Source of the DNA: Bacteroidetes bacterium UBA6183 | GTDB taxonomy: Bacteria; Bacteroidota; Bacteroidia; UKL13-3 | Assembly (NCBI GenBank): GCA_002422865.1 | Contig: DITN01000087.1 | Location: 25,084-89,083, forward strand | Direction: 5' to 3' | DNA length: 64,000 bases | Part shown: piece after piece, positions 1 through 64,000 of the stretch | How positions within the stretch are numbered: position 1 is the first letter of the stretch | Layout: each line of letters begins with the position of its first letter | Position numbers and translations under genes: made by a program | The notes under the pieces: generated by a model | Seen by the model: the letters and a program-made list of their open reading frames with translations, nothing else | Databases searched by the model: none | Told to the model about the DNA's origin: nothing

Positions 1-2
1 TA

Positions 3-773
3 TCATACCACCGTTATGGAAGTGGAAAAGAGGTGTTGGTTGCTTTTCATGGTTACAACCAAACCGGTGCCGAGTATGCTTATTTTGAGGAGGTATTAGG
101 CCAAAAATTTACCGTTATTGCTATTGATTTTTTCTGGCACGGAAACAGTGTTTGGCTTGAACAAGAAGATTTTTTGGATGAAGACATGCAAAATATTGTG
201 AATGGAATTGCCAAACAAGAGGACCTTCATGCACAACGTTTCTCGGTTTGTTCGTTTAGTATGGGCGCCCGATTGGCCAGGGCCTTAGTCCGTAACTTTG
301 CCCATCGTATTGACTATTTCATCATGTTATCTCCACCTACATTTTCATTTAATCTTTTTTTGAATTTTACCACCAATAATCCTTTTGGATTAAACGTATT
401 CAAGTATTTTGTTGGCACACCGGGTGCACTACAAAAATGGGTTGAACGATTGTACAAATGGAAAATATTAACCAGAAGTGTGTATGTTTTTACCTCAAAA
501 TTTGTGGGCAAACAAGAGCGTGTTGAAAAGGTTTTTAAAACCTGGTACGCCCAACGTAAACTAAAAACCAACTTTAAAAAATTTGCCCGAACCCTGAATA
601 ATCATAACATAAACGTCATACTCATTGTAGGTAAAAACGACAGTATCACCCCACCACATGGTATGGTAAATTACATTAGAAAATTAAAGAATAGGCGGAT
701 ATTTATTTTACAAAAAAAACATGAACTTGCCACCCCCGAAACCAAGCATGTTTTTGAAAAACTATTTACATAA
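3..773 (+). CDS. alpha/beta-fold hydrolase, 5' partial. The frame is open back to the window start, so the true start is likely upstream of position 1.
   Basis: The frame has no stop back to nt 3. The N-terminal 'GSGKEVLVAFHGY' resembles the HG oxyanion-hole region of alpha/beta hydrolases. A nucleophile-elbow-like 'SFSMGA' is present. Confidence 0.6.
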   Translation, partial: SYHRYGSGKEVLVAFHGYNQTGAEYAYFEEVLGQKFTVIAIDFFWHGNSVWLEQEDFLDEDMQNIVNGIAKQEDLHAQRFSVCSFSMGARLARALVRNFAHRIDYFIMLSPPTFSFNLFLNFTTNNPFGLNVFKYFVGTPGALQKWVERLYKWKILTRSVYVFTSKFVGKQERVEKVFKTWYAQRKLKTNFKKFARTLNNHNINVILIVGKNDSITPPHGMVNYIRKLKNRRIFILQKKHELATPETKHVFEKLFT

Positions 774-811
774 AAACAAGCACGGTTGCGTAAAACAGAA
801 ACAACATATTT

Positions 812-1594
812 ATGCAGTACGAAACTATTTTATTTGAGGTAAACAATGGCATAGCCACGCTAACACTTAACCGCCCCGATGTTTTTAACGCTTTTAACGA
901 GCAACAAAGTTTTGATGTACTTGATGCATTAAAGAAAATTGAACGCGACAAATCCATTCGCGTAGTTATTTTAACCGGTGCAGGAAAAGCCTTCTGTAGC
1001 GGACAAGATTTAAAATCTATAGCCGGGGCAAAAAACCGCTCATTAAGCGATAGCTTGTACAAGCGCTACAACCCGATGATTAAAGCCATGCGTAATTTAC
1101 CGGTACCCATTATTTGTAAATTAAACGGTGTTGCCGCAGGTGCAGGTTGCAGTATGGCATTAGCTAGTGATATGATTGTGGCTAGTGAGAATTCATCTTT
1201 AATTGAGGTTTTCGTGAATGTAGGTTTAGTTTTAGATTCGGGATCAAGTTACTTTTTACCACGTTTGGTTGGCTCGGCTCGTGCATTTGAATTATCAACC
1301 ATGGGAAGTAAAGTTACCGCCCAACAAGCTTTAGAGTGGGGCATGGTAAACCGTGTAGTTAAACACGAAGAATTAGATGCTGAAACTTTAAAAATTGCTG
1401 AATATTATGCTAAAGCACCAACCAAAGCCATTGGTTTGATGAAAAAAATGTTGAACAAGTCGTTTAACAGCGACTTAGACACCATGTTACAATATGAAGC
1501 ATATTGTCAGGAAATAGCAGGCAGAAGTGCTGATTATAAAGAAGGTGTTACTGCTTTTAACGAAAAGCGTAAGCCCGGATTTAAAGGCGAATAG
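812..1594 (+). CDS. enoyl-CoA hydratase/isomerase (crotonase family)
   Basis: ATG start. The N-terminus 'ILFEVNNGIATLTLNRPDVFNAFN' and the motif 'AFCSGQDL...LNGVAAGAGCSMALASD' are typical of the crotonase fold. Confidence 0.85.
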   Translation: MQYETILFEVNNGIATLTLNRPDVFNAFNEQQSFDVLDALKKIERDKSIRVVILTGAGKAFCSGQDLKSIAGAKNRSLSDSLYKRYNPMIKAMRNLPVPIICKLNGVAAGAGCSMALASDMIVASENSSLIEVFVNVGLVLDSGSSYFLPRLVGSARAFELSTMGSKVTAQQALEWGMVNRVVKHEELDAETLKIAEYYAKAPTKAIGLMKKMLNKSFNSDLDTMLQYEAYCQEIAGRSADYKEGVTAFNEKRKPGFKGE

Positions 1595-1656
1595 CACAAT
1601 ACATTTGGTAGTTTGGCTATTTTTCTTTAGATTGTGTTTAATATAATCTTTGATTT

Positions 1657-2463
1657 ATGGCCACACACATCACCAAAATTGTTGTAGCAGTTGATACTTC
1701 AAGTTGCTCAACCATGGCGCTTAAAGCGGCTTTCTCTTTGGCTAAGGCCTATCATGCATCTCTTTATGTGCACCATGTTACCGAAGGCTCTTCCTCTGAC
1801 GAGGTGAAACAGAAAGTAACGGGTGTATTAGGCGCAACTCCTCACACTTACTCAGAAAGTAAGGGTAGTGTTTACAAAGAAATTATTGTTAAATCGCTTG
1901 ATGTAAACGCTGATTTAATTGTAATGGGAACACACGGAAACACAGGTTTTCAAGAGTTTTGGTTGGGCAGTAACGCAAACAAAGTAGTAAGTTCTGCTAA
2001 ATGTCCGGTACTCACCATCAGAGATGATGCACGTTCAACCGATTTTAAGAAGATTGTGGTTCCGATGGATACCTCCTTCGAATCGAGACAAAAAATACCT
2101 GTGGCAATTGACTTAGCAGAGGCGCTTAAAGCAAGTATACACTTACTAGGTGTTTCAACCGGAAAAGACAAAGAGGCAGAACACATTGTTGGAAACTATA
2201 CACGCCAAGCGAGTGATAGCATTGCAGACCATAATATATCATGCACCATAGAAAAACGTTTGGGGGGTAACATTACCAATACCACCATTATGTATGCCGA
2301 AGAGATTATGGCCGATTTAATTGTGATTATGACAGAGCAAGAGCCTCAAATAGGTTCATTTTTCTTGGGTAAATTTGCCCAGCAAATGGTTAACAACTCA
2401 CCAATACCGGTTATTTGTGTACCAACTCGTGAAGACTTATTGATTACAGACGCAAGACTTTAA
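1657..2463 (+). CDS. universal stress protein (tandem UspA domains)
   Basis: Two Usp-like halves, 'KIVVAVDTS...LIVMGTHGNTGFQEFWLGSNANKVVSSAKCPVLTI' and 'KIVVPMDTS...'. Confidence 0.8.
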   Translation: MATHITKIVVAVDTSSCSTMALKAAFSLAKAYHASLYVHHVTEGSSSDEVKQKVTGVLGATPHTYSESKGSVYKEIIVKSLDVNADLIVMGTHGNTGFQEFWLGSNANKVVSSAKCPVLTIRDDARSTDFKKIVVPMDTSFESRQKIPVAIDLAEALKASIHLLGVSTGKDKEAEHIVGNYTRQASDSIADHNISCTIEKRLGGNITNTTIMYAEEIMADLIVIMTEQEPQIGSFFLGKFAQQMVNNSPIPVICVPTREDLLITDARL

Positions 2464-2481
2464 GATTAAAATAACACTTAA

Positions 2482-2509
2482 AACGCTCCAGAAATGGGGC
2501 GTTTTTTTT
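2482..2509 (+). terminator. intrinsic terminator after the usp gene
   Basis: Stem ACGCTCC/GGGGCGT (one G·U pair), loop AGAAAT, followed by T8. Confidence 0.6.
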
Positions 2510-2651
2510 GTATACACCGGCTTATTTTAAACACCTGCCAACATTATTTTTTATACTTTGAACCAAAAACGTATTTTTACCGTTTGTAAGAAAAGCTTGT
2601 GTGAAGCAATGTGTTGGTAAACATTTGCCCTACTAAGCTGTTAATAACGTT

Positions 2652-4574
2652 ATGATGGAAATTAAACCCGGTAAGCATTTAGAGCCTATAGAGTTTCCTG
2701 CCGATTTGCGCAAGGTTAAAGAAGAGGATTTAGTAAAGGTTTGCGCAGATTTGAGGCAATATATTATTGATACCGTTTCGGTATATGGTGGTCATTTTGG
2801 TGCAAGTCTTGGTGTAGTTGAGCTTTCTGTGGCACTGCATTATGCATTTAATACTCCATACGACCAATTGGTTTGGGATGTTGGACACCAAGCTTACGGA
2901 CATAAAATTTTAACCGGAAGAAGAAATGTTTTTCATACCAATAGGGTTTACAAAGGTATAAGTGGTTTTCCAAAACGTGCAGAGAGTGAATATGATACAT
3001 TTGGCGTTGGACACTCTTCTACTTCAATTTCTGCTGCCTTGGGTATGGCTGTTGCTAGTCGTTTAAAAGGCGAGTTAGATAGACAACATGTGGCTATTAT
3101 TGGTGATGGGGCCATGACAGCCGGTTTAGCATTTGAAGGTTTAAACCATGCAGGGGTTGAAGACAGCAATTTAATTGTGGTGTTAAATGATAATTGCATG
3201 AGTATCGACCCTAATGTTGGTGCATTGAAAGAATATTTAACAGACATTACCACGTCACCCACTTACAATAAATTTAAAGATGATGTTTGGAAAGCACTCG
3301 ACAAATTAAAAGGTGTTGGTCACGTTTCTCAAGATATTATTTCCAAAGTTCACGATACGTTGAAAGGTGGTTTGTTAAAACACAGTAACCTTTTCGAATC
3401 GTTAAAATTCCGCTATTTTGGACCAATTGATGGTCATGATGTGAACCACATGGTAAAGGTGATGAACGATTTGAAAAAAATTTCCGGACCAAAATTATTG
3501 CATTGCGTTACCGTAAAAGGTAAAGGATATGCATTGGCCGAAAAAGACCAAACCAAATGGCATGCACCGGGCTTATTTGATAAAGTAACGGGAGAAATTT
3601 TTAAAAGTGCTCCTGATAAACCTCAACCTCCAAAATACCAAGATGTATTTGGACATACCTTAGTTGAGTTAGCAGAGAAAAATGAGAAAATTGTTGGTAT
3701 AACACCTGCTATGCCTTCAGGGTCATCAATGAATATTATGATGAAAGCTATGCCCAAACGCGCATTTGACGTAGGTATTGCCGAACAACATGCTGTTACA
3801 TTTAGTGCAGGATTAGCCTCACAAGGTTTAGTGCCGTTTTGTAATATCTATTCATCGTTTATGCAACGCGCCTACGACCAAGTGGTACATGATGTGGCCT
3901 TACAAAAACTACATGTAGTTTTATGTATGGACCGTGCAGGTATTGCAGGTGCAGATGGACAAACACACCATGGTATGATTGACGTGCCTTACATGCGCTG
4001 CGTGCCAAACATGGTTGTTGGAGCACCAATGAATGAAGAGGAATTGCGTGACATGATGTACACCGCCAGCTTAGATAAAAATGCCGGACCATTTAGCATA
4101 CGCTACCCAAGAGGTAATGGTGTAATGCCTGAGTGGAGAACGCCACTAAAAGAAATGCCGGTTGGTAAAGGTAGAAAATTAAAAGATGGCAACGAATTGG
4201 CCATATTAAGTTTTGGAACAGTGGGCAATATGGCCACAACAGCTATAGATAAATTAGCAACCGAAGGCATAAGTGTTGGGCACTTTGACATGCGTTTTGT
4301 TAAACCAATTGATGAAGAGTTGTTACATGAAGTATTTGCAAAATATAAAAAGATAATAACTATTGAAGACGGCACAACCGTTGGTGGTTTTGGCAGTGCT
4401 GTGCTCGAGTTTATGGCTGAACATAACTACCACGCAGAGTTTAAAATGCTGGGCATGCCGGATAGAATAGTTGAGCATGGTGAACCAAACGAACTTTATG
4501 CCGAGTGTGGTTACGATGTAAATGGTATTATGAAAACCGTTCGTAGATTGGTTAAAGAAAGTGTATCAGCTTAG
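2652..4574 (+). CDS. dxs: 1-deoxy-D-xylulose-5-phosphate synthase
   Basis: 640 aa. 'GGHFGASLGVVELSVALHYAFNTPYDQLVWDVGHQAYGHKILTGRR' is the DXS TPP-binding signature. A transketolase-like C-terminal domain is present. Confidence 0.95.
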   Translation: MMEIKPGKHLEPIEFPADLRKVKEEDLVKVCADLRQYIIDTVSVYGGHFGASLGVVELSVALHYAFNTPYDQLVWDVGHQAYGHKILTGRRNVFHTNRVYKGISGFPKRAESEYDTFGVGHSSTSISAALGMAVASRLKGELDRQHVAIIGDGAMTAGLAFEGLNHAGVEDSNLIVVLNDNCMSIDPNVGALKEYLTDITTSPTYNKFKDDVWKALDKLKGVGHVSQDIISKVHDTLKGGLLKHSNLFESLKFRYFGPIDGHDVNHMVKVMNDLKKISGPKLLHCVTVKGKGYALAEKDQTKWHAPGLFDKVTGEIFKSAPDKPQPPKYQDVFGHTLVELAEKNEKIVGITPAMPSGSSMNIMMKAMPKRAFDVGIAEQHAVTFSAGLASQGLVPFCNIYSSFMQRAYDQVVHDVALQKLHVVLCMDRAGIAGADGQTHHGMIDVPYMRCVPNMVVGAPMNEEELRDMMYTASLDKNAGPFSIRYPRGNGVMPEWRTPLKEMPVGKGRKLKDGNELAILSFGTVGNMATTAIDKLATEGISVGHFDMRFVKPIDEELLHEVFAKYKKIITIEDGTTVGGFGSAVLEFMAEHNYHAEFKMLGMPDRIVEHGEPNELYAECGYDVNGIMKTVRRLVKESVSA

Positions 4575-4594
4575 ACAAATAAATACGCAACAAT

Positions 4595-4626
4595 AAGCCC
4601 GATAAATAGATATATCGGGCCTTTTC
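4595..4626. terminator. bidirectional hairpin terminator between convergent genes
   Basis: Stem GCCCGATA/TATCGGGC (8 bp), loop AATAGA, flanked by A/T runs on both sides. Confidence 0.55.
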
Positions 4627-4638
4627 ATACTCCCGCAA

Positions 4639-4953
4639 TTAGCCATTAGAAGCAAGCTGCTTTGGATTGCAGTGTATGCCTGAAGTAATCTCAACCAACT
4701 TATAAATTTCATCTACTTCTAAAAAGTCATCTTGATTGTGATGTCGCTTACAAAGCGGTATAATGTACGTTGCATCGGCCTCTCCTAGCTTATCAAACAA
4801 CTTTACATGAGCACCCACTAAATGTGTACCTGTGCACTCCTTTTCACAACACCAAGTAACGAATTGACCGCTATTGGTTGTCCAATGTTCAAGCCAATTA
4901 CCGCAAGTACAATCATATTCAGCATAACTACCAACTATTTTTACCTTCACCAT
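4639..4953 (-). CDS. hypothetical Cys/His-rich small protein, possibly zinc-binding or HNH-like
   Basis: 104 aa with the pattern CxC...CCxxxC...HxxxxH...LCKRHHN. The C-terminal 'IIPLCKRHH' resembles the HNH tail 'LxxLCxxCH'. Confidence 0.5.
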   Translation of the reverse strand: MVKVKIVGSYAEYDCTCGNWLEHWTTNSGQFVTWCCEKECTGTHLVGAHVKLFDKLGEADATYIIPLCKRHHNQDDFLEVDEIYKLVEITSGIHCNPKQLASNG

Positions 4954-5224
4954 ATTTCGAACATCTGTTAGGGAATAAAAGTATTCGAAGGTATTGGTTA
5001 GATAAATACGAAGATTAATTCTATGTTAATTTTATTCTTTTAGCACACTAACAAGTTAAGCTGCATAATTAAAGGATAAAATAATGTAATTAAGCCATCA
5101 ATTAACTTTTGTAAAACAACAACACTTGGTGGCAATAAATATACAGTCGACAACTACATCTATTTACTTTCTACTTCCCGAAACAGTACATAGTTCTGAA
5201 AGTTGACGATTATTATTTAAACAA

Positions 5225-5255
5225 AAAGCCACTCCGAAAATAGAAGTGGCTTTTG
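5225..5255 (-). terminator. intrinsic terminator downstream of the minus-strand gene 5279-5626
   Basis: Stem AAAGCCACT/AGTGGCTTT (9 bp), followed by a T-run on the minus strand. Confidence 0.6.
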
Positions 5256-5278
5256 AAATATTGTAATCTTATAATTGG

Positions 5279-5626
5279 TTATTCTGCTGATTCAGGTTGT
5301 GCTTCTTCCTCTTCTTCAGGCTCAATACCCAACATCAAGTTTTTAATGTCTTGTAATTCTTCTTTGTTGTATTTGTTATCATAGTCGCCCAACAAATCCA
5401 TCAAATATTCCAAATTACCTTTTCCGTCTTCTTCCTCTAAGTATAAAAAAGTGTAATCATCATTTTCTTCAATGTTTTCATACGCCAAACGGATCATTTT
5501 TACATAACCCGGCTCGTTACGGTTGGCTTTAAACCACTCGCGTAATTCTTTTAATTGGCCAATTACCTTGGCACCAATTCCTTCACCAGCAAGGGTCTTT
5601 TTTATTGCATCAATGTGTTGCTTCAT
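5279..5626 (-). CDS. hypothetical acidic protein
   Basis: 115-aa ORF with a poly-Glu C-terminus. No recognisable motif. Confidence 0.55.
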   Translation of the reverse strand: MKQHIDAIKKTLAGEGIGAKVIGQLKELREWFKANRNEPGYVKMIRLAYENIEENDDYTFLYLEEEDGKGNLEYLMDLLGDYDNKYNKEELQDIKNLMLGIEPEEEEEAQPESAE

Positions 5627-5714
5627 CTCAATTATTTAGTATTATAGTGTGCGAAACTACATTTTTGTATGTTTTAAAAAAAATTTACTTCGCACAAGTA
5701 ACAAAATCTTCATC

Positions 5715-6086
5715 ATGAAACCGCTCTATACCATTGTTTTGCTCATTATTTCTAACTTATTTATGACCTTTGCTTGGTATGGCCATTTGCAATTCCAGAA
5801 AATAGATTGGCTTAAAAATACCGGGTTAATTGGTATTATTTTAATCAGTTGGTTTATTGCCTTGTTTGAATATGTATTTCAAGTTCCGGCCAACAGAATT
5901 GGTTATACAGCACATGGTGGACCATTTAATATGTTCGAGTTAAAAACGATACAAGAAGCCGTTAGCATCATTGTATTCGTACTCGTAAATATTTTTGTAT
6001 TTAAAGAGGGAAACTTACAATGGAACCATGTTTTGGGCTTTGCACTTATTGTTCTTGCCGTGTTTGTAATATTTAAAAAGTGGTGA
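5715..6086 (+). CDS. small DMT-superfamily-like membrane protein (DUF486-like)
   Basis: The ATG at 5715 gives 'MKPLYTIVLLIISNLFMTFAWYGHL'. The product has about 4 transmembrane segments and is about 123 aa. Confidence 0.6.
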   Translation: MKPLYTIVLLIISNLFMTFAWYGHLQFQKIDWLKNTGLIGIILISWFIALFEYVFQVPANRIGYTAHGGPFNMFELKTIQEAVSIIVFVLVNIFVFKEGNLQWNHVLGFALIVLAVFVIFKKW

Positions 6087-6197
6087 TAACATTCGGAATA
6101 CCCAGCCACAGATTTCACAAATTATTCATGACTTATGAAGTATGAGTGAAATTTACAGACAGAACCAATCTGAGTAATCTGTGGCTATACTATCCTA

Positions 6198-6764
6198 CTA
6201 CAAATTGGTTTTAAATAACTTAACCGCAATTGCCAACAATACAATTCCAAAAAACTTGCGTACCAGTATTAAACCTGATTTACCCAACACGCGCTCAATA
6301 TGTTTGGTTGATTTTAACACAATAAAAACAATAATTAAGTTAACCACGATACCCACTACAATATTTTGCATCTGGTAAACCGCTTTTAATGATATGATGG
6401 TTGTTAATGTTCCACTACCGGCAATAATTGGAAACGCAATAGGTATAATACTTCCCGATTTTTCATCCGGATCTGTTCTAAAAATATCAATACCCAAAAT
6501 CATTTCTATAGCTATGATAAAGATTACAATGGAACCAGCCAATGCAAATGAAGAAACATCAATACCAAACAAATTTAATAGGCGCTCCCCCACCAATAAA
6601 AACAACACCATTAAACCACCAGCCGCAATGGTGGCCTTACCGGAGTCGATATGAGCAACTTTTTGACGCATAGATAAAATAATGGGAATGGCTCCCAAAA
6701 TATCAATCATTGCAAAAAGAGTAAGGGTAATTGTTAAAATTTCTTGAGCAGAGAAAAAATCCAT
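6198..6764 (-). CDS. MarC-family (UPF0056) integral membrane protein
   Basis: 'MDFFSAQEILTITLTLFAMIDILGAIPIILSMRQK' is a typical MarC N-terminus. The protein has 6 transmembrane segments. Confidence 0.8.
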   Translation of the reverse strand: MDFFSAQEILTITLTLFAMIDILGAIPIILSMRQKVAHIDSGKATIAAGGLMVLFLLVGERLLNLFGIDVSSFALAGSIVIFIIAIEMILGIDIFRTDPDEKSGSIIPIAFPIIAGSGTLTTIISLKAVYQMQNIVVGIVVNLIIVFIVLKSTKHIERVLGKSGLILVRKFFGIVLLAIAVKLFKTNL

Positions 6765-6929
6765 GTCGCAAATCTAAGACTTATATTTTAATGGATAGAA
6801 TAAGCACTAATAATAATGATATAAGGCACTCTGAAGTATCAACCCAGCTGTAAACCAATAAAATTGAAAAGATTATTTGCGTAAAACCCCGATACAGTAT
6901 AGTTTTACCAAAGTTTAAAATAAATAATC

Positions 6930-7679
6930 ATGACATTATTAGCAGGAAAAACCGCATTAGTAACCGGTGCTACACGTGGTATTGGTAAAGGTATAGCTTT
7001 AAAACTAGCCCAACAAGGAGCCAACGTGGCTTTTACATTTGTTAGCTCGGTTGAAAAAGCAAAAGTATTTGAAGCAGAACTTGCTGCACTTGGTGTTAAA
7101 GCCAAAGGTTACCAAAGTAATGCAGCACAATTTGCCGAAGCCGAAATATTGGTAAACGAAATTGTAAAAGAGTTTGGTAGCCTTGATATTTTAGTGAACA
7201 ATGCCGGTATTACCCGCGATAATTTGTTGATGCGCATGACCGAAGAAATGTGGGATGAAGTAATGGACACCAACTTAAAATCGGCCTTTGCGTTAATTAA
7301 GGCTGTGCAACGCCCTATGATGAAAAACCGTTTTGGTTCAATCATCAATATCACTTCGGTGGTTGGTATTACGGGTAATGCAGGTCAAGCTAATTACGCT
7401 GCATCAAAAGCCGGTATGATTGGTTTAACAAAATCTGTTGCTAAAGAATTAGGTTCGCGCAACATTCGTTGTAATGCCGTTGCACCCGGTTTTATTGAAA
7501 CAGAAATGACGGAAGCATTAAGCGAAGACGTAAGAGCAGAATGGGTTAAAGGCATACCTTTAAAACGTGGTGGATCACCTGAGGATGTTGCCAATACTGT
7601 GTTGTACCTAGCTTCAGATTTATCTGCTTACGTTAGTGGACAAATCATTTGCGTTGATGGTGGAATGGTAATGCAATAG
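6930..7679 (+). CDS. fabG: 3-oxoacyl-[acyl-carrier-protein] reductase
   Basis: 'GKTALVTGATRGIGKGIALKLAQQGANV' (Rossmann), 'NNAGITRD', and the catalytic motif 'YAASKAGMIGLTKSVAKEL'. Confidence 0.9.
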   Translation: MTLLAGKTALVTGATRGIGKGIALKLAQQGANVAFTFVSSVEKAKVFEAELAALGVKAKGYQSNAAQFAEAEILVNEIVKEFGSLDILVNNAGITRDNLLMRMTEEMWDEVMDTNLKSAFALIKAVQRPMMKNRFGSIINITSVVGITGNAGQANYAASKAGMIGLTKSVAKELGSRNIRCNAVAPGFIETEMTEALSEDVRAEWVKGIPLKRGGSPEDVANTVLYLASDLSAYVSGQIICVDGGMVMQ

Positions 7680-7703
7680 TTACCCATACAATACGTTTTT
7701 TAA

Positions 7704-7734
7704 TCGGGCAGCTTTCTTTTGTTGCCCGTTTTAA
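7704..7734 (+). terminator. intrinsic terminator after fabG
   Basis: Stem CGGGCA/TGCCCG with loop, followed by TTTTAATTTT. Confidence 0.55.
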
Positions 7735-7760
7735 TTTTACATCAAACAACTTAATAAAAC

Positions 7761-9848
7761 ATGTTAACTGAATACCCGTGGTGGTTAGGTATAATTGGCG
7801 CTTTGCTTGCATTTGTTGCAACTTGGTTTTTATACCGCAATAATCCTATTGGCGTTGAAGGAAAAAGAGCTAAACAACTTTTGTGGTTACTACATGCACT
7901 TAGGTTTTCGGTTTTATTTGTTTTGATGATATTGTTGTTGGGACCTTTAGTAAAATTAATTACTACCCAAACCCAAAAACCTGTTGTAATTTTTGCGGTT
8001 GACAATTCGCAATCTGTTACATTGGGCAATGATAGTACACAACTTAAACAGGCATTAAACAAACAGTTTGAACTTTTACAAAATGAGTTGGGCAATGATT
8101 ATGATGTGGTTCCTTACTTAGTAGGTAAAGAAAGCAAACAAGCATCTTCGCTTGATTTTAAAGATAAAGAAACCAACCTCAATCAACTTTTCATCACACT
8201 AAAAAACACTTACGATGGTGCTAATTTAGGTGCCGTTGTTTTGGCAAGTGATGGTTTATACAACAAAGGAGAAAGCCCTTTGCAAACGGCCAGCGAACTT
8301 AAAGCACCTATATTTACCATTGGTTTGGGCGATACGGTACAACGCAAAGACGTACTGATAAAAAATGTCCGCACCAATCAATTGGTTTTTAAGGGCAACA
8401 GTTTCCCGTTACAAATTGATGTGGCCGCCTTTGCAGCTGCAGGACAATCAACCCAAATTACAGTTACACAAAATGGTAAACCAACCTACAAGCAACAACT
8501 TGTATTAAGCAATAATTATTTCAATACCCTATCAACCAACCTAACGGCAAACGAGTTCGGCACACAACATTTAATTATTGAAGCAAGTACTGTTACCAAT
8601 GAAGTAAGTGTGGTAAACAACCGCATGGATGTGTTTATTAATGTAATTGATGGTAAACAAAAAATTGCACTCTTGGCTTACACGCCTCATCCGGATATTG
8701 CTGCAATTGAAAAAACATTAAGCCAACAAGAAAATTACAGCACCAATACTTTTATTGTTTCGCAGCAACAAACACCAAATAATTTAGAACAGTACAGTTT
8801 AATAATTGCTCACCAACTTCCCGGTTTAAACGGAGAAGGAGCTGTGTTACTAAAACAGTTAAAAGATAAAAACATTCCTATTTTATATGTGCTAGGAGCT
8901 CAAACCAATACTGGCTATTTAAACCAACTAGAACCTACTTTACAAGTTGGTGGAGCACGTGTGGGCAACATGAATGAAGTTACGCCTATTTATAACAATA
9001 ACTTCAGTTTATTTACTTTAAGCAACGAAGAACAAGAGCACATTAAAAAGTTCCCACCGGTAATGTCGCCTTTTGGCAACTATAAAATTAATGGTGAAGT
9101 GGAGGTGTTGTTTAAGCAACAAATCGGGTACGTAAAAACTGAATATCCGTTGGCATTTTTTGCTAAAGGAAGCAACAATAAAAGTGGTTTCTTTTGTGCC
9201 GAAGGCTTCTGGAAATGGCGCATGTACGACTTTGGTATCAGTCAACAAAAAACCACATCAACCATTTTGGGCGGTATGGTGCAATACCTAACCAGCAAAA
9301 AAGACCAAAGCAGGTTTAGGGTAAACACCAAAAAAGAAATTGACGAAAACGAGTCGGTGGTGTTTGATGCCGAGTTATACAACGAGAGTTACCAATTAAT
9401 TAATACACCGGAAGTAAATATGTTGGTAACAAACAGTAGGGGTAAAAACTATACTTTTACGTTTAACAAAACGGGCAACGCTTACACACTTGATGCCGGT
9501 TTATTACCGGCCGGAACATACAGCTACGAGGCTGCTACAACCGTTGGCACGCAAACCCAAAAAGCAAAAGGACAATTTATTGTAAAACCATTGCAGGTTG
9601 AGTTCGCTCAAACCACCGCAAACCATCAATTGTTAAACGAATTGGCCACACAACAAGGTGGTGCAATGTATCACCTGAACAATATGGGTAAAATGGCTGA
9701 TACCATTAAAAAGAACGAAAGCATAAAGCCCATTATTTATCAAAACCAAGATATAAAAAGCTGGATTGACTTAAAATGGATTTTTGTTTTGTTCATGTTG
9801 ATGTTAACCACAGAGTGGTTTGTGAGGAAATGGAATGGGAGTATATAA
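7761..9848 (+). CDS. vWA-domain membrane protein (BatA-like N-terminal double-TM, MIDAS 'DNSQS', C-terminal TM)
   Basis: N-terminal two transmembrane segments 'WWLGIIGALLAFVATWFLY'. The MIDAS motif is in 'VVIFAVDNSQSVTL'. A C-terminal hydrophobic segment 'WIFVLFMLMLTTEWFVRKW' is present. Confidence 0.75.
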   Translation: MLTEYPWWLGIIGALLAFVATWFLYRNNPIGVEGKRAKQLLWLLHALRFSVLFVLMILLLGPLVKLITTQTQKPVVIFAVDNSQSVTLGNDSTQLKQALNKQFELLQNELGNDYDVVPYLVGKESKQASSLDFKDKETNLNQLFITLKNTYDGANLGAVVLASDGLYNKGESPLQTASELKAPIFTIGLGDTVQRKDVLIKNVRTNQLVFKGNSFPLQIDVAAFAAAGQSTQITVTQNGKPTYKQQLVLSNNYFNTLSTNLTANEFGTQHLIIEASTVTNEVSVVNNRMDVFINVIDGKQKIALLAYTPHPDIAAIEKTLSQQENYSTNTFIVSQQQTPNNLEQYSLIIAHQLPGLNGEGAVLLKQLKDKNIPILYVLGAQTNTGYLNQLEPTLQVGGARVGNMNEVTPIYNNNFSLFTLSNEEQEHIKKFPPVMSPFGNYKINGEVEVLFKQQIGYVKTEYPLAFFAKGSNNKSGFFCAEGFWKWRMYDFGISQQKTTSTILGGMVQYLTSKKDQSRFRVNTKKEIDENESVVFDAELYNESYQLINTPEVNMLVTNSRGKNYTFTFNKTGNAYTLDAGLLPAGTYSYEAATTVGTQTQKAKGQFIVKPLQVEFAQTTANHQLLNELATQQGGAMYHLNNMGKMADTIKKNESIKPIIYQNQDIKSWIDLKWIFVLFMLMLTTEWFVRKWNGSI

Positions 9849-9872
9849 AAACCATCACGGTGGTTTTATTTT
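9848..9872 (+). terminator. intrinsic terminator
   Basis: Stem AAAACCA/TGGTTTT, loop TCACGG, followed by ATTTT. Confidence 0.6.
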
Positions 9873-10420
9873 ACTGACTTCACCAATAAACACTAAATCT
9901 GTTGGGTATCACAAAAGTTTAACTTTATCTCTTTTCGTTTAAGAAAGTCTTAACTCATAGATGTTAAGTTAAATCAACCATACATGATTCATAGCAAATT
10001 CATTAAACATTCAACGAGTTTGAATGATAGAAAATGTTTGAATGACTCTGCACGGCACATGAGATTTTTGCGTAACAAGTAAGTGCAGTTGTATTTACGT
10101 TGGGCTTAGTAAGCAATTCCCGGAGCTTCGTTCGGGATGTGCCACCGGAAATGAAGCGCAGCGAAATGGCTTGGATTGCGCGGAATACAACAAGCGTAAC
10201 TTGTAGCAAAAAAATCATAAGCCTTGAATTTTTTGGATACTTTTTGTTTCAAGACAACTGCGCAGCAATCAATGAGGCAAAAAAACAATAAATAACAACG
10301 AGTTAAAAAGTATCGCGGGTTTGGGGTGCAACCACAAGAAACCAAGTAGAAACACATAGTGCTAAATTAGCATCACGCTTACTCAAGTCATTGTATTTAT
10401 AAAAATATAACCCTTACTTT

Positions 10421-10828
10421 GTGTTGATATTGAAAGCAGCTAAATACATATTACTTTTTGTACTTACTACAAGTATTACCCTACCCGATGCAATTATGCA
10501 CCAGGTTTTAAGGTTACCTGCATTGGCTGCACATTACTATCATCATTTAACTGAGCACGAATCTATTGGTGTGATTGCATTTATAGAATTGCATTACGGT
10601 AATACCGAACACATGCAAACCGATGCGCATGAGCACGAAAATTTACCGGGCACACAAAAACAACAGCACTGCCAACATGCACAAGTTATTCCTGTTGCAG
10701 TAACTGCTTTTGGCATAGATATTCAACACCCCGAGTTTAATGCTAAAGCTGAGCTTTTTGCTGTTATTAATGAACATGTGCCAAGCAACAATGCCGCATC
10801 AATATGGCAACCACCTAAACTTGCTTAA
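10421..10828 (+). CDS. His-rich small secreted/membrane-anchored protein upstream of the heavy-metal RND pump. The start is uncertain (TTG/GTG).
   Basis: N-terminal hydrophobic segment, then 'HYYHHLTEHE...HYGNTEHMQTDAHEHENLPGTQKQQHCQHAQ' with at least 14 His. Lies directly upstream of czcA. Confidence 0.55.
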   Translation: MLILKAAKYILLFVLTTSITLPDAIMHQVLRLPALAAHYYHHLTEHESIGVIAFIELHYGNTEHMQTDAHEHENLPGTQKQQHCQHAQVIPVAVTAFGIDIQHPEFNAKAELFAVINEHVPSNNAASIWQPPKLA

Positions 10829-10844
10829 TTAGGTCTTATTTCTT

Positions 10845-10875
10845 CGCGACAATCCTCGCGCATTATTTTCTTATT
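10845..10875 (+). terminator. GC hairpin plus T-rich tract between the His-rich gene and czcA (attenuator or terminator candidate)
   Basis: Stem CGCGA/TCGCG with loop CAATCC, followed by CATTATTTTCTTATT. Confidence 0.35.
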
Positions 10876-10901
10876 CAAATTATTTTATTCATAGTAAAAC
10901 T

Positions 10902-13900
10902 ATGTTAGAAGCCATTATCCGGTTTAGTGTTCGGAATAAATTTATTGTAGGCTTATTTACGCTTACATTAGTTATTTGGGGTATTTACTCATTGAGTAAA
11001 TTACCTATTGATGCAGTACCCGACATCACCAACAATCAAGTACAAATATTAACAGTAGCACCAAGCAGTGGTGCTGAAGACATTGAACGTTTCGTAACGT
11101 TTCCGGTTGAACAAACCATGGCTACCATTCCCGGTATACATGAAATACGTTCCTTCTCCAGATTTGGTTTGTCGGTTGTAACCATTGTGTTTGATGATGA
11201 CGTTGATGTGTATTGGGCACGCCAACAGGTAAACGAACGCCTTGGCATGGCCAAAGAACAAATTCCTACAGGAATGGGCAGTCCGGAACTTGCACCACTT
11301 ACAACAGGTTTAGGAGAGATCTTTCAGTATGTTATTCATACCAAACCCGGCTACGAAAAAAAATACGATGCCATGCAATTGCGCACCATACAAGATTGGA
11401 TTGTACGCAGGCAATTATTAGGCACAAAAGGTGTAGCAGATGTAAGTAGTTTTGGTGGCAAACTCAAACAATATGAAATAGCCATTCAAACAGAAAAACT
11501 GAGGAGCTTAAATATTAGTATTAACGAGGTTTACCAAGCACTTCAAACCAATAACCAAAATACCGGTGGCGCTTACATCGATAAAAAACCTAATGCCTAT
11601 TTTATACGTACCGAAGGTTTAATTACTAGCAAGGAAGACATTGAAAACATTGTAGTAAAAAACACCTCAAACGGTATTCCTATTTTAATAAAAAATATTG
11701 GCGAAGTAAAATTAGGATCGGCTATTCGATATGGTGCGATGACGCGCAACAATCAGGGTGAAGTGGTTGGTGCAGTGGTAATGATGCTGAAAGGAGAAAA
11801 CTCCTCTCAGGTTATTAAAAACGTAAAAGAGCGTATTGCACAAATAGAAAAAACCTTACCGGAAGGTGTTGTTATTGAACCCTTTTTAGACAGAACCAAA
11901 TTGGTAAACAATGCCATTGGTACAGTAAGTAAAAACCTATTAGAAGGCGCGCTGATTGTAATTTTTGTTTTGGTGTTGATGCTTGGTAATTTCAGGGCAG
12001 GGTTGGTTGTGGCATCTGTAATTCCATTGGCCATGTTGTTTGCCGTGTCTATGATGAATTTATTTGGTGTATCGGGTAACTTAATGAGTTTGGGTGCAAT
12101 TGATTTTGGTTTGATTGTAGACGGGGCTGTAATTATTGTTGAATCAACTTTACATTATTTAGGGCTTAGAAAAAGAACAACAACACTTACCCAACAACAC
12201 ATGAATAGTGAGGTTGAACACTCCGCGTCAAAAATTATGAAGAGTGCCATCTTTGGGCAAATAATCATTTTAATAGTTTACATCCCAATTTTGGCATTGG
12301 TTGGCATTGAAGGTAAAATGTTTAGACCCATGGCGCAAACCGTAAGTTTTGCCATTATTGGTGCGGCAATTTTATCGCTTACTTATGTTCCTATGATGAG
12401 TGCTTTGGTGTTGAGTAAAAAAGTAAGTCATGTGCCAACTTTCTCCGATAAAATGATTGCCAAACTTCAGGTAATATACCATGATGTTTTCGTTTGGGTA
12501 ATTCGTAAACAAGCCGTAGTGTTAAGTACAATCGTAATAATTTTTGTAGGCAGTATTGCTTTATTTATGACCTTAGGTGGTGAGTTTATTCCGCAATTAG
12601 ATGAAGGTGATTTTGCGGTTGAAACCCGCATTATGACAGGAAGTAGTTTGAGTGAAACGGTAGATGCCGCACAAAAATCTGCGCGAGTGTTGCTAGATAA
12701 TTTCCCTGAAGTAAAAGAAGTAGTTGGTAAAATTGGTTCATCAGAAATTCCAACAGACCCCATGCCTGTAGAGGCTTGTGATTTGATGGTAATTTTAAAA
12801 GAAAAGGATGAGTGGACTTCAGCCGAAACTCGAGAAGAGTTGGCTGAAAAGATGCAACATAAACTGGAAGAAAATATGGTTGGTGTGAGTTATGGTTTTC
12901 AGCAGCCCATACAAATGCGTTTTAACGAGTTAATGACCGGAGCAAGACAAGATGTGGTGGTGAAAATTTATGGTGAAGACTTGAATCAACTTGCACACTA
13001 CGCAAAACTTGTTGGTGCCATTGCACAAAAAACCGAAGGTGCTTCTGATGTGTATGTTGAACAAGTTGGCGGTTTACCTCAGGTAGTAGTGAATTATTAC
13101 CGCGATAAAATTGCCTTGTTTGGATTGAATATTAGTGATGTAAACATGGCCATACGTGCAGGTTTTGCAGGAGAAAGCGCAGGTTTGGTATTTGAAAACG
13201 AAAAACGTTTTGACATGGTGGTTAGGCTTGATGCCAGTAATAGAACCGATATTGAAGATGTAAGAAATTTATTTGTTACCACACCAAAAGGAGATCAAAT
13301 TCCGATTAGGCAATTGGCTGATGTGCAACTAAAAGTTGGACCAAATCAAATACAACGCGATGATGCCAAGCGCAGAATTGTAGTGGGCTTTAATGTACGC
13401 AACAGCGATATTCAAACTGTAGTTGATAATCTTAAAAAATCGATTGATAAAGAAATTAAGTTTGAGCCCGGTTACTACACCACTTATGGTGGTGCATTTA
13501 AAAACCTGGAAGATGCCCGTAACCGCTTAGCGGTAGCCGTTCCTATCGCCTTGTTATTAATTTTTATGTTGTTGTTTTTCACCTTCCACTCGTTTAAACA
13601 AGCGGCATTAATATTTACTGCTATACCTTTAAGTACCATTGGTGGTATTGTAGCATTATGGATGCGCGATATGCCATTTAGTATATCGGCAGGTATTGGT
13701 TTTATTGCCTTGTTTGGTGTAGCGGTATTAAATGGTATTGTGTTAATTGGCGAGTTTAATCACCTTAAATTAAACGAAACCAAAAATCCATTGGAGATTA
13801 TTATTCGTGGTGCATCAAGCAGGTTACGCCCTGTGCTTATGACAGCATTAGTTGCTTCATTAGGATTTTTACCCATGGCACTATCGCACGGTAGCGGTGC

Positions 13901-15266
13901 TGAGGTGCAAAAACCATTGGCAACAGTAGTAATTGGAGGATTGGTATCGGCCACGTTTTTAACCTTATTTATTTTACCGGTATTGTATTTATTGTTTGAA
14001 AAAAGAGCCTACTTAAAAAGCAAAAAAGTAACATTGGTGTTACCGTTAATATTTTTATTGGGGTTGAATGCTATTGCACAAACAAACCAAAACTTAAGCA
14101 TGCAAGAGGCAGTACAACAAGCCTTGAGTAATAATGCGGGTATAGCAGCTAATCAAACCAACATTAACTACCAAAAGGTAATTAAACGTACCGCAACCGA
14201 ATTGCCTAAAACAGATTTTACATACATGCAGGGGCAATACAACAGCTTTTATAAAAACGATAATAACCTTACCGTTACACAAAGCATTCCGTTTCCTACC
14301 TTGTTTGTTGCGCAACAAAAATTAGGCAACAACCTAATAAAGGCTGGAGAATTGCAACTACAGCATGTAAAAAACAATTTGGCATTAGAGGTAAAACAAA
14401 CCTACACACAGCTGCAGTATTTGTATGCGCAACAAACTCTGTTACAAAAAACCGATAGCATTTATCGAAACTTTGCACGTGCTGCTTTATTAAGGTATGA
14501 TGCAGGGGAAGCAACTTTGCTCGAAAAATCTACTGCGCAAATGCATTTAATGGAGGCACAAAATCAGCTTAACCAAAACAAGTTGGAGGTTGATGCTACC
14601 TTGTTTCAATTGATGGCATTATTAAATTCAAGTAACACCATTACATTAAAAGAAAACGAACTACAACCGGTGTTACCACAACTCAATATTGATTCAACCC
14701 AAATAAAAAACAACGCGATGTTGGCTTACATGCAACAGCAAATAAATATAGCCCAACAACAAAAAAATGTAGAGTTAAATAAAACCTTACCCGATTTAAA
14801 GGTGGGTTATTTTAACCAAACACTTATTGGTTCGGTAAACTATGCCGATGCAAGTATTGCCGGTTCCGGCACACGTTTTCAAGGATTTTTATTGGGTGTA
14901 AATATTCCGCTTTGGTATTTCCCAAATGCATCCAAGATAAGGGCGGCTAACTTACAATCGCGCATTTCACAGCAGTATTACCAACAGTACGAAATTAGTT
15001 TAAACAACGAACACAAAACAGCAATTGCTGAATACAAACGTGCCAAAAACAATTTAGATTATTACATCAACAGTGCTTTACCAAATGCAGAGCTGGTGCT
15101 TAATCAGGCACAAAAATCATACAAGCAAGGCGATATTAGTTACACCGAATATTTAAATGCCATACGCAACGCAACTTTAATTAAACAAGATTATTGGCTT
15201 GCCGTTAAAAACCATAACAACTCCATATTTAAACTCCAGTTTTTGGCCGGAATTAATGAAAAATAA
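10902..15266 (+). CDS. czcA: heavy-metal-efflux RND permease (CzcA/CusA family) fused in-frame to a TolC-like outer-membrane factor (CzcC-like)
   Basis: 1454 aa. The N-terminal roughly 1040 aa is classic CzcA, 'AVPDITNNQVQILT...' with 12 transmembrane segments. After 'LFEKRA' comes an internal signal-peptide-like 'KKVTLVLPLIFLLGLNAIAQ'. It is followed by about 400 aa of TolC/OMF-like repeats ('LSMQEAVQQALSNN', coiled-coil, beta-barrel). Confidence 0.85.
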   Translation: MLEAIIRFSVRNKFIVGLFTLTLVIWGIYSLSKLPIDAVPDITNNQVQILTVAPSSGAEDIERFVTFPVEQTMATIPGIHEIRSFSRFGLSVVTIVFDDDVDVYWARQQVNERLGMAKEQIPTGMGSPELAPLTTGLGEIFQYVIHTKPGYEKKYDAMQLRTIQDWIVRRQLLGTKGVADVSSFGGKLKQYEIAIQTEKLRSLNISINEVYQALQTNNQNTGGAYIDKKPNAYFIRTEGLITSKEDIENIVVKNTSNGIPILIKNIGEVKLGSAIRYGAMTRNNQGEVVGAVVMMLKGENSSQVIKNVKERIAQIEKTLPEGVVIEPFLDRTKLVNNAIGTVSKNLLEGALIVIFVLVLMLGNFRAGLVVASVIPLAMLFAVSMMNLFGVSGNLMSLGAIDFGLIVDGAVIIVESTLHYLGLRKRTTTLTQQHMNSEVEHSASKIMKSAIFGQIIILIVYIPILALVGIEGKMFRPMAQTVSFAIIGAAILSLTYVPMMSALVLSKKVSHVPTFSDKMIAKLQVIYHDVFVWVIRKQAVVLSTIVIIFVGSIALFMTLGGEFIPQLDEGDFAVETRIMTGSSLSETVDAAQKSARVLLDNFPEVKEVVGKIGSSEIPTDPMPVEACDLMVILKEKDEWTSAETREELAEKMQHKLEENMVGVSYGFQQPIQMRFNELMTGARQDVVVKIYGEDLNQLAHYAKLVGAIAQKTEGASDVYVEQVGGLPQVVVNYYRDKIALFGLNISDVNMAIRAGFAGESAGLVFENEKRFDMVVRLDASNRTDIEDVRNLFVTTPKGDQIPIRQLADVQLKVGPNQIQRDDAKRRIVVGFNVRNSDIQTVVDNLKKSIDKEIKFEPGYYTTYGGAFKNLEDARNRLAVAVPIALLLIFMLLFFTFHSFKQAALIFTAIPLSTIGGIVALWMRDMPFSISAGIGFIALFGVAVLNGIVLIGEFNHLKLNETKNPLEIIIRGASSRLRPVLMTALVASLGFLPMALSHGSGAEVQKPLATVVIGGLVSATFLTLFILPVLYLLFEKRAYLKSKKVTLVLPLIFLLGLNAIAQTNQNLSMQEAVQQALSNNAGIAANQTNINYQKVIKRTATELPKTDFTYMQGQYNSFYKNDNNLTVTQSIPFPTLFVAQQKLGNNLIKAGELQLQHVKNNLALEVKQTYTQLQYLYAQQTLLQKTDSIYRNFARAALLRYDAGEATLLEKSTAQMHLMEAQNQLNQNKLEVDATLFQLMALLNSSNTITLKENELQPVLPQLNIDSTQIKNNAMLAYMQQQINIAQQQKNVELNKTLPDLKVGYFNQTLIGSVNYADASIAGSGTRFQGFLLGVNIPLWYFPNASKIRAANLQSRISQQYYQQYEISLNNEHKTAIAEYKRAKNNLDYYINSALPNAELVLNQAQKSYKQGDISYTEYLNAIRNATLIKQDYWLAVKNHNNSIFKLQFLAGINEK

Positions 15267-15270
15267 CATC

Positions 15271-16428
15271 ATGAAAAATTTAAAATATAAGATCATACTT
15301 ATAGCCGCAACTGTTTTATTGGGCGTGGCTTGTGGTAATAAAAATCAACCCGAAGTTGCCGAGATAACTACTGATAGCACCTCAAAAGAAATCATTGTTT
15401 TATCATCAACCCAGTTTAACAATGCGGGAATTGTTCTAGCAAAACCTATTAGCCAAAACATCAACCAAAAAATAAAAGCAAATGGTAAACTAGATGTGCC
15501 ACCACAAAATTTGGTAAGTGTATCTGCGCCTTACGGTGGTTTCCTAAAAAGCACAACCTTGTTACAAGGTATGCATGTGCATAAAGGCGAGGTAATTGCA
15601 CAAATGGAACACCCTGATTACATTCAGTTACAGCAAGATTATTTAGAGAATAAAAGCACACTTACTTATTTAAAAAACGAACTCGATAGGCAACAAGAAT
15701 TGGCTAAAGAAGAAGTAAACAGCAAAAAAACATTACAAAAAGCCAAAACAGATTTTGAGGTAATGCAAGCCCGCGTTAATGGTTTGCGCGCCAAATTAGA
15801 GTTAATAAATATTGACGTAGTTAAACTAGAGAAAGGTACCATGCAAAAAGTGGTTGCATTAACATCGCCCATCAACGGTTATGTAACCAAGGTAAATGTA
15901 AACATTGGTGCGTTTGTAACAGCCAATACCGTTCTGTTTGAAATTGTAGATACCGAACATTTACATGCAGAAATTAGTGTGTTTGAAAAAGACATACACC
16001 ACATAAAAATTGGTCAGAAAGTAGCATTTACTTTGGCCAATGAAAACCAAGAACGTTTTGCTAAGGTACATTTAATTGGCAGGGAGATTAGTGACGACCG
16101 AACTGTTCGTGTGCATTGTCATTTAAACCAAGAAGACAAAGACCTGTTACCGGGTATGTATTTAACGGCTTATATTGATGTAAAAGCCAGTACTAACAAT
16201 ACTTTACCCAGCAATGCCTTTGTTGATTTTGAGGGTAAATCGTATGTGTTTTTGTTGAGTAAAAAACTAAACGACAGTTATACTTTTGCCCGTATTGAGG
16301 TAGAGAAACTTGGCGAAGAAAATGGATTTACAGCCTTTACATCAACCCAGGAATTAAACAATAAAGACATTGTTACCGAAGGGGCATATAAGTTGCTTTC
16401 GGCTATGCAAGGTGGCGAGGAAGAATAG
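15271..16428 (+). CDS. efflux RND periplasmic adaptor (membrane fusion protein, CzcB-like) lipoprotein. An alternative start at 15256 overlaps the czcA stop.
   Basis: 'MKNLKYKIILIAATVLLGVAC' carries a lipobox. Biotinyl/lipoyl-like and beta-barrel membrane-fusion-protein segments are present. The ORF-track extension to 15199 runs into czcA and is unlikely. Confidence 0.85.
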   Translation: MKNLKYKIILIAATVLLGVACGNKNQPEVAEITTDSTSKEIIVLSSTQFNNAGIVLAKPISQNINQKIKANGKLDVPPQNLVSVSAPYGGFLKSTTLLQGMHVHKGEVIAQMEHPDYIQLQQDYLENKSTLTYLKNELDRQQELAKEEVNSKKTLQKAKTDFEVMQARVNGLRAKLELINIDVVKLEKGTMQKVVALTSPINGYVTKVNVNIGAFVTANTVLFEIVDTEHLHAEISVFEKDIHHIKIGQKVAFTLANENQERFAKVHLIGREISDDRTVRVHCHLNQEDKDLLPGMYLTAYIDVKASTNNTLPSNAFVDFEGKSYVFLLSKKLNDSYTFARIEVEKLGEENGFTAFTSTQELNNKDIVTEGAYKLLSAMQGGEEE

Positions 16429-16449
16429 ATAAATAAAAAAGACCGCGCG

Positions 16450-18156
16450 TTAACTTCTAAACAAAATGTCTTTGATGTTGAGTTGGAGGTTAACGTGCCC
16501 GTTAAAATGGTTTTCTTCTACAGTGTAACAAATATCAAACGATATACCTTGAGATACTTTGTCGTAATGCTCGCCTAAACCAAATGCAATGGCCTTAAAA
16601 ATACGTCCGCCATCTTCTTGGGTGATGCTCATTTTTAAGTGATTGTTTCCAACGATCATTACATCGCCAACTTCCCAAACATTTTTGCTCATAAACACCG
16701 GGTTTTGATTGCCCGGACCAAATGGTGAAAACTGCTTTAGCACATTAAAAAACTTTGGAGATATGGAACGAAGCGGAATTTCAGCATCGTACTCAATCTC
16801 TGGGGTTAAGCTGCGCTCTTCAATGTTTGATGAAACAATGCGTTCAAACTTTTCGGCAAATGGTTTTACGTTTTCAAGTTTTAACGTTAAGCCGGCTGCG
16901 TGTGTATGACCACCATATTGTTCCAATAAATCACTGCACTCTTCGATGGCGCTGTATAAATCAAAACCTTCGACCGAACGCGCACTACCTGTGGCAAGTC
17001 CGTTGCTTTCGGTTAAAATGATGGTTGGGCGATAAAATTTTTCTATTAAACGTGAAGCCACAATACCAATAACACCTTTGTGCCATGCGTTGTTAAACAA
17101 TACCGTTGATTTGCGGTCGGCAAATTTTTCGTCATGTTTAATCATTTCAAAAGCCTGCAAGGTAATATCGCTATCAAATAGCCTTCGTTCGGTATTGTGC
17201 TGATTAACCAATTCTGCAATTTCTTTTGCAGTGGCATAATCGTTTGATGTCATCAATCGAACCGAATCTTTTGCATCAGCAATACGCCCTGCTGCATTAA
17301 TACGCGGACCAATAAAAAACACCACATCACTCACACTGTATTCCGGTTTAACAGCGTATGTATCTAATAAAGCACTTAAGCCTTTATTAGGGTTTGATTT
17401 TAATTTACGCAAACCATGGTGCACCAATATGCGATTTTCGTCTAAAATAGGAACTAAATCGGCCGAAATACTGATGGCCACTAAATCTATGTATTGTTCA
17501 ACCTCAGTAAAGGGAATATTGTGTTTAACCGCGTATGCTTGTATCAATTTAAAACCAATACCACAGCCCGAAAGTTCTTTAAACGGATACGGGCAATTTG
17601 ATTGTTTTGGGTTTAATATAGCTACCGCATCAGGAATAACATCACCGGGTAAATGGTGATCACAAATAATAAAATCAACGCCTTTTTGTTTGGCATAAGC
17701 CACGCGTTCTACCGATTTTATACCACAATCTAATGCAATAATTAATGAGAAGTTATTTTCTGAGGCCCAATCGATACCTTTTACTGAAATTCCATAACCT
17801 TCAATGTATCTGTCCGGAATATAGAAATCTACATGGGGATAACGCGCCATTAAAAAAGCGTAAACAATAGCAACAGAAGTTGTTCCGTCTACATCATAAT
17901 CGCCATAAATCAAAATTTTCTCGTTGGCGGCTATGGCTTGTTCAATCCTGGTAATGGCTTTATCCATACCAAGCATAATAAATGGGTCGTGTAAATCTGC
18001 GTATTGTGGGCGGAAAAACTTTTTAGCAGCCTCAAAAGTAACTATACCCCTTTGGGCCAAAACACCTGAAAGCGTTTTGTTTACGTTGATAGCCGATGAA
18101 AGGTTTTCAACGATATCTTTTGAGGGTTCTTCTTTTGGTAGCCAGCGTTTAGTCAT
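16450..18156 (-). CDS. recJ: single-stranded-DNA-specific exonuclease RecJ
   Basis: DHH motifs 'YGDYDVDGTTS' and 'DCGIKS...DFIICDHH'. A DHHA1 C-terminal domain is present. 568 aa. Confidence 0.92.
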   Translation of the reverse strand: MTKRWLPKEEPSKDIVENLSSAINVNKTLSGVLAQRGIVTFEAAKKFFRPQYADLHDPFIMLGMDKAITRIEQAIAANEKILIYGDYDVDGTTSVAIVYAFLMARYPHVDFYIPDRYIEGYGISVKGIDWASENNFSLIIALDCGIKSVERVAYAKQKGVDFIICDHHLPGDVIPDAVAILNPKQSNCPYPFKELSGCGIGFKLIQAYAVKHNIPFTEVEQYIDLVAISISADLVPILDENRILVHHGLRKLKSNPNKGLSALLDTYAVKPEYSVSDVVFFIGPRINAAGRIADAKDSVRLMTSNDYATAKEIAELVNQHNTERRLFDSDITLQAFEMIKHDEKFADRKSTVLFNNAWHKGVIGIVASRLIEKFYRPTIILTESNGLATGSARSVEGFDLYSAIEECSDLLEQYGGHTHAAGLTLKLENVKPFAEKFERIVSSNIEERSLTPEIEYDAEIPLRSISPKFFNVLKQFSPFGPGNQNPVFMSKNVWEVGDVMIVGNNHLKMSITQEDGGRIFKAIAFGLGEHYDKVSQGISFDICYTVEENHFNGHVNLQLNIKDILFRS

Positions 18157-18212
18157 TTTAAGTGGTGCGAATTTAGTTAAAAATAGCCCAAAAGCCTAAA
18201 CTTAATATTGGT

Positions 18213-19325
18213 CTACTCAACCCAATCGGCTATAAACACGTTGGTATCGCGGGTTCCACCATTGTTTCTGTTTGATGAGAACACTAGTTTTTTCCCGTCA
18301 GGTGAGAACATTGGGAAGGCATTAAACTTGCTTTCAAAAGTAATTTGCTCCAAACCTGTTCCATCTATATTAATCATAAACAACTGAAAGTCGTAACCTT
18401 TATCGCTATGGTGATTTGATGAAAAGATAATTTTATTTCCGCTTGGGTGATAAAAAGGCGCCCAATTGGCTTTGCCTAATTTTGTTACTTGTTGCAAATT
18501 GCTGCCATCTATATTCATGGTAAAAATCTCCATGTTAGTGGGTGCTACCAATCCTTTTGCTAATAAATTTTTATAATCAATGGTGTCTGCGCCTTGCGGA
18601 CGACTAGCTCTAAACACAATTTTACTTCCATCGGGCGAGAAAAATGCACCGCCATCGTAACCTAAAGTGTTGGTCAAACGTTTAACGTTTTTGCCATTAA
18701 TGTCCATGATGTATAAGTCCAAATCACCATCACGGGTTGACGTAAATAAAATTTTATCTCCTTTGGGTGATACAACCGCTTCAGCATCATAGCCGGGTAC
18801 TTCCGTTAGCTGCTTTAATACTTTTCCTTTTTCATCACCAATAAAAATATCATAGTTAGGGTCTATTGACCACAGGTAGCGACCGCTGGTTTCTGGGGCA
18901 GGCGGACATTCGGCACCGGCCTTAAAAGTAGATGCATAAATAACACGTTTATTATCGGGCATGTAGTAGCTACAAGTTGTTCGGCCTTGTAAGTTACTTA
19001 CATTTAAAGGTTGATAGATACGGTTATCTGCAGCTTCCTCAATGTCCATCCAAAAAATTTGGTCACACTTTAAACCCCAAGCCGGGTTGTTACTTTGAAA
19101 CGATAATTTTTTTCCATCAAAACTAAAGTATGCTTCTGCGTTATCGCCACCAAAGGTAAGTTGGCGCAAATTTGAAAAATGTTTTTCTTGAGTTGACACC
19201 TCAACAACCTCGTCCTCTTCAGGATGACTTTGGTTAGGCTCAGGTGGTAAAATACCTGCTATATCTTGGGCGTATAAACAAGGTGCAAAGGCTAAGGCTG
19301 CAAATAAAGTTTTCAGCGTTTTCAT
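18213..19325 (-). CDS. TolB-like periplasmic beta-propeller (PD40/WD40-like repeats) protein
   Basis: Signal peptide 'MKTLKTLFAALAFAPCLYAQ'. Repeated 'FSPDGKKLVFSS' and 'SPKGDKILFTSTRDGDLDLY' PD40 motifs. Confidence 0.8.
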   Translation of the reverse strand: MKTLKTLFAALAFAPCLYAQDIAGILPPEPNQSHPEEDEVVEVSTQEKHFSNLRQLTFGGDNAEAYFSFDGKKLSFQSNNPAWGLKCDQIFWMDIEEAADNRIYQPLNVSNLQGRTTCSYYMPDNKRVIYASTFKAGAECPPAPETSGRYLWSIDPNYDIFIGDEKGKVLKQLTEVPGYDAEAVVSPKGDKILFTSTRDGDLDLYIMDINGKNVKRLTNTLGYDGGAFFSPDGSKIVFRASRPQGADTIDYKNLLAKGLVAPTNMEIFTMNIDGSNLQQVTKLGKANWAPFYHPSGNKIIFSSNHHSDKGYDFQLFMINIDGTGLEQITFESKFNAFPMFSPDGKKLVFSSNRNNGGTRDTNVFIADWVE

Positions 19326-19386
19326 GCCTTGCAAGTAAATACACATTAATAAAACGTTATCCCCAAACCACTTTTAAATGTGAACA

Positions 19387-19671
19387 TCATACTTTAAGAT
19401 ATGATTTTAAGTCTTTAACGTATTTCTCAAAGGCTGTACGTCCTTTAGGAGTTATTTTACAAACAGTTAGCGGATAATTGTTTTTAAACGATTTTGTAAC
19501 AGTTAAATATTCGACTTGTTTAAGTTTATCAATTTGTACACTTAGGTTACCAGCCGTGGCTCCGGTTTTTTCTTTTATATACGTAAACTCAGCCTCGGCC
19601 ACATTCATTAAAATACTCATAATGGCGAGCCGAAGCTGAGCATGCAAAATTGGATCAAGTTCTTTAAACAC
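19387..19671 (-). CDS. winged-helix transcriptional regulator (small, PadR/MarR-like fold)
   Basis: 94 aa. A helix-turn-helix-like segment 'FTYIKEKTGATAGNLSVQIDKLKQVEYL' is present. Overlaps the upstream membrane-protein gene by 8 nt (operon). Confidence 0.6.
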   Translation of the reverse strand: MFKELDPILHAQLRLAIMSILMNVAEAEFTYIKEKTGATAGNLSVQIDKLKQVEYLTVTKSFKNNYPLTVCKITPKGRTAFEKYVKDLKSYLKV

Positions 19672-20236
19672 TTTTGTTTGTTTTACTTTTTAATAAATGC
19701 CCTGGAATAATAAATCCGCCAATTACACCCATTGCAATAAGCAGTAAATGTATTTGGGTTGATGCCCATACAAAACCAACAATTGCCAATAACCAATTTA
19801 ATATTCCGCCATATTGCAAAGGCTTAAATTTTAGCATACCACCCGATACAAAAAGCCAAATGGCATAAATAATCATGATGGTGGGATAAAAAGCTTTCCA
19901 TTGTTGGCCCAAGGGCATTGCAAAACAAATAATAAAAAGTGATATGCTAAAAGCCTTTACAACAATTCCCATACTTTCTGATACATATGTTTTTACGCTG
20001 GGTTGTTTTTCGCGCTTTGATACAAAAAACGTGATGATACCACCTAATGGCATCAAAATAATCCAAGGCAAGCTGTGTACTTCCAGTAAATTAAAATGCA
20101 ATATGATGGCATTACTTATGGCAGCAATAAAAACCAACCAACCCCACATGTAGTAATAAAAACCATTGTCTTTAATGTCTTCTTTGGTGCTGTTAATCAT
20201 TTGTTCAATTACCAGCAATGCTTCTTTTTCATTCAT
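19664..20236 (-). CDS. hypothetical membrane protein (about 5 TM) co-transcribed with the wHTH regulator
   Basis: Hydrophobic segments throughout, 190 aa. Confidence 0.6.
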   Translation of the reverse strand: MNEKEALLVIEQMINSTKEDIKDNGFYYYMWGWLVFIAAISNAIILHFNLLEVHSLPWIILMPLGGIITFFVSKREKQPSVKTYVSESMGIVVKAFSISLFIICFAMPLGQQWKAFYPTIMIIYAIWLFVSGGMLKFKPLQYGGILNWLLAIVGFVWASTQIHLLLIAMGVIGGFIIPGHLLKSKTNKSV

Positions 20237-20247
20237 AACAAACCAAG

Positions 20248-21135
20248 TTAGTTTTTAATAATCTTTTGTATTGATATCCCTTCATCTGTGGTTATTTCAA
20301 ATAAATACATCCCATTTGAAAAACCAGATAAATCAATTTCCGATTCTGACTCTTGTTTGGTAATATTTAACATTTCTATACCGCTTAATGTTGTTAAACG
20401 CGCCTTGAATCCACCCTTACTTTTTGTTGTAATGTGCAATACATCTTTAACTGGGTTAGGGTAAGCAGTAATAACATCTGTAGTGTACATATTGTTAACT
20501 CCAGTATTGTATGTTATGGCAAAATCATCAATAAACAATACACTTCCTGCAATAGGATTAAATCCGTCAATACTTGATGTAATGATCATAAAAGCCGAAT
20601 CTGGTTGTGCTGATGAGAAATAGTTAATATTAACTTCAACCCTGGTGTAAACATCTACAGAATCGCCTTTCTGAAAAATCGCCTCACCAATGGTATCTGT
20701 TCTTAGTGTAGATGGATTCCATTTTGTGAGCGCCATATAAAAGTTACAACTATCACCATCGGCTGGAGCATATTTGTAAAAAAACACCAACGATTTTGGA
20801 CGGGATAAAAATGCAAATTTTATTTGACTAAAATCTACATCACCTGATGAGTTAAGAACCGGACCGGAAGCCAGTAAACCGGGAATATCTTGAAATTGGT
20901 TTGCCTGACTTTTAAGTTGCACTGCATTGCTGCCCGAATAAGCATCGGAAGAAAGTGTTGTACTAGACTGGTACCCAAATGCCACCAACGAATTTAACGT
21001 GTACCAATACTGTGGCTCTTGATAATCACCTTTGTCAACCCAAGTTTCAAAACCACCATTAGCAAAAGGGCTTTGAGCAAAATTGGTTGTTGCTAAAATC
21101 ATTAACATAACAACCCAAATAATTTTTGTTTTCAT
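20248..21135 (-). CDS. T9SS type-A sorting-domain secreted protein
   Basis: Signal peptide 'MKTKIIWVVMLMILATTNFAQ'. The C-terminal 'AYPNPVKDVLHI...GMYLFEITTDEGISIQKIIKN' is a Por-secretion type-A C-terminal domain. Confidence 0.8.
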   Translation of the reverse strand: MKTKIIWVVMLMILATTNFAQSPFANGGFETWVDKGDYQEPQYWYTLNSLVAFGYQSSTTLSSDAYSGSNAVQLKSQANQFQDIPGLLASGPVLNSSGDVDFSQIKFAFLSRPKSLVFFYKYAPADGDSCNFYMALTKWNPSTLRTDTIGEAIFQKGDSVDVYTRVEVNINYFSSAQPDSAFMIITSSIDGFNPIAGSVLFIDDFAITYNTGVNNMYTTDVITAYPNPVKDVLHITTKSKGGFKARLTTLSGIEMLNITKQESESEIDLSGFSNGMYLFEITTDEGISIQKIIKN

Positions 21136-21189
21136 TTGATTAAGTATTTCGCAACAAACATAAACTAGTTTATATTATAAACCAAACAA

Positions 21190-21215
21190 AAATAATAAAA
21201 CCCTGTTTTACAGGG
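21190..21215 (-). terminator. intrinsic terminator for the minus-strand gene 21228-21824
   Basis: Stem CCCTG/CAGGG with loop, followed by TTTTATTATT on the minus strand. Confidence 0.5.
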
Positions 21216-21227
21216 CATTATTTGTTG

Positions 21228-21824
21228 CTACTTTATCAGTTTTATAAGCTCATTTTGTTGGTCAATCGTTTTGTTTTTTGCATACCAAGTATGCAATTGG
21301 GTTTTTAGTTCTTCAAAAGTAACGGTTGGGTTTTGCTTAAATTCGTTAACAATAACTTGTAATGAAGCTGGGCGAGGACCCCATTTCCAAATTTCCTTTT
21401 CGTTTTGAATGGCTAATACAACAGGTATTGCCCTTCCACCATTGGTCAGGTATCTATCCATCAAATCTAAGTTCTCATCACGTAACACAATTTTTAAAGT
21501 AATGTTATCGTTTAACGCTGCCAATCTTTCAAACAAGGGTACGCTTTGTGCCGCATCGCCACACCAACCCTCAGTAATACAAATCCAAGTTTGTTTTTCT
21601 GTAATAGCTTTAACCTTATCGGCAAGTTCATCGTTAATAACAACCGTTTTGTAAATACGCTCCATGCGTTGAATGTTCAACTTAGCATACTCAATTAATC
21701 CTGAATCTTGATTGGGTCCAGTGGTTTTTCCTTCAGATAATAAATCTTTCAACAAATCAAGGTACACACTATAAGTCATCCCTTTTAAAATGTAGCTATC
21801 AAAGCTAAAGGCTTTTGTGCTCAT
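21228..21824 (-). CDS. thioredoxin-fold family protein
   Basis: 'WICITEGWCGDAAQSVPLF' is a thioredoxin-like active-site region with a single Cys. 198 aa. Confidence 0.65.
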   Translation of the reverse strand: MSTKAFSFDSYILKGMTYSVYLDLLKDLLSEGKTTGPNQDSGLIEYAKLNIQRMERIYKTVVINDELADKVKAITEKQTWICITEGWCGDAAQSVPLFERLAALNDNITLKIVLRDENLDLMDRYLTNGGRAIPVVLAIQNEKEIWKWGPRPASLQVIVNEFKQNPTVTFEELKTQLHTWYAKNKTIDQQNELIKLIK

Positions 21825-21827
21825 GTA

Positions 21828-22067
21828 TTATTTTTTTAAATATCCTACAATATCAAACTTATCAAATACGGTTTTGCTATGCGGTGCATCCTTTAATTCA
21901 TCTGTTAAATCCTGACCCGCCCAGTGCTCGTAATGCTTACCATTTCGCCATAATCTGCTCTTGGTAACATCGTAAATTACACCCCTATAGGCAACCCAAA
22001 CTTCATCCTTATCTTGCCCGTTTCGTAGTGCCAATTGAGCTTTGGTAAAGGTAGGTTGATTGCCCAT
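21828..22067 (-). CDS. cytochrome b5-like heme/steroid-binding domain protein
   Basis: 79 aa. 'FTKAQLALRNGQDKDEVWVAYRGVIYDVTKS..W..G.H..WAGQDLT' fits the cyt-b5-like fold. Confidence 0.65.
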   Translation of the reverse strand: MGNQPTFTKAQLALRNGQDKDEVWVAYRGVIYDVTKSRLWRNGKHYEHWAGQDLTDELKDAPHSKTVFDKFDIVGYLKK

Positions 22068-22075
22068 AAATTTCC

Positions 22076-23074
22076 TTACGCCTTTACAAGATTTTTGTCA
22101 ACTAAATACTCAGCAATTTGAACCGCATTAGTAGCTGCACCTTTGCGTAAATTATCAGCAACAATCCACATGTTTAATGTGTTAGGTTGTGATTCATCCC
22201 TTCTTAGTCTTCCCACAAAAACTTCATCACGCTCGTGTGCATCAGTTAAAGGCATTGGGTAAAGCGCTTGTTTAATATCATCCTTAACAATTATACCTGC
22301 TGTATTCTCCAGCATATTTCTAACATCGCTCAACTCAAACTCTTGGTTAAACGCTACATTTACACTTTCGCTATGACCGCCCATAACAGGAATGCGCACG
22401 CAGGTAGCCGTAACTTGTATGTTTTCATCGCGCATAATCTTTTTGGTTTCGTTCACCATTTTCATTTCTTCTTTGGTGTAACCATTGTTTAAAAACACAT
22501 CAATTTGTGGAATGCAATTTTTGTCTATTTGATGTGCATACGCCATTTCTCCTTGAATTCCATTGCGCTCATTCTCCATTTGGGTAACAGCCTTAACGCC
22601 TGTTCCTGTAACGCTTTGATAAGTTGATACCACAATACGTTTAATGCCATATTTTATATGAAGCGGACTTAATGCCAACACCATTTGGATGGTAGAACAA
22701 TTAGGATTAGCAATAACCCTATCGTTTTCTGTAATGGTATCTGCATTTATTTCTGGAACAACAAGTTTCTTATCAGGATGCATACGCCATGCCGAAGAGT
22801 TATCAATAACATAAGTACCCACTGCGGCAAACTCTTCTGCCCACTGTAATGAGGTATTTCCACCGGCAGAAAACAAAGCGATATGCGGCTTTTTATCAAT
22901 AGCCTGTTGCATGCTGTGTACCTTGTATAATTTACCCTTAAAGTTTATTTCCTTACCAACAGACTTTTCTGAAGCAACTGGAATTAACTCGGTAACAGGG
23001 AAATTTCTTTCGGCTAGTAACTTTAGCATAACAGTGCCTACCAATCCGGTTGCACCAACAACAGCAATTCTCAT
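22076..23074 (-). CDS. asd: aspartate-semialdehyde dehydrogenase
   Basis: 'MRIAVVGATGLVGTVMLKLLAERNFP', a Cys nucleophile in 'NPNCSTIQMVLAL', and 'SGAG' motifs. Confidence 0.92.
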   Translation of the reverse strand: MRIAVVGATGLVGTVMLKLLAERNFPVTELIPVASEKSVGKEINFKGKLYKVHSMQQAIDKKPHIALFSAGGNTSLQWAEEFAAVGTYVIDNSSAWRMHPDKKLVVPEINADTITENDRVIANPNCSTIQMVLALSPLHIKYGIKRIVVSTYQSVTGTGVKAVTQMENERNGIQGEMAYAHQIDKNCIPQIDVFLNNGYTKEEMKMVNETKKIMRDENIQVTATCVRIPVMGGHSESVNVAFNQEFELSDVRNMLENTAGIIVKDDIKQALYPMPLTDAHERDEVFVGRLRRDESQPNTLNMWIVADNLRKGAATNAVQIAEYLVDKNLVKA

Positions 23075-23122
23075 TTTATAGTACTTTATAATTTGTGTGC
23101 GAAACTAACTAAAATAAGGGTG

Positions 23123-23156
23123 CAAACAAAAAGGGTGCCCGCATGCGGGCACCCTC
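23123..23156 (-). terminator. strong GC hairpin terminator downstream of the giant adhesin gene
   Basis: Perfect 10-bp stem GGGTGCCCGC/GCGGGCACCC with loop ATG, followed by TTTTTGTTTG on the minus strand. Confidence 0.7.
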
Positions 23157-23179
23157 CTATTAATAATTTAGATAAAGAA

Positions 23180-26100
23180 TTATTCTCTGATTAAAGTTAC
23201 TGTTCCATTAACAGTTTTCTTCTCACCATTCAATAATTCGTATTTAAATACGAAGAAATAAGTCCCTTCAGGGCAATCACTTCCATCATTCATGTTCGTA
23301 CCATTCCAATCGTATGAGGCATTGGTACTTTCAAATACCTTGGTACCCCAACGGTTGTATATTACTAAGTCGTATTCTTTTTCTCCTTTAATTTTAATAT
23401 CGAAGAAATCGTTAGTTCCATCCTTAGGACTTGGTGTAAACACATTATAAATTTCTAACTCAATAATGAATCGGTAAGAAATCGTTTGACAAACACTGTC
23501 CATACAAACAGGTTTGGCAGGATCGGGGGTAAACGCTTGCAAGCATATTACAACATCACCGGTATCTGTACCAAAGTCAAAACTCCAATCCCTATCAGAC
23601 TCCACTTTATCAACCTGACCAATAATATTACCATTCTTCGATGCGGTCCAAGTGTATTCACTTGATGAAACTGAGGTATTTCTGAATCCAAACTTTGGTG
23701 AATTTGCAGCAGAATCGATGTTAAAACTTGCAAAAGGACGAACCACACGAACGGAAGCTGTATCAAACAACTTACAATTAGGCAATCCAGGTGCTATTTT
23801 AGTAGGGAAAAGCCTTACGCTGTAGTTACCGGTATCTTGGAATGTATAGGTAAACTTGTTATCTAAATTCGTTTTTATGATTGAATCGATGAGTAAGTCG
23901 CCATCATCATTAATCATTTCGTATTTAAACTCTGTGTAGCTAATTGTATCAGATTCATTTGTAACAGTAAATGGCTGATCAACACAAACTACTTGTTTAT
24001 CTATACTAATTTGAGCAGGATAAGATTTTTTGACTGTAATACGAATAGGAGCATTAATTCCATCTACCGTATCAGGATAATTAACAATCCTACATCCAAT
24101 ATTATCCGATTGAGGGTTGTTATCATCACTTCTAGCGAATATGTAGTAAGTACCTGAATCATTGTAAGTAAATGTTAACGTATCGTACTGATTCAAACTG
24201 ACAGAAGACTGCTGGTTAGCGTCACCCCAAAGAATATCAGTACGTTTTGTTGGCTTATCGTTTGGACCGGTTGCACCGGCTACGTCAGCCAAGTTTACAA
24301 CTTTTACAGTAAATGGTGCGCAACCAACGGTATCTGTTATTACTTGGAAACCAGGGCGAGGTCCGAGTATATTCAAATTAACAAAAGCAGTATCCTTACA
24401 TCCTTGTGCTGTTTCAACAACTAACTTAATTCTGAATGCACCATTACCACGATAGTTCCAAACAGGAGTATCAATGTACTGTGCATCAAAACGTAAGGTG
24501 TCTGTTTTGCGCTCGCCAAAGAACCAGTAGTTTCTGTTTACCAAATCTCCTGATCCAGCATTAGGCTCAAAACGAATACTATCAAACTTGTTATAAGTGT
24601 ATCCAGGGATAGGTGTCATGGTAGAACGATCGTAGAAAGTAACAGGAGCTCCACAATTGTATATACCAGGCTTAATAACAGGAATTGCATTTGGTTCAGT
24701 AACCAATACACGGCAATAAGCAGTGTCCCAACAACCGTTTTTATCACGACTTAACATTGTTACGGTGTATTCTCCAGCTTGTTTATATTGGTGAACCGGG
24801 TTAGTCCATGATGCAGAATCTCCATCACCAAAGTAGTACTTAACCTTTTCAATAAAGTCGCCACAAGGATAAAACTCATTGATATCTACAGCGCCATTTC
24901 TCCAATAATTAACTGTGTCATAATGGTAACTGCTATGTGGATCATTATAAGCAGCGCCTATAGTAACCTTACATGTTGTAAGGTCTTTACTTGGTAAACC
25001 ATTAGGATTAAAAATTGGATGCGATAATGAGCAATCAGGACGGTAGTAACGAATTGAATCATAAAAATGAACAGGTTCATTTTTACAGAAAACCTCATCG
25101 AAATTTCCTTTTGCATCACGTGTCATTACAGAATCAATTACGCCTCGTACCAAAAGTTTGTTGTCAGTGTATTCTGCCTTACAATCCTTTGTGCTCATTA
25201 ATTTATGACTTACAGGACGCGGTGCAGAACCCGAACGTTTACAATCATCTTCATATGAACTTGACCAATATCTGTGTTTAACAGGTAATAACATTTTAGC
25301 TTGATCCATTTCTTCAGTTCTGTAAAATGTCTTAGTAGTATCAACGTCAGCAATGGTGAATCTTTTTCCACACTCTTCCCAAATTGTGGAATCATTTGTG
25401 GTAACTCGTCCGATATAATACAATGAACCGTTAGGATTAGCACTTGCATCGTATATACGCATGGTATAATTATCAATGTAGCGGAAGGTAACATTTGCAC
25501 CTGGTATACCATTAGGGAAAGGAATACTATCTATCAAATCGCCTATGTTTTTTTCGCCACAAACACCAAAGTAGTAGTTGTAACGAACCCTGCGGAAACC
25601 ATTCACAAAATAACCATCTGTTAATCCAGGTTTAGGGCTGTAGTAGAAACTATCAACTGTAATAGAATTGTCGCCCCAGCTAATGGTGCTGCTATGAATG
25701 TATGATTGAACACTGTCTAAATAAACAAAGTTAATTAAAGCATTTTTACAGTAGTATTTACATTCACCATTCACAGGTACGTTTGTTATAGGGTCATAAA
25801 CAGGATCAACATAAAAACGTCCATCCATATCTGTTATGTTTAACAAATTATGATACCAAACCGTATCAGAAATACAAGGCATGTTTGGATCTCCTGTACC
25901 AATAATTAAACCCACCGTAATATCACCTGTTGGGTTAGCAGGAGGAAATAGCGTGATACCACTTTGTGTTACCTGAAGTGGATTCACGTTAGAGCCATAG
26001 TGATACCAAAAATTAGTTCCACCTGGTGCATTCCACCTGTTTGGTGGCATAAAATATTGGTTGTAATCAGGTTGTAAAGAAAATGGAGGATATGTTAAAC

Positions 26101-28681
26101 CACCAGCAGTTGATGACAAAACACCACCAGCTTGAGGTGCAGGACCGGTTGCTCCTGTATAGTTAATAAATCCATCAAGGGCGCAAGGGGTAGCATCTCT
26201 TCTGTCTGCCATCGAATCTAAGTTCATGCGAATCCAAGCTGCACCGCAATCTGGGCTAATACCAGGGTATTGACCTAAAGTATTATCAACTGCCCCTAAC
26301 ATAAATTGAATACCTGCTTGATCGTTTTGAATATAACTACCAGGACATTCTTTACCTCTAATTCCTAAACCGGTAGCATCAGGGCGCATTAATTTCAATT
26401 GAACTTGATCATCGTCTTTACAATCTAATGAATCGAGTTTAATAAAATCATCTGCAACAATGTATGTTTTATTACCTACGTTATTCATTGAGTCTTGTAC
26501 AAACTGCTCAACGTTATAACATCTTTGAACAGCCTTATCAAACAAATAACGATAAAGTGTTCTTGAAGGATCAACCATTGTTTCATAGTTGTGTCGCATA
26601 AATTCGCCTTGCAAAGTTGTGTACTTCGCCTCCATGGTATCATTTAATGGGTCAACAACAAATCCCTTAGGGAAAAACCCGTATCCACCACGTTTAGTAT
26701 TACCCCAGAAACCGGCAACCGGATCTGGTGCACCGTTTTGTAATGTAAATCTATTAAACGGTCTTAAATCTTGCTGATTAGGTTGACCATTTTCATCAAA
26801 AGAATCTACTGTGTCTATCCTTGGCCATAAACCATAAGGCGCAGGACCAGAGCCTTGCGTTAAACTCCAAACCCCAGTTTGTGGATTAAGATAGACCGGC
26901 TTGCCCCACCATTGCGTATCTGCGGGATGCACAAGCGTTTTTCTTGGATTAGCAGTAGGAAGTGTATCGGCAGGATTAGTTGAATATTGTTGCGGATTCC
27001 ATGGCATAAAATCATGACCATAACGATACCACCTGTATATCACATCCCAACCCGTGTATCGGTGAACAGGCAAGGTATCTGCAGAATAACGGCAATCTAA
27101 ACGTCTTCCTTCAAATACTTTACCATCTTGGCGCCAATAGCCATCACTAAAATTGTATTGATCTTGAGCAGTAGCCCAGCCTCCTGGAGGTGGATACCCT
27201 GGCTTAGGTACAAGGTAAGAAGTACACTGAGGAGCCGCATCATCACCAAAATCCCAACGCCTGAAAACGTGCTCTGATTTATAACGTTGCTCTGTGTTAA
27301 CAAAGTTAATTACGTTGTAATAACCAGAAGCATTAGGGTTACATTGGTTTTGTTCTGTTGGGTTAAGCGTAATTTGGTTTTGTGGGTCTTCTATCCTCGC
27401 ACGCGGACCTAATACCTCCACAACTATCGTGGTATCTTTTCTACAGCTTGGGTTAGGCTGTAATGGCCAAACCAATAAATTTACGTTATATGCTCCAAGA
27501 CCACGCATAAAGGTATGTGGCGGATTCCAAGAGCTGTTGTTAAAATTGTCTTGCTGTGACGGTGGATCTCCGAAATTCCATAATAATTCTCCATTACCTG
27601 GGTTAATTTCAGGGTTTGGTGTTTGCACAAAGGTTAGTGTTTTTAAACCCTCTCTATCGTAACAAACTGAATCGCGTCTTAGTCTTAATGAAGTATCAGG
27701 AAGATTTAAGTATGGTGTAGGATCTAATTCTACGATAATATTTTTCGGCTTATTTGCTGACATCGCAGATGTCATTACATAACTATCTATACAACCTGTG
27801 GTGTCTTCTATGGTTAACGCTGGATAAAATGTACCATTTTTGCAATAATTGTGTGTAATAAGGTAATATTCGTTTTCATCTTGGGGCAAGCTCCATGGAC
27901 GACTACGTGTTACTGATTGACCATCTCCAAAATCCCATGTATAGCTATTTACTTGACTAAATGGAACCTGAGCTGTAGTATTTTGTAATGAATACGGTGT
28001 ACAGAAGCAACCCGCATTACCTAATACTGCAAATGAAGGAGCAAGATTTGGCTTTATGGTTAACAATCCATTATAGGTTACAGCATTTCTGCACCCTACA
28101 CTGTCTACTACTCTTACTGTAATATTAAATTGTCCATTTGCATTAAACGAGTGCGAATATGTTTGTCCAGTTACAGGAAAAGGAAACACATCAATGTTAC
28201 CATCACCCCAAATAACCTCAGTACGATAAATGCGGTTGTCTGTTTTAACAGAGGTGTTGGTTAGCGTAACCAGGTTACCTCTGAAACATTGCACAGCTTG
28301 TCCGTTTACAGTCGCCCCCGGAATAGGTAAACGATAAACAATAGCAGAAGTGGTTTGTGCAACTTTGGCACCGTTGCTTAAGTTAACTTCCACCTTAATA
28401 ATGTAGTTACCTGGAGCAGGATAAAGATACTGTGTACTGTAGTTTGGACCACTATTAGGAATAGTAGTTTCCACCGTTCCATCATTATTGTAATCGAACG
28501 TGCAGTTAGTAGCAGTAACACCTGCAGGAAGACCTGTAAGTGCCGCATCAATACTAAGCTGATCGCCCAAACAAATGGTTGGTGAGGACAGTGTTAGAGC
28601 CAACGACTGCGCATAAGCAGACCTAAAGCCCAACAACGACAGCAAAAGCAACAAATAGACTTTTAGTACTTGTTTTTTCAT
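23180..28681 (-). CDS. giant T9SS type-B (gliding-motility-associated C-terminal domain) surface protein with multiple PKD-like domains. The ORF extends to 28771, but the signal-peptide Met is at 28681.
   Basis: Signal peptide 'MKKQVLKVYLLLLLSLLGFRSAYAQ'. Many 'WxFGDG' PKD motifs. The C-terminal 'NVFTPSPKDGTNDFFDIK...YNRWGTKVFES...GTYFFVFKY...GTVTLIRE' is a type-B sorting domain. Confidence 0.9.
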   Translation of the reverse strand: MKKQVLKVYLLLLLSLLGFRSAYAQSLALTLSSPTICLGDQLSIDAALTGLPAGVTATNCTFDYNNDGTVETTIPNSGPNYSTQYLYPAPGNYIIKVEVNLSNGAKVAQTTSAIVYRLPIPGATVNGQAVQCFRGNLVTLTNTSVKTDNRIYRTEVIWGDGNIDVFPFPVTGQTYSHSFNANGQFNITVRVVDSVGCRNAVTYNGLLTIKPNLAPSFAVLGNAGCFCTPYSLQNTTAQVPFSQVNSYTWDFGDGQSVTRSRPWSLPQDENEYYLITHNYCKNGTFYPALTIEDTTGCIDSYVMTSAMSANKPKNIIVELDPTPYLNLPDTSLRLRRDSVCYDREGLKTLTFVQTPNPEINPGNGELLWNFGDPPSQQDNFNNSSWNPPHTFMRGLGAYNVNLLVWPLQPNPSCRKDTTIVVEVLGPRARIEDPQNQITLNPTEQNQCNPNASGYYNVINFVNTEQRYKSEHVFRRWDFGDDAAPQCTSYLVPKPGYPPPGGWATAQDQYNFSDGYWRQDGKVFEGRRLDCRYSADTLPVHRYTGWDVIYRWYRYGHDFMPWNPQQYSTNPADTLPTANPRKTLVHPADTQWWGKPVYLNPQTGVWSLTQGSGPAPYGLWPRIDTVDSFDENGQPNQQDLRPFNRFTLQNGAPDPVAGFWGNTKRGGYGFFPKGFVVDPLNDTMEAKYTTLQGEFMRHNYETMVDPSRTLYRYLFDKAVQRCYNVEQFVQDSMNNVGNKTYIVADDFIKLDSLDCKDDDQVQLKLMRPDATGLGIRGKECPGSYIQNDQAGIQFMLGAVDNTLGQYPGISPDCGAAWIRMNLDSMADRRDATPCALDGFINYTGATGPAPQAGGVLSSTAGGLTYPPFSLQPDYNQYFMPPNRWNAPGGTNFWYHYGSNVNPLQVTQSGITLFPPANPTGDITVGLIIGTGDPNMPCISDTVWYHNLLNITDMDGRFYVDPVYDPITNVPVNGECKYYCKNALINFVYLDSVQSYIHSSTISWGDNSITVDSFYYSPKPGLTDGYFVNGFRRVRYNYYFGVCGEKNIGDLIDSIPFPNGIPGANVTFRYIDNYTMRIYDASANPNGSLYYIGRVTTNDSTIWEECGKRFTIADVDTTKTFYRTEEMDQAKMLLPVKHRYWSSSYEDDCKRSGSAPRPVSHKLMSTKDCKAEYTDNKLLVRGVIDSVMTRDAKGNFDEVFCKNEPVHFYDSIRYYRPDCSLSHPIFNPNGLPSKDLTTCKVTIGAAYNDPHSSYHYDTVNYWRNGAVDINEFYPCGDFIEKVKYYFGDGDSASWTNPVHQYKQAGEYTVTMLSRDKNGCWDTAYCRVLVTEPNAIPVIKPGIYNCGAPVTFYDRSTMTPIPGYTYNKFDSIRFEPNAGSGDLVNRNYWFFGERKTDTLRFDAQYIDTPVWNYRGNGAFRIKLVVETAQGCKDTAFVNLNILGPRPGFQVITDTVGCAPFTVKVVNLADVAGATGPNDKPTKRTDILWGDANQQSSVSLNQYDTLTFTYNDSGTYYIFARSDDNNPQSDNIGCRIVNYPDTVDGINAPIRITVKKSYPAQISIDKQVVCVDQPFTVTNESDTISYTEFKYEMINDDGDLLIDSIIKTNLDNKFTYTFQDTGNYSVRLFPTKIAPGLPNCKLFDTASVRVVRPFASFNIDSAANSPKFGFRNTSVSSSEYTWTASKNGNIIGQVDKVESDRDWSFDFGTDTGDVVICLQAFTPDPAKPVCMDSVCQTISYRFIIELEIYNVFTPSPKDGTNDFFDIKIKGEKEYDLVIYNRWGTKVFESTNASYDWNGTNMNDGSDCPEGTYFFVFKYELLNGEKKTVNGTVTLIRE

Positions 28682-28796
28682 TGTACTTGTTTGATGTTTT
28701 GTTAGCCGCAACAAACCAACATCAGCTGGCTTATTGGGTTTGATTTTTAATTGATAATAATACGCTAACATATATATTTAAATTTAGAATTTCAAA

Positions 28797-29708
28797 CTAT
28801 AATTTAAGAAGTATAAGTCCCTTCTCTACTTTTGGCTCGTTCATGCCCTTTAATTGATACCTAAATGCCAACACATAAACACCCGGTTCACATGCTTCAC
28901 CGTTCCTCTGGTTAATACCATTCCAGTGTTTGCTTTTATCTCTACTTTCAAAAACCACGTTACCTTTTGCGTCTGTTATTTTTAAATCATACAGCACTTC
29001 GTTTTCAAGTGTAATTACAAATTCATCATTGTAACCATCGTTATTGGGTGTAAATACGTTTGGTATATTTGGCCTTAAAAACTCTTCACTTGTTATATTT
29101 TGGTTTGATGTATTATTGGTAGACGTTTCCTTGGTTTCTTGTTTTGTTTTTTCCGTGGTTGCGGTTGCATTTTGTTGCATCTTGTTTGTTGATACCGCCT
29201 CTTCTTCATTTACAACCATATTGGTTGAGGTTGGTACCGGATAATCCACCGGCACTTCTTCGTCCGGAAAATCACCACAAGCAATGATTTTATTTTGAAC
29301 CTTTTTACTTGTAGGTGTTGATGGTGAATTTGGTCTTTGGGGCAATTCTGCTGTTTGGTTTACCGCATTTGTTTCATCAGAAGTTTGAATTTCTTCGACA
29401 TTTTTTGCTTCTGGTAACGTTTCTCTTATTGTTATACTCGATTGTTCTGTGTTGCTTGATGGTGTGTTGTTAGATGATATATAAATTACATACCCTACTG
29501 CACCCGCTGCTATAGTTGCCGCTGCTATTACCATTGTTTTTATAGAAACACCGGCAATAGTTTTAGCGGCAGCAGTGGTTGCAGATGATGCCGTTGCAAC
29601 ATCAGGCAATTGGCTGCTAATGTTTTGCCATAGACCTGCCGGAGGTTCAGGAGATAACCTTCCCATTTCCTGCTTAAGCAAATCATCTATGTTTATTTTA
29701 TTACTCAT
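28797..29708 (-). CDS. anti-sigma-factor-like membrane protein carrying a C-terminal T9SS type-B sorting domain
   Basis: The N-terminal 'IDDLLKQEMGRLSPEPPAGLWQNISSQL' resembles Bacteroidetes anti-sigma N-terminal domains. A single TM 'MVIAAATIAAGAVGYVIYI' follows, then a Ser/Thr/Asn/Glu-rich linker of about 150 aa. The C-terminal 'NVFTPNNDGYNDEFVI...GVYVLAFRY' is a type-B C-terminal domain. Sits 4 nt downstream of the ECF sigma gene. Confidence 0.75.
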   Translation of the reverse strand: MSNKINIDDLLKQEMGRLSPEPPAGLWQNISSQLPDVATASSATTAAAKTIAGVSIKTMVIAAATIAAGAVGYVIYISSNNTPSSNTEQSSITIRETLPEAKNVEEIQTSDETNAVNQTAELPQRPNSPSTPTSKKVQNKIIACGDFPDEEVPVDYPVPTSTNMVVNEEEAVSTNKMQQNATATTEKTKQETKETSTNNTSNQNITSEEFLRPNIPNVFTPNNDGYNDEFVITLENEVLYDLKITDAKGNVVFESRDKSKHWNGINQRNGEACEPGVYVLAFRYQLKGMNEPKVEKGLILLKL

Positions 29709-29712
29709 TTAA

Positions 29713-30354
29713 TTAACTTTTCTTTTTCATTTTTTCAAGCGCCTCTTGCAGCTGCACCCTAGCCCTGCTTAACTGCGATTTTGAAGTTCCCTCGCTTATG
29801 CCCAACATTTCACCAATTTCAGCATGACCATAACCTTCTACAATAAAAAGGTTTAACACAGCACGATAGCCAGGTGGTAAGTTGTTCATGGCCAATAATA
29901 TTTCTTTTTGGCTCATGCGCTCCACCGTAAAATCGTTGTGCGCTTGGTTATAAGCAGCATCCACATCGCTATGGTACATGTGCATTTTGTTAACTCTGTA
30001 AAACTCTAATGCTGTGTTTACAAAAATGCGTTTCATCCAACCTTCAAAAGAACCTGCGAAGCTAAATTGCTCCATTTTGGTAAAAACTTTAACAAACCCG
30101 TCTTGCAAAATATCTTTCGCTTCATCAGCATTGCTGCTATAACGCAAGCACACTCCATACATGGTTTTCGAATAGGTTTCGTAAAGCGTTTTTTGCGCTA
30201 ACCTATTGCCTTTCAAACATTCCTGTATAAGTTCATGCTCGTTTTGTTTGTTCACGTTTCTACCGGTTACTTTTTCAGATGAATAATAGCTGCCCGAGGT
30301 TGCAAGGGCATGATTAAAAGTTAAAAAATTCTTTATGCAACGCAAATAATGCAT
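29713..30354 (-). CDS. RNA polymerase ECF-type sigma-70 factor. The start is uncertain; a GTG at 30255 would give about 180 aa.
   Basis: Region 2 'ELIQECLKGNRLAQKTLYETYSKTMYGVCLRYSSNADEAKDILQDGFVKVF'. Region 4 'EGYGHAEIGEMLGISEGTSKSQLSRAR'. Confidence 0.9.
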   Translation of the reverse strand: MHYLRCIKNFLTFNHALATSGSYYSSEKVTGRNVNKQNEHELIQECLKGNRLAQKTLYETYSKTMYGVCLRYSSNADEAKDILQDGFVKVFTKMEQFSFAGSFEGWMKRIFVNTALEFYRVNKMHMYHSDVDAAYNQAHNDFTVERMSQKEILLAMNNLPPGYRAVLNLFIVEGYGHAEIGEMLGISEGTSKSQLSRARVQLQEALEKMKKKS

Positions 30355-30359
30355 TATTT
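30344..30359. promoter_or_regulatory. perfect 16-bp palindrome AAATAATGCATTATTT in the divergent sigma/adhesin control region
   Basis: Read directly from the sequence. It creates an apparent ATG-CAT-TAT 'MHY' start on both strands. Confidence 0.4.
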
Positions 30360-33300
30360 ATCTAACTTAGCACACCACTTCTTGTCCGTTGTTTTGTTAA
30401 AAAATAATTTTTTGTACAGTATTTTACTGTTGTGGGCATTACTGCATCATGCACGGGCTTTTGGGCACGAGGAGCCTGCTGTGCCAAAATCAAACACCGG
30501 GTTTATTGCCAATAAAGGACAGTGGCTCAACCCTTCACAGTACTTGATAAACTTAAAAGGAGCACAAGTATTTGTTGAACCAAACGCCTTACAATATTTT
30601 TTTGAAAAAGAACAAGATGTTGCAAATTATTTTAGCCATAGCCTCAACCCGCATTTGTTTAAACCACAACTAATAAACCGCCATGCGGTAAGGGTTGAGT
30701 TTGAAAATGCATTAAAAAATCCAATTATTGGACAAGACCCATTGCCACATTATTACAACTTTTTTAACGGAAACAACCCCGACTTATGGAAGGGGAAGGT
30801 GCCTTCGTTTGCTAAGGTAACTTACTCGCAAATTTATTCTGGTGTTTCTATGCATGTTTATACCAATCAGCAAGGAGGATTAAAATATGATTTTATTGTG
30901 TCACCAAAATCATCCGCCCAACAAATAAAAATGCGCTACTTAGGGGCAAATAAGGTTAAGTTACAAAACGGCAACCTAATTATAAAAACTAGTGTTAACG
31001 AGTTTATTGAGAGCAAACCTTATGCTTACCAAACCATAAACGGTAATAACCAAGAGGTGGAATGTGCCTTTGTGTTAAAGGACAATGTGGTTTCGTTTGT
31101 GTTGGGTGATTACAACCCAAACTACAAGTTAACCATTGACCCTGAATTAATATTTAGCACTTACAGCGGCAGCAGTGTTGATAATTTTGGCCACACCGCC
31201 ACTTATGATAACAGCGGGAATTTATACACAGCCGGTATTGCCCGTAATGCAACAGACTTTCCGAATGGACGATATCCAACCACCACAGGTGCATTTCAAA
31301 CCGTTTGGGGAGGCGGAGCTGGAAGCTGGCCTCAAAATGGCTTTCCGTGCGATATTGCCATCAGTAAATACAACAACGATGGCACCGCGTTGATGTATGC
31401 CACTTATTTAGGTGGCGATAAAAACGATTATCCGTTAAGTTTAGTTGCCGATGCCAACGAACAACTTTTGGTTTTAGGCGTAACACTTTCAGCAAATTTT
31501 CCGGTTAGTTTTAACGGGGCATATAAAACAAAATCAGATTCGTTTGATATTACTGTTACCCGATTTACAGCAAGCGGTGGTGCATTGGTAGGCAGTACAT
31601 ACCTTGGTGGTAACGGTATTGATGGTATTAATATTGCCGACACTTTGCGCATGAATTACTCTGATGAGTTTAGGGGCGAGATACAACTTACACCAACAGG
31701 TGATGTGGTATTGGTGTCTTCCACAACATCAACAAATTTACCGGTAAGTTTAGGGGCTGTTCAGCCCACAAAAAACAGCTTACAAGATGGCGTAATTTTT
31801 AAATTAGATGCAGCACTTACACAGGTAAAAAATTGCACCTATTTTGGGCGAGAAAAACACGATGCATTATACTCACTAGACGTGTATCCGAATGGTGATA
31901 TAGCTATTGCTGGAGGCACACAAAGTTTGGGTTTTACGCCAACAAGTGGACCAGGTTATCGTGGAGGAATTAGCGATGCTTTTGTTGCAAAATTAAGTGC
32001 ATCATTAACTACTATTTTAGGCTTACGCTATTGGGGTAGCGGCAGCTACGATCAGGCGCATTTTGTAAAATTAGACCAAGCACAAAATGTATTAGTTATG
32101 GGCCAAACTTACGATAGCATTTTGGTTACTCCAGGTACATACTACAATGGCAGAGGTGGTTTATTTATCAGTAAGTTTTCTTCTGATTTAGCTACAATTG
32201 TTTTCTCTACTCAAATAGGAAATGGAACAGCCAATAATGCCTTAGCGCCAAGTGCTTTTATGGTTGATGTGTGTGGCAGAATTTATGGATCTGTATGGGC
32301 GGGTATTGTAAATTTTCAGTCTAGATACAGGACATTAAATCCGGCAGGTTTTGCGAGCAGTACCAACGGAATGCCTTTCACGGTAAATGCCTTTCAAACC
32401 GCTACCGATGGAAGCGATTTTTACTTGTTTGTGTTGAGCCCAAATGCTGATAGTTTAAACTATGCCACCTTTTTTGGTGAGCTATTTGGTGCCGATCACG
32501 TAGATGGTGGAACAAGCCGGTTTGATAAAAGAGGGATCATGTATCAATCGGTTTGTGCAAGTTGTAATGACGGGGTTTCGGGAACATTTCCTACAACACT
32601 TGGTAGCTATTCGCCAGCTAACAAAAGCCCCCGGTGTAGCAATGCTACATTTAAATTTGATTTCAGGCAAGGAAATGTGTTAACAGCTGATTTTAAAATT
32701 GAACCTCGAAATGGTTGCGGAAACAAACGCATGCAGTTTGTTAATAATTCGCATAATGCTACTAAAAACTATTGGTACATAAATAATATATTGGTTGATA
32801 GCACTGTAAATTATAATGACTCATTTAGTGTTTTAGGAACCTACACCGTTAAACTAAAAGTTCAAAACGCGTTCGCTTGCAATCAGGTTGACTCCATGAC
32901 AAAAACGTTTACCGTTCAAAACTCTTCCAATGCAAAAATTACGGTAATACAAGATAGTTGTGGACCGGCTGTTTTTATGTACAACCAAAGTACATCAGGT
33001 AACGGACAGCCAATACCCTACATCTGGTATTTTGGTGATGGTGATACCAGCACACTTCAAAACCCGGTTCATTTTTACAGTACAAATGGTTTTTACAATA
33101 TACGCTTAATAACAGATCCCGGAAGTTTTTGTGCAGATACAGCCTTGTATATATTGGATTATAGCCGCACCGGTAAAAACTTAAATGCCGACTTTTTACC
33201 GTTAGATTCTTTAAGGTGTGCGCCAAATATTATTGAAATAAGAAATAACAGCGAGAACGGACAACAATTTTTTTGGTATGTTAACAATCAACTGGTTTCT

Positions 33301-34965
33301 CAACAAAACATGGGATTTGATACCATTGTTGATGCAGGATTTTTTCGTGTTAAACTAGTAGCACGAGACACAACAACTTGTCAAGTTTTTGATACGTTTG
33401 AAAGGACTTTTTCGGCACTAAGCGAACGTTTTCCGGTATTTACAGAAAACCTTGATAGTTGCTCTCTTAAGGTTCGTTTTACAAACACAACCAATTTACA
33501 AATTGGTGATACCGTCAACTATCTGTGGGATTTTGGTGATGGCTTGTTATCAACCCAAGCTAACCCTACACATAAATATGCCGATACCGGATGGTACACG
33601 GTTACACTTACAACAAATATTGGGTTTCCTTGTCAACGCAATACATCAAAACAAATAAGGGTTGATGCCAACAACAGGGTTTTATTGGCGAGGTTTGATG
33701 TTACACCCGATCCGATTTGTGAACCAATTACAATCAACGCTTTAAACAACAGCATAAATTCCATAAAAAATTATTGGTATTTAAATCAACTATTGGTTGA
33801 TAGTAGTAATGCAAATTTTGGTGATACCATTTCACAAAGTGGAAATTACGATTTAATGTTGGTTGTTTATAATCCGCTTACGTGTAACGTTTACGATACT
33901 TTAGTAAAAACATTCACGGCACACGCATCATCAGTTGCGTTGTTTACCGCTAAAAAAGACAGCTGCTCTAATTTGGTTATTTTCACCAATCAATCAATAA
34001 ACAACAGCCAAACACCCATCAATTATTGGTGGAATTTTGGTGATGGACAAACATCAACCCAAACCAACCCAACACATGTTTACACAACAGACAGCATATA
34101 CATCATTACATTAATAACCAACCCAAACACCCCTTGTGCCGATACTGCAACCACAACCATTAATTACAAAGTAAATAGCCATATTTTAAAGGCAGATTTT
34201 GTGGTTACGGATAGTACAGTTTGTGCGCCTTCATACTTTAAAGCAAGCAATACAAGCACCAATGGAAAACAGTTTTTTTGGTATGTAAATAATACTTTAG
34301 TAAGCACAAACGATAGTGCATTTAACGATACGCTTAAGTTAGCCGGCAAATACAACATCAAATTAGTAGTTGTTGATAGCAACACTTGTATAATAAGCGA
34401 TACCACAGAAAAAAACATTACTGTAAACCTGAGTGCGAAAGCCGATTTTGTAATGCAGCGCGATAGTTGTTCGCTTGATGTGGTATTTAGAAACTTAAGC
34501 AGCTCTAATAATGTACCTTTAGTTTGGCGTTTTGGTGATGGAGATAGCAGCACAGAATTTAGCCCACGACACCAATATGCCGTTACCGGAATATACAAGG
34601 TTCAACTCATTTTTAGTCCCGGTACGTTTTGTGCCGATACTGCAGAAAACACTTATTTTATTGATGGAGACAGTGCACAACAAATTGTCATACCAAATGT
34701 ATTTACACCAAATGGAGATGGAATTAATGATTGTTACCAAGTTACCGGAGTAAGCCAAAAATGCGATGAATACCACATTTTAATTTACAACAGATGGGGA
34801 TCGCCTGTTTATGAAAACACTGATGGAAGTTGGTGTTGGGACGGGAAAAACCAAGGAGGAGAAGATATTCCGCAGGGTGTTTATTATTATATCATTACCA
34901 TTAAAAAGAAAAACGGCTACCAGCGTAAAGAGCACGGCACAGTTACCCTTATTCGTAATAAATAA
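30349..34965 (+). CDS. giant T9SS type-B surface protein with four tandem PKD-domain repeat units. The start is uncertain (ATG 30349, or TTG 30412 giving the signal peptide 'MYSILLLWALLHHARA').
   Basis: About 1538 aa. Repeated 'WYFGDG', 'LWDFGDG', 'WWNFGDG' and 'WRFGDG' motifs. The C-terminal 'NVFTPNGDGINDCYQV...YNRWGSPVYEN...GVYYYIITI...GTVTLIRNK' is a type-B domain. Confidence 0.88.
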   Translation: MHYLSNLAHHFLSVVLLKNNFLYSILLLWALLHHARAFGHEEPAVPKSNTGFIANKGQWLNPSQYLINLKGAQVFVEPNALQYFFEKEQDVANYFSHSLNPHLFKPQLINRHAVRVEFENALKNPIIGQDPLPHYYNFFNGNNPDLWKGKVPSFAKVTYSQIYSGVSMHVYTNQQGGLKYDFIVSPKSSAQQIKMRYLGANKVKLQNGNLIIKTSVNEFIESKPYAYQTINGNNQEVECAFVLKDNVVSFVLGDYNPNYKLTIDPELIFSTYSGSSVDNFGHTATYDNSGNLYTAGIARNATDFPNGRYPTTTGAFQTVWGGGAGSWPQNGFPCDIAISKYNNDGTALMYATYLGGDKNDYPLSLVADANEQLLVLGVTLSANFPVSFNGAYKTKSDSFDITVTRFTASGGALVGSTYLGGNGIDGINIADTLRMNYSDEFRGEIQLTPTGDVVLVSSTTSTNLPVSLGAVQPTKNSLQDGVIFKLDAALTQVKNCTYFGREKHDALYSLDVYPNGDIAIAGGTQSLGFTPTSGPGYRGGISDAFVAKLSASLTTILGLRYWGSGSYDQAHFVKLDQAQNVLVMGQTYDSILVTPGTYYNGRGGLFISKFSSDLATIVFSTQIGNGTANNALAPSAFMVDVCGRIYGSVWAGIVNFQSRYRTLNPAGFASSTNGMPFTVNAFQTATDGSDFYLFVLSPNADSLNYATFFGELFGADHVDGGTSRFDKRGIMYQSVCASCNDGVSGTFPTTLGSYSPANKSPRCSNATFKFDFRQGNVLTADFKIEPRNGCGNKRMQFVNNSHNATKNYWYINNILVDSTVNYNDSFSVLGTYTVKLKVQNAFACNQVDSMTKTFTVQNSSNAKITVIQDSCGPAVFMYNQSTSGNGQPIPYIWYFGDGDTSTLQNPVHFYSTNGFYNIRLITDPGSFCADTALYILDYSRTGKNLNADFLPLDSLRCAPNIIEIRNNSENGQQFFWYVNNQLVSQQNMGFDTIVDAGFFRVKLVARDTTTCQVFDTFERTFSALSERFPVFTENLDSCSLKVRFTNTTNLQIGDTVNYLWDFGDGLLSTQANPTHKYADTGWYTVTLTTNIGFPCQRNTSKQIRVDANNRVLLARFDVTPDPICEPITINALNNSINSIKNYWYLNQLLVDSSNANFGDTISQSGNYDLMLVVYNPLTCNVYDTLVKTFTAHASSVALFTAKKDSCSNLVIFTNQSINNSQTPINYWWNFGDGQTSTQTNPTHVYTTDSIYIITLITNPNTPCADTATTTINYKVNSHILKADFVVTDSTVCAPSYFKASNTSTNGKQFFWYVNNTLVSTNDSAFNDTLKLAGKYNIKLVVVDSNTCIISDTTEKNITVNLSAKADFVMQRDSCSLDVVFRNLSSSNNVPLVWRFGDGDSSTEFSPRHQYAVTGIYKVQLIFSPGTFCADTAENTYFIDGDSAQQIVIPNVFTPNGDGINDCYQVTGVSQKCDEYHILIYNRWGSPVYENTDGSWCWDGKNQGGEDIPQGVYYYIITIKKKNGYQRKEHGTVTLIRNK
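32640..34760 (+). repeat. four tandem copies of a two-module (PKD-like) coding repeat of about 500 nt inside the adhesin gene
   Basis: Periodic motifs NYWYINN / FFWYVNNQ / NYWYLNQ / FFWYVNNT alternate with WYFGDG / LWDFGDG / WWNFGDG / WRFGDG at about 165-aa spacing. Confidence 0.7.
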
Positions 34966-34967
34966 AC

Positions 34968-35411
34968 CTATTTAGTCTCGCTACTTTTATTAATTACCTG
35001 CCAACTATGGTCGCCCAACAAACGTATGGTGGCTACATGTTTCATTTCTGTTTTGCTTCTGCCCCACTCGTTTGGTGCAATTAGCGATATGGCAAAATGA
35101 TCGCCCTTTTCATACAAATGATAAACTTGGTTAACCACTGGCGTAAAGCGCATTTCAGATTGATAGATTTGTTCAGAAATTTTTAGCCTATCTTCTATTT
35201 CACGCACTTGCTGCATAATTAAATCAGCTTGTTTGCGCAACATATCCATTTCTTGTTGTGCGTAATGGTGCATGGCCTCTACAGCATTTGCTCTTATTTT
35301 TCCTTTATCCTCGGGTTTAATCGGCACAGAGCCAACACTTAAAGGTATTGGTGATAAAGATGCGGGACCGCTGTAACTTTCAAATTCTTTTTCTTCTGTC
35401 ATGTTAGCCAT
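34968..35411 (-). CDS. hypothetical protein
   Basis: 147-aa ORF with no signal peptide and a coiled-coil-like middle segment. Confidence 0.55.
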   Translation of the reverse strand: MANMTEEKEFESYSGPASLSPIPLSVGSVPIKPEDKGKIRANAVEAMHHYAQQEMDMLRKQADLIMQQVREIEDRLKISEQIYQSEMRFTPVVNQVYHLYEKGDHFAISLIAPNEWGRSKTEMKHVATIRLLGDHSWQVINKSSETK

Positions 35412-35493
35412 GCAAAGTTAACACCTGTTTGCCTAAAACGTTTTACAATGGGCAAACAATTATGTGGTTTAAATGGTTAATTTTGTATCCGCT

Positions 35494-36336
35494 ATGAATG
35501 TAAACGTAGAAATAGACAACAATTCTGGCTTTTGTTTTGGTGTAGTTTATGCCATTCACATGGCCGAAGAAATATTAGACGAAACCGGTCAGTTATATTG
35601 CCTTGGCGATATTGTTCATAATGACGAAGAAGTTGAACGCTTGCGAAAGAAGGGTTTAAAAATCATTAACCACGAAACCTTAAAAACTTTAACCAACGAA
35701 CGCGTTTTAATACGCGCACATGGCGAACCACCTGAAACTTACAAGTTGGCTTTAGATAATAATATTGAATTGGTGGATGCCAGTTGCCCGGTTGTTTTAA
35801 AACTTCAAAACCGTGTAAGGGAAGCTTACAATGATGACGAACAAATTATTATTTACGGTAAACATGGTCATGCAGAAGTTGACGGATTAAAAGGACAAAC
35901 CAACGGTGATGCTATTGTTATAGAAAAATTTGAGGAGTTAGAGCAACATACTTTACCTAAAAAAGTTCAACTGTTTAGTCAAACCACCAAAAGCACCAAA
36001 AACCTTTACGCACTAAAAGGGTTATTAGAGGGTAGAGGTGTAGAAGTTGATTTTAATGATACACTTTGTCGCCAAGTAAGTAACCGCGATGGAGAGTTGC
36101 GTAAATTTGCCAAACGTTATGATAAAGTAGTGTTTGTGGCCGGTAAAAAATCATCTAACGGAAAAGTTTTACATGATGTATGTAAAGAAGAAAATCCAAA
36201 TACCTTTTTTGTGAGTAGCAAAGAAGAATTAGACAAGACTTGGTTTAATGAAGGTGATACCATTGGAATTTGTGGAGCAACATCAACACCACAATGGCAA
36301 ATGGAAGATGTAAAACAAGCAATAATGAGTTTATGA
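35494..36336 (+). CDS. ispH: 4-hydroxy-3-methylbut-2-enyl diphosphate reductase
   Basis: 'NSGFCFGVVYAIHMAEE' is the first Cys-ligand region. 'LVDASCPVV' and 'ICGATSTPQW' are present. The start is taken at MNVNVEID (the ORF extends to 35473). Confidence 0.9.
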   Translation: MNVNVEIDNNSGFCFGVVYAIHMAEEILDETGQLYCLGDIVHNDEEVERLRKKGLKIINHETLKTLTNERVLIRAHGEPPETYKLALDNNIELVDASCPVVLKLQNRVREAYNDDEQIIIYGKHGHAEVDGLKGQTNGDAIVIEKFEELEQHTLPKKVQLFSQTTKSTKNLYALKGLLEGRGVEVDFNDTLCRQVSNRDGELRKFAKRYDKVVFVAGKKSSNGKVLHDVCKEENPNTFFVSSKEELDKTWFNEGDTIGICGATSTPQWQMEDVKQAIMSL

Positions 36337-36338
36337 AT

Positions 36339-36917
36339 ATGAAAAAGAACATATTAATTCTGTCGTCAATTGCTGCATTGGGCATGTTGGCTTACAGCTT
36401 TATTTTTAGAACAAAAAACGTAACACACGCTCCTATGGGAAAATCGTTTTACGATTTAAAAATTAAAACGCTTGATGGTAAAGGCACTATTAATTTTGCT
36501 GATTACAAAGGCAAAAAGATACTTTGCGTAAATACCGCATCTGCTTGTGGCTATACCAAGCAATATGATGGTCTTCAAAAATTGAGTGAAAAGTACAAAG
36601 GTAAACTAGTGATTATCGGTTTCCCTTGTAATCAATTTGGCGGGCAAGAATCAGGAACCGAAGAAGAGATCAGTACGTTTTGTAAAAAGAACTTTGGCGT
36701 TACCTTCCCGCTTACCGAAAAAATTGATGTGAAGGGCAAAAGCCAACATCCGGTATACCAATGGTTATGCCAGAAAAGCAACAACAACGTTGGTGATTAT
36801 GAAGTTAAATGGAACTTCAACAAATTTCTGATTGATGAAAAAGGAAACTTGCAAGCTTATTTCCCTTCATCAGTTAAACCAGAGAGCGAAGAAATGACAT
36901 CGGCTATCAATAAATAG
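36339..36917 (+). CDS. glutathione peroxidase with N-terminal signal/anchor
   Basis: 'ILCVNTASACGYTKQYDGLQKL...VIIGFPCNQFGGQE' is the GPx catalytic Cys/Trp/Gln signature. Confidence 0.88.
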   Translation: MKKNILILSSIAALGMLAYSFIFRTKNVTHAPMGKSFYDLKIKTLDGKGTINFADYKGKKILCVNTASACGYTKQYDGLQKLSEKYKGKLVIIGFPCNQFGGQESGTEEEISTFCKKNFGVTFPLTEKIDVKGKSQHPVYQWLCQKSNNNVGDYEVKWNFNKFLIDEKGNLQAYFPSSVKPESEEMTSAINK

Positions 36918-36935
36918 GTAGTAAATACACTTTTC

Positions 36936-36975
36936 AAAAACCGTGAATCACAAACTGTGGTTCACGGTTTTTTTA
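36936..36975 (+). terminator. intrinsic terminator after the GPx gene
   Basis: Stem AAAACCGTGAA/TTCACGGTTTT, followed by T7. Confidence 0.65.
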
Positions 36976-37089
36976 TGAGCTAAACCAATTAAAGGAACAT
37001 CATCTGCCACCAAACAACCAAATAATCAAGCACATAAAAGCTTAATACCATTTTTGAATAAAAACGCTATTTTCGTGCGGTTATCAGCT

Positions 37090-37521
37090 ATGCAAATTAA
37101 AATAATTAACAAATCGGAACACCCCTTACCGGCATACGAGACAGTTCTTGCAGCGGGTATGGACTTGCGTGCAAACTTACCCGAAACAGTAACACTTGCA
37201 CCTATGCAACGCACATTGATACCAACCGGTTTGTTTATGGAATTACCTGTTGGTTTTGAGGCGCAAATAAGGCCAAGAAGTGGATTAGCATTTAAACATG
37301 GAGTTACCGTGCTTAATTCGCCCGGAACTATTGATGCTGATTACAGAGGAGAAATTAAGGTGTTGTTAGTTAATCTTGGTAACGAAAGTTTTGAAATAAA
37401 ACGCGGTGAGCGCATCGCACAAATGATTATTGCCAAACACGAAACTGCAAGTTGGCTGGTTGTTGACCAACTTGGGGATACATCGCGCGGTGCAGGCGGA
37501 TACGGCAGTACAGGAAAATAA
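37090..37521 (+). CDS. dut: dUTP diphosphatase
   Basis: 'AAGMDLRA', '[35 protein letters not shown]' and 'GERIAQM' are the dUTPase motifs. Confidence 0.9.
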
Positions 37522-37571
37522 ATTGTAAACCTTAACTATAAAGTAGCGATAGCTGCTAACAATAAAACGAA

Positions 37572-38582
37572 ATGAAAATAATAGTACCTATGGCCGGTAT
37601 GGGCAAAAGAATGAGGCCCCATACCCTAACTGTTCCAAAACCATTAATTCCTGTTGCAGGAAAACCCATTGTACAAAAAATTATCGAAGACCTTAAAGAT
37701 GTTTGTGGCGAAGGAATTGAAGAAGTTGCATACATTATTCACCCAAGCTTTGGTAAAGCTGTTGAAAATAAGCTTGTTGAAGTAGCAGCCCAATTAGGTG
37801 CCAAAGGAACCATACACTATCAAACCGAAGCATTAGGAACCGCACATGCTATTATGTGCGCCAAAGAAGCTTTGGACGGTAATGTTTTGATCGTATTTGC
37901 CGATACCTTGTTTAAAGCAGGATTTAAACTTGACCGCAGCAAGGATGGTATTATTTGGGTTCAACAAATTGAAGACCCAAGCCAGTTTGGCGTAGTAAAG
38001 TTAGATACCAATGGTGTAATCACTGATTTTGTTGAAAAACCAACAACGTTTGTTAGCGACCTTGCTATTATTGGTATTTATTATTTTGCCGATGGTGCCA
38101 ACTTGCGCAACGAGTTACAATATTTATTGGATAACGACATTAAAGAAAAAGGTGAATACCAATTAACAAACGCACTTGAAAACATGAAAGCAAAAGGCTT
38201 AAAGTTTGAGCCAGGCAAAGTTCAAGAGTGGTTAGATTGTGGTAATAAAAACTCTACTGTTTATACCAACTCACGTGTGTTACAACACATGCATGATGAT
38301 GGTGTAAAAATGGTTGATGATTCAGCAAATATTGTTAATTCACAAATTATACAACCAAGTTTAATTGGTAAAAATGTGGTGATTAAAAATGCTGTTGTTG
38401 GCCCATATGCTTCTATTGGCGAAGGTTGTGTTATTGAAAAAAGTGTGGTTGAAAACTGCATCATTCAAAGCAATACCAAAATTAAAAATGCTGTGATAAA
38501 CAATGCCATGTTGGGAAGCCACGTTGTATATCAAGGCGAACAAAAAGACCTAAGCATTGGCGATTACACCACAGTTATATAG
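37572..38582 (+). CDS. sugar-phosphate nucleotidyltransferase with C-terminal left-handed beta-helix (GlmU/RmlA-like)
   Basis: 'MKIIVPMAGMGKRMRPHTLTVPKPLIPVAGKPIV' is an NTP-transferase N-terminus. The C-terminus carries hexapeptide repeats. Confidence 0.8.
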   Translation: MKIIVPMAGMGKRMRPHTLTVPKPLIPVAGKPIVQKIIEDLKDVCGEGIEEVAYIIHPSFGKAVENKLVEVAAQLGAKGTIHYQTEALGTAHAIMCAKEALDGNVLIVFADTLFKAGFKLDRSKDGIIWVQQIEDPSQFGVVKLDTNGVITDFVEKPTTFVSDLAIIGIYYFADGANLRNELQYLLDNDIKEKGEYQLTNALENMKAKGLKFEPGKVQEWLDCGNKNSTVYTNSRVLQHMHDDGVKMVDDSANIVNSQIIQPSLIGKNVVIKNAVVGPYASIGEGCVIEKSVVENCIIQSNTKIKNAVINNAMLGSHVVYQGEQKDLSIGDYTTVI

Positions 38583-40296
38583 ACAAATCAAACGCGTACT
38601 TTTCTTGTTTGCATTGATGTTAACAGCATCAACAAGAATTACTTATGCGCAAAAAAGCGACCCGAAATTAACCGAAGAACAACGGATAAAATTTGACCAG
38701 CATTTTATTAATGCCAACAAATTTTTAATGGTTAAACAACCGGATGAAGCGCTCAAAGAGATTAAACAAGCCGAGGCCATTGATGCAGAAAATGGCGCGT
38801 TGAATTATTTGGCGGCTCAAATTTACTTACAAAAAAGTTTGTTGGTTGATGCGGAAAGGTACGCCCTTAAAGCAAGCAAGTTAGAACCGGAAAACCCTTG
38901 GTACAACAAACTTTTGGGTGAGGTTTACAAATCGCAAAAACAGTATAAAAAGGCCGGAGATTTATACTCAGTAATTTATCGTAAAGAGCCTAAATCGTTG
39001 ACGGCATTGTACGATGCTACATACATGTATGTAATGGCACGCGAACTTGATAAAGCTTTAAAACTACTTACCGAAGCCGAAAGAGTAATTGGTTTGAATG
39101 AGGATATTGTAAAGCAAAAACAGAGCATTTTCCTTGCTCAAAACAAAGTTGATAAAGCCATTAAAGAGGCAGAGAAACTAACCACAGCCTACCCGCAAAA
39201 CACGCGTTATATAGGCCAGCTGGCTGATATTTACCTATCTAACGGAAAAGAAGAAAAAGCAAACGAACTTTACCGCAAAATATTAAGCATTGAACCTGAT
39301 AACGGATACGCATTGCTTGCGTTAGCAGATGATTACAGAAACAAAAAAAATTATACCGAGTGGTTTAACTACACCTTAGCTGCTGCAAAAAGCCCCACTT
39401 TAGATGTAAAATCGAAATTACGTACTTGCATTGAAGTCATATCAAGCAACCAATTTGGTGACGAACAAAAAAGCAAAAACTACCAATTAGCTAATGCCTT
39501 AACACAAACCAATGCGGATGAGGCAGCAGCTTGGATGCTTTTGGGTGACTTATATGCACAAGACACCAAATACAAAGAAGCACACGAACAATACGAAAAG
39601 GCGGCAGTAATAGAACCGGGAAACTACAGCATTTGGCGACAAATGGTGATGTGCAGCAGCGAACTTCGCGATAATCAACAAATGATGAAAGACTGCGAAC
39701 GTGCCATTGAGCTATTTCCTAACGAAGCACTATTTTATGCATATTATACTTTTGCGGCACAACAACTAAAGTTATATCAGTCGGCAATTGACATGGCCCG
39801 CAGGGGCTTAGAACTTAGCGAAGGGCAATCTGCTATTCAAATCCAATTGTACGTTTCTATAGGCGATGCAGCCCACTTCTTAAAACAATACAGCATCAGC
39901 GATAGTGCATTTGAAGCCACATTAAAAATTGATAGAAACAATACTTACGCATTAAACAACTATGCCTACTTTTTAAGTTTACGCAAAACAAACTTAGAGA
40001 GGGCAGCCGAGATGAGCTTACGTACCATAGAACTTGATGCCCAAAACGCCTCTTACTACGATACCTATGGCTGGATTTTATTTGTGCAGAAAAAGTACAA
40101 TGAAGCCAAAACTCAAATAGAAAAATCAATAGAGCTAGCGCCCAAAAATGCTGAGGTCTTAGATCATTATGGTGATGTACTTTATCATTTGGGTGATGTA
40201 AATAAAGCTGTTGAACAATGGATTAAAGCCCGCGATTTTGGCGTTGAAAATAGTTTGATTAACAAAAAAATTAAAGACAAAAAGTGGTATGAGTAA
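38557..40296 (+). CDS. TPR-repeat protein (secreted)
   Basis: Signal peptide 'VLFLFALMLTASTRITYAQ'. Many TPR-like 34-aa repeats ('LGEVYKSQKQYKKAGDLY' and similar). Confidence 0.8.
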   Translation: MAITPQLYRQIKRVLFLFALMLTASTRITYAQKSDPKLTEEQRIKFDQHFINANKFLMVKQPDEALKEIKQAEAIDAENGALNYLAAQIYLQKSLLVDAERYALKASKLEPENPWYNKLLGEVYKSQKQYKKAGDLYSVIYRKEPKSLTALYDATYMYVMARELDKALKLLTEAERVIGLNEDIVKQKQSIFLAQNKVDKAIKEAEKLTTAYPQNTRYIGQLADIYLSNGKEEKANELYRKILSIEPDNGYALLALADDYRNKKNYTEWFNYTLAAAKSPTLDVKSKLRTCIEVISSNQFGDEQKSKNYQLANALTQTNADEAAAWMLLGDLYAQDTKYKEAHEQYEKAAVIEPGNYSIWRQMVMCSSELRDNQQMMKDCERAIELFPNEALFYAYYTFAAQQLKLYQSAIDMARRGLELSEGQSAIQIQLYVSIGDAAHFLKQYSISDSAFEATLKIDRNNTYALNNYAYFLSLRKTNLERAAEMSLRTIELDAQNASYYDTYGWILFVQKKYNEAKTQIEKSIELAPKNAEVLDHYGDVLYHLGDVNKAVEQWIKARDFGVENSLINKKIKDKKWYE

Positions 40297-41080
40297 TAAG
40301 CAGTTTTGGACATTTTGTTGTTTATTATTAATTGTTGCTGCTAACAGTTGTAAAAGCAAAAAAGTAGTAGCCACAAAACCCGTAGAAACTAAATTACCAC
40401 AACAAGGCCCTACCCCAACAGAGGTTGTGTTAAATACCATTGATGCCAATACCAACAACTTTTCTTTTTATCAAAGCAGAGCTAAAGTCAATTATAAAGA
40501 TGATAAACAGAAGGTTGAGTTGGATGTTAACCTGATAATGGAAAAAGACCAATACATCTGGATGAGTGTAACTGCGGTATTGGGTATTGAGGTAGCCAGA
40601 ATTATGATAACCCAAGACAGTGTTAAAATTTTGGATCGACTTCATCGTAAATACATTGCTACTGATTTTGATTACATACAACGTATGAGTAATGTGCCTT
40701 TAAAACTCAATAATCTTCAAAATCTTATTGTAGGAAATACCGTTTTTAACAACAGTGTACAAAAAAGTGTAGTCGATACTATTTTGGGTGCATTATCGGT
40801 TTCAACCCTAATAAATACACAAAAGCAAACCACCTTTTACAACACTAACTACAAGGTAAACCGCACTTTAATAGCAGAACAAAACCAATCGCGCCAACTT
40901 AATATTACCTACCCTACTTACGCTACTTTTAACCAAAATATGTACCCAAGTGCTTTGAATATTAACATACGGGCAGAAAAAAATATAGAATGTACCTTTG
41001 AACTGAGCAACTTTGTGTTTACTAAAAAGCGCGAAACACAATTTACAGTTCCATCGGGGTATGAAGTGGTTAAACCATAA
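40289..41080 (+). CDS. outer-membrane lipoprotein, DUF4292/LolB-like (hypothetical)
   Basis: Lipobox 'LLIVAANSC'. About 263 aa. Lies in the conserved TPR/lipoprotein/M23 gene order seen in Bacteroidetes. Confidence 0.6.
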   Translation: MSNKQFWTFCCLLLIVAANSCKSKKVVATKPVETKLPQQGPTPTEVVLNTIDANTNNFSFYQSRAKVNYKDDKQKVELDVNLIMEKDQYIWMSVTAVLGIEVARIMITQDSVKILDRLHRKYIATDFDYIQRMSNVPLKLNNLQNLIVGNTVFNNSVQKSVVDTILGALSVSTLINTQKQTTFYNTNYKVNRTLIAEQNQSRQLNITYPTYATFNQNMYPSALNINIRAEKNIECTFELSNFVFTKKRETQFTVPSGYEVVKP

Positions 41081-42371
41081 AACATTATTTTTACTTATTT
41101 TAAGCCTATTAGTGGTTTGTGTAAACGGCCAACAAGGGAACTATGCCAATCAACGTAAAGCATTAGAAAATCAGCGCAAGGAACTGGTTAAAAAAATTCA
41201 GGAAACCAAAAAGGTTTTAGAAGATACGCGTAAAAAACAAAACAAAACACTTGCTGATTTACAGTTAATTAGTCGCCAAATAGAAAACCGCGAAAAAGTT
41301 ATTAATACCGTGGCTGATGAAATTGCCATGCTCGAAAAACAAATTATAGAGCAACAAGTAGTAATTAGCAACCTTCGCGATGACATTACCCGCCTTAAAC
41401 AAGATTATGGAAAAAGCCTTTTAGGTGCTTACAAACAACGTAATGTGTACGATAAGGTGATGTTTATTTTTGCAGCTCAAAGTTTTAACCAAGCCATTAA
41501 ACGGATACAATATCTTAATCAGTTGGGCGATTACCGCAAACATCAAGCGGAATTAATACAACACACCCAACAACAAATTATACAGGAACTGAATGAGATT
41601 ATTGCGGCCAAACGAGAAAAACAAGGCTTGATTGTGCTAAAAGAGGCAGAGAGAAAAGAACTTGAGGTTGATAAAAAAGAAGAAAGTGCTGTATTAGTAA
41701 AACTACAAGAGCGTGAAAAAGAATTGCGCAGAACATTGGCTGAAAACGAACGTGCAGCGCGCAAGTTAAACGATGCCATTGCCGATTTGATTCAGAAGGA
41801 AATTGCTGCTGCCCGCAAAAAAGAAGAAGAAGCGCGTAAACGAGAAGCTGCCGCCAAACCAAAAACTACAACCGGTGGTACAAAACCAAAAACCACAGAA
41901 GCCGCTAAACCAAAAACAGCAGCAGGTGATATGTATTTAACACCAGAGGCACAACGTTTATCAAACGATTTTGAGAGCAATAAAAATAACTTGCCATGGC
42001 CGGTTGAACGCGGTACGTTAGCAGAAAAATTTGGTACACATGCCCATCCTACGCTTAAGGGTGTTATGGTTAACAATAATGGTGTTGACATTCAAACACA
42101 ACCTGGAAGCCAAGTTAGAAGCGTGTTTAAAGGAACTGTTAAATCTATTTTCTCTATTCCGGGTATGGGTAAAATTGTGCTAATTAGCCACGGAAAATAC
42201 TATACGGCCTATGCTAAATTGGCTTCGGTAAACGTTAAAGAAGGACAAACTGTTGATACACGAGAAACTATTGGAACCGTGCTTACCAACGATGAAGACG
42301 AAACTGAGGTACACTTAGAGATTTGGAAAGTTCAGGAAAAGCAAAACCCTGAATTGTGGTTGAAGAATTAA
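41061..42371 (+). CDS. peptidase M23 family protein (EnvC-like murein hydrolase activator) with N-terminal coiled-coil
   Basis: Signal peptide 'MKWLNHKTLFLLILSLLVVC'. A long coiled-coil follows. The C-terminal LytM/M23 domain is 'GVDIQTQPGSQVRSVFKGTV...GKIVLISHGKYYTAY'. Confidence 0.85.
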   Translation: MKWLNHKTLFLLILSLLVVCVNGQQGNYANQRKALENQRKELVKKIQETKKVLEDTRKKQNKTLADLQLISRQIENREKVINTVADEIAMLEKQIIEQQVVISNLRDDITRLKQDYGKSLLGAYKQRNVYDKVMFIFAAQSFNQAIKRIQYLNQLGDYRKHQAELIQHTQQQIIQELNEIIAAKREKQGLIVLKEAERKELEVDKKEESAVLVKLQEREKELRRTLAENERAARKLNDAIADLIQKEIAAARKKEEEARKREAAAKPKTTTGGTKPKTTEAAKPKTAAGDMYLTPEAQRLSNDFESNKNNLPWPVERGTLAEKFGTHAHPTLKGVMVNNNGVDIQTQPGSQVRSVFKGTVKSIFSIPGMGKIVLISHGKYYTAYAKLASVNVKEGQTVDTRETIGTVLTNDEDETEVHLEIWKVQEKQNPELWLKN

Positions 42372-42407
42372 CACAAATATCTACACGGTTTATTAACTTG
42401 CACTAGC

Positions 42408-43874
42408 ATGAAAAACCATTCGCTTACCCTTACCTGTTTATTACTACTCTTGTTTGTACACAGCAAAGCACAAACAGTTGAGTGGGGCAATCAACAAAAA
42501 ACAAAAGCTAAATATAACTACACACAAGTGTTGGGCGAAAACGGCTCCGGTATTTTTTTAGCTCGGGCACGTAACAGCGACTTTAGACGCGATATCCAAA
42601 TAGAAAAATACAAGAACAACCTTGCACTGGATTTTGTAAAAGACCTGCCACAAGCAGAAAACTCATGGTTAGAGCGTGTAATTGTGCACGAGAACGGATT
42701 GTTTCAGTTCAACACGTTAAAAAACATTTCAGGTAAAGTTGAAATTCAACTTCAGCAAGTTGACAACAACATCAATCTAGTTAGTACAAAAACGTTAGTA
42801 TCTGTTGATGGAAATTTAAGCCCTGATAAAAGGGTGTTTATCCGTTCATCATCAGACAAAAAAAATTACGCTATTTTGTTTGTAACCCAAGGCAGTGATA
42901 AAAATAAAAGTATATTAAACATGTTCGGGTTTGATGCGACATTGGGCGCCAAATACACCCGCAGGTTTAGTCTAGACTATGCTGCTGAAGATGTTTTTGT
43001 AAGCCATATGGAGTGTGATAATGATGGTAACGCATTTGCACTAATTGATTTTCCTAAGGATGGTAGAAAACCTCGAGATTACAGACCCAGAAACTATTTT
43101 CTGTACGCCTATTTTACGGCCAACGATAACATGTTGGAGTTTGCCATTGGCAAAGACTCCCTTTTCGTAAATGAACTTTCGTTGGTTGTAAATAATTATG
43201 CAAAAACAGTAAATGTTGCGGGTTTTTACAGCGATAAATCTGATAATAAATCATTGGGAACGGTGTACTTTAAATTGGATGTTGCAACGGCAGACATGAC
43301 CGTAAAACGTTTCGATCCTATTGACCTAAGCTTTAGTAGCAAGGTTGCCGGAACCATGCAAAACGAGCGTAAACCAATTTTAACAGATTTATACGTTAGA
43401 AGAATTATACCTAACAGCGATGGCGGTTGCACCATAATTGCAGAAAAATACTACGAAACCAAACAGTCGTATACCTACAACCTAAACGGATTTCCGCAAA
43501 CCAGTTATAAAACAGTTTACAATTATGACGAAATTGTAATTATTGCAAAAAATGCTGATGGCAGCGAACGTTTCCGGCATTTTATTAAAAAAACACAATC
43601 CAGCATGAATGATGGTGGTTATTATTCCTCGTTTGTAACCACCTTAAGCAACGATAAAATTGGTATTGTATATAACGTTGATGTAGTTAATGAAGGTGAT
43701 GTGATGTTGGCCACCATAGCCACAAATGGTGAAGTAGAGAGCAAAGTGCTCATTAAATCAATGAGTTATTTTGTAACCATTATGCCTCCGGAGTCTCGCC
43801 AAGTTTCAGCAAGATCAATTATCATTCCTACATCAAAAGACCGAAGGTTTTGTTTAATGAGGTTGAATTTTTAA
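42408..43874 (+). CDS. hypothetical secreted protein
   Basis: Signal peptide 'LTCLLLLLFVHSKAQ'. 488 aa with no recognised domain. Confidence 0.6.
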   Translation: MKNHSLTLTCLLLLLFVHSKAQTVEWGNQQKTKAKYNYTQVLGENGSGIFLARARNSDFRRDIQIEKYKNNLALDFVKDLPQAENSWLERVIVHENGLFQFNTLKNISGKVEIQLQQVDNNINLVSTKTLVSVDGNLSPDKRVFIRSSSDKKNYAILFVTQGSDKNKSILNMFGFDATLGAKYTRRFSLDYAAEDVFVSHMECDNDGNAFALIDFPKDGRKPRDYRPRNYFLYAYFTANDNMLEFAIGKDSLFVNELSLVVNNYAKTVNVAGFYSDKSDNKSLGTVYFKLDVATADMTVKRFDPIDLSFSSKVAGTMQNERKPILTDLYVRRIIPNSDGGCTIIAEKYYETKQSYTYNLNGFPQTSYKTVYNYDEIVIIAKNADGSERFRHFIKKTQSSMNDGGYYSSFVTTLSNDKIGIVYNVDVVNEGDVMLATIATNGEVESKVLIKSMSYFVTIMPPESRQVSARSIIIPTSKDRRFCLMRLNF

Positions 43875-44000
43875 CCCGCCACAGTTTTATATTTCAATTT
43901 TTAACGGTTAAAAACACCATTCTTAACCCGTTTATATTTTTAATTTACCATTATGATTAATGCTTACATTTAGCATATTTTGCACCGTAAATTATAGCAC

Positions 44001-44981
44001 GTGTTAAACCTCTTTAGACAAAACTCTTTATTAGCCGGTATAATGCTGTTTGTATTAACAGTATTGCTGCGGTTGCCTGCATTTACTACAATGCCTAAAT
44101 ACGAGTTTATTCAAAATGCCCCATTTGCACGTTTAACTTTTGGTTTTATTGCAGCCCTACCTAATGCTTATTTGTGGAGTTTTATAATAGCAACAGCTTT
44201 GGTGTTTTTGCAAGCCATGTTTATTAACTACATCGTTTATTCGCAAAGTATATTGTACAAAAATACTTTCATGCCAGGTTTGTTTTATATTTTACTTAAC
44301 AGCTTTTTTATACAACAAACCGAACTAACACCACAACTTATTTCAAACACCTTTGTTCTTTTATTATTACAACGTTTGTGTTACCTATACGAATCAAAGA
44401 ACCCGCTTTTAGTTGTGCTAGATACCGGTTTATACCTTGGTGTTGGCATTCTATTTAATTACGATTTATTATTGTTTTTGCCTTTTATTTTAATCAGCGT
44501 AATTATTTTCACTTCATTTAACTTGCGTTATTTAATTGTATCTGTTCTAGGAATTTGTATACCGCTGTATTTTACAGGAATATACTTTTATGTAACCAAT
44601 AGGTATGACGAACTCCTTTTATACATTGTACAAAGTTTTGAGTATAAACAACTAAAACCGATAGAAACAAACTGGGTGAGGTTGTTGCCTTGGGTTATTA
44701 TCTTACCTGTTACGGTGGTATCTGTTTTTAACTTACAGCAAAACTTTTTTCGTAACAAAGTAAAAACCCGCAGGATTATTCAAAGTATTTATTTGATGTT
44801 GTTCTTTGGCATAGCAGGATTGTTTTTTGAAAATGTAAATTACCTGTATGCATTGGTTTATTTGAGCGTTCCAACCAGCATTGTAGTGGCTTATTATTTT
44901 ATAAGCGACAAACGATTTTTACTTAAGGAAGTGCTTTTTTTTACTTTACTTGGGCTAGCGATATATTATCAGTTGGGCTAG
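44001..44981 (+). CDS. hypothetical polytopic membrane protein (GTG start)
   Basis: About 8 predicted transmembrane segments. 326 aa. Confidence 0.6.
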   Translation: MLNLFRQNSLLAGIMLFVLTVLLRLPAFTTMPKYEFIQNAPFARLTFGFIAALPNAYLWSFIIATALVFLQAMFINYIVYSQSILYKNTFMPGLFYILLNSFFIQQTELTPQLISNTFVLLLLQRLCYLYESKNPLLVVLDTGLYLGVGILFNYDLLLFLPFILISVIIFTSFNLRYLIVSVLGICIPLYFTGIYFYVTNRYDELLLYIVQSFEYKQLKPIETNWVRLLPWVIILPVTVVSVFNLQQNFFRNKVKTRRIIQSIYLMLFFGIAGLFFENVNYLYALVYLSVPTSIVVAYYFISDKRFLLKEVLFFTLLGLAIYYQLG

Positions 44982-45670
44982 CGGTTAATTAGAGCTATTA
45001 GCTGCTTTTTATAGCTTGCTCCCATCGTTATGTCGGTTCCGTTTGTTAACAATATTGAGTTACCATCAATCGATTTAATAAACTTTGTATTAACCACAAC
45101 ACTTCTGTGCACTTGCATAAAAATAGATTGTGGTAAGTCAGGAATAATGTGCTTTAAACGCTGATAAACCATTACGGACCTATCTCCTATCAAGTTAAAT
45201 CTTATATACTCACCTTCTGCGTTTACATGTGTAATTTCATTAAAAAACAATTGCTGGTATTTGTTTCTACCCGTTTGTAAAAAGAAAGAGTCCGGTAGGG
45301 GTTTATAATCATTTAGGCTGATTCTTTTGTAAGCCCTTTCTAGTGCAGTTAAGGCGTGCTCTGGCTTAATGGGTTTTTGTATAAAATGTAACACATCGTA
45401 CTCAAAAGCCTGCATGGCATATTTAGGATAATTAGAAATTACTACTATGGCTGGCTTAATGGCCAAGGGTTTTATTAAGTCGAAGGCATTACTGCCATTT
45501 AGTTCCACATCAAGAAATAAAAGGTCAAACTTATTATTGGTTATGGTTTCTATCCATAAATCAGGAGTAATAACTTTTGGAAACAACAAAAACCGACTAT
45601 CTGTTTGAATAATGTTTTTCAACAATCGAACATCTTTTTCCTCGTCTTCAACAATAGCGCATTTAATCAT
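44978..45670 (-). CDS. LytTR-family two-component response regulator
   Basis: Receiver domain 'MIKCAIVEDEE...LLFLDVELNGSNAFDLI'. The C-terminal LytTR domain is 'ITHVNAEGEYIRFNL...'. Confidence 0.88.
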   Translation of the reverse strand: MIKCAIVEDEEKDVRLLKNIIQTDSRFLLFPKVITPDLWIETITNNKFDLLFLDVELNGSNAFDLIKPLAIKPAIVVISNYPKYAMQAFEYDVLHFIQKPIKPEHALTALERAYKRISLNDYKPLPDSFFLQTGRNKYQQLFFNEITHVNAEGEYIRFNLIGDRSVMVYQRLKHIIPDLPQSIFMQVHRSVVVNTKFIKSIDGNSILLTNGTDITMGASYKKQLIALINR

Positions 45671-45844
45671 TTTACAGGGGTTTGTTGCGAATATGCAATA
45701 TTATTAAAACAACAACATTAACTTAACTCGAGTTTAGTTATTTGTATTTAATACTTCATTGAACGTTTTAAACATTTGATTGTGCTTAATGGCTGTTTTA
45801 TTGAAAATGTTTTTTTACAACTAAATATTTCAGAAATTGAAAAA

Positions 45845-47512
45845 ATGAAACCCAAAGTTATATCCTTTCTTATACTAATTATCGCTCTGCACACCAAAGC
45901 AATTGGCCAATATGTTTGGTTTAGCGGATATAGCTACAATGCACCATTTTTATTGAATCAAAAAAAAGAAGTATTGTTTAATCGTGCTGAAAACAAAAAC
46001 ACATGGAGTGCATTATACAATAAAATATCCTTGGCCAATTTATATTGGTTAAATAGAGATTATGCCGGCTGTAAACAACATTTATTGGGCGCTTTATCGT
46101 TTGCAGAACAACGTTTAACTAAAGAGGATTTATTAATTTTTAGCATTAAAATTAATCACCTGATTTGGGAAAGGGCTCTTTTTGAGGGCCGATGGGAAGA
46201 AGCGCTTGATCGAACCAACTCCAATAAAAAATTTATTCATCATCCATTGGGCGATGCACTTTATCAGTATCAAACTTATATCATGATGGCCAAGGGTGAT
46301 GTAGCATTTATTGAATCCGATAAAAAGATAATGAGTAAATTAAAGCAAAGTTTAGTTGAACTCAACTTACCCAAAATGGCACTCTCTATGGCTATGCAGG
46401 AGTATCACCATCAATTTATTAGTAAAGTAGCGTTATCCGAATTCATAAATAAACTACCCGAACCTATTAAACATGTTGGAGCGCTGGAAATGTATTACCA
46501 AACCAAATCAAAGTCGAAAATAGAATTGGTAGAAATATTCAATAAACTACCACATTACGACTATATATCAACTTTTAGGGCTAGTGTTGAGCTGATGAAG
46601 TTTTATGCTTCAGAGCAAAATATTGATTCGTTTTATTACTTTCAACAAAAGGCCCAAACCTTAACTAAGTATTTGGCCGATGCAGATGCAGATAATCACT
46701 ACAACACAACCATCTCAAACCTTTTTGAGCAACGCCTAATAACAACCGACAGCAGTTTATTGGTAGATGCAAAACCATGGAGAACCGAGACACGAGTTGG
46801 TATTTACAACCATTACAATAACCTAAGAATTGAAGAAGTAAACCAACGCTATTTAAAACAACTAAATACCACCAAATGGTTATTAATAGCGCTTTTCATA
46901 GCTACAATAGCATTGGTAGTGGTACTTTTTAAAATTGTAAAAAGCCAACAACAACTCAAGCGTTTAAACCAATTTAGAAATCAGTTTGTATTTGCCTTGT
47001 CGCATGATTTAAACGCCACACTCGCAGCCATAGAAGAACAATCAGATAAAAATACCGAAGCGTTATTATTTGAACACCGCATGATGTTAGATGATACGTT
47101 GCTGTGGGCAAAAAGTGCAAACCAACATAACAGCATAACAACAGATACCTGTAGCTTATCTGATTTGGTTCACGAAACGTTGGAGCAATTAGGCAGTTTA
47201 CTTTTACAAAAAAAAATTAAGGTTAATTGGGTTAGCGATGATGACCAAGCCATAACCATAAACAAAAATGCCATGCTGGTGGTGGTAAGAAACATTTTAT
47301 TAAACGCTATAAAACACAACACCCGAAATGGTTTTGTTACCATTGATGTAGAGGCACGAAAAATTAAACTTACTAACAGCACCACACACACCATACAAAC
47401 ACAAAGCAAAACAGGCAGTTTTTTAATAAACTACTTTACTGCCATTAACAACGCTACTTATACTTTATACATCAATAAACAAGTAGCCTATACCGAAATA
47501 ATAATAAACTAA
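45845..47512 (+). CDS. sensor histidine kinase with signal peptide, large extracytoplasmic TPR-like sensor domain, one TM, HisKA and degenerate HATPase
   Basis: 'MKPKVISFLILIIALHTKAIGQ'. TM 'WLLIALFIATIALVVVLF'. H-box 'ALSHDLNATLAAIEE'. N-box 'NILLNAIKHNTRNG'. No clear G1/G2 motifs. Confidence 0.8.
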   Translation: MKPKVISFLILIIALHTKAIGQYVWFSGYSYNAPFLLNQKKEVLFNRAENKNTWSALYNKISLANLYWLNRDYAGCKQHLLGALSFAEQRLTKEDLLIFSIKINHLIWERALFEGRWEEALDRTNSNKKFIHHPLGDALYQYQTYIMMAKGDVAFIESDKKIMSKLKQSLVELNLPKMALSMAMQEYHHQFISKVALSEFINKLPEPIKHVGALEMYYQTKSKSKIELVEIFNKLPHYDYISTFRASVELMKFYASEQNIDSFYYFQQKAQTLTKYLADADADNHYNTTISNLFEQRLITTDSSLLVDAKPWRTETRVGIYNHYNNLRIEEVNQRYLKQLNTTKWLLIALFIATIALVVVLFKIVKSQQQLKRLNQFRNQFVFALSHDLNATLAAIEEQSDKNTEALLFEHRMMLDDTLLWAKSANQHNSITTDTCSLSDLVHETLEQLGSLLLQKKIKVNWVSDDDQAITINKNAMLVVVRNILLNAIKHNTRNGFVTIDVEARKIKLTNSTTHTIQTQSKTGSFLINYFTAINNATYTLYINKQVAYTEIIIN

Positions 47513-47526
47513 GAAACCAGGGCTAT

Positions 47527-47555
47527 TCGTTTGGTTGGGCGCAAACGAGTTTTTG
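47527..47555 (+). terminator. intrinsic terminator after the kinase gene
   Basis: Stem TCGTTTG/CAAACGA with loop GTTGGGCG, followed by GTTTTT. Confidence 0.6.
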
Positions 47556-47628
47556 CTGAAACATTTAATGGGTTGATTGAATAAATAACCAGCGCGTTTT
47601 TCTTTTTGGTAGTTTTAAGGAAAAAATC

Positions 47629-48066
47629 ATGGAAAAAATTCAGATTAAATCTATTCAACTAAGTAAAATTTCTCACATATCGGAAACAATTACCATCAGG
47701 TATGACAACTCTGTGAATATAATCGATGAGATGGGTGGAGAAGACTTTTTCTACATAGAATTAAACACAAAAGAAAACTGCGCAATAAAAATAAAATCCG
47801 ACCCAGAATTATCATTATCAATGCAGTTTTTATTGGCAGATTACGCTGGAATATATAGTACATATGTTGAATTAAAAAGCTTTGAAGGGATTTTTGGGAT
47901 ATCTGGAACGAGTGCTAATGGAGATTGGAGTATGGAGTTCCACGGTCAATATCTTGAAGAATCTGAAAATATTGGAGATGAAGATGCCAGTCTTATTGAA
48001 GAAGTATTAAATCCTATGGCAGTATTTGAAATCGCCAATGAAGTTTTAAATGCAGTAAGGAAGTAA
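47629..48066 (+). CDS. hypothetical acidic cytoplasmic protein (low-GC island)
   Basis: 145 aa with no signal peptide and an acidic C-terminal half. The local GC content is markedly below the rest of the window. Confidence 0.55.
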   Translation: MEKIQIKSIQLSKISHISETITIRYDNSVNIIDEMGGEDFFYIELNTKENCAIKIKSDPELSLSMQFLLADYAGIYSTYVELKSFEGIFGISGTSANGDWSMEFHGQYLEESENIGDEDASLIEEVLNPMAVFEIANEVLNAVRK

Positions 48067-48081
48067 TATTTTAATTAAAAT

Positions 48082-48875
48082 ATGAAGGCGGAATTTAGTG
48101 TATTAAACCATATATCCAAAGACAACATTGTCTTGAAAGTAAATGAAATGGTCAAACACAATCTAACAGATACTAGTCATGGATATCAAACATACAAAGA
48201 CTCTTTGATTTCATTAGCTGCACATTCTTCAGCTAAAAACTACACAAAGAAAGCCAAGAAAAGTCCTGCCATTGCCTTAATAGAAGTTGTTTTATCAGCA
48301 AACAGGAATTACAACAAAGTAGTAGAACCCAATATCAATTGTATTAGAAAAAACTATCCTGAACTTGTAACATTTAATAATCTTCAGAAGTTTATAAAAG
48401 AAACTAGTCAGGCGTCTTTTTATAAATTTTGGGGTCATGAAGACGAAAAAAATACAATACGCTAAAGGATCTATTGAAAGCAATCACTAAATTACGTTTG
48501 CAATACCCACAGCATAATTCAAACGACTTTAAACTAATGCAAGCATGGGCAAAAGATGCTTGTGTAGATAAACTAAAAGATGACACAATTGGTTCAATAC
48601 GAAATATTGGCATTGCCACATTTCAGCATTTACGGATGACATTTGGAGCCAATACTGTTAAGCCTGATTTGAGGGTGAAACAGGTATTGGAAAAGGAATT
48701 TAAATTAAAATTATTATCGGACTTAAATTCTATAAAAGCGGTTGAACAAATTGCGTTAATTATGAAACTGAGTGTTATGGAGTGTGATCAGATTTTTGTT
48801 ATGTATGGATCAAGTTATTATAACACCACTAAAAGTAAAAATAAATCATCCAAATCTAAATACAAGTGCATTTAG
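48082..48875 (+). pseudogene. HhH-GPD superfamily (endonuclease III-like DNA glycosylase) gene split into two ORFs by a frameshift in an A7 run (48446-48452)
   Basis: ORF1 'PAIALIEVVLSANRNYNKVVEPNINCIRKNYP' matches the EndoIII N-terminal helix. ORF2 'IRNIGIATFQHLRMTFGANTVKPDLRVKQVL' matches the HhH-GPD 'LPGVGxKTAxxVLxxAFG...VDTHVxRV' region. The +1 frame is open from 48441, so the two ORFs overlap across the A7 run. Confidence 0.6.
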
Positions 48876-48926
48876 TTCTTTTAGGTTAGCACAGGTATAA
48901 ATTTTAAAAATTACGATATTATAAAA

Positions 48927-51437
48927 ATGAGCAATATTAGAGTCACAACTCCTTCATTTGTTTTCGGATATTGGAGGCCGTGGAACGAAAATTCTAATTT
49001 AACCGAAAGCTATCTTAATTATGTTAAGGATGTTTCTTTGGTTAAATACGGTGCTGATGTTGTTGGAAAATATGTTAAAGAGGCCTCCCAAGAACAGGTA
49101 AATGCCATATCGAAGCTTGGTAATAAAATTGGAAGCGGTTTTGATTTGCTATCCAATAAATTGGATACTGTGAATGAGGAGTTGCGTTTTTTAAATGCTA
49201 ACACAGAGATTCTTGTTGAACAACAAAGGCTTAGTAATATTTTGCTCGAAGATATTATTGAGCTTCTCCGAGTACCTGATAGTGAAAAAGAACGCCAACA
49301 TGCCATAGAACTTGGTATAAAGTTCTTTGTTAATGCCCAAAAAGACCACACACTATTTGATGATGCTTTAGAGCAACTTCAAAAGGCAGAAGCCTTAATG
49401 AAACAAGATTATTTTGTGCTTCACAGAATTGGGTGTATACATCTGTATGTAGAGAACCATTTAGACATTAAAAAAGCAAGGGATTATTTCATTAAATCAG
49501 CCAAATACTCAAGTGTAGAAAGTGGCCCCGATGCAGTTAGATTGGCAAATGCTTTAACAGAAAACACCCTAAACAAGCAAAAGCGACATGATGAAATAAA
49601 CTCCTTTATAGAAAATTTAAATTGGGAAACATACCCTGAGCTTCAAAAAATTAATGTCTTTGATTTAAGCTATGACGAAGATACAATATTTTTTAAAATT
49701 GCTACAGAAGGTGTGTTTGACTCCCTATTTGAAGAAGCAGCACAAATTATTGTTCAGCATCAACAGGGTTCAACGTCATTGCTGCAACGCAAACTTAATT
49801 TGGGTTATAACCGTGCTGGGTTATTGATAGACCAATTAGAGAAAGCTGAAATTGTTGGTCCATTTCACGGAAGCAAAGCTCGTGAAGTATTGGTTAATAA
49901 TGTTGATTTGCTTGAGATTAAACTTAGAAAAATTAAACGAGATTCAAAAATATTAAAGACTATTGGTCAATACAATCCTATAACTTTATCAGCTGAAGAG
50001 TTAATTGATGAACAGGAGGATGTTAAAAAACAAGGGTTAATTAGGTCAGAAGTAATGGAAATATCCTCCATTATTGAAAATATCAACCTTAAACATCAAT
50101 ATTATGGAACAAACTCTCTGAAAGCCCTTGCCTCAGATTCGTACCAAAAGGCTGCGTTTTGTTCATATATTTTGGGTGAGTTTGAGAAAGCAGTTACCTA
50201 TCAACAAGAGGCAACAGATCTAGTAAATAGCCCTGAAAACCTTTACCTACTGGCCAAGTATCTGACAAGAAATAGTCAACAGAGTGAAGCTGTTGAGAAC
50301 CTTAGTGCTGCAATTGATTTAATGCCAGCTATGGCTTTAGCCGTTTTTAAAGAAATTGATTTATTGAATACTCCAGAGATTCTTAAATTAATTGAAAAGA
50401 AGAACGAAGAAATTAACGACAAAGTCAATGAATTAATTGAAGAATGGAAAGATATAAAATCTAAAATATCATTAGATGAAATCAACCATTTGAATTTAGC
50501 ATTGAATAGCTCCTATGATATAAAAGTTGCTTCACACAACAAATCAAAAGAAATATTAAAAGATACTGTTAAAAAGATTGATATTCAAAAACAAGAAATA
50601 GATGAGACCATATCAGAGTTTAATAGTAAGACAGTAATCAAACCAACCGATGATTTAATTGATAATCTAAACAAGTCAAAAGATTTAACACTTGAGGAAA
50701 TGGAGCAGATCCACATTGAGTTAGAAGAGAAGCTCAATAATACTGTTGTGAAAATTGGCTCAAACTACCAAGGAGGTTTAGTTTTTCACCTTGATGAGAG
50801 TGGTAAGCATGGTTTAATATGTGCAGAAAATATATTCGAATCAGCTGTTTGGGGGGGAGATGGTATGAAATGTAGAACTACTCAAAAATTAGGATCTGGT
50901 AAAAACAATACAACTAATATCAATAAAAATGCCGGAACGAAGACTAAAGATTCTGTACTATTCTTGGCGACCGGCTTAACGGTCCTCTGGTTTTTTTGGG
51001 GAGGTATTAAACAAATATTATTAAAAGGCGATGTTTCAATACCCTTGTTAACTCAAGATGGAATTTACTGGGGGTTTAGATTAGGCATCTTTGCATTCAT
51101 AATATTTTCGGTACTTTTCATTGGCTCAAAAAATAAAACTAAACTAACAACAGCCGCAGAATTGTGCTTAAAATCAACCCTCAACGGTTTTAATGATTGG
51201 TTTTTACCATCTATTGAAGAACTTGAGTTAATTCATAAAAATCTTTATTCTCAGGGAAAACTTGAAAACCTTACAGAGCAAACATGCTGGAGTAGCAGCG
51301 AATACATTCATGACTCACTATCCATCGCTGAAAAATATGCAAATGCTTATTGTTTGAACTTTAACAAAACAAGCACAGACCAAATGTTCGATAAGCGATT
51401 AAACAAAAACGGTGTATTAATGGTCAGGTCGTTTTAA
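48927..51437 (+). CDS. 836-aa multidomain protein: N-terminal helical domain, FtsK-gamma-like winged helix, coiled-coil/TPR-like region, and a DUF1566 (Lcl C-terminal-like) domain interrupted by two TM helices
   Basis: 'FEEAAQIIVQHQQGSTSLLQRKLNLGYNRAGLLIDQLEKAEIVGPFHGSKAREVLV' aligns with the FtsK gamma domain '[29 protein letters not shown]...REVL'. 'GGLVFHLDESGKHGLICA' and 'NDWFLPSIEELELI...WSSSEY...GVLMVRSF' are DUF1566-like. TM 'VLFLATGLTVLWFFWGG' and 'WGFRLGIFAFIIFSVLFIG'. Confidence 0.75.
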   Translation: MSNIRVTTPSFVFGYWRPWNENSNLTESYLNYVKDVSLVKYGADVVGKYVKEASQEQVNAISKLGNKIGSGFDLLSNKLDTVNEELRFLNANTEILVEQQRLSNILLEDIIELLRVPDSEKERQHAIELGIKFFVNAQKDHTLFDDALEQLQKAEALMKQDYFVLHRIGCIHLYVENHLDIKKARDYFIKSAKYSSVESGPDAVRLANALTENTLNKQKRHDEINSFIENLNWETYPELQKINVFDLSYDEDTIFFKIATEGVFDSLFEEAAQIIVQHQQGSTSLLQRKLNLGYNRAGLLIDQLEKAEIVGPFHGSKAREVLVNNVDLLEIKLRKIKRDSKILKTIGQYNPITLSAEELIDEQEDVKKQGLIRSEVMEISSIIENINLKHQYYGTNSLKALASDSYQKAAFCSYILGEFEKAVTYQQEATDLVNSPENLYLLAKYLTRNSQQSEAVENLSAAIDLMPAMALAVFKEIDLLNTPEILKLIEKKNEEINDKVNELIEEWKDIKSKISLDEINHLNLALNSSYDIKVASHNKSKEILKDTVKKIDIQKQEIDETISEFNSKTVIKPTDDLIDNLNKSKDLTLEEMEQIHIELEEKLNNTVVKIGSNYQGGLVFHLDESGKHGLICAENIFESAVWGGDGMKCRTTQKLGSGKNNTTNINKNAGTKTKDSVLFLATGLTVLWFFWGGIKQILLKGDVSIPLLTQDGIYWGFRLGIFAFIIFSVLFIGSKNKTKLTTAAELCLKSTLNGFNDWFLPSIEELELIHKNLYSQGKLENLTEQTCWSSSEYIHDSLSIAEKYANAYCLNFNKTSTDQMFDKRLNKNGVLMVRSF

Positions 51438-51472
51438 TTTTATAATTGCTACCTTCCCGATCAAAACCACAC

Positions 51473-51808
51473 ATGAAAAACCTAACCCTATTTACCGCGT
51501 TTTTATTGCTATCAGCAATTTCATCAGCGCAAACTGTATTTTCGGTTGATTATGTTTCGAGGGCAGATGTAAAAGTGTTTGTTGTTGATTATGAAAGTCA
51601 GGCTGATTTGGTGGTGTACAAAGCCAAATACAAAAGCGAGGCAAAAGGAAACGAAGGTTTATGGCATTTTGTGCAATACCAATCGCAAGCCGATAAGAAA
51701 ATTTATTTTGTAAAGTATAAATCTCAGGCCGATTTACTCATTTATTTTACACCCTACAAAAGCAAAGCCGGTTGGCGCAATAAACAAAAACAACAGCTGA
51801 TGTTTTAA
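51473..51808 (+). CDS. small secreted tandem-repeat protein (Y-x-S-Q/R-A-D-L/V repeats)
   Basis: Signal peptide 'MKNLTLFTAFLLLSAISSAQ'. Then four or more repeats: DYVSRADVKVFVV, DYESQADLVVYKA, YQSQADKKIYFVK, YKSQADLLIYFTP. Confidence 0.65.
   Translation: MKNLTLFTAFLLLSAISSAQTVFSVDYVSRADVKVFVVDYESQADLVVYKAKYKSEAKGNEGLWHFVQYQSQADKKIYFVKYKSQADLLIYFTPYKSKAGWRNKQKQQLMF
51756..51808 (+). repeat. repeat copy R1 (3' end of the repeat-protein gene): ...CAAAAGCAAAGCCGGTTGGCGCAATAAACAAAAACAACAGCTGATGTTTTA
   Basis: A 53-bp near-identical copy occurs at 54563-54616 and a 20-bp core copy at 53181-53200. The core AAACAACAGCTGATGTTTT is an imperfect palindrome centred on CAGCTG. Confidence 0.8.
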
Positions 51809-52003
51809 TTTGGCATCTCTCCTATTTTATTATAATTGGCACTTACATTGTACCAATATAAACAACATTTTTAGTTCTTTACTTTGCTTAAATCTGCACA
51901 AGTAGTATTTAACAATAACTACGCTCAATAATTTATATAAAAACTTGTTTTATTTATCATTATATTTTATACCTTTGGGTATAATACCATATAGTATAAA
52001 AAC

Positions 52004-53164
52004 ATGAAAGATTCTCCATTTATATATGGCTCAACCGTTAGTGTCCATGCATTTACCAATAGAGAGGTTGAAACGAAAAAACTCAGCGGCAATTTACTTA
52101 ATGGAATAAATACAACCATTATATCTCCTCGCAGGTGGGGGAAATCATCTTTAGTGGAGAAGGTAACAACCGACATTGCCAAAAAACACAAAAATGTAAA
52201 GGTTGTGCTAATAGATCTATTTTCGGTAAGCAGTGAGGAGGAGTTTTTGGAAGCTTTTGCACGTGAAGTTATTAAATCTTCATCGTCAAAATGGCAAGAA
52301 TGGCTGGCAAGTGGTAAGGATTTTTTTAAGCAACTAACGCCCAAGCTTAGTGTAGGTGTAGATCCCCAATCTGATTTTAGCCTAGGGTTTGATTGGAAAG
52401 AATTAAGCAAAAACAGTGATGAGGTATTGAATCTGCCAGAAAATATTGCCAACAAAAAGAATATTAAATTTATTATTTGTCTAGATGAGTTTCAAAACCT
52501 AAGCACATTTAACCATGCTGCAAATTTTGAGAAAAAGCTCAGGGCTAACTGGCAGCGACATAAGCTGGTTACTTACTGCCTATACGGTAGCAAACGTCAC
52601 ATGATGACGGAAATATTCAACAATGCCTCCAAACCTTTTTACCGATTTGGGGATATAATGCTGCTGCCCAAAATAGAAACAGCTAAATGGCAGCAATTTA
52701 TTACTGAGGGTTTTGAGAAAACCAGTAAAAGGATTGACGCATCAACCGCTGCATGTATTCCACAAGTGATGAAAAACCACTCATGGTACGTGCAACAATT
52801 GGCGCATTACACCTGGAATGTTACAGCTAAAAAAGCAGGCATCACAGAAGTTAATGCTGCATTAACTGAGTTGATTCAGGCAAATACACCCCTGTATCAA
52901 CGGGAAATTGAAATTATTAGCACTACCCAACTTAACCTGTTAAAAGCCATTTGCAAGGGAGAAACAAGGTTTACTAGTGCAGCCGTAATGAAGGAGTATG
53001 CTATTGGAACACCTCGAAACGTGAGCAAAAACAAAACTATACTCATCAATAACGATATTGTTCACGAGGTTGATGGTAGTTACGAATTTTTAGACCCCGC
53101 ATTTGAACTTTGGTTTAAAAAACAATATTTTAATCAATCTTATTTAATTAAACCCTTAATTTAG
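52004..53164 (+). CDS. AAA+ ATPase (archaeal-ATPase / PF01637-like)
   Basis: Walker A 'ISPRRWGKSSLVEK'. Walker B 'FIICLDEFQNL'. C-terminal winged-helix-like region. Confidence 0.8.
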   Translation: MKDSPFIYGSTVSVHAFTNREVETKKLSGNLLNGINTTIISPRRWGKSSLVEKVTTDIAKKHKNVKVVLIDLFSVSSEEEFLEAFAREVIKSSSSKWQEWLASGKDFFKQLTPKLSVGVDPQSDFSLGFDWKELSKNSDEVLNLPENIANKKNIKFIICLDEFQNLSTFNHAANFEKKLRANWQRHKLVTYCLYGSKRHMMTEIFNNASKPFYRFGDIMLLPKIETAKWQQFITEGFEKTSKRIDASTAACIPQVMKNHSWYVQQLAHYTWNVTAKKAGITEVNAALTELIQANTPLYQREIEIISTTQLNLLKAICKGETRFTSAAVMKEYAIGTPRNVSKNKTILINNDIVHEVDGSYEFLDPAFELWFKKQYFNQSYLIKPLI

Positions 53165-53180
53165 TTAACGCAGCATGGTA

Positions 53181-53200
53181 AAACAACAGCTGATGTTTTA
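53181..53200 (+). repeat. repeat copy R2 (core AAACAACAGCTGATGTTTTA) between the two ATPase cassettes
   Basis: Exact 20-bp match to the ends of R1 and R3. Shares the TTTTAGG ending with R3. Confidence 0.75.
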
Positions 53201-53235
53201 GGGAAAAATAGATACTGTTTTACGTCAAATCAACT

Positions 53236-54378
53236 TTACTTCATAATTTCTCCTGCCCAAAGCTTTTGTAAAAAAACGTTCCAGGGTAAAACCAAAATAT
53301 TATCAATAAGCCTTGGCATAGGTTCGTTACAAACTAAAATAAGTTGTTTGGTTTTGTATTCTTCGGCAAAACTTTTTAACCCCGATAAGTGGCGCGAAGA
53401 AACCTTAGAAGTAGATTTTACTTCTACAGCAATTTCATTATCGCCCAAAATAAAATCAACTTCAATTTGTGATGCCGTGCGCCAATAAGAAATTGGATAC
53501 GATAATCCGGAGTATTGACTGTGTGCGTATATTTCGTGGTAAACAAAGTGCTCAAAAGCATTACCAAAAACTTCACTTCCGAATTCAATTTTACCTCGCT
53601 TAAGCAAGTAGTTTACGATACCAACATCAAAAAAATAAAACTTAGGTGCGGTTATCACCCTTCTTTTCGGTTTCTTTTGGTATGATGGCACAAACCTACC
53701 TACCAACGTATCTTCCAGTATTTGAAAATACTCTTTTACTGTAGGTGCTGAAACACCGCAATCAGAGGCAATGTTAGCGTAATTTACCATCTCACCATTA
53801 CTAAATGCGGCAGCTTCTAAAAACTTAGCAAACGATTGTATGTTCCTGATTTTTGCCTCGGCAGCTATCTCGTCTTTAAGGTAATTACCAATATAGGCCG
53901 ATTGTAATTTTTTGACGTTGGCAGCTAAATAGTGGCGAGGCAACAAACCATTATTTAACGCTCTTAATAAATCAAAATTGGGAATCTCGCTACTTACCAA
54001 TGGGTATAACTCGTATCTATGCGCCCTGCCACCCAAAAGATTGTAGCCACCGCGTATTATTTTTCTAGAGCTTGATCCACTAAGTATAAATTGTATGCTC
54101 TTGTTTGTAATGAGCCAATGCACTTCATTTAATAAATCGGGTATGCGTTGTATTTCATCAATAATCACCAAATTGGCTTCGGGTTGTGCCAAAATAGTTT
54201 CCCTGAGTATTGAAGGATTGTTAGAGAGTCGTTCGTAAACATCAGAAAGCAACAAATCAAACCAAATTGCATGAGGAAACATCTCTTTTAAAAGCGTGCT
54301 TTTTCCGGTTTGGCGTGCGCCCCACAAAAATAAACTGTGGTTTTCTGCATCAATTAATATTTGTTTTCTAGTAAACAT
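53236..54378 (-). CDS. AAA+ ATPase with C-terminal DUF4143 (AAA_14 family)
   Basis: Walker A 'LWGARQTGKSTLLKE'. Walker B 'LVIIDEIQRIPD'. C-terminal 'VITAPKFYFFDVGIVNYLLKRG...' is DUF4143-like. Confidence 0.85.
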   Translation of the reverse strand: MFTRKQILIDAENHSLFLWGARQTGKSTLLKEMFPHAIWFDLLLSDVYERLSNNPSILRETILAQPEANLVIIDEIQRIPDLLNEVHWLITNKSIQFILSGSSSRKIIRGGYNLLGGRAHRYELYPLVSSEIPNFDLLRALNNGLLPRHYLAANVKKLQSAYIGNYLKDEIAAEAKIRNIQSFAKFLEAAAFSNGEMVNYANIASDCGVSAPTVKEYFQILEDTLVGRFVPSYQKKPKRRVITAPKFYFFDVGIVNYLLKRGKIEFGSEVFGNAFEHFVYHEIYAHSQYSGLSYPISYWRTASQIEVDFILGDNEIAVEVKSTSKVSSRHLSGLKSFAEEYKTKQLILVCNEPMPRLIDNILVLPWNVFLQKLWAGEIMK

Positions 54379-54562
54379 TTAACAAATGTACTTTACTTTA
54401 TCATGATAAACAAAAGTGTTACTTTGTTTTATCTTGTAATTTAGCTGGTAGTATATTTACATTTTACTACGCTTTGGCGTTCTGCATTATCTTGCTCATC
54501 AAACCACTATATACCTAAAAAACCTAACCTTACTTACCACATTTTTATTGATTGCAGTAATT

Positions 54563-54616
54563 ACAAAAGCAAAGCTAGCTGGCGTAATAAACAAAAACAA
54601 CAGCTGATGTTTTAGG
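54563..54616 (+). repeat. repeat copy R3 (decayed duplicate of the repeat-protein gene 3' end, 4 mismatches vs R1)
   Basis: TACAAAAGCAAAGCTAGCTGGCGTAATAAACAAAAACAACAGCTGATGTTTTAGG. The upstream coding portion is not conserved, so conservation is confined to the last roughly 50 bp. Confidence 0.8.
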
Positions 54617-54822
54617 CAAAACCTAATCATATAGCACATTCCGGGTTGCATAGTTTACCATACAACACAAGCATTTTATCTACATACTTCCACCAAGGTT
54701 GTTTTTAAACCGATGAACGATTTGTTTTTATACACGAAGGAAGTAGTTATAAACCCAACATGGTATTATTTAAAACTTCACAATTTATTTAAGCATATTG
54801 CATTTTAAAGTAAGCACGTATA

Positions 54823-55542
54823 ATGATTAAATATGCAGTTTTAGATGATGACGCCCTGATAATTGAAGAACTTGACAACTTGATGCTTAATGATAACCGA
54901 TTTAAAAACATTGGAAATGCTTGTAATATCAGACAACTGCAGGATATTTTATTAAAGAATAAACCTCAATTGGTTTTTGCAGATATTAAAATTGGTAACG
55001 ATAATTTTTTAGATTTTTGGAATAAACTCGACCAAAGGCCCGAACTTATTATCATTACTTCGTACCCGGAATACGCATTAAGTGCTTTTGAGCACGAAGC
55101 ATTACACTTTATAACCAAACCCATCAAACCCGAAAAATTATTTACTGCAGTTGAAAGGGCCTACCGAAAAATAACGCTTCATATTGCTTCAAAAGAGCTC
55201 ACTTTTTTCTTTTTACAAACCGGGAAAAATAAATACACTCGCGTGGCTTTTGATGAAATTTTATTTATTGAGGCCGATGGTGAATACCTTAAATTACATT
55301 TGGTTGATGATAGGGAACTGTTGGTTTTTAAACGACTTAAAGCCCTATTACAAGAGCTGCCCGCAAATCGATTTAAACAAATTCATAGGTCTTACATTAT
55401 TAATGTTTCACAAATTGATAGTATAGACTACCACGAGGTAGCTTTTAAAGGCAACAAAACCGTGCCTGTTGGTAAAACTTATAAGAGTGCAATAGAAGAA
55501 ATATTGCTCGGAAACTCAACTTCCATCCCAAATAAAAATTAA
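54823..55542 (+). CDS. LytTR-family response regulator (paralog of 44978-45670)
   Basis: Receiver domain plus LytTR domain, 'ILFIEADGEYLKLHL'. About 40% identity by eye to the first response regulator. Confidence 0.88.
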   Translation: MIKYAVLDDDALIIEELDNLMLNDNRFKNIGNACNIRQLQDILLKNKPQLVFADIKIGNDNFLDFWNKLDQRPELIIITSYPEYALSAFEHEALHFITKPIKPEKLFTAVERAYRKITLHIASKELTFFFLQTGKNKYTRVAFDEILFIEADGEYLKLHLVDDRELLVFKRLKALLQELPANRFKQIHRSYIINVSQIDSIDYHEVAFKGNKTVPVGKTYKSAIEEILLGNSTSIPNKN

Positions 55543-57242
55543 TTAAAAAACACCTCCGCTATTGCGCGGTTGTTTAGTTTTTTAAAGCTGTATTTTGCTT
55601 TATTTTGTTTTGAAAAAAACTGAATAATTTCACTGCCGGCTGTTGGCTTGTTGCTAATATCAAGATCTGCAATACTATTTTCTATCCTAATTTTAATGCC
55701 ATTAGATGTCAACTCTTTAATGGTAATGTAACCTTGCTCCTTGTTGTGTTTTATTGCGTTTAATAATATGTTTCTAAACAATACTTTAAGGCTTGGGTAA
55801 TCACCTCGTACAATAAGCTCTTCAGGTAAATGATTTGATATGCCAATTCTTTTATCTGTGGCCACAAACCTCAGGTCTTCAAGTAACTCATGTATCAACT
55901 CAAACAAATCAACTTCCTTAAACTCCACTTTTTTATTTCCATGAACCTTTAATGCCATGTTTAGCGTATCATCCAATAAATACTCATAACTAATAAGGTT
56001 ACTTTTAGCTGTATTTGTACCATTTGGCTTATTTAATGCATTGGCAATTTGTGCAACAGGGCTGCGTAAATCGTGTGATAAAGCAGTAGTTATCCAGTTG
56101 TTGTATAATGTTGATTTTTTAAGTCGTTTAAATCCGTAAAACACAAAACCCAATAACACAAACACAATTAATAAAAGTGCAGTAAGCCAACTTATAAAAA
56201 GTCGGTTGCGATTTCTTTCTTTTTCAATTTCACTGTTCGCCTCCTTAAGCAAATCTGCAGCTACACTTCTTGAGGCTAAAAACTGCTCCTTGTAGTCATA
56301 CTCAACCACATTAACAGGTATTTCGGGTGACAGCATCTCTTGAGGTATTTTACTTTTTAGTTCCTCGTAATACTGCGCATAATGGCGGTTTACTTCATAA
56401 TCAGCTAGAAAATAAACAACATCGTGAGCTCTTTTTAAATAGTTATTTGCTTTGTAAAAAGAATCCTGATTGATGTAGTGTGCCACAAGGCCCATATTAA
56501 GCCTAAAATAAGCCAAGTAATTATTTAAGGAAATGGCTGTAGAAGCAAATAAATATTCAGGATGTTGCATTCCTGTGTAATAATACAAATTCATCATGCC
56601 TTCGGCCTTGTATGCTTCGCTCAATTCTTCAAGCTTTTTCTCTAAATCCTTAAGCGGGTATCGTTCCAGAAAATTTTGCTGCTGCATCAATAACGTTTCT
56701 ATGTATGGCGTGTAAGCTTGAACGAATAAAAAAGTTCCGGTTAACTTGGTAAGCTCATCGTCAATATCTAAAATATGTTCTGGAGGGATTGATTTAGCCA
56801 ATAACTTAATGCGGTTATACTTTAAAAATGCATACGCTATATGTTCCTTAGGAATGATAACCATAGCCTCTTTAATAGCCTTGTATGCATTTACGTATTG
56901 ACCTATGTATATTAATCGTTCAACTTTTAAGTTATGCAAGTAGTACCTTACTGAATCGTTAACTCCACTCCTAACCCAATTACTGTATGCCAATGCATAA
57001 TTAAGGGTATTAAACAACAAGGGTTTGTTATTGGTTAAAAAGGCCTTGTTTGCTAAATCAACACATGCAAAAATCCTTTCGTTTCCTGTTGATTGTAAAA
57101 CGCGTTGATTAAGCGCATAAACAGAATTGTTTTTAAGCCAATTACCATCGTAGTTGTAACCGGTAAACCACAGCTTATTACTTTGGGCGAAAACACCCCA
57201 AGCACAACAAACAGCCAATACAAACAATACTTTTTTAAGCAT
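55539..57242 (-). CDS. sensor histidine kinase, paralog of 45845-47512 (signal peptide, TPR-like sensor, one TM, HisKA, degenerate HATPase). The ORF extends to 57284.
   Basis: 'MLKKVLFVLAVCCAWGVFAQSNKLWFTGYNYDGNW' parallels 'QYVWFSGYSYNAPF' in the first kinase. TM 'LFISWLTALLLIVFVLLGFVFYGF'. H-box 'ALSHDLRSPVAQIAN'. N-box 'NILLNAIKHNKEQG'. Confidence 0.8.
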   Translation of the reverse strand: MLKKVLFVLAVCCAWGVFAQSNKLWFTGYNYDGNWLKNNSVYALNQRVLQSTGNERIFACVDLANKAFLTNNKPLLFNTLNYALAYSNWVRSGVNDSVRYYLHNLKVERLIYIGQYVNAYKAIKEAMVIIPKEHIAYAFLKYNRIKLLAKSIPPEHILDIDDELTKLTGTFLFVQAYTPYIETLLMQQQNFLERYPLKDLEKKLEELSEAYKAEGMMNLYYYTGMQHPEYLFASTAISLNNYLAYFRLNMGLVAHYINQDSFYKANNYLKRAHDVVYFLADYEVNRHYAQYYEELKSKIPQEMLSPEIPVNVVEYDYKEQFLASRSVAADLLKEANSEIEKERNRNRLFISWLTALLLIVFVLLGFVFYGFKRLKKSTLYNNWITTALSHDLRSPVAQIANALNKPNGTNTAKSNLISYEYLLDDTLNMALKVHGNKKVEFKEVDLFELIHELLEDLRFVATDKRIGISNHLPEELIVRGDYPSLKVLFRNILLNAIKHNKEQGYITIKELTSNGIKIRIENSIADLDISNKPTAGSEIIQFFSKQNKAKYSFKKLNNRAIAEVFFN

Positions 57243-57402
57243 ATACTTTACAAAGTAAACAAAACAACTTTTTAATACTTGCATTTATGCGTTGGTGCTA
57301 TTTAAATAAACGTTGGTGCGAGTAAGTTGGATGTTGGATGAATAGTTGAGTTTGGGTGCAGGCTGAGTTTTAATTTGCCATTCGTTACAATCATTAAACC
57401 CC

Positions 57403-57951
57403 ATGATTAACAAATGTAAAAACGGGATAATAGAGCTAAAGAAAAGCACTCCACTTGAAAATTATTTATGGCTTATAAACAACAAGGCCGACCAAGATTA
57501 TAGTAGGCGTTTTAAACAATTTTTTGGCATGAATAGGCTGAAAAAAAATCAAAAGGAAAGGATTACTAAATTCATTTTAGGGGTTAAAAAATATGACTCA
57601 TTTGGTGAGTTAGTCCTATTGATGGATACAAGCAAGTATCAATTCTCTTTCGCTTCAAAAATCATGCACATGGCAGATACAAACTTACCCATCTATGATA
57701 GCCATATTGCAAATTCCATTCATTGGAAATTCCAAAACAGAAAATATAAACTCAATAAATGCCAAACCAATAAGGAAAAGGCAAATGAGCTAAACAGGTT
57801 GTGGGACGAGTTTCAAAAAACTTGGAATGAATATACTAAAAAGGACTCCAAACATTGTTGTGAGTTATTTGACAAAGCATTTCCTAGATACAAACATTTA
57901 AGCACAACTAAAAAAATTGATTTTATGTTGTGGGCAAACAGTAAAGCATAA
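57403..57951 (+). CDS. hypothetical protein
   Basis: 182-aa Lys-rich ORF in an AT-rich stretch with no recognised motif. Confidence 0.5.
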   Translation: MINKCKNGIIELKKSTPLENYLWLINNKADQDYSRRFKQFFGMNRLKKNQKERITKFILGVKKYDSFGELVLLMDTSKYQFSFASKIMHMADTNLPIYDSHIANSIHWKFQNRKYKLNKCQTNKEKANELNRLWDEFQKTWNEYTKKDSKHCCELFDKAFPRYKHLSTTKKIDFMLWANSKA

Positions 57952-57962
57952 ACCAAACTTTT

Positions 57963-60900
57963 ATGAAATATTTTTTTACCCTTTCCTTTTCCCTAATCTT
58001 AGCTTATTTCTCTAAGGCACAAAACCCATATCCAATTGTACCAATTGATTCCATTCAGTTTGTAAGTTCTGATAGGCTGGCAACAAGCGGAAATACTGCG
58101 CCTGATTACACCACCCCAATTTATAAAAATTTAACCTACGGAGATACGATAAGGGTTGAAGGCTTGGTCGTAACCAACCCTCTTGTTTATGGAAGTACAG
58201 CAAGAAAACAAGCATATATTCAAAGAATTAATGGTGGACATTGGTCTGGGGTTTGCATTGATGTTGTGGCTACAGGCACTGGTATGAGTTTAAATCAGTT
58301 TATCCAAGAGACTGGATTTTATGATAAATTCTTATTAAACAAAAAAGTAAGAGTTACTGGAGTATTACGAGAGTTGTCGGGAAATACGGCTATTTCACTA
58401 ATAAGAAATAATATTAATTGGTCTAATTCTGTTGAGTGGGTTCCTAGTAATGATACAATTGTAACTTGGAATGAGATAAGTTTACAAGATTTAATGCAAA
58501 AAAAAACTGCAGAAAAATGGGAAGGTGCACCCGTAATTATTAAAAATGTAAAAGTTAATAGCGTCAACAATACTTTAATTGGTAGTAATTGGTCTATAAG
58601 TGATGAGAACAATAATGTTGTAAGCATATCTACAATGTCTGCACATTTCAGAAGAGATGACAGAGAAGATACCATACCTAAAGTTTCAAATTCCTTTTAC
58701 GCCCCACCTGTCGGTACAAGACTAGAATATATTAGGGGTATTATAATTTCAGTCAATGATGTTTATACTATTGCACCACAATATTTAAGCGATTTCAAAA
58801 TTTGTGATACTCCTTGCGCATATATTAATATTTCAAGCCCATCATGTGCGTTTGAAAATAGTAACTTGAATATAAATATTAAAACAAATAATATTCAATC
58901 TGATACCGCGTATTTAGAGTATTCATTACAAAACAACTTCAGTTCTTTAGTAAAAACAGATACAATTGGCATTAATAGTGATAGCTCACAGCAAATTGTT
59001 TCTTTTATTAATTTACCATCTAATCAATATTTCATCAGAATTAGAACAAAGGTTCAAAATAAGATTAGCAATATTCACTCAATTGGAGTATCAGAGAATT
59101 TTAGTTTAAACTTTTTAGATACTACTATAGGCTTTAAAAAAGACAGTGTCATACTGAGCGGACCATTAGGTAGTTACAGTTATCTTTGGAGTATTGGAGA
59201 TAGTTCACGAAGTATTTCTGCCAAAATTAACGGTAAGTTAAAATTACAAGTAACAAACCATTATGGATGTATTAAAAATGACAGTACATATGTAATTTTG
59301 ATTGGTGGAATCAAACAGTACGATACAACTTTATGCATTCCAGCTAGTTTTAATCTAAGTGTCGATAAAAAAACATATTCTTTCCAAGAAAGCATAAACA
59401 ATAATATCAGTGGCTGGTGGCCATTCAATGGAAATGCTAACGATGAAAGTGGAAATGGGAATCACGGATTAGTTATGGGAGCAACTCTACAAAAGGATAG
59501 ATTTGGTGATAATAATAAATCTTATTATTTCAACTATAATGATGAAATCACAACAAACTTAAACTCTATTTATGGATCTCAACCAAGAACATTTTCTTTT
59601 TGGATGAAAAATCAAAACAAACAAAGAACAATTTCTCCTATTTGGTATGGGGGTAAAGATGACTCTATTTATGCTGGAGATCGGTTTAACATAGTCATGA
59701 ATCGAAATGAACAGTTTGAAGTATCACACGAAGGAGTTGGAATAACAGCATCATGGACCTATTTCTTATATCCATCAATAGTTGGTGATAATATTTGGCA
59801 TCATTATGTTTATGTGCTGGATTCATTAAATAATCGGTTTAGAGATTTAAGAATATATAGAGATGGTGAACTTATCTCACAAGGCAATTTCATCTATGAA
59901 TATATCGGGTCTAATTTTGGGGCAACACCTTCTGGAAATAATTTGGTAAATACTAGAAATTTTAACCCACTAAGATTTGGAAAATCTCAAGGAGATGGCA
60001 CCCAGTTTAGCTCTCAATATAGAGCACCAACTGAGTTTCTAGATGATATTGGTGTTTGGAATAATGCCTTGTCAAACGAACAAGTTAAAGGAATTTACAG
60101 GGGTTTTGTCAATGGAATTAAAACACAATGGTCAACAAACGACACAACACCCTCAATAACCGTTTTCCCAGCAAAAGATACCACCTTCTATTGTACCTTT
60201 ACCGTTGGGAGTTATACTTTTACTGATAGTGTAAAGGTTTATGTTAAAGGACTGCCTGACAAACAAGTGAGCTTCCCGAAATTAGGTTTATGTGATAAAG
60301 ATACGATTAACCTTACTGCTGCAAATGGGTACAATTACCAATGGTATAAAGAGTCACAAATGATAAGCAACAACAGAATTATTCACGTAAGTGAACCTGG
60401 CAGATACGTGGTTGTTTTAAGCGATAGCATTGGATGTGGTAATATGTCTGACGCAATTAATATCTTTAAAGCACCTACACTTAAAACCAATTTCACAGTT
60501 AATGATAGTGCTCAGTGTATACAAAACAACGTTTTTGTATTTTCCGACTCTACAAATTTAGATAGTGGAAACTACAATTTATCATGGCTATTCGAGCAAA
60601 ACAGCACATCAAACGCCTTTAACCCGAGTTATACTTATAAATCCGTAGGAAATAAATTGGTTAAACTTGTGGGGATATCTAATTATGGCTGCAAGGATAG
60701 TACTGTAAAAATGTTAACAGTTAATCCTAACCCTAATGTTGGTTTTATGTTGGGTGATAGTGTTGGTTTGGAAACCAGTAAACCATATGTATACTCAGTT
60801 GCACAACAATTAAATCATACATACAACTGGGATGTTACCAACGGAATAATTGTTAATGGCCAAGGTAGTAATGCTGCAACCATTCAATGGTTCAATAATG

Positions 60901-61253
60901 GAAAAGGTAAAATTAAGTTGAATTTAACAAATCCTTTTGGCTGTTCAGATTCAGCATTAAAAGAGGTTAGTATTGGTTCGGTGGGTATTAGTGATTTCAA
61001 TGTTTCAAACTCCTTTAGTATTGTACCAAACCCAAATAACGGAACATTTAATATTAGCTTAAACAGCTTTTCAAATGAAACAATAAACGTTAATATCTTA
61101 AATCCAATTGGTCAAATTGTTTGGACGGGGAAATACAATATTTCAAATGGCGACAACATTTTTACTATAAAAACATCACTGCCTAAAGGTGTTTATAATT
61201 TGGTTGTAGAAGGAAAGGATAATAAGAGTACTCATAAGATTACAATCTGGTAA
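57963..61253 (+). CDS. T9SS type-A sorting-domain protein with a LamG/concanavalin-like (Laminin_G_3) domain and PKD-like domains
   Basis: Signal peptide 'FTLSFSLILAYFSKAQ'. LamG signature '...DDIGVWNNALSNEQVKGIY'. The type-A C-terminal domain is 'SIVPNPNNGTFNISL...GVYNLVVEGKDNKSTHKITIW'. Confidence 0.85.
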   Translation: MKYFFTLSFSLILAYFSKAQNPYPIVPIDSIQFVSSDRLATSGNTAPDYTTPIYKNLTYGDTIRVEGLVVTNPLVYGSTARKQAYIQRINGGHWSGVCIDVVATGTGMSLNQFIQETGFYDKFLLNKKVRVTGVLRELSGNTAISLIRNNINWSNSVEWVPSNDTIVTWNEISLQDLMQKKTAEKWEGAPVIIKNVKVNSVNNTLIGSNWSISDENNNVVSISTMSAHFRRDDREDTIPKVSNSFYAPPVGTRLEYIRGIIISVNDVYTIAPQYLSDFKICDTPCAYINISSPSCAFENSNLNINIKTNNIQSDTAYLEYSLQNNFSSLVKTDTIGINSDSSQQIVSFINLPSNQYFIRIRTKVQNKISNIHSIGVSENFSLNFLDTTIGFKKDSVILSGPLGSYSYLWSIGDSSRSISAKINGKLKLQVTNHYGCIKNDSTYVILIGGIKQYDTTLCIPASFNLSVDKKTYSFQESINNNISGWWPFNGNANDESGNGNHGLVMGATLQKDRFGDNNKSYYFNYNDEITTNLNSIYGSQPRTFSFWMKNQNKQRTISPIWYGGKDDSIYAGDRFNIVMNRNEQFEVSHEGVGITASWTYFLYPSIVGDNIWHHYVYVLDSLNNRFRDLRIYRDGELISQGNFIYEYIGSNFGATPSGNNLVNTRNFNPLRFGKSQGDGTQFSSQYRAPTEFLDDIGVWNNALSNEQVKGIYRGFVNGIKTQWSTNDTTPSITVFPAKDTTFYCTFTVGSYTFTDSVKVYVKGLPDKQVSFPKLGLCDKDTINLTAANGYNYQWYKESQMISNNRIIHVSEPGRYVVVLSDSIGCGNMSDAINIFKAPTLKTNFTVNDSAQCIQNNVFVFSDSTNLDSGNYNLSWLFEQNSTSNAFNPSYTYKSVGNKLVKLVGISNYGCKDSTVKMLTVNPNPNVGFMLGDSVGLETSKPYVYSVAQQLNHTYNWDVTNGIIVNGQGSNAATIQWFNNGKGKIKLNLTNPFGCSDSALKEVSIGSVGISDFNVSNSFSIVPNPNNGTFNISLNSFSNETINVNILNPIGQIVWTGKYNISNGDNIFTIKTSLPKGVYNLVVEGKDNKSTHKITIW

Positions 61254-61269
61254 AATAACCCCACGAAAT

Positions 61270-61300
61270 AAAAGCTATCACTTGGTGGTAGCTTTTATTT
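61270..61300. terminator. bidirectional hairpin terminator
   Basis: Stem AAAGCTA/TAGCTTT with loop TCACTTGGTGG, followed by TATTTTAT. Confidence 0.55.
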
Positions 61301-61311
61301 TATCCCCTTCC

Positions 61312-62052
61312 CTACTTCATCCCCAACACCACTTTTAACCTGCTGTAACCGGTTTTGCTTAACGGCACCTTTGCACCAGTTTTTAGAAGCGCTAAGTGTA
61401 CGTCTTTTTCGGGTTGTTCTATTCGTGTTAGTTGATCTAGTTTTATGATGTATGAACGATGTACACGCACAAACTCATTGGGGTTTAAGCCTTGCTCAAA
61501 ACTACTCATGGTGCGCTTTTTCAAAAACATACCTTGTGTAGTATGCATTTTTACGTAATCATCATATGCTTCTAAATAAATAATATCATGAATAGGTATG
61601 ATGCGTATTTGGTTATGTGTTTTAACCACCACCCTGCTGTTTTCGTCAGCTGTGCGCTGTCTGTTTTCGGTTAATTGATCGTTTATATCACTTGGCGTAT
61701 TTCGTTTGCTTAACCACTTCTCAAATGCTTTGTCAAAACGTTCTTTGCTAAATGGTTTTAGTAGGTAATCTATTGCGTTGTTATCAAACGCTTTCATGGC
61801 AAACTCATCAAAAGCAGTAGTAAAAATAACAGCCGGTGGTGTTTCTATTAACTCAAGCATTTCAAACCCATTAATTTTAGGCATTTGTATGTCTAAAAAT
61901 ATCAGGTCGGGTTGATGTTGCATGATGGCTTTAACACCTTCAAAACCATCGTTACACTCTTGCAAAACCTCAACTTCGGGGTATTGTTGCAAGTATTCCT
62001 TAACAATTAATCTTGCCAGTGGTTCATCATCTATAATCACGCATTTAATCAT
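61312..62052 (-). CDS. LytTR-family response regulator
   Basis: 'MIKCVIIDDEPLARLIVKEYL...LIFLDIQMPKINGFEMLE' plus a LytTR C-terminal domain. Confidence 0.9.
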   Translation of the reverse strand: MIKCVIIDDEPLARLIVKEYLQQYPEVEVLQECNDGFEGVKAIMQHQPDLIFLDIQMPKINGFEMLELIETPPAVIFTTAFDEFAMKAFDNNAIDYLLKPFSKERFDKAFEKWLSKRNTPSDINDQLTENRQRTADENSRVVVKTHNQIRIIPIHDIIYLEAYDDYVKMHTTQGMFLKKRTMSSFEQGLNPNEFVRVHRSYIIKLDQLTRIEQPEKDVHLALLKTGAKVPLSKTGYSRLKVVLGMK

Positions 62053-63083
62053 ACGGTTTGTGGTATTTTAACTATGGTGGTAAACAAATTATGTTGGTGC
62101 GAAGTAGTAATTAAATCGTTTCGGGCAAACAACAAGTATAACCTACGTTGTACTGATGATAAACCAAAGCCCGCACCTTTTTTTGGTGATGATGTTTGAT
62201 CATCGAAAGGGTTGGTTACTGTAACAGTTAAGAACTGGGTATTGCAACTGCATATAATGCTTATGTTAACATCACCGGCCACATCATACAAACCAAATTT
62301 AATGGCGTTTTCTACCAATGGCTGAAGTATAAGTGGTGGAATTCTACATTTTAACACTTCGCTATCGGCCAAAATATTGGTACTTAACCTATGGCCAAAC
62401 CTTACTTTTTCAATATCTAAATACAGTTTAAGGTGGTTAATTTCATCAGAAAGTAAGATGGTTTCTTGTTCGTCTTTACGCAATGTTCCGCGCAAAAAAT
62501 CACTTAACTGATGAATCATTTTTCGGGCTTCTTCGGGCCTTGTGCCTACCAAAGCACTAATGCTGTTTAAGCTGTTAAACAAAAAATGTGGTTGTAATTG
62601 TTGGCGCAAACTAACCAACTCGGCTTCACGATTCAGTTTTTCGGCATCTAAAATGCGTTGTTGTTTCTTTTGTTCATCGCTAAATAAAAACCATAAAAAA
62701 ACAAAAACACTCATCAGTGTTATGTTTAACAAATTGTATACGCCCCTAATTAGTTTTGATGTATTTAAAAAGTTGATGTAAGCATCGTCATCAACATAAA
62801 TAGAACGCACAATAGCATTAAAGATTACAGTAATAATAATGGCTTGTAGTATAGCCCAGACCCTCGGGTAAACAAGGCTTTCGCGAATAGGTTTGTAGTA
62901 TCTTAAAATGTTGTACGTACCTACACCGGCCAGTAAAATAAGTATGTTGTTGATGGAGGCATCAACCAAAGCCTGCTTAACCGGAATGTTAAATGTAATG
63001 AGTATATACGCGTGTATTAAGGTAAAAATAGTACCAATGGTAATGTATATACGAACAAACCTGTTAAACGTAAAATCTTGCAT
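62049..63083 (-). CDS. LytS/YehU-type sensor histidine kinase (multi-TM plus His_kinase/HATPase)
   Basis: Five or six N-terminal transmembrane segments. 'LQPHFLFNSLNSISALV' is a PF06580 H-box. 'LVENAIKFGL' is an N-box. Confidence 0.88.
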   Translation of the reverse strand: MQDFTFNRFVRIYITIGTIFTLIHAYILITFNIPVKQALVDASINNILILLAGVGTYNILRYYKPIRESLVYPRVWAILQAIIITVIFNAIVRSIYVDDDAYINFLNTSKLIRGVYNLLNITLMSVFVFLWFLFSDEQKKQQRILDAEKLNREAELVSLRQQLQPHFLFNSLNSISALVGTRPEEARKMIHQLSDFLRGTLRKDEQETILLSDEINHLKLYLDIEKVRFGHRLSTNILADSEVLKCRIPPLILQPLVENAIKFGLYDVAGDVNISIICSCNTQFLTVTVTNPFDDQTSSPKKGAGFGLSSVQRRLYLLFARNDLITTSHQHNLFTTIVKIPQTV

Positions 63084-63091
63084 GTTGTGTG

Positions 63092-63448
63092 TTATGCCGA
63101 AACCAACTGTGGTTTGGTTTGCTGCTCAATTACTTGTGCACGGTGTTGCACAAAGTTAATATAAGTTTCGGCACTTTCTGTTTCGTGTATGCGCGAGTGT
63201 AACTCCATACCATCTTTTAACTCGTCAAGCTCTTTTAGTTCAAACACATCAACAAACTCCCAACGCACAGCATTTAGGTCTTCCGTCATAAATGCATCTT
63301 CTTCTCTACCGCCAATAAAACGGGCTTTAAAAAACGCTTCGTTTAGGCTTCTCGCTTCAATTAATCTTACTTGCTCGTCAAACTGCGGTGTGTGGTTTCC
63401 GTTGCCGGTAACTACTTTAAAAACAAGCTTTGTTATAAACCATTTCAT
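63092..63448 (-). CDS. hypothetical protein
   Basis: 118-aa ORF co-directional with the TCS module. Confidence 0.5.
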   Translation of the reverse strand: MKWFITKLVFKVVTGNGNHTPQFDEQVRLIEARSLNEAFFKARFIGGREEDAFMTEDLNAVRWEFVDVFELKELDELKDGMELHSRIHETESAETYINFVQHRAQVIEQQTKPQLVSA

Positions 63449-63476
63449 GGTATTAGGTAATTAGGTTTTTTATAGG

Positions 63477-64000
63477 TTAGTGACTTTTTATATCAATGCC
63501 ACCAAAAATGGTAACACCTTTAAGTACAAGTATTTTATCGCTATCAACGGTAATATCTTTCACGTCTCGTTTATCTTCAATGCCACCCAAAATGGCTACA
63601 TTTTCTGATTGTATTTCCCAATTGGATGGAACAATAAGCATGGTACCACCAAATATTTGAGTGATTTCTAAAATTACTTTACCGGTAAAATCAGCTTGGC
63701 TAAGGTTTATTTCGCAGCCGCCCATAATACAAGTTATTTCGCCACCTTTAAACTCTTTGGTAATAATGTTCTTTTTAACACCGCCCATAATAGATACGGT
63801 GTCTAACATGTTTTCGGTGCTCTGAGCCATGCTGTTTCTACGGCATCCTTCTCGCCAATTTTTCCAGCGTTCTTTACGTTTTCCGGCCGTGGTTACCATC
63901 ACCAAACCAACAAATATCACTACCGTAGGCCATAGGTATTGCTCTAAATGTGTTTCAGGAAAAACATCATCAACAATCAACACACCACCAATAAGCACCA
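63477..64000 (-). CDS. LiaF-like (DUF2154 toast-rack) domain membrane protein, 5' partial (continues past the window end)
   Basis: 'MGGCEINLSQADFTGKVILEITQIFGGTMLIVPSNWEIQSENVAILGGIEDKR' is a LiaF/DUF2154 C-terminal domain. An N-terminal TM is present. The frame is open to nt 64000. Confidence 0.7.
   Translation of the reverse strand, partial: VLIGGVLIVDDVFPETHLEQYLWPTVVIFVGLVMVTTAGKRKERWKNWREGCRRNSMAQSTENMLDTVSIMGGVKKNIITKEFKGGEITCIMGGCEINLSQADFTGKVILEITQIFGGTMLIVPSNWEIQSENVAILGGIEDKRDVKDITVDSDKILVLKGVTIFGGIDIKSH

Follow-up and report, generated by a model that had tools for sequence, protein, structure and literature searches.

In the window, the 64,000-nucleotide stretch of DNA from Bacteroidetes bacterium UBA6183 analyzed here, a heavy-metal efflux pump of the CzcA type and its outer-membrane factor (OMF) are encoded in one uninterrupted reading frame. 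The frame runs on the forward strand from an ATG at 10902 to a stop codon at 15264 to 15266 (gene, 10902 to 15266) and specifies a protein of 1454 amino acids, internal signal peptide included. We propose, with a probability of about 0.75, that this protein is a polyprotein precursor whose cleavage after Ala1059, itself predicted from the sequence, yields a CzcA with 13 helices and a free OMF.

Domain content of the fused gene and its neighbors

The first 1033 residues of the protein (10902 to 14000, forward strand) make up a heavy-metal efflux RND (HME-RND) transporter domain. Pfam ACR_tran matched residues 5 to 1032 (E = 7.5e-279), and the NCBIfam model TIGR00914 (CusA/CzcA) matched residues 1 to 1041 over its full length, scoring 1188.6 bits against a cutoff of 701.45. 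The best solved structural match of this part was ZneA (structure 4k0e), with which it aligned in a single stretch (1 to 1038 against 1 to 1021; E = 9e-213), and residues 1 to 1032 aligned end to end with CusA (E = 9e-181). The topology, taken by homology from the ZneA and CusA structures, is predicted to comprise 12 transmembrane (TM) helices with two large periplasmic loops. The TM4 motif (DFGLIVDGAVIIVE) contains the proton-relay signature DFG-x3-DGA-x3-VEN (CzcA D402/D408/E415), which reads AIDFGLIVDGAVIIVES in this protein; its D, D, and E show conservation of 90% or more among 50 homologs, and the final N is replaced by S. The methionine triad of CusA (M573/M623/M672) is not conserved, the aligned residues being E, A, and E, and its absence led us to reject a CusA-type Cu/Ag specificity. 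By homology, the pump probably handles a Zn/Co/Cd-type divalent cation and not Cu(I)/Ag(I).

The C-terminal part, residues Q1060 to K1454 (14079 to 15263, forward strand; 395 amino acids), corresponds to a mature TolC-family OMF. Pfam OEP (PF02321) matched it in two repeats reaching up to residue 1450 (E = 1.1e-33; 117.1 bits against a gathering score of 22). An AF2 model of this part (pLDDT, 89.8) consists of four barrel strands (44 to 51, 62 to 70, 239 to 248, and 266 to 275) and two pairs of long helices (73 to 141 and 281 to 349 for the long helices), and a Foldseek comparison of the model matched TolC, CmeC, SilC, CusC, and OprM at E values of ~1e-15 with TM scores of 0.70 to 0.78. No cysteine follows the signal peptide in the OMF part, which is not a lipoprotein. 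A preliminary description of this DNA had called the gene an in-frame fusion of a complete CzcA to a full TolC/CzcC-like domain, with a signal-peptide-like segment between the two. The unbroken frame with matches to both domains, the full-length TIGR00914 match, the OEP repeats together with the TolC fold of the model, and the segment at residues 1034 to 1059 all agree with that account.

Downstream of the fused gene lies a gene for a membrane-fusion (periplasmic adaptor) protein (15271 to 16428, forward strand), whose alternative ATG at 15256 overlaps the stop of the fused gene. It matched TIGR01730 (134.2 bits against a cutoff of 94.9) and HlyD_D23 (E = 1e-31), and the predicted protein has an N terminus (MKNLKYKIILIAATVLLGVAC) resembling a lipoprotein signal. 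In all related loci with enough downstream sequence, the OMF is likewise followed by an adaptor gene. Upstream is a small His-rich open reading frame (10421 to 10828, forward strand) of 135 amino acids, read from a GTG; its product has a hydrophobic segment at the N terminus and the motif IWQPPKLA at the C terminus. This frame had no Pfam or NCBIfam match and no match to DUF6660 (PF20365) even at an E value of 10. At 77 of 79 related loci, a small frame ending in IWQPP[KRQ] lies directly upstream of czcA, and these frames are of two types, either Cys-rich DUF6660 or His-rich like the one in the window. The latter resembles true DUF6660 genes only in its position, its size, a hydrophobic segment at the N terminus, and the IWQPPK motif at the C terminus. 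We regard it as a probable fourth component of the operon, related to DUF6660. A full-text search found no literature on DUF6660. A promoter and terminator scan of positions 9800 to 16700 gave counts at or below shuffled expectation; its models cover sigma-70 only and are uninformative for Bacteroidota.

An internal signal peptide with a putative cleavage site

Between the two domains lies a 13th hydrophobic segment (K1034 to A1059; 14001 to 14078, forward strand), which from its sequence and its conservation among homologs reads as an internal signal peptide. It begins at residue 1034, after TM12, and not at the N terminus of the precursor. Its layout comprises an n-region (KRAYLKSKK), an h-region (VTLVLPLIFLLGL), and a c-region (NAIA), followed by Q, and the junction reads ...LFEKRAYLKSKK-VTLVLPLIFLLGLNAIA/QTNQNLSMQEAVQQALSNN, where the slash marks the putative cleavage site. 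Conservation and established rules were used to judge this site, and signal peptidase I is predicted to cut between A1059 (14076 to 14078) and Q1060 (14079 to 14081). In an alignment of 120 homologs, position +1 is Gln in 119, as in the Q-rule for signal peptidase I substrates of Bacteroidetes (PMC5837995, PMC10653852). Position −1 is Ala in 91, Ser in 26, Gly in 1, and Thr in 1; position −3 is S, G, A, T, or V in 106; position −5 is a helix breaker (P, N, or G) in 100; and the n-region is net positive (+1 to +5) in all 120. The junction sequence is otherwise variable. On the evidence of this alignment, the putative cleavage site is under selection; other constraints, for instance on how the OMF N terminus folds, could account for part of the conservation of the Gln and the small residues. 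The free OMFs of relatives with separate genes have matching N-terminal signal peptides (...IHA/QQTFTLQQAV and ...AGA/QRLSLEQAV), and the fused segment matches the signal peptide of the free-standing OMFs position for position. The uncharged stretch before the site spans ~17 to 20 residues in the fused proteins versus ~16 in the split ones.

These features suggest the following course of events for what would be a three- or four-gene heavy-metal efflux operon (the small DUF6660-like gene, czcA::OMF, and the adaptor gene). Loss of the stop codon between neighboring A and C genes would have placed the pump and the outer-membrane channel in one frame. During translation, 12 TM helices would be inserted, leaving the C terminus of TM12 in the cytoplasm, as expected from homology to ZneA and CusA. 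The Lys/Arg-rich tail and the hydrophobic segment may then act as an internal start-transfer signal, so that the OMF part would be threaded through SecYEG into the periplasm. Signal peptidase I would cut after Ala1059 at the conserved site; CzcA would retain an extra 13th helix, and the OMF would be released with an N-terminal Gln, probably cyclized to pyroglutamate as in other exported proteins of Bacteroidetes. In the outer membrane the OMF would form a trimer and, in the manner of every tripartite RND pump, dock to the trimeric CzcA through six separately translated adaptors. The fusion would oblige the cell to make pump and channel in a 1:1 ratio.

The OMF could also come mainly from internal initiation at its old start, with its own signal peptide, and the read-through fusion would then be a tolerated by-product, a route that we regard as improbable. 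It would account for the Met retained at the start of the signal peptide in 24 of 40 fused junctions (for example, KFNKKTMKIN.. in Flavobacterium). In addition, the Lys codons give an A-rich upstream stretch, and translation start sites in Bacteroidetes are often preceded by such a stretch. However, the junction has no ATG in the clade of the window or in many others, and in the window it offers only an in-frame TTG and GTG within the h-region. Moreover, because no stop codon separates the czcA and OMF parts, every ribosome on czcA also makes the OMF part, and the fusion product would be abundant and would still need processing; the conserved cleavage site would serve both routes. Internal initiation could still supply part of the OMF, since many junctions keep an ATG and the TTG and GTG of the window follow an A-rich stretch.

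The preliminary description had gone further and envisaged a single polypeptide reaching from the inner to the outer membrane, with the segment serving only as a 13th TM anchor. The reading frame is indeed continuous and conserved, the ~17- to 20-residue uncharged stretch could span the bilayer and is long enough that it could remain a membrane anchor if cleavage failed, and the positive charges ahead of the segment favor an N-in/C-out orientation. Given the length of this stretch in the fused proteins, we dropped the shortness of the h-region as a main argument against a TM helix. Yet the features of a signal peptidase I site are kept across the 120 homologs; positions −3, −1, and +1 show the conservation seen in cleaved signal peptides amid variable neighbors, which a pure anchor does not need. 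In free-standing orthologs, furthermore, this segment serves as an ordinary signal peptide. The geometry of the AF2 model also argues against a tether between the inner membrane and the OMF. The first strand of the model starts at mature residue 4, so that the fold begins ~3 residues past the cleavage site; a 31-residue helix runs up to the barrel, and the tunnel helices span ~69 residues. This layout would leave the OMF N terminus well up the periplasmic tunnel and without a linker that could reach the inner membrane. In solved tripartite pumps (TolC and AcrAB-TolC structures), the N-terminal region of the OMF likewise lies far from the inner membrane. We consider it very improbable that the chain stays uncleaved, anchored in the inner membrane with its barrel in the outer membrane, or, in a milder form, that a fraction escapes cleavage and, as an assembly intermediate, brings the channel into place above its own pump. 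If true, an uncleaved fusion would require a tripartite pump built unlike any whose structure is solved.

Distribution and origin of the fusion in Bacteroidota

The precursor architecture is widespread. The same RND-OMF arrangement was found in at least 118 of the best 120 database clusters, in proteins of 1418 to 1487 amino acids, and both Pfam domains are on record in 117 of those clusters (P0091 has ACR_tran only). These clusters are 61 to 91% identical to the fused protein at 98 to 100% coverage, and some are encoded on closed chromosomes. The search of related genomes suggested by the preliminary description recovered the fusion at 45 of 80 species-level loci, which contradicts the possibility that homologs always keep the two domains as separate genes. 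Isolate genomes with the fusion include those of Flavobacterium collinsii, F. terrisoli, F. noncentrifugens, Arcticibacter eurypsychrophilus, and a Pedobacter sp. At 33 of the 80 loci, RND and OMF are separate genes in the order A-C-B, with czcA and the OMF gene adjacent at 26 and a spacer of ~650 nt between them at 7 more. The status of an OMF as free-standing was established on the DNA of the loci; short representatives in a 50%-identity search were not taken as such, and one of them (P0125) is a fragment of a fused protein. The arrangement A(C)-B in the window had been noted before as departing from the canonical czcCBA order and is unusual relative to czcCBA of Cupriavidus, but A-C-B is the rule in this Bacteroidota clade, where it was found at all 78 assessable related loci.

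The frame itself is reproducible. The ~415 extra stop-free codons, in DNA of ~38% G+C, are far above chance expectation, and purifying selection acts clearly on both halves of the protein. The nearest relative (P0001; 91% identical) stands for a 90% cluster with 79 members from JGI, ENA, Logan, and NCBI, in which every full-length member listed has 1454 amino acids, and four independent metagenome-assembled genomes (L008 to L011; RND part, 93 to 97% identical) keep the frame as well. With such agreement across assemblies, an overlooked stop codon or a frameshift is very improbable. Relatives with split A-C arrangements and a broken RND part at one locus (L043) would fit a stop codon lost, or a frame changed, between two genes through sequencing or assembly error, or a decaying gene, but this explanation is effectively ruled out by the identical frame in cluster members from independent projects, metagenome-assembled genomes, closed chromosomes, and isolates, and by the selection on both halves.

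The origin of the fusion is visible in the split neighbors, in a locus where the stop of czcA overlaps the ATG of the OMF gene (L007), and in the leftover Met codons. The parts are also modular. At one locus (L001; RND part, 83% identical), the OMF part is lost while a hydrophobic remnant and the adaptor gene are kept; at another (L071), an equivalent internal signal peptide links CzcA to an unrelated domain of ~200 amino acids.

Significance and comparison with known systems

Tripartite efflux pumps are normally assembled from three separately made proteins, and there is still debate over how a cell matches its inner-membrane pump to an outer-membrane channel and keeps the two in balance. The fused clade is a natural case in which both are made as one chain at a fixed 1:1 ratio, and its split-gene relatives are built-in controls. 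It makes testable whether signal peptidase I cuts an internal signal peptide behind a 12-helix transporter and whether co-synthesis benefits the pairing of channel and pump. Thousands of database entries named just "CusA/CzcA" hide an OMF, and counts of outer-membrane channels and assessments of operon completeness in Bacteroidota are biased as a result. The conserved Cys- or His-rich small upstream gene is a candidate metal-handling partner. Our searches, which included the Bacteroidetes and Flavobacterium proteomics literature, found no description of a natural RND-OMF or CzcA/CzcC fusion, which is not proof of absence, and the parts consulted of two reviews (PMC8277102, PMC4446572) contained none of an RND-OMF fusion.

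Like CzcCBA, ZneCAB, and CusCBA of Cupriavidus metallidurans and E. coli, the system described here consists of an HME-RND pump with the DFG..DGA..VE motif in TM4, a TolC-family OMF, and an adaptor. Whereas the canonical czcCBA layout comprises three separate genes in the order OMF-adaptor-RND, here RND::OMF form one frame that is followed by the adaptor gene (A-C-B instead of C-B-A). Further differences are a non-lipoprotein OMF, the missing Met triad of CusA, and, in the place of czcN/czcI or cusF, a small DUF6660-like gene ahead of the operon. With Sec/signal peptidase I substrates of Bacteroidetes that follow the Q-rule, the internal segment shares the n-h-c layout, the small residues at −3 and −1, and the Gln at +1 (PMC5837995). 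In those substrates, however, the signal is N-terminal, whereas here it is internal, behind 12 TM helices.

The split czcA-OMF-adaptor operons of Cytophagales (Ohtaekwangia, Chryseolinea, Parachryseolinea, and Cyclobacteriaceae) are orthologous and have the same order and the same small upstream gene. Their RND part is 62 to 72% identical to that of the fused protein and their OMF 39 to 45%, and the signal peptide of the OMF ends in A or S before Q, followed by L[ST]L.QA. They differ in having a stop codon, and usually a frame change too, between A and C, and in an OMF with its own start. The closest mechanistic precedent is the cytochrome b/c1 polyprotein FbcH of Bradyrhizobium japonicum, which, as reportedly described by Thony-Meyer et al., is cut at an internal signal peptide into two mature proteins. 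There, too, a polytopic inner-membrane protein is said to be followed in frame by a protein exported via an internal signal peptide. The proteins are unrelated, and cleavage was reportedly demonstrated for FbcH, whereas for czcA::OMF it is predicted. Both products of FbcH stay at the inner membrane, whereas the released part of the fused CzcA would have to reach the outer membrane.

The fused gene and its operon

The ORF at 10902..15266 (+) is open over 1454 codons and joins a CusA/CzcA-type RND pump to a TolC-family outer-membrane factor (OMF). ACR_tran lies on residues 5-1032 (Pfam, E 7.5e-279) and two OEP repeats reach residue 1450 (E 1.1e-33), while TIGR00914 (CusA/CzcA, NCBIfam) scores 1188.6 bits over residues 1-1041, where the cut-off is 701; the preliminary description of a fused ORF is thus correct. 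The linking sequence reads ...LYLLFEKRAYLKSKK-VTLVLPLIFLLGLNAIA-QTNQNLSMQEAVQQALSNN, and neither G+C content nor skew breaks at the junction. The next gene encodes an RND periplasmic adaptor (TIGR01730, 134 bits, plus HlyD_D23), whose ATG (15256 or 15271) overlaps or abuts the stop of the fused gene. By family tests, the C-terminal part and this next gene are an OMF and an adaptor, respectively. We modeled the 395 C-terminal residues from a 51-sequence alignment (pLDDT 89.8) and obtained two pairs of long helices and four barrel strands; over its full length, the model matches TolC, CmeC, SilC, CusC, OprM, and OprN (E about 1e-15, TM 0.70-0.78). The C-terminal part is a complete OMF.

A small ORF of ~100-140 aa stands just before czcA in 77 of 79 related loci, fused or split; it lies at 10421-10828 (+) in the window and, among relatives, at 216-614 in L001, 2435-2806 in L007, 4572-4889 in L002, and 4576-4902 in L004. 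All of these small ORFs share an N-terminal hydrophobic segment and a C-terminal IWQPP[KRQ], and they fall into two types: one is Cys-rich (Pfam DUF6660, C.PFC.C.CC), a family of which we found no mention in the literature, and the other is His-rich, has no Pfam match, and includes the ORF in the window. This gene possibly encodes a metal-binding or regulatory fourth component.

Housekeeping-like genes flank the operon in the window: the upstream neighbor encodes a 695-aa membrane protein, and a 568-aa gene downstream on the opposite strand is putatively RecJ-like, as read from sequence alone. Fluviicola and Flavobacterium terrisoli have metal-homeostasis genes adjoining the fused operon (P-type ATPase, CDF transporter, MgtC; L003 10698-12776, L004 10601-14171). 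Elsewhere in the window are two very long ORFs, 23180-28771 (-, 1863 aa) and 30349-34965 (+, 1538 aa).

Spread and origin of the fusion

An artefact was rejected because the same architecture recurs in homologous clusters, independent assemblies, and isolate genomes. At least 118 of the 120 best protein clusters are 1418-1487 aa long, with 61-91% identity to the query at 98-100% coverage; both Pfam domains are on record in 117 of these, and one cluster, P0091, has ACR_tran only. Their sources are Flavobacterium, Pedobacter, Arcticibacter, Fluviicola, and Sphingobacteriaceae, and some fused homologues sit on contigs that are 4.5-6.3 Mb long. The nearest cluster, at 91% identity, contains 79 members drawn from four data sources, and its listed full-length members are all 1454 aa. 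The preliminary description had proposed looking for the fusion in related genomes, and it was found there: a scan that took one genome for each GTDB species yielded more than 517 related OMF loci. The best 80 were sorted by architecture on their DNA: 45 are fused, 26 carry czcA and the OMF side by side as separate genes, 7 have a ~650-nt spacer, and 2 are truncated where the contig ends. Fused isolates include F. collinsii CECT7796, F. terrisoli PT-3, F. noncentrifugens CGMCC 1.10076, Arcticibacter eurypsychrophilus MJ9-5, and Pedobacter sp. PF22-3; four MAGs (L008-L011) whose RND parts are 93-97% identical are also fused. We put the probability that the fusion is real at about 0.97, and it is widespread. 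Several MAGs labeled Chitinophaga, Bacteroides, or Sphingobacterium look loosely named. One contig labeled Candidatus Saccharibacteria (L043, 2836-5925) carries this operon in its Bacteroidota type, the frame of the RND part being broken, and is probably mis-binned and/or a pseudogene.

The order czcA, OMF, adaptor, singled out in the preliminary description, is present in the window but is unusual only relative to czcCBA, being the norm in this clade (78/78 assessable loci). The closest free-standing OMFs are 33-44% identical to the OMF domain in the window, and their contigs read czcA (1041 or 1046 aa), OMF (411 or 415 aa), adaptor; at L007, the stop codon of czcA and the ATG of the OMF gene overlap. 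Rough neighbor-joining trees for the RND part and for the OMF part, too weak for counting fusion or fission events, agree with each other. They hold one big all-fused clade (Flavobacteriales, Sphingobacteriales, and the window's group) and a Cytophagales-type clade in which split and fused forms are interleaved; fusion or fission has therefore probably happened several times independently. In 24 of 40 fused junctions, but in none from the window's clade, the signal segment still starts with a Met, which is left over from the start codon of the OMF gene.

Losses and swaps of domains underline the modularity of the parts. L001 (685-3924, GCA_035909595.1) has an 83% identical RND part and has lost the whole OMF domain; its CzcA, 1079 aa long, retains the hydrophobic remnant and ~20 further residues, and the adaptor gene begins 4 nt later. 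In L071 (2107-5946) and in L031, L050, L078, L081, and L085, from some Cyclobacteriaceae and Fulvivirgaceae, an internal signal-peptide-like segment (MKTIRLILLPALISVGVAAQAQ|E..) links CzcA to an unrelated domain of ~200 aa, and the OMF is a separate gene; L055 (5800-6120), a close relative of these loci, joins the same signal peptide straight to the OMF.

Databases name these fused proteins only "CusA/CzcA family." The architecture is implicit in domain tables, but we found no description of a natural RND-OMF fusion in the literature, and it is apparently uncharacterized so far.

The junction as a predicted internal signal peptide

Signal peptidase I sites are defined by small residues at -3 and -1. 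When the query is aligned with 120 homologues, no stretch of the protein is less conserved than the junction, yet the signal-peptide features of the junction are constant: every sequence has an n-region whose net charge is +1 to +5, and Kyte-Doolittle values average 2.8 over the hydrophobic core. Counted from the predicted cut at A1059|Q1060, P/N/G occupy position -5 in 100 sequences and S/G/A/T/V occupy -3 in 106, and -1 holds A (91 sequences), S (26), G (1), or T (1); +1 is Gln in 119/120, and variability returns at +2 to +5. In Bacteroidetes, a Gln at +1 of signal peptidase I substrates is known as the Q-rule, and glutaminyl cyclase subsequently converts that Gln to pyroglutamate (PMC5837995, PMC10653852). 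The signal peptides of free-standing orthologues are ordinary N-terminal ones with the same ending (MKLLWILLMAVSLSTSIHA|QQTFTLQQAV and ...VCHLNAGA|QRLSLEQAV); the same mature OMF N-terminus comes after the signal in both forms, and signal statistics are similar for fused and split proteins. With no Cys after the signal segment, the OMF is not a lipoprotein. A further Q-rule example in the window is a secreted beta-propeller/TolB-like protein (18213..19346, -) with the N-terminal signal peptide ...APCLYA|QD.

Domain content, conservation, and homology are established directly, and the route of biogenesis is proposed from them. The end of CzcA TM12 is cytoplasmic by homology. The positive tail and hydrophobic segment would insert N-in/C-out and start Sec translocation of the OMF part, signal peptidase I would cut at A1059|Q1060, and the 13th helix would stay on CzcA; the freed OMF would travel on to its outer-membrane site, and assembly of the pump with its adaptor would follow the usual 3:6:3 pattern. 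Processing at the predicted site is quite likely. The preliminary description instead proposed an uncleaved chain, with the hydrophobic segment as a 13th TM, bridging both membranes, which is hard to reconcile with geometry. In the AcrAB-TolC and MexAB-OprM structures, the OMF tunnel tip contacts only the hairpins of the adaptor and stays a long way above the inner membrane. In our model, the first structured OMF element begins ~3 residues past the conserved cut site. It sits at the base of a 31-residue run of helix that leads up to the barrel, and the tip of the tunnel helices, which are 69 residues long, lies well below it. The strong form of the proposal is probably wrong, and a polyprotein precursor is the best reading of the fused protein.

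Substrate and relation to known pumps

The RND part, an HME-RND protein by family tests, aligns as a single stretch to the entire ZneA structure (4k0e, E 9e-213) as well as to CusA (E 9e-181), and it carries the HME-type TM4 motif DFGLIVDGAVIIVE. Because the positions of the CusA methionine triad are Glu, Ala, and Glu, the third aligning with ZneA D658, homology alone suggests a divalent-cation (Zn/Co/Cd-like) pump, not a Cu(I)/Ag(I) pump. The system appears to work like CzcCBA/ZneCAB, with which it shares the HME-RND, OMF, and adaptor families; it departs from the canonical czc gene order and, unlike CusA, lacks the Met triad. In biogenesis, given the proposed cut, the fusion resembles FbcH of Bradyrhizobium, the cytochrome b/c1 polyprotein that is cut at an internal signal peptide.

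Follow-up and report, generated by a model that had tools for sequence, protein, structure and literature searches.

A candidate anti-sigma factor ending in a type-B T9SS sorting domain, conserved beside an ECF sigma factor gene in Bacteroidota

An ECF sigma factor gene of Bacteroidetes bacterium UBA6183 is followed, 4 nt downstream, by a gene for a 303-aa protein that combines a short conserved cytoplasmic N-terminus, one transmembrane (TM) helix, a long disordered linker and a type-B T9SS C-terminal domain (CTD). The two genes were analysed within a 64,000-nucleotide stretch of contig DITN01000087.1 (the window) and would encode an ECF sigma/anti-sigma pair of an undescribed kind, in which capture of the CTD by the T9SS frees the sigma factor to transcribe the two giant adhesin genes flanking the pair; the probability of this reading is put at about 0.5. 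The architecture of the protein, its conservation, its strict linkage to the sigma gene and a pair of promoter motifs were observed directly. Literature searches for anti-sigma factors with a T9SS connection, a type-B CTD, PF13585 or PF13568 returned no description of this architecture (supplements of the ECF classification paper were outside their scope).

Both genes lie on the minus strand, with the order and spacing given in the first-pass annotation. The sigma factor gene occupies positions 29713..30255 and encodes 180 aa from a GTG start at 30255, and the candidate anti-sigma gene occupies positions 28797..29708. The pair had originally been assigned to 28797-30354, of which the lower end stands. 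The sigma product has 180 aa in public gene calls and homologues, versus 213 aa for the ORF reaching 30354, which is probably over-extended; with the start at GTG 30255, the upper coordinate is ~100 nt too high and overlaps putative promoter DNA. Sigma70_r2 (PF04542) and Sigma70_r4_2 (PF08281) are the only domains in the ~180 aa of the sigma factor, which scored about 88.3 bits with TIGR02937 (cut-off 42.9 bits) and matches PDB structures of SigE/SigW/RpoE.

Both flanking genes, initially described as giant type-B adhesin genes, encode PKD/CHU_C proteins according to Pfam. The divergent gene (30349..34965, plus strand) encodes a 1538-aa adhesin with the domain order DUF7948-PKD-CHU_C. Because its listed ATG falls within one of the promoter motifs described below, translation probably begins at TTG 30382 or 30394, giving MLKNNFLYSILLLWALLHHARA; the gene call for the orthologue in locus L003 is shorter by 15 residues. 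The downstream gene (23180..28771, minus strand), located 3' of the candidate anti-sigma gene, encodes a 1863-aa adhesin whose true start is likely ATG 28681, with a MKKQVLKVYLLLLLSLLGFRSAYA signal peptide. The position of this adhesin is kept in the orthologous loci L003, L006, L012, L014, L015, L018, L019 and L020, and the four-gene order is retained in relatives with identities as low as 28-30%. Between the candidate anti-sigma gene and the 1863-aa adhesin lies an untranslated spacer of ~115 nt (28682..28796, minus strand), in which an A/T-rich block is conserved; it also contains a hairpin of locus-specific sequence, for which covariation support is weak. A terminator-like hairpin 3' of the 1863-aa adhesin (23121..23143, minus strand; detected by consensus scan only) is the probable end of the operon. 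The terminator and sigma-70 promoter scans of the operon yielded site counts that were not above shuffle expectation, and the sigma-70 scan does not cover Bacteroidota promoters. A PorP/SprF-like gene was not found among the scanned neighbours (asd, thioredoxin, DUF2452 and lytB). For type-B cargo an adjacent shuttle gene is common, not universal. Orphan type-B substrates are known in F. johnsoniae (PMC12618676).

The AlphaFold2 (AF2) model of the 303-aa protein contains helices at residues 7-18 and 25-32, a TM helix at residues 57-79, disorder from residue 80 to ~215, and a C-terminal beta-sandwich. The TM helix (29472..29540, minus strand) is Ala/Val/Ile/Thr/Gly-rich and has a nearly invariant Lys just before it, in keeping with an N-in orientation. 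A canonical n/h/c pattern of a cleavable Sec signal peptide was not found in the sequence of the protein. The linker (residues 80-213; 29070..29471, minus strand) is T/E/N/S/P-rich and disordered, with pLDDT values below 50. The first description of the protein, with one TM helix and a long disordered linker, is borne out by these predictions of an N-in single-pass topology and a linker of ~135 residues. Among the 34 members without PKD domains the linker measures 121-163 residues (median 139). Column identity, averaged over sequence pairs, reaches 0.52 in the N-terminus and 0.58 in the CTD, compared with 0.17 in the linker; since both ends are conserved and the linker has kept its length and not its sequence, selection acts on the ends of the protein and not on its middle. 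About 75 full-length homologues, the lowest at 26% identity, maintain the architecture, which is therefore not a product of chance or of assembly error. A fusion created by a frameshift or by misassembly was considered and rejected: homologues keep the same ORF, and the identical single-ORF organisation occurs in dozens of independent assemblies.

The conserved cytoplasmic module comprises residues 1-35 (29604..29708, minus strand), with the consensus MsNKINIDDLLKQElgnL..PPa..Wq.I..qL, in which W27 is nearly invariant, and with two predicted short helices (7-18 and 25-32) that were modelled at a pLDDT of ~65. Pfam gave no match on the N-terminus of the window protein or of 24 diverse members; Pfam anti-sigma domains were absent from the 24 diverse members and from 121 profile hits, and the FecR domain (PF04773) was absent by Pfam from the 303-aa protein and the 24 members. 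The model NF052375 ('antisigma') matched the N-terminus with E=1.5e-4 and a score of 21.8 bits, far below its cut-off of 100, and matched three of the 24 diverse members. A four-helix class I anti-sigma domain (zf-HC2/RskA-type, ~100 residues) was not found; instead, there are two short helices within 35 residues. The N-terminal profile found no relative among PDB sequences even at E<=10, and one fragment only in a word-indexed database of 5.8 billion proteins, for the E-value scale of which the profile is too short. With neither a curated domain nor a PDB relative, the anti-sigma-like character attributed to the N-terminus in the first-pass annotation is predicted from its position, its topology and its co-occurrence with one sigma subfamily, and not from domain assignment. 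The helix-helix-TM order resembles the pattern of CnrY, at low model confidence and without sequence similarity; in CnrY, two helices suffice to block sigma2 and sigma4 (PMC7406223).

The pairing of the sigma gene with the candidate anti-sigma gene is conserved across Bacteroidota. A survey of this phylum for anti-sigma homologues with a T9SS CTD had been suggested from the window alone, and was carried out on 85 public loci plus the window (86 sequences). All 37 CHU_C ORFs with the N-terminal module and a TM helix lie directly 3' of an ECF sigma gene, versus none of the 89 other CHU_C ORFs in the same sequences, the products of which carry ordinary signal peptides. The gap between the sigma gene and the candidate gene ranges from -46 to +87 nt in 33 of the 37 cases (mostly overlapping or <=7 nt); in the remaining four the ORF starts are over-extended, and a likely ATG lies 3' of the sigma stop. 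The N-terminal profile matches 3134 cluster representatives, and the 121 top hits scanned include 104 with CHU_C and six with the outer-membrane beta-barrel PF13568. One PF13568-type member (P0122) is located 9 nt 3' of a gene for a sigma factor with 45% identity to that of the window. Beyond the 37 cases, linkage to a sigma gene was seen in L086 and L087; in the latter, from the cultured Crocinitomix algicola, the gene for the CHU_C form, WP_066758759.1, overlaps the gene for a sigma factor 49% identical to that of the window. The module thus stays with one sigma subfamily while the outer domain is exchanged.

This linkage bears on a reading in which the 303-aa protein is not an anti-sigma factor at all. 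It would then be a small T9SS-exported surface protein encoded by the first gene of the regulon. Its conserved N-terminal extension and the hydrophobic segment would together form a signal anchor or a lengthened signal peptide, much as autotransporters have an extended signal peptide region. The lack of a curated anti-sigma domain match suits this reading, as do the public annotation of proteins of this type, which refers to a gliding-motility/T9SS sorting-domain protein only, and the example of ECF sigma factors such as SigP that act without an anti-sigma factor (PMC7712824). It does not fit well with a module that is placed 3' of a sigma gene in every one of its 37 occurrences and is missing from the 89 CHU_C proteins with ordinary signal peptides, nor with its presence on another outer domain, where the gene again lies 3' of one for a sigma factor from this subfamily. 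In addition, the 23-residue hydrophobic helix is preceded by ~56 residues, and some relatives bear two to four tandem copies of the N-terminal motif, a poor fit to a signal peptide. The surface-protein reading is considered improbable.

The CHU_C/type-B T9SS CTD covers residues 214-303 (28800..29069, minus strand) and was recognised both by profile matches and by its beta-sandwich, which the AF2 model places at about residues 235-301 with pLDDT above 90. PF13585 matched the C-terminal ~90 residues with 55.5 bits (cut-off 27), the match spanning residues 214-299 of 303, whereas TIGR04131 scored 32.9 bits, just below its cut-off of 35 (36.9 bits for the neighbouring giant adhesin). Both models matched 24 of 24 diverse members, and the CHU_C-defining residues (PNVFTPN.DG.ND, W.G and G.Y) are retained in all 24; the domain is accordingly accepted as the genuine type-B CTD that it had been taken for. 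Foldseek comparison of the AF2 model with the PDB yielded only generic Ig/FN3-like sandwiches (E>0.05) and no informative structural relative of the CTD. The candidate anti-sigma CTD shares ~37% identity with the adhesin CTDs next to it in its locus, compared with a mean of 52% among the candidate anti-sigma CTDs of different loci, and the latter form an orthologous lineage separate from the adhesin CTDs. A recent transfer of an adhesin CTD onto an anti-sigma factor was rejected on these figures.

An anti-sigma factor could also have exapted the beta-sandwich, in which case CHU_C would be a periplasmic sensor of peptidoglycan, of a ligand or of an outer-membrane protein, and the T9SS would be uninvolved, as in a FecR-like system. 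The generic Ig/FN3-like fold with its weak Foldseek matches and the TIGR04131 score slightly under the cut-off are compatible with such an origin, and the use of an outer-membrane beta-barrel as the alternative outer domain points to reaching the outer membrane rather than to secretion. The retention of the CHU_C-defining residues and of both profile matches throughout the 24 members argues in the opposite direction, and the known roles of this domain family are all in T9SS sorting or anchoring (PMC9143113, PMC12618676). Exaptation of this kind is regarded as unlikely.

The predicted regulon was derived from the putative ECF-type promoter motif TGCAAC-N17-YATCT, which agrees with the AAC (-35) and CGT/CAT (-10) elements of ECF promoters and has exactly two matches in the 64 kb of the window (0.10 expected; none of 100 shuffles reached two). 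Both copies lie within the 93-nt divergent region between the sigma gene and the adhesin gene, one directed at each: TGCAACC-N16-CATCT (30277..30304, minus strand) directly upstream of the sigma gene, and TGCAACG-N16-TATCT (30336..30363, plus strand) directed at the divergent adhesin gene. Both copies are kept in L006-L013, and the copy on the sigma side in L006-L014 and L018; a related motif, T[GA]CAACC-N17-C[AG]TCT, occurs upstream of the sigma gene in the distant pairs L005, L060, L067 and L078. The DNA around the plus-strand copy is invariant among orthologues with diverged coding sequence. The sigma gene would thus be autoregulated through the putative promoter at 30277..30304. As the motif pair is, within the window, confined to this intergenic region and conserved, it supports a predicted regulon consisting of the sigma operon (including the 1863-aa adhesin) and the divergent 1538-aa adhesin, and the suggestion that the flanking adhesins are regulon members gains weight accordingly.

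In the preferred reading, the two-helix N-terminus of 35 residues would keep the sigma factor bound to the inner membrane on its cytoplasmic side, much as short class II anti-sigma factors such as CnrY do, and the TM helix together with the length-conserved, disordered tether of ~140 residues would carry the type-B CTD across the periplasm. Domains of this kind are recognised by the T9SS translocon and by outer-membrane shuttles of the PorP/SprF type. Binding of type-B CTDs to their cognate PorP/SprF shuttles, with retention at the surface, has been described (PMC9143113, PMC12618676). Only 6% of the ECF sigma factors of Bacteroidetes have a class I anti-sigma neighbour (PMC7406223), and another anti-sigma class is therefore to be expected in the phylum. 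Capture of the CTD at the outer membrane would destabilise the anti-sigma factor by tether tension and/or by exposure to proteolysis, and subsequent intramembrane cleavage would free the sigma factor. Free sigma factor would then transcribe from the two divergent promoters, one serving the operon of sigma factor, anti-sigma factor and 1863-aa adhesin and the other the 1538-aa adhesin. Both adhesins share the CTD class of the candidate anti-sigma factor. Production of the adhesins would in this way follow the availability of the route by which they are secreted and anchored. We infer that the N-terminus binds the sigma factor, that the CTD contacts the T9SS, which way the signal runs and how the sigma factor is released. 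A point against T9SS coupling is that only ~90 folded residues follow the disordered linker in a protein that is anchored in the inner membrane; functional type-B signals of 150-235 residues have been reported, and T9SS cargo has been described with cleavable Sec signal peptides (PMC12618676).

The same pair could also operate as a homeostatic decoy, with the CTD competing for the shuttle of the adhesins and the signal being cargo load instead of machine integrity. Once adhesin cargo saturates the shuttle, the anti-sigma CTD would be stable in its free state, with the sigma factor still bound; with an empty shuttle the CTD would be captured and the sigma factor released. Adhesins and candidate anti-sigma factor do share a CTD class within one conserved module, and shuttles show specificity and are open to titration by substrates that do not dissociate (PMC12618676). 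However, the anti-sigma CTD, at only ~37% identity to the adhesin CTDs of its locus, belongs to an orthologous lineage of its own, so that a common shuttle is not implied, and many members of the family, among them L005 and Crocinitomix L087, are without neighbouring adhesin genes. Little probability is given to the decoy.

Several known systems resemble parts of the proposed one. CnrY/CnrH of Cupriavidus metallidurans (class II) would share the short two-helix cytoplasmic N-terminus, the single TM helix and a gene located by that of an autoregulated ECF sigma factor; there is no detectable sequence similarity to the 303-aa protein, for which sigma binding is predicted. The periplasmic tail of CnrY is short and contacts CnrX, whereas the 303-aa protein has a long tether that ends in a secretion-sorting domain. 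FlgM is a soluble anti-sigma factor that is exported whole through the type III apparatus. The proposed logic is that of FlgM/sigma-28, in which the sigma factor controls the late cargo of an export machine and the anti-sigma factor bears the export signal for that machine, and the resemblance is one of logic and not of homology; the 303-aa protein has an inner-membrane anchor, its machine would be the outer-membrane T9SS, and it would have to be cleaved or extracted for release. In FecR/FecI/FecA, the periplasmic end of a single-pass anti-sigma factor meets an outer-membrane partner, and the ECF sigma factor drives nearby surface-protein genes. A single-pass anti-sigma factor reaching an outer-membrane partner and a sigma factor driving adjoining surface-protein genes are likewise proposed here, but no FecR domain was detected in the 303-aa protein, which would presumably meet a shuttle or another T9SS component where FecR meets a TonB-dependent transducer. 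With type-B cargo (SprB/SprF, PG1035/PorP) the protein shares PF13585/TIGR04131 at the extreme C-terminus and clustering with giant type-B adhesins; it differs in having a cytoplasmic N-terminus and TM anchor in place of a cleavable Sec signal peptide, a disordered linker rather than folded domains before the CTD, and no adjacent PorP/SprF gene. In Porphyromonas gingivalis, the CTD protein PorA feeds a signal into PorXY-SigP, that is, to an ECF sigma factor linked with the T9SS; unlike the candidate, PorA is found at the surface, has a type-A CTD and acts by a two-component route, and is not a membrane anti-sigma factor encoded beside the sigma gene (PMC7712824).

A more far-reaching proposal is that a T9SS translocon or PorP/SprF-type shuttle captures the CTD and that pulling or processing of the tether frees the sigma factor, as a FlgM-like checkpoint with the first T9SS client devoid of a signal peptide, and that the RpoE-like ECF sigma factors of Bacteroidota have their long-missing anti-sigma class in the two-helix module, which is also fused to outer-membrane beta-barrels. 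This proposal is tentative and, taken as a whole, doubtful.

Little is understood of how T9SS cargo and gliding adhesins are regulated, and most ECF sigma factors of Bacteroidota are without a recognised anti-sigma partner. The module described here is widespread and could fill both gaps as a concrete candidate, namely a short membrane anti-sigma factor with an outer end destined for the outer membrane or the T9SS. The predicted promoter motif and the two-adhesin regulon make the idea directly testable, and Crocinitomix algicola is a cultured carrier of the module. If the proposal is true, the view that all T9SS CTD proteins are Sec-exported cargo would have to be revised, the T9SS would gain a secretion-coupled transcription checkpoint, and expression of the adhesin genes may be tied to the secretion machine.

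The ECF sigma gene of the locus is tightly linked to the gene of a single-pass, N-in membrane protein of 303 aa with a two-helix N-terminal module, a length-conserved tether and a type-B domain, and the reading of this protein as a candidate anti-sigma factor with a T9SS-addressed outer domain is partly supported by sequence comparison. The minus strand carries three ORFs in series, encoding the ECF sigma factor, the 303-aa protein (28797-29708) and a 1863-aa giant PKD-CHU_C adhesin (23180-28771); from 30349 the plus strand encodes a divergent 1538-aa DUF7948-PKD-CHU_C adhesin. The sigma ORF contains Sigma70_r2 and Sigma70_r4_2 domains, scores 88.3 bits against the ECF superfamily model TIGR02937 (cut-off 42.9) and matches solved chains of SigE, SigW and RpoE. 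Between the sigma stop and the start of the 303-aa gene lie 4 nt, which confirms the spacing given in the first-pass annotation. This four-gene layout is retained in at least 10 loci at identities down to 28-30%, and more distant sigma/candidate anti-sigma pairs stand alone. A terminator-like hairpin lies 3' of the giant adhesin (23143-23121, minus strand), with scan counts not above those of shuffles.

The 5' ends of the sigma ORF and both adhesins seem over-extended (mechanical and public gene calls). The sigma product is 180 aa long from GTG 30255 in public gene calls and in all orthologues, so the 213-aa ORF to 30354, from which the first-pass annotation took its upper coordinate, is over-extended into promoter DNA by 33 residues (30256-30354, minus strand) and that coordinate is corrected here. 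Regarding the giant adhesin, the surplus (28681-28771, minus strand) comprises 30 residues ahead of a canonical signal peptide, and the true start is likely ATG 28681. Regarding the divergent adhesin (30349-30394, plus strand), the listed ATG lies within a conserved promoter motif, the DNA there is invariant among orthologues whose coding sequence has diverged, and the orthologue in public locus L003 is called 15 residues shorter; because of this overlap and invariance, the real start is probably TTG at 30382 or 30394, leading to a typical signal peptide (MLKNNFLYSILLLWALLHHARA).

The C-terminal 90 residues of the 303-aa protein score 55.5 bits against PF13585 (CHU_C, 'Type IX secretion signal domain'; cut-off 27) and narrowly miss the T9SS type B sorting domain model TIGR04131 (32.9 bits, cut-off 35), against which the adjacent giant adhesin reaches just 36.9 bits. 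The domain is a genuine member of the CHU_C/type-B family, as had been proposed from the sequence. An AlphaFold2 model built with 17 homologues shows short helices at 7-18 and 25-32 (pLDDT ~65), a TM helix at 57-79, a disordered stretch of ~135 residues and, with confidence (pLDDT >90), a beta-sandwich at 235-301, in agreement with the single TM helix and long disordered linker described at first pass. Ahead of the TM helix stands a Lys that is almost invariant, in keeping with an N-in topology. The helix is rich in Ala, Gly, Ser and Thr, and TM helices of this composition are the sort of substrate accepted by site-2 proteases. The anti-sigma-like character ascribed to the N-terminus found weak backing among domain models: its one match is to NCBIfam NF052375 'anti-sigma factor' (E=1.5e-4, 21.8 bits, cut-off 100), a Pfam scan of the N-terminus gave no match, and a sequence search for PDB relatives of the module found none. 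A class I anti-sigma neighbour accompanies just 6% of Bacteroidetes ECF sigma factors (PMC7406223), and other anti-sigma classes are therefore expected in this group.

About 75 full-length homologues (291-314 aa, identity down to 26%) share the plan of the 303-aa protein, which rules out an artefact or chance origin of the architecture, including the frameshift or assembly error considered at first pass; 24 of 24 diverse members match both TIGR04131 and PF13585. Mean pairwise column identity in the homologue alignment was 0.52 for the N-terminal 35 residues, 0.23 for the spacer, 0.31 for the TM helix, 0.17 for the linker and 0.58 for the C-terminal domain. The linker is confined to 121-163 residues (median 139; 34 members without inserted PKD domains), and in some members PKD domains are inserted between tether and C-terminal domain. 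Both ends and the length of the tether are thus under selection, its sequence is not.

A survey of one genome per species (85 loci plus the window, analysed with family-built HMMs) yielded 126 CHU_C ORFs, 37 of which have the N-terminal helix motif and a TM helix. An ECF sigma gene lies directly upstream of 33 of the 37, with gaps of -46 to +87 nt (mostly overlaps or at most 7 nt); the other four (in L017, L019, L020 and L023) have over-extended ORF starts, with a likely ATG just past the sigma stop. All 37 ORFs with motif and TM helix are thus sigma-linked, versus 0 of the 89 other CHU_C ORFs. The sigma-linked form occurs in uncultured Bacteroidota, among them rumen Bacteroidales, Lentimicrobiaceae, Flavobacteriales and Sphingobacteriales.

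A search of 1.84 billion cluster representatives with a profile of N-terminus and TM helix, run without a word index, gave 3134 matches (E<=1e-3; 331 at E<=1e-10). Among 121 of the best 150 matches scanned with Pfam, 104 contain CHU_C, 27 additionally PKD domains, six the outer-membrane beta-barrel domain PF13568 in place of CHU_C, and none a curated anti-sigma domain; both kinds of outer domain have the outer membrane as their destination. An ECF sigma gene, whose product is 45% identical to that of the window, ends 9 nt before the gene of the beta-barrel member P0122, which has four tandem N-terminal motif copies. In the cultured Crocinitomix algicola, the gene of a CHU_C form (WP_066758759.1) and the sigma gene before it share 11 nt, and this sigma factor is 49% identical to that of the window. 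The pairing of the N-terminal module with one sigma subfamily is thus kept when the outer domain is swapped, which is the strongest indirect argument for the module as the sigma-binding part of an anti-sigma factor. The 303-aa protein might instead be a small, ordinary T9SS cargo whose signal anchor is extended; the exclusive sigma linkage, the outer-domain swap and the tandem N-terminal motifs speak against this, and the ordinary-cargo homologues inspected have canonical signal peptides. Tandem copies (2-5) of the ~35-residue motif (..F...L.NH.V.PP..vW..I...L) precede the TM helix in the relatives P0103, P0122, P0123, P0172 and P0134. A further match, P0128 (669 aa, E=4.6e-16), lacks a TM helix and repeats GDFRSLPPDAWQHIHAKFTRVAAES nine times in tandem; with its long, charged N-terminal part it looks unrelated in context and may reflect chance or convergent resemblance to the PP..W..I motif.

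ECF promoters typically consist of an AAC -35 box and a CGT/CAT-type -10 box. Both are contained in TTGCAACC-N16-(T)CATCT, which is conserved upstream of the sigma gene in the orthologue alignment. A CGT-box ECF motif has been mapped in Flavobacterium psychrophilum (PMC9723704). The 64-kb window contains precisely two matches to TGCAAC-N17-YATCT (0.10 expected; two reached in 0 of 100 shuffles), a predicted ECF-type promoter pair facing the sigma operon (30277-30304, minus strand) and, 32 nt away, the divergent adhesin (30336-30363, plus strand). Both copies are kept in L006-L013, the sigma-side copy also in L014 and L018, and the distant pairs L005, L060, L067 and L078 have a related form, T[GA]CAACC-N17-C[AG]TCT, upstream of the sigma gene. 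Motif statistics and conservation predict a regulon of sigma operon and divergent adhesin, a hint in favour of the earlier suggestion that the flanking adhesins are regulon members. In the spacer of ~115 nt that reaches from the candidate anti-sigma stop to ATG 28681 (28682-28796, minus strand), a block TTTGA..AAATT..ATATGTTAGC..ATTATTATCAATTAAAAA is conserved, with matches at the same position in L006, L009-L012, L014 and L018. A hairpin in this spacer varies in sequence by locus with the inverted repeat kept (weak RNAalifold support), and that of L010 resembles an intrinsic terminator with a T-run; the spacer is possibly an attenuator or a 5'-UTR element that separates sigma/anti-sigma from adhesin expression.

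Elsewhere in the window, two proteins have type-A T9SS C-terminal domains (Por_Secre_tail; 20248-21135, minus strand, and 57963-61253, plus strand), so the organism employs both CTD classes. A complete T9SS is very probable, although the window proteins that were scanned include no identified core gene. In one ORF of 1454 aa (10902-15266, plus strand), residues 5-1032 form a complete AcrB/RND transporter (ACR_tran) and residues 1268-1450 match a TolC-like outer-membrane efflux domain (OEP) at the C-terminus; a membrane-fusion protein gene (15199-16428) overlaps the 3' end. An inner-membrane pump joined to its own outer-membrane channel is unusual, and the ORF could be a read-through or sequencing artefact.

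Type-B domains bind cognate PorP/SprF-like outer-membrane shuttles and stay attached at the surface (PMC9143113, PMC12618676). In the proposed mechanism, the N-terminus of the 303-aa protein would sequester the sigma factor, and the ~140-residue tether, with an estimated contour length near 50 nm and hence able to reach the outer membrane, would bring the C-terminal domain there. Capture by the T9SS or a shuttle would destabilise the candidate anti-sigma factor via tension and/or site-1 then site-2 proteolysis, and the freed sigma factor would switch on its own operon and both type-B adhesins; the signal may be machine competence or free shuttle capacity. T9SS substrates have all been described with Sec signal peptides, and functional type-B signals are reported to comprise 150-235 residues (PMC12618676), whereas the 303-aa protein does not have the signal peptide of T9SS cargo and only ~90 residues are folded after the disordered linker. 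The beta-sandwich might have been exapted as a T9SS-independent periplasmic sensor; its family membership points to the T9SS. The protein might also be a decoy reporting shuttle occupancy. No adjacent PorP/SprF-like gene was found among the scanned neighbours. Given these differing substrate descriptions, the missing adjacent shuttle gene and the lack of an anti-sigma profile match, sensor, decoy and ordinary cargo all remain as rivals of the candidate anti-sigma factor.

Regarding known systems, the 303-aa protein would be closest in its working to class II (CnrY-type) membrane anti-sigma factors, and the proposed logic resembles the FlgM/sigma-28 secretion checkpoint or FecR-type trans-envelope signalling; by sequence the protein belongs to none of these. 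The only precedent found for a CTD protein signalling to an ECF sigma factor is PorA of P. gingivalis, which acts through PorXY and is itself no anti-sigma factor (PMC7712824). A literature search found no description of an anti-sigma factor with a T9SS domain, and public annotation names the family only as 'gliding motility-associated C-terminal domain-containing' or 'T9SS type B sorting domain-containing'. The putative ECF sigma/anti-sigma pair with a T9SS-addressed outer domain is widespread and unannotated as such, and at least one cultured species would allow a direct test.

Follow-up and report, generated by a model that had tools for sequence, protein, structure and literature searches.

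The described DNA glycosylases that are structurally closest to the protein reported here are MagIII of H. pylori (1pu6), Mag1 of S. pombe (3s6i), AlkA of A. fulgidus (2jhj) and the Ogg2 type, represented by Tm1821 of T. maritima (3n0u) and by Ogg of M. jannaschii (3knt). Two further groups are of interest because of their role against phages. The glycosylases Dag1 to Dag17 have folds of the HhH superfamily, although no sequence search ties them to glycosylases already known. Each is encoded by one compact gene in an AT-rich or mobile region, frequently with defence or mobile-element genes nearby, and their occurrence across phyla, Bacteroidota among them, is sporadic (bioRxiv 10.1101/2025.10.29.685425). 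Dags are active against phages with 7-deazaguanine DNA and were found in Vibrio integron cassettes, and Dag1 was reported to be bifunctional with an essential Lys, K118 (bioRxiv 10.1101/2025.10.29.685425). In END nucleases an EndoIII/Ogg-like sensor domain, devoid of its former catalytic residues, is joined to a PLD nuclease (bioRxiv 10.1101/2025.03.31.646159, PMC12191111).

In the window, by which we mean the whole stretch of 64,000 nucleotides of an uncultured Bacteroidia bacterium that was analyzed, we found a DNA-glycosylase-like gene that is split by a change of reading frame. The repaired protein has 10-17% identity to MagIII, Mag1, AlkA and Ogg2, a relationship undetected by any profile method. 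Compared to these enzymes it possesses an extra N-terminal extension of ~60 residues, a degenerate N-I-G/A hairpin instead of G-h-G, and invariant residues of its own (R75, W117, K124, W156, Q182-H183 and K194-P195-D196); its gene is accessory and patchy, not a housekeeping repair gene. From endonuclease III (Nth, E. coli 2abk) the window family differs in carrying an invariant Ala at the equivalent of K120, in lacking the C-X6-C-X2-C-X5-C cluster and in not being part of the core genome. With the Dags the family shares a predicted HhH fold that is unlinkable by sequence, a single-gene organization and a sporadic occurrence; AT-rich surroundings in the window and some defence or mobile-element neighbors elsewhere were observed as well. 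The differences are the Ala at the canonical Lys position, where K118 of Dag1 is essential, and a setting other than a Vibrio integron. We saw no overlap in accession or organism with the locus tags in the accessible part of the Dag supplement, and when relatives with a Vibrio name were sought by profile, 11 proteins came up, all of them unnamed. The likeness to END nucleases lies in an HhH/EndoIII-like fold, there recruited to recognize hypermodified phage DNA in defence islands. Unlike in END, the Asp is invariant in the window family and the members of the window clade stand alone, with fusions occurring only in a distant tier. Brig3 and Brig1 were set aside as analogues, having a different, UDG/AAG-like fold.

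The following features of the locus are referred to in the text:

47629 to 48066, forward strand: p145, 15 nt upstream of the broken gene, acidic (pI 4.3)
48082 to 48465, forward strand: first open reading frame (ORF1), 127 aa, stop codon TAA at 48463-48465
48265 to 48330, forward strand: conserved helix region P62-P83 (PAIALIEVVLSANRNYNKVVEP), resembling EndoIII residues 29-49 (PFELLIAVLLSAQATDVSVNK)
48441 to 48875, forward strand: second (-1) frame, open after a TGA at 48438-48440, stop codon at 48873-48875
48446 to 48452, forward strand: A7 homopolymer, the 1-nt deletion site, within the 25-nt overlap of both frames
48603 to 48677, forward strand: HhH-GPD signature N175-V199 with the degenerate hairpin N-I-G, second HhH helix 178-187, F188-G189, loop T192-x-K194-P195 and D196
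48927 to 51437, forward strand: p836, 836 aa, with an FtsK-gamma winged-helix domain (E 2.7e-25), TPR and a C-terminal Lcl_C/DUF1566-like part

The codon starts of ORF1 fall on positions 1 mod 3 and those of the second frame on positions 0 mod 3. With respect to ORF1 the second frame is thus shifted by -1, which corresponds to a 1-nt deletion (a -1 shift in ribosomal terms) and not to the "+1 frameshift" of an earlier note on this DNA; the intact frame returns if one A is inserted. The other details given in that note were confirmed from the sequence, i.e. the A7 run, the opening of the second frame at 48441, the end of ORF1 at 48465 and the overlap of both frames, and the peptides ALIEVVLSANRNYNKVV and NIGIATFQHLRMTFG...VKPDLRVKQVL are present as quoted there. 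Since the second frame is closed upstream by the TGA and ORF1 ends at its own TAA, the two frames can be joined only in the overlap that holds the A7 run. One inserted base (A7 to A8) restores an ORF of 264 codons with E-K-K-Y encoded at the site. The concatenated protein of about 265 aa which had been expected earlier is indeed the product of a single gene, with an exact length of 264 aa after the repair. This repair recreates the D-E-K-K-Y that is found throughout the family, most commonly as "WGHKDEKKY", and in which the second Lys (K124) does not vary among 121 sequences. Codons 1-123 of ORF1 represent the N-terminal half of the protein, in which the N-terminal extension (residues 1-60) leads into the helices that begin the HhH-GPD core; four out-of-frame codons (N-T-I-R) and the stop come after them. 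Residues 124-264 are encoded by the second frame, for which a gene caller gives a version of 133 aa with a TTG start at 48474 (48474-48875).

That ORF1 is the true N-terminal half is borne out by alignment with full-length, intact homologues (P0001-P0005). When a database of 5.8 billion proteins was searched with the repaired protein (195 matches in all), the closest matches were intact homologues of 264 aa, aligned over 100% of the length, one at 89% identity (E 1.7e-149) and one at 86% (E 2.5e-145); judged by these alignments, the agreement is far beyond chance. The possibility raised by the earlier note that homologues are split as well did not hold, as 33 of 33 other complete genomic copies have a single uninterrupted ORF, and the 120 database homologues among the matches listed are single ORFs, too. 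The closest relatives (L001 and L002, DNA ~92% identical) read GAA AAG AAG TAC where the window reads GAAAAAAATAC; their site is GAAAAGAAGTAC, with AAG-AAG in place of the A-run, and the DNA alignment with the window contains exactly one gap column, which lies inside the run. From the AAG AAG of the relatives and the single gap it follows that an A8 tract was probably made first and one A lost afterwards. Two synonymous G-to-A changes (AAG to AAA) in this Bacteroidia lineage would have made a continuous A8 out of the conserved E-K-K codons, and replication slippage would then have deleted one A, leading to A7. Measured against an intact relative, dN/dS amounts to 0.18 before the break and 0.135 after it; the part after the break is free of extra stops and of any other lesion. 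With a dN/dS of ~0.15 in both halves, these substitution ratios indicate that the break is evolutionarily recent, relative to a dS of ~0.3.

A second split copy in the family was seen at L042 (nt ~470-490, also L043), where the frame changes in a (CA)5 repeat, GACACACACACAATGAC. Its N-terminal part lies in frame 1 (nt 58-483) and its C-terminal part in frame 3 (nt 486-797), and the split appears in two Logan runs. As this break is independent and at another position, disruption at a simple repeat occurred at least two times in the family. The short family ORFs of L044 and L045, which begin at Met153, were rejected as disrupted copies because they are contig-edge fragments.

We regard it as probable that the break is real and evolutionarily recent, and that one nucleotide was lost from an A8 tract peculiar to this lineage, with inactivation of the gene. 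Homopolymer indels are a classic sequencing error, and the gene, which shows no other sign of decay, is one base away from its presumed intact state; both would suit a genome that truly carries A8 and an intact gene. Against such an artefact, four public contigs from differing pipelines (NCBI, JGI, Logan and ENA) show the gene in its split form (127 + 133 aa). The two contigs that were read, a 161.5-kb MEGAHIT contig (k141, ENA) and a JGI draft, agree with the window at every position (100%) along 6.4 kb and 2.5 kb, respectively, A7 included. A +1 or -1 change was moreover simulated at all 172 homopolymer runs of the window, and only the A7 site rejoins a gene; none of the other 171 runs, among them nine 8-mers and two 9-mers (A/T), breaks one, and 35 of the 44 A/T runs of at least 7 nt are located inside open frames of at least 200 aa. 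The recurrence of A7 across contigs together with the lack of any other homopolymer break makes a one-off assembly error unlikely, and the simulation and the intact long frames exclude a generally error-prone assembly. All in all we hold an artefact to be distinctly improbable. A different reading takes the A7 as real and the gene as phase-variable or leaky, with A7/A8 as a reversible ON/OFF switch, or with slippage by a few transcripts or ribosomes, such that the cell would keep a costly or self-toxic glycosylase OFF most of the time. The break does lie exactly within a mononucleotide tract in a coding region, the cost of defence genes is often high, and another family member is broken at a different simple repeat. 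The downstream half is also undecayed, although its low dN/dS is equally expected after any recent break. Eight-A runs can give some rescue by slippage; an A7, however, is shorter than the ~9 nt from which most bacterial genomes begin to show slippage-prone behaviour (PMC1088944). The tract is lineage-specific, with AAGAAG in close relatives, and every contig found carries A7, where one must keep in mind that consensus assemblies hide minority alleles. An A8 (ON) version of the protein of this strain is absent from the database of 5.8 billion proteins, in which the best match is the 89% identical homologue; two metagenome contig scans for the A8 allele gave no match, but they missed the known A7 copy, too, and so carry no weight on this point. 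We therefore consider a switch or a leaky gene unlikely.

The zero-frame A AAA AAT formally fits the X XXY YYZ slippery pattern, it is surrounded by the 25-nt overlap of the frames, and the two-ORF layout is reproducible across assemblies. These observations would agree with a programmed -1 ribosomal frameshift as in dnaX or IS3 transposases, or with a functional split gene whose polypeptides reassemble. Programmed sites are conserved, yet here neither the slippery site nor the two-ORF layout is found among the single-ORF homologues, and the run is missing from the nearest relatives. The 88 nt that follow it fold with -6.8 kcal/mol (z = -0.05 compared to shuffles), i.e. without a stimulatory RNA structure, which counts against leakiness as well as against a programmed event, and the 7-nt run falls short of an A/T run of at least ~9 nt. 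No homologue begins at the start of the second ORF, and what the break interrupts is a single compact fold, right where a core helix begins. The unconserved run, the missing RNA structure and the short A7 make a programmed event very unlikely. What the locus has in common with homopolymer-tract pseudogenes and contingency loci is that a 1-nt change in a coding run splits the ORF and that synonymous changes produced the tract in a genome rich in A and T. Contingency loci are different in that the tract in the window is short (7-8 nt), has no length polymorphism in the assembled contigs and is unconserved among relatives, and the locus thus seems to be without the hallmarks of an evolved contingency locus. 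Under the favored reading of a recent inactivating deletion, A7 would cut through the middle of the fold encoded by this accessory gene of 264 codons, where helix 122-141 begins. As neither fragment can then form the two-lobed structure, we infer a loss of function in this strain.

Two other homopolymers, at 30323 and 40264, had been flagged as indel-sensitive and were rejected as broken genes. They mark ordinary gene boundaries, and the genes are separate in the syntenic locus L003 as well. An A9 run (47208-47216) sits in an intact 578-aa kinase-like ORF (45776-47512); A-tracts longer than the broken run of the glycosylase-like gene are tolerated in the coding sequence of this organism.

The intact protein is basic (pI 9.6) and predicted to be all-helical. 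By its fold, for which a confident model was obtained, it is a predicted member of the HhH-GPD DNA-glycosylase superfamily, and the predicted structure has the two-lobed all-alpha architecture with a helix-hairpin-helix element. The conserved region P62-P83, whose resemblance to EndoIII was judged by eye against the E. coli Nth sequence, contains the predicted helices 62-72 and 77-91; L71 and R75 are invariant in 121 out of 121 aligned sequences, and at least 90% of these sequences share A73, N74 and Y77. The signature reads N175-I-G-I-A-T-F-Q-H-L-R-M-T-F-G-A-N-T-V-K-P-D196, in which A179, T180, Q182, H183, F188, G189, T192, K194, P195 and D196 are invariant (121/121). It comprises a Gly/Pro-rich loop followed by a conserved Asp ~20 residues past the hairpin. 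This putative catalytic D196 (48666-48668) immediately precedes and caps the predicted helix 197-207, and it aligns with D138 of EndoIII (Nth) and with the Asp of Ogg2 in two independent alignments, both statistically non-significant. The position of the Schiff-base Lys (K120 in E. coli) corresponds to I178/A179 by motif register. Cys residues occur only at 87, 161, 235 and 263; none is conserved and their spacing is unlike C-X6-C-X2-C-X5-C, in agreement with the remark of the earlier note that a [4Fe-4S] cluster is apparently absent.

Sequence profiles do not reveal this relationship. The fused protein had no significant match in Pfam, NCBIfam, PADLOC, PHROGs or PDB sequences, the Nth models of Pfam and NCBIfam included, and the expected match of the concatenated translation to HhH-GPD profiles did not appear. 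HMM profiles built from 121 and 53 members gave nothing significant when compared to PDB sequences, and neither did hhalign with E. coli Nth. The Pfam HhH-GPD model (PF00730) matched 0 out of 121 close members at E<=10 and 0 out of 53 distant members at E<=1. Of the initial assignment as EndoIII-like HhH-GPD, the superfamily is supported by the predicted fold and D196, and the EndoIII family has to be given up because of the Ala at the Lys position and the missing Fe-S cluster. From the retained D196, the Ala in place of the Schiff-base Lys and the absence of a cluster we infer that intact members are cluster-less monofunctional N-glycosylases. Such an enzyme would flip a non-canonical base out of the DNA and cleave its glycosidic bond, leaving an abasic site.

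An exhaustive profile search gave at least 451 representative sequence clusters. Part of these form a distant tier of ~210-250-aa proteins that match the core only (profile positions ~60-245), with a canonical G-x-G hairpin and K-P-D-x-H-I in their consensus. In five distant members (P0195, P0202, P0211, P0218 and P0223) the glycosylase-like core carries N-terminal fusions, the partners being a thymidylate/deoxynucleoside kinase, a nucleoside 2-deoxyribosyltransferase, Imm_superinfect with TPR, or DUF4268. By their annotation these fusion domains point to a part in nucleotide or foreign-DNA conflict. A genome scan found 33 loci of scattered taxonomy among 185,579 species genomes with patterns specific to the window clade; a scan by such patterns undercounts the loci. 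Members occur in Bacteroidota, Burkholderia, Pseudoalteromonas, Undibacterium, Clostridia, Megasphaera and one Methanoperedens MAG (archaeal). This is not the near-universal housekeeping distribution of Nth. With a close and a distant member as queries, tblastn gave no match among 72,556 plasmids or in 50,697 phage records. One family member (45% identical) was observed at 7950-8699 of L040, a real phage contig (IMG/VR UViG_3300030520_000120), directly after the genes for head protease, major head protein, tail fibre and a virion protein, a typical position for a phage accessory gene ("moron").

A conserved-operon search over 35 loci found no neighbor common to more than three of them, and a family-wide multi-gene system was rejected on these grounds. 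Among 107 flanking genes at 30 loci, counted without a control set, the type I R-M methylase HsdM occurs three times, GmrSD two times, and McrBC and other DNA methylases are present; the same genes include MobA, integrase and VapE/primase-like genes, each two times.

In the window the glycosylase-like gene is part of an apparent operon with the order p145, glycosylase-like gene, p836 and a DUF6150 protein. p145 contains 26 Asp and Glu compared to 10 Lys and Arg, has no known domain and no match in Pfam, PADLOC or PHROGs, and its linkage to the glycosylase-like gene does not extend beyond the closest relatives. To regard it as a DNA mimic or an inhibitor partner is pure speculation. p836 bears out the description of the neighbor as a DNA-binding multidomain protein by its FtsK-gamma domain. 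Its orthologue in L003 has 737 aa, only a weak Lcl_C match and no counterpart to residues ~286-371 of p836. If 47629-51437 of the window is compared to 9559-13060 of L003, the backbone genes (DUF6427, LytTR regulators, kinase-like genes and DUF6150) have 89-99.6% protein identity, whereas the identity is 45% for p145, 65% for the glycosylase-like protein and 57-76% for p836. As the three genes are far less identical than the backbone, they represent a hypervariable cassette. The "low-GC island" noted earlier is real but modest, with a GC content of 31.6% in the gene, 32.9% in the three-gene block and 33.9% in 44-57 kb compared to 37.7% in 1-44 kb and 36.6% in the window.

Two P-loop genes at 51967-54562 are without a counterpart in the otherwise syntenic L003. 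They encode a 386-aa ATPase_2/AAA protein (weak match to PADLOC PDC-S01) and a 380-aa protein with AAA_14 and DUF4143, which suggests an insertion or deletion of accessory genes beside the cassette. The variable region is bracketed by paralogous pairs of a LytTR regulator and a kinase-like protein of ~580 aa (44978-47512 and 54823-57284). The LytTR proteins are 37% and the kinase-like proteins 24% identical between the pairs, and a weak HATPase_c in one of the kinase-like proteins is the only Pfam signal.

The sporadic spread, the absence of a conserved partner, the AT-rich hypervariable cassette and the restriction-modification, GmrSD, McrBC and mobile-element neighbors or the location inside a phage lead us to suppose, at lower confidence and by analogy, that the substrate is foreign (modified phage) DNA and not endogenous damage. 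Intact family members would then act on modified phage DNA, as the Dag defence glycosylases do, and a role of the family in defence is plausible on this comparison. A more far-reaching proposal would see an unrecognized defence-type HhH clade that excises modified phage bases, in which, in this Bacteroidia lineage, p145 as a possible DNA-mimic inhibitor or immunity partner, the glycosylase and the FtsK-gamma protein would belong together as a fast-evolving cassette and A7/A8 as a reversible OFF/ON switch would limit autoimmunity; we regard this full combination as doubtful and assign it little probability.

As a frameshift the case is ordinary, a young homopolymer-indel pseudogene in a metagenome-assembled genome. 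The public records call its two fragments separate hypothetical proteins, which is a practical lesson for annotation. The more useful result is the unannotated HhH-glycosylase-like family itself, which spans bacteria, one archaeal MAG and one phage contig and whose window clade is without assignment in Pfam, NCBIfam, PHROG or PADLOC. The fusions with a deoxynucleoside kinase, a nucleoside deoxyribosyltransferase and a superinfection immunity domain provide further functional leads. Since the 2025 preprint on Dags reports that HhH glycosylases invisible to sequence searches can be anti-phage and act on modified DNA, the family may represent a candidate of that class outside Vibrio integrons.
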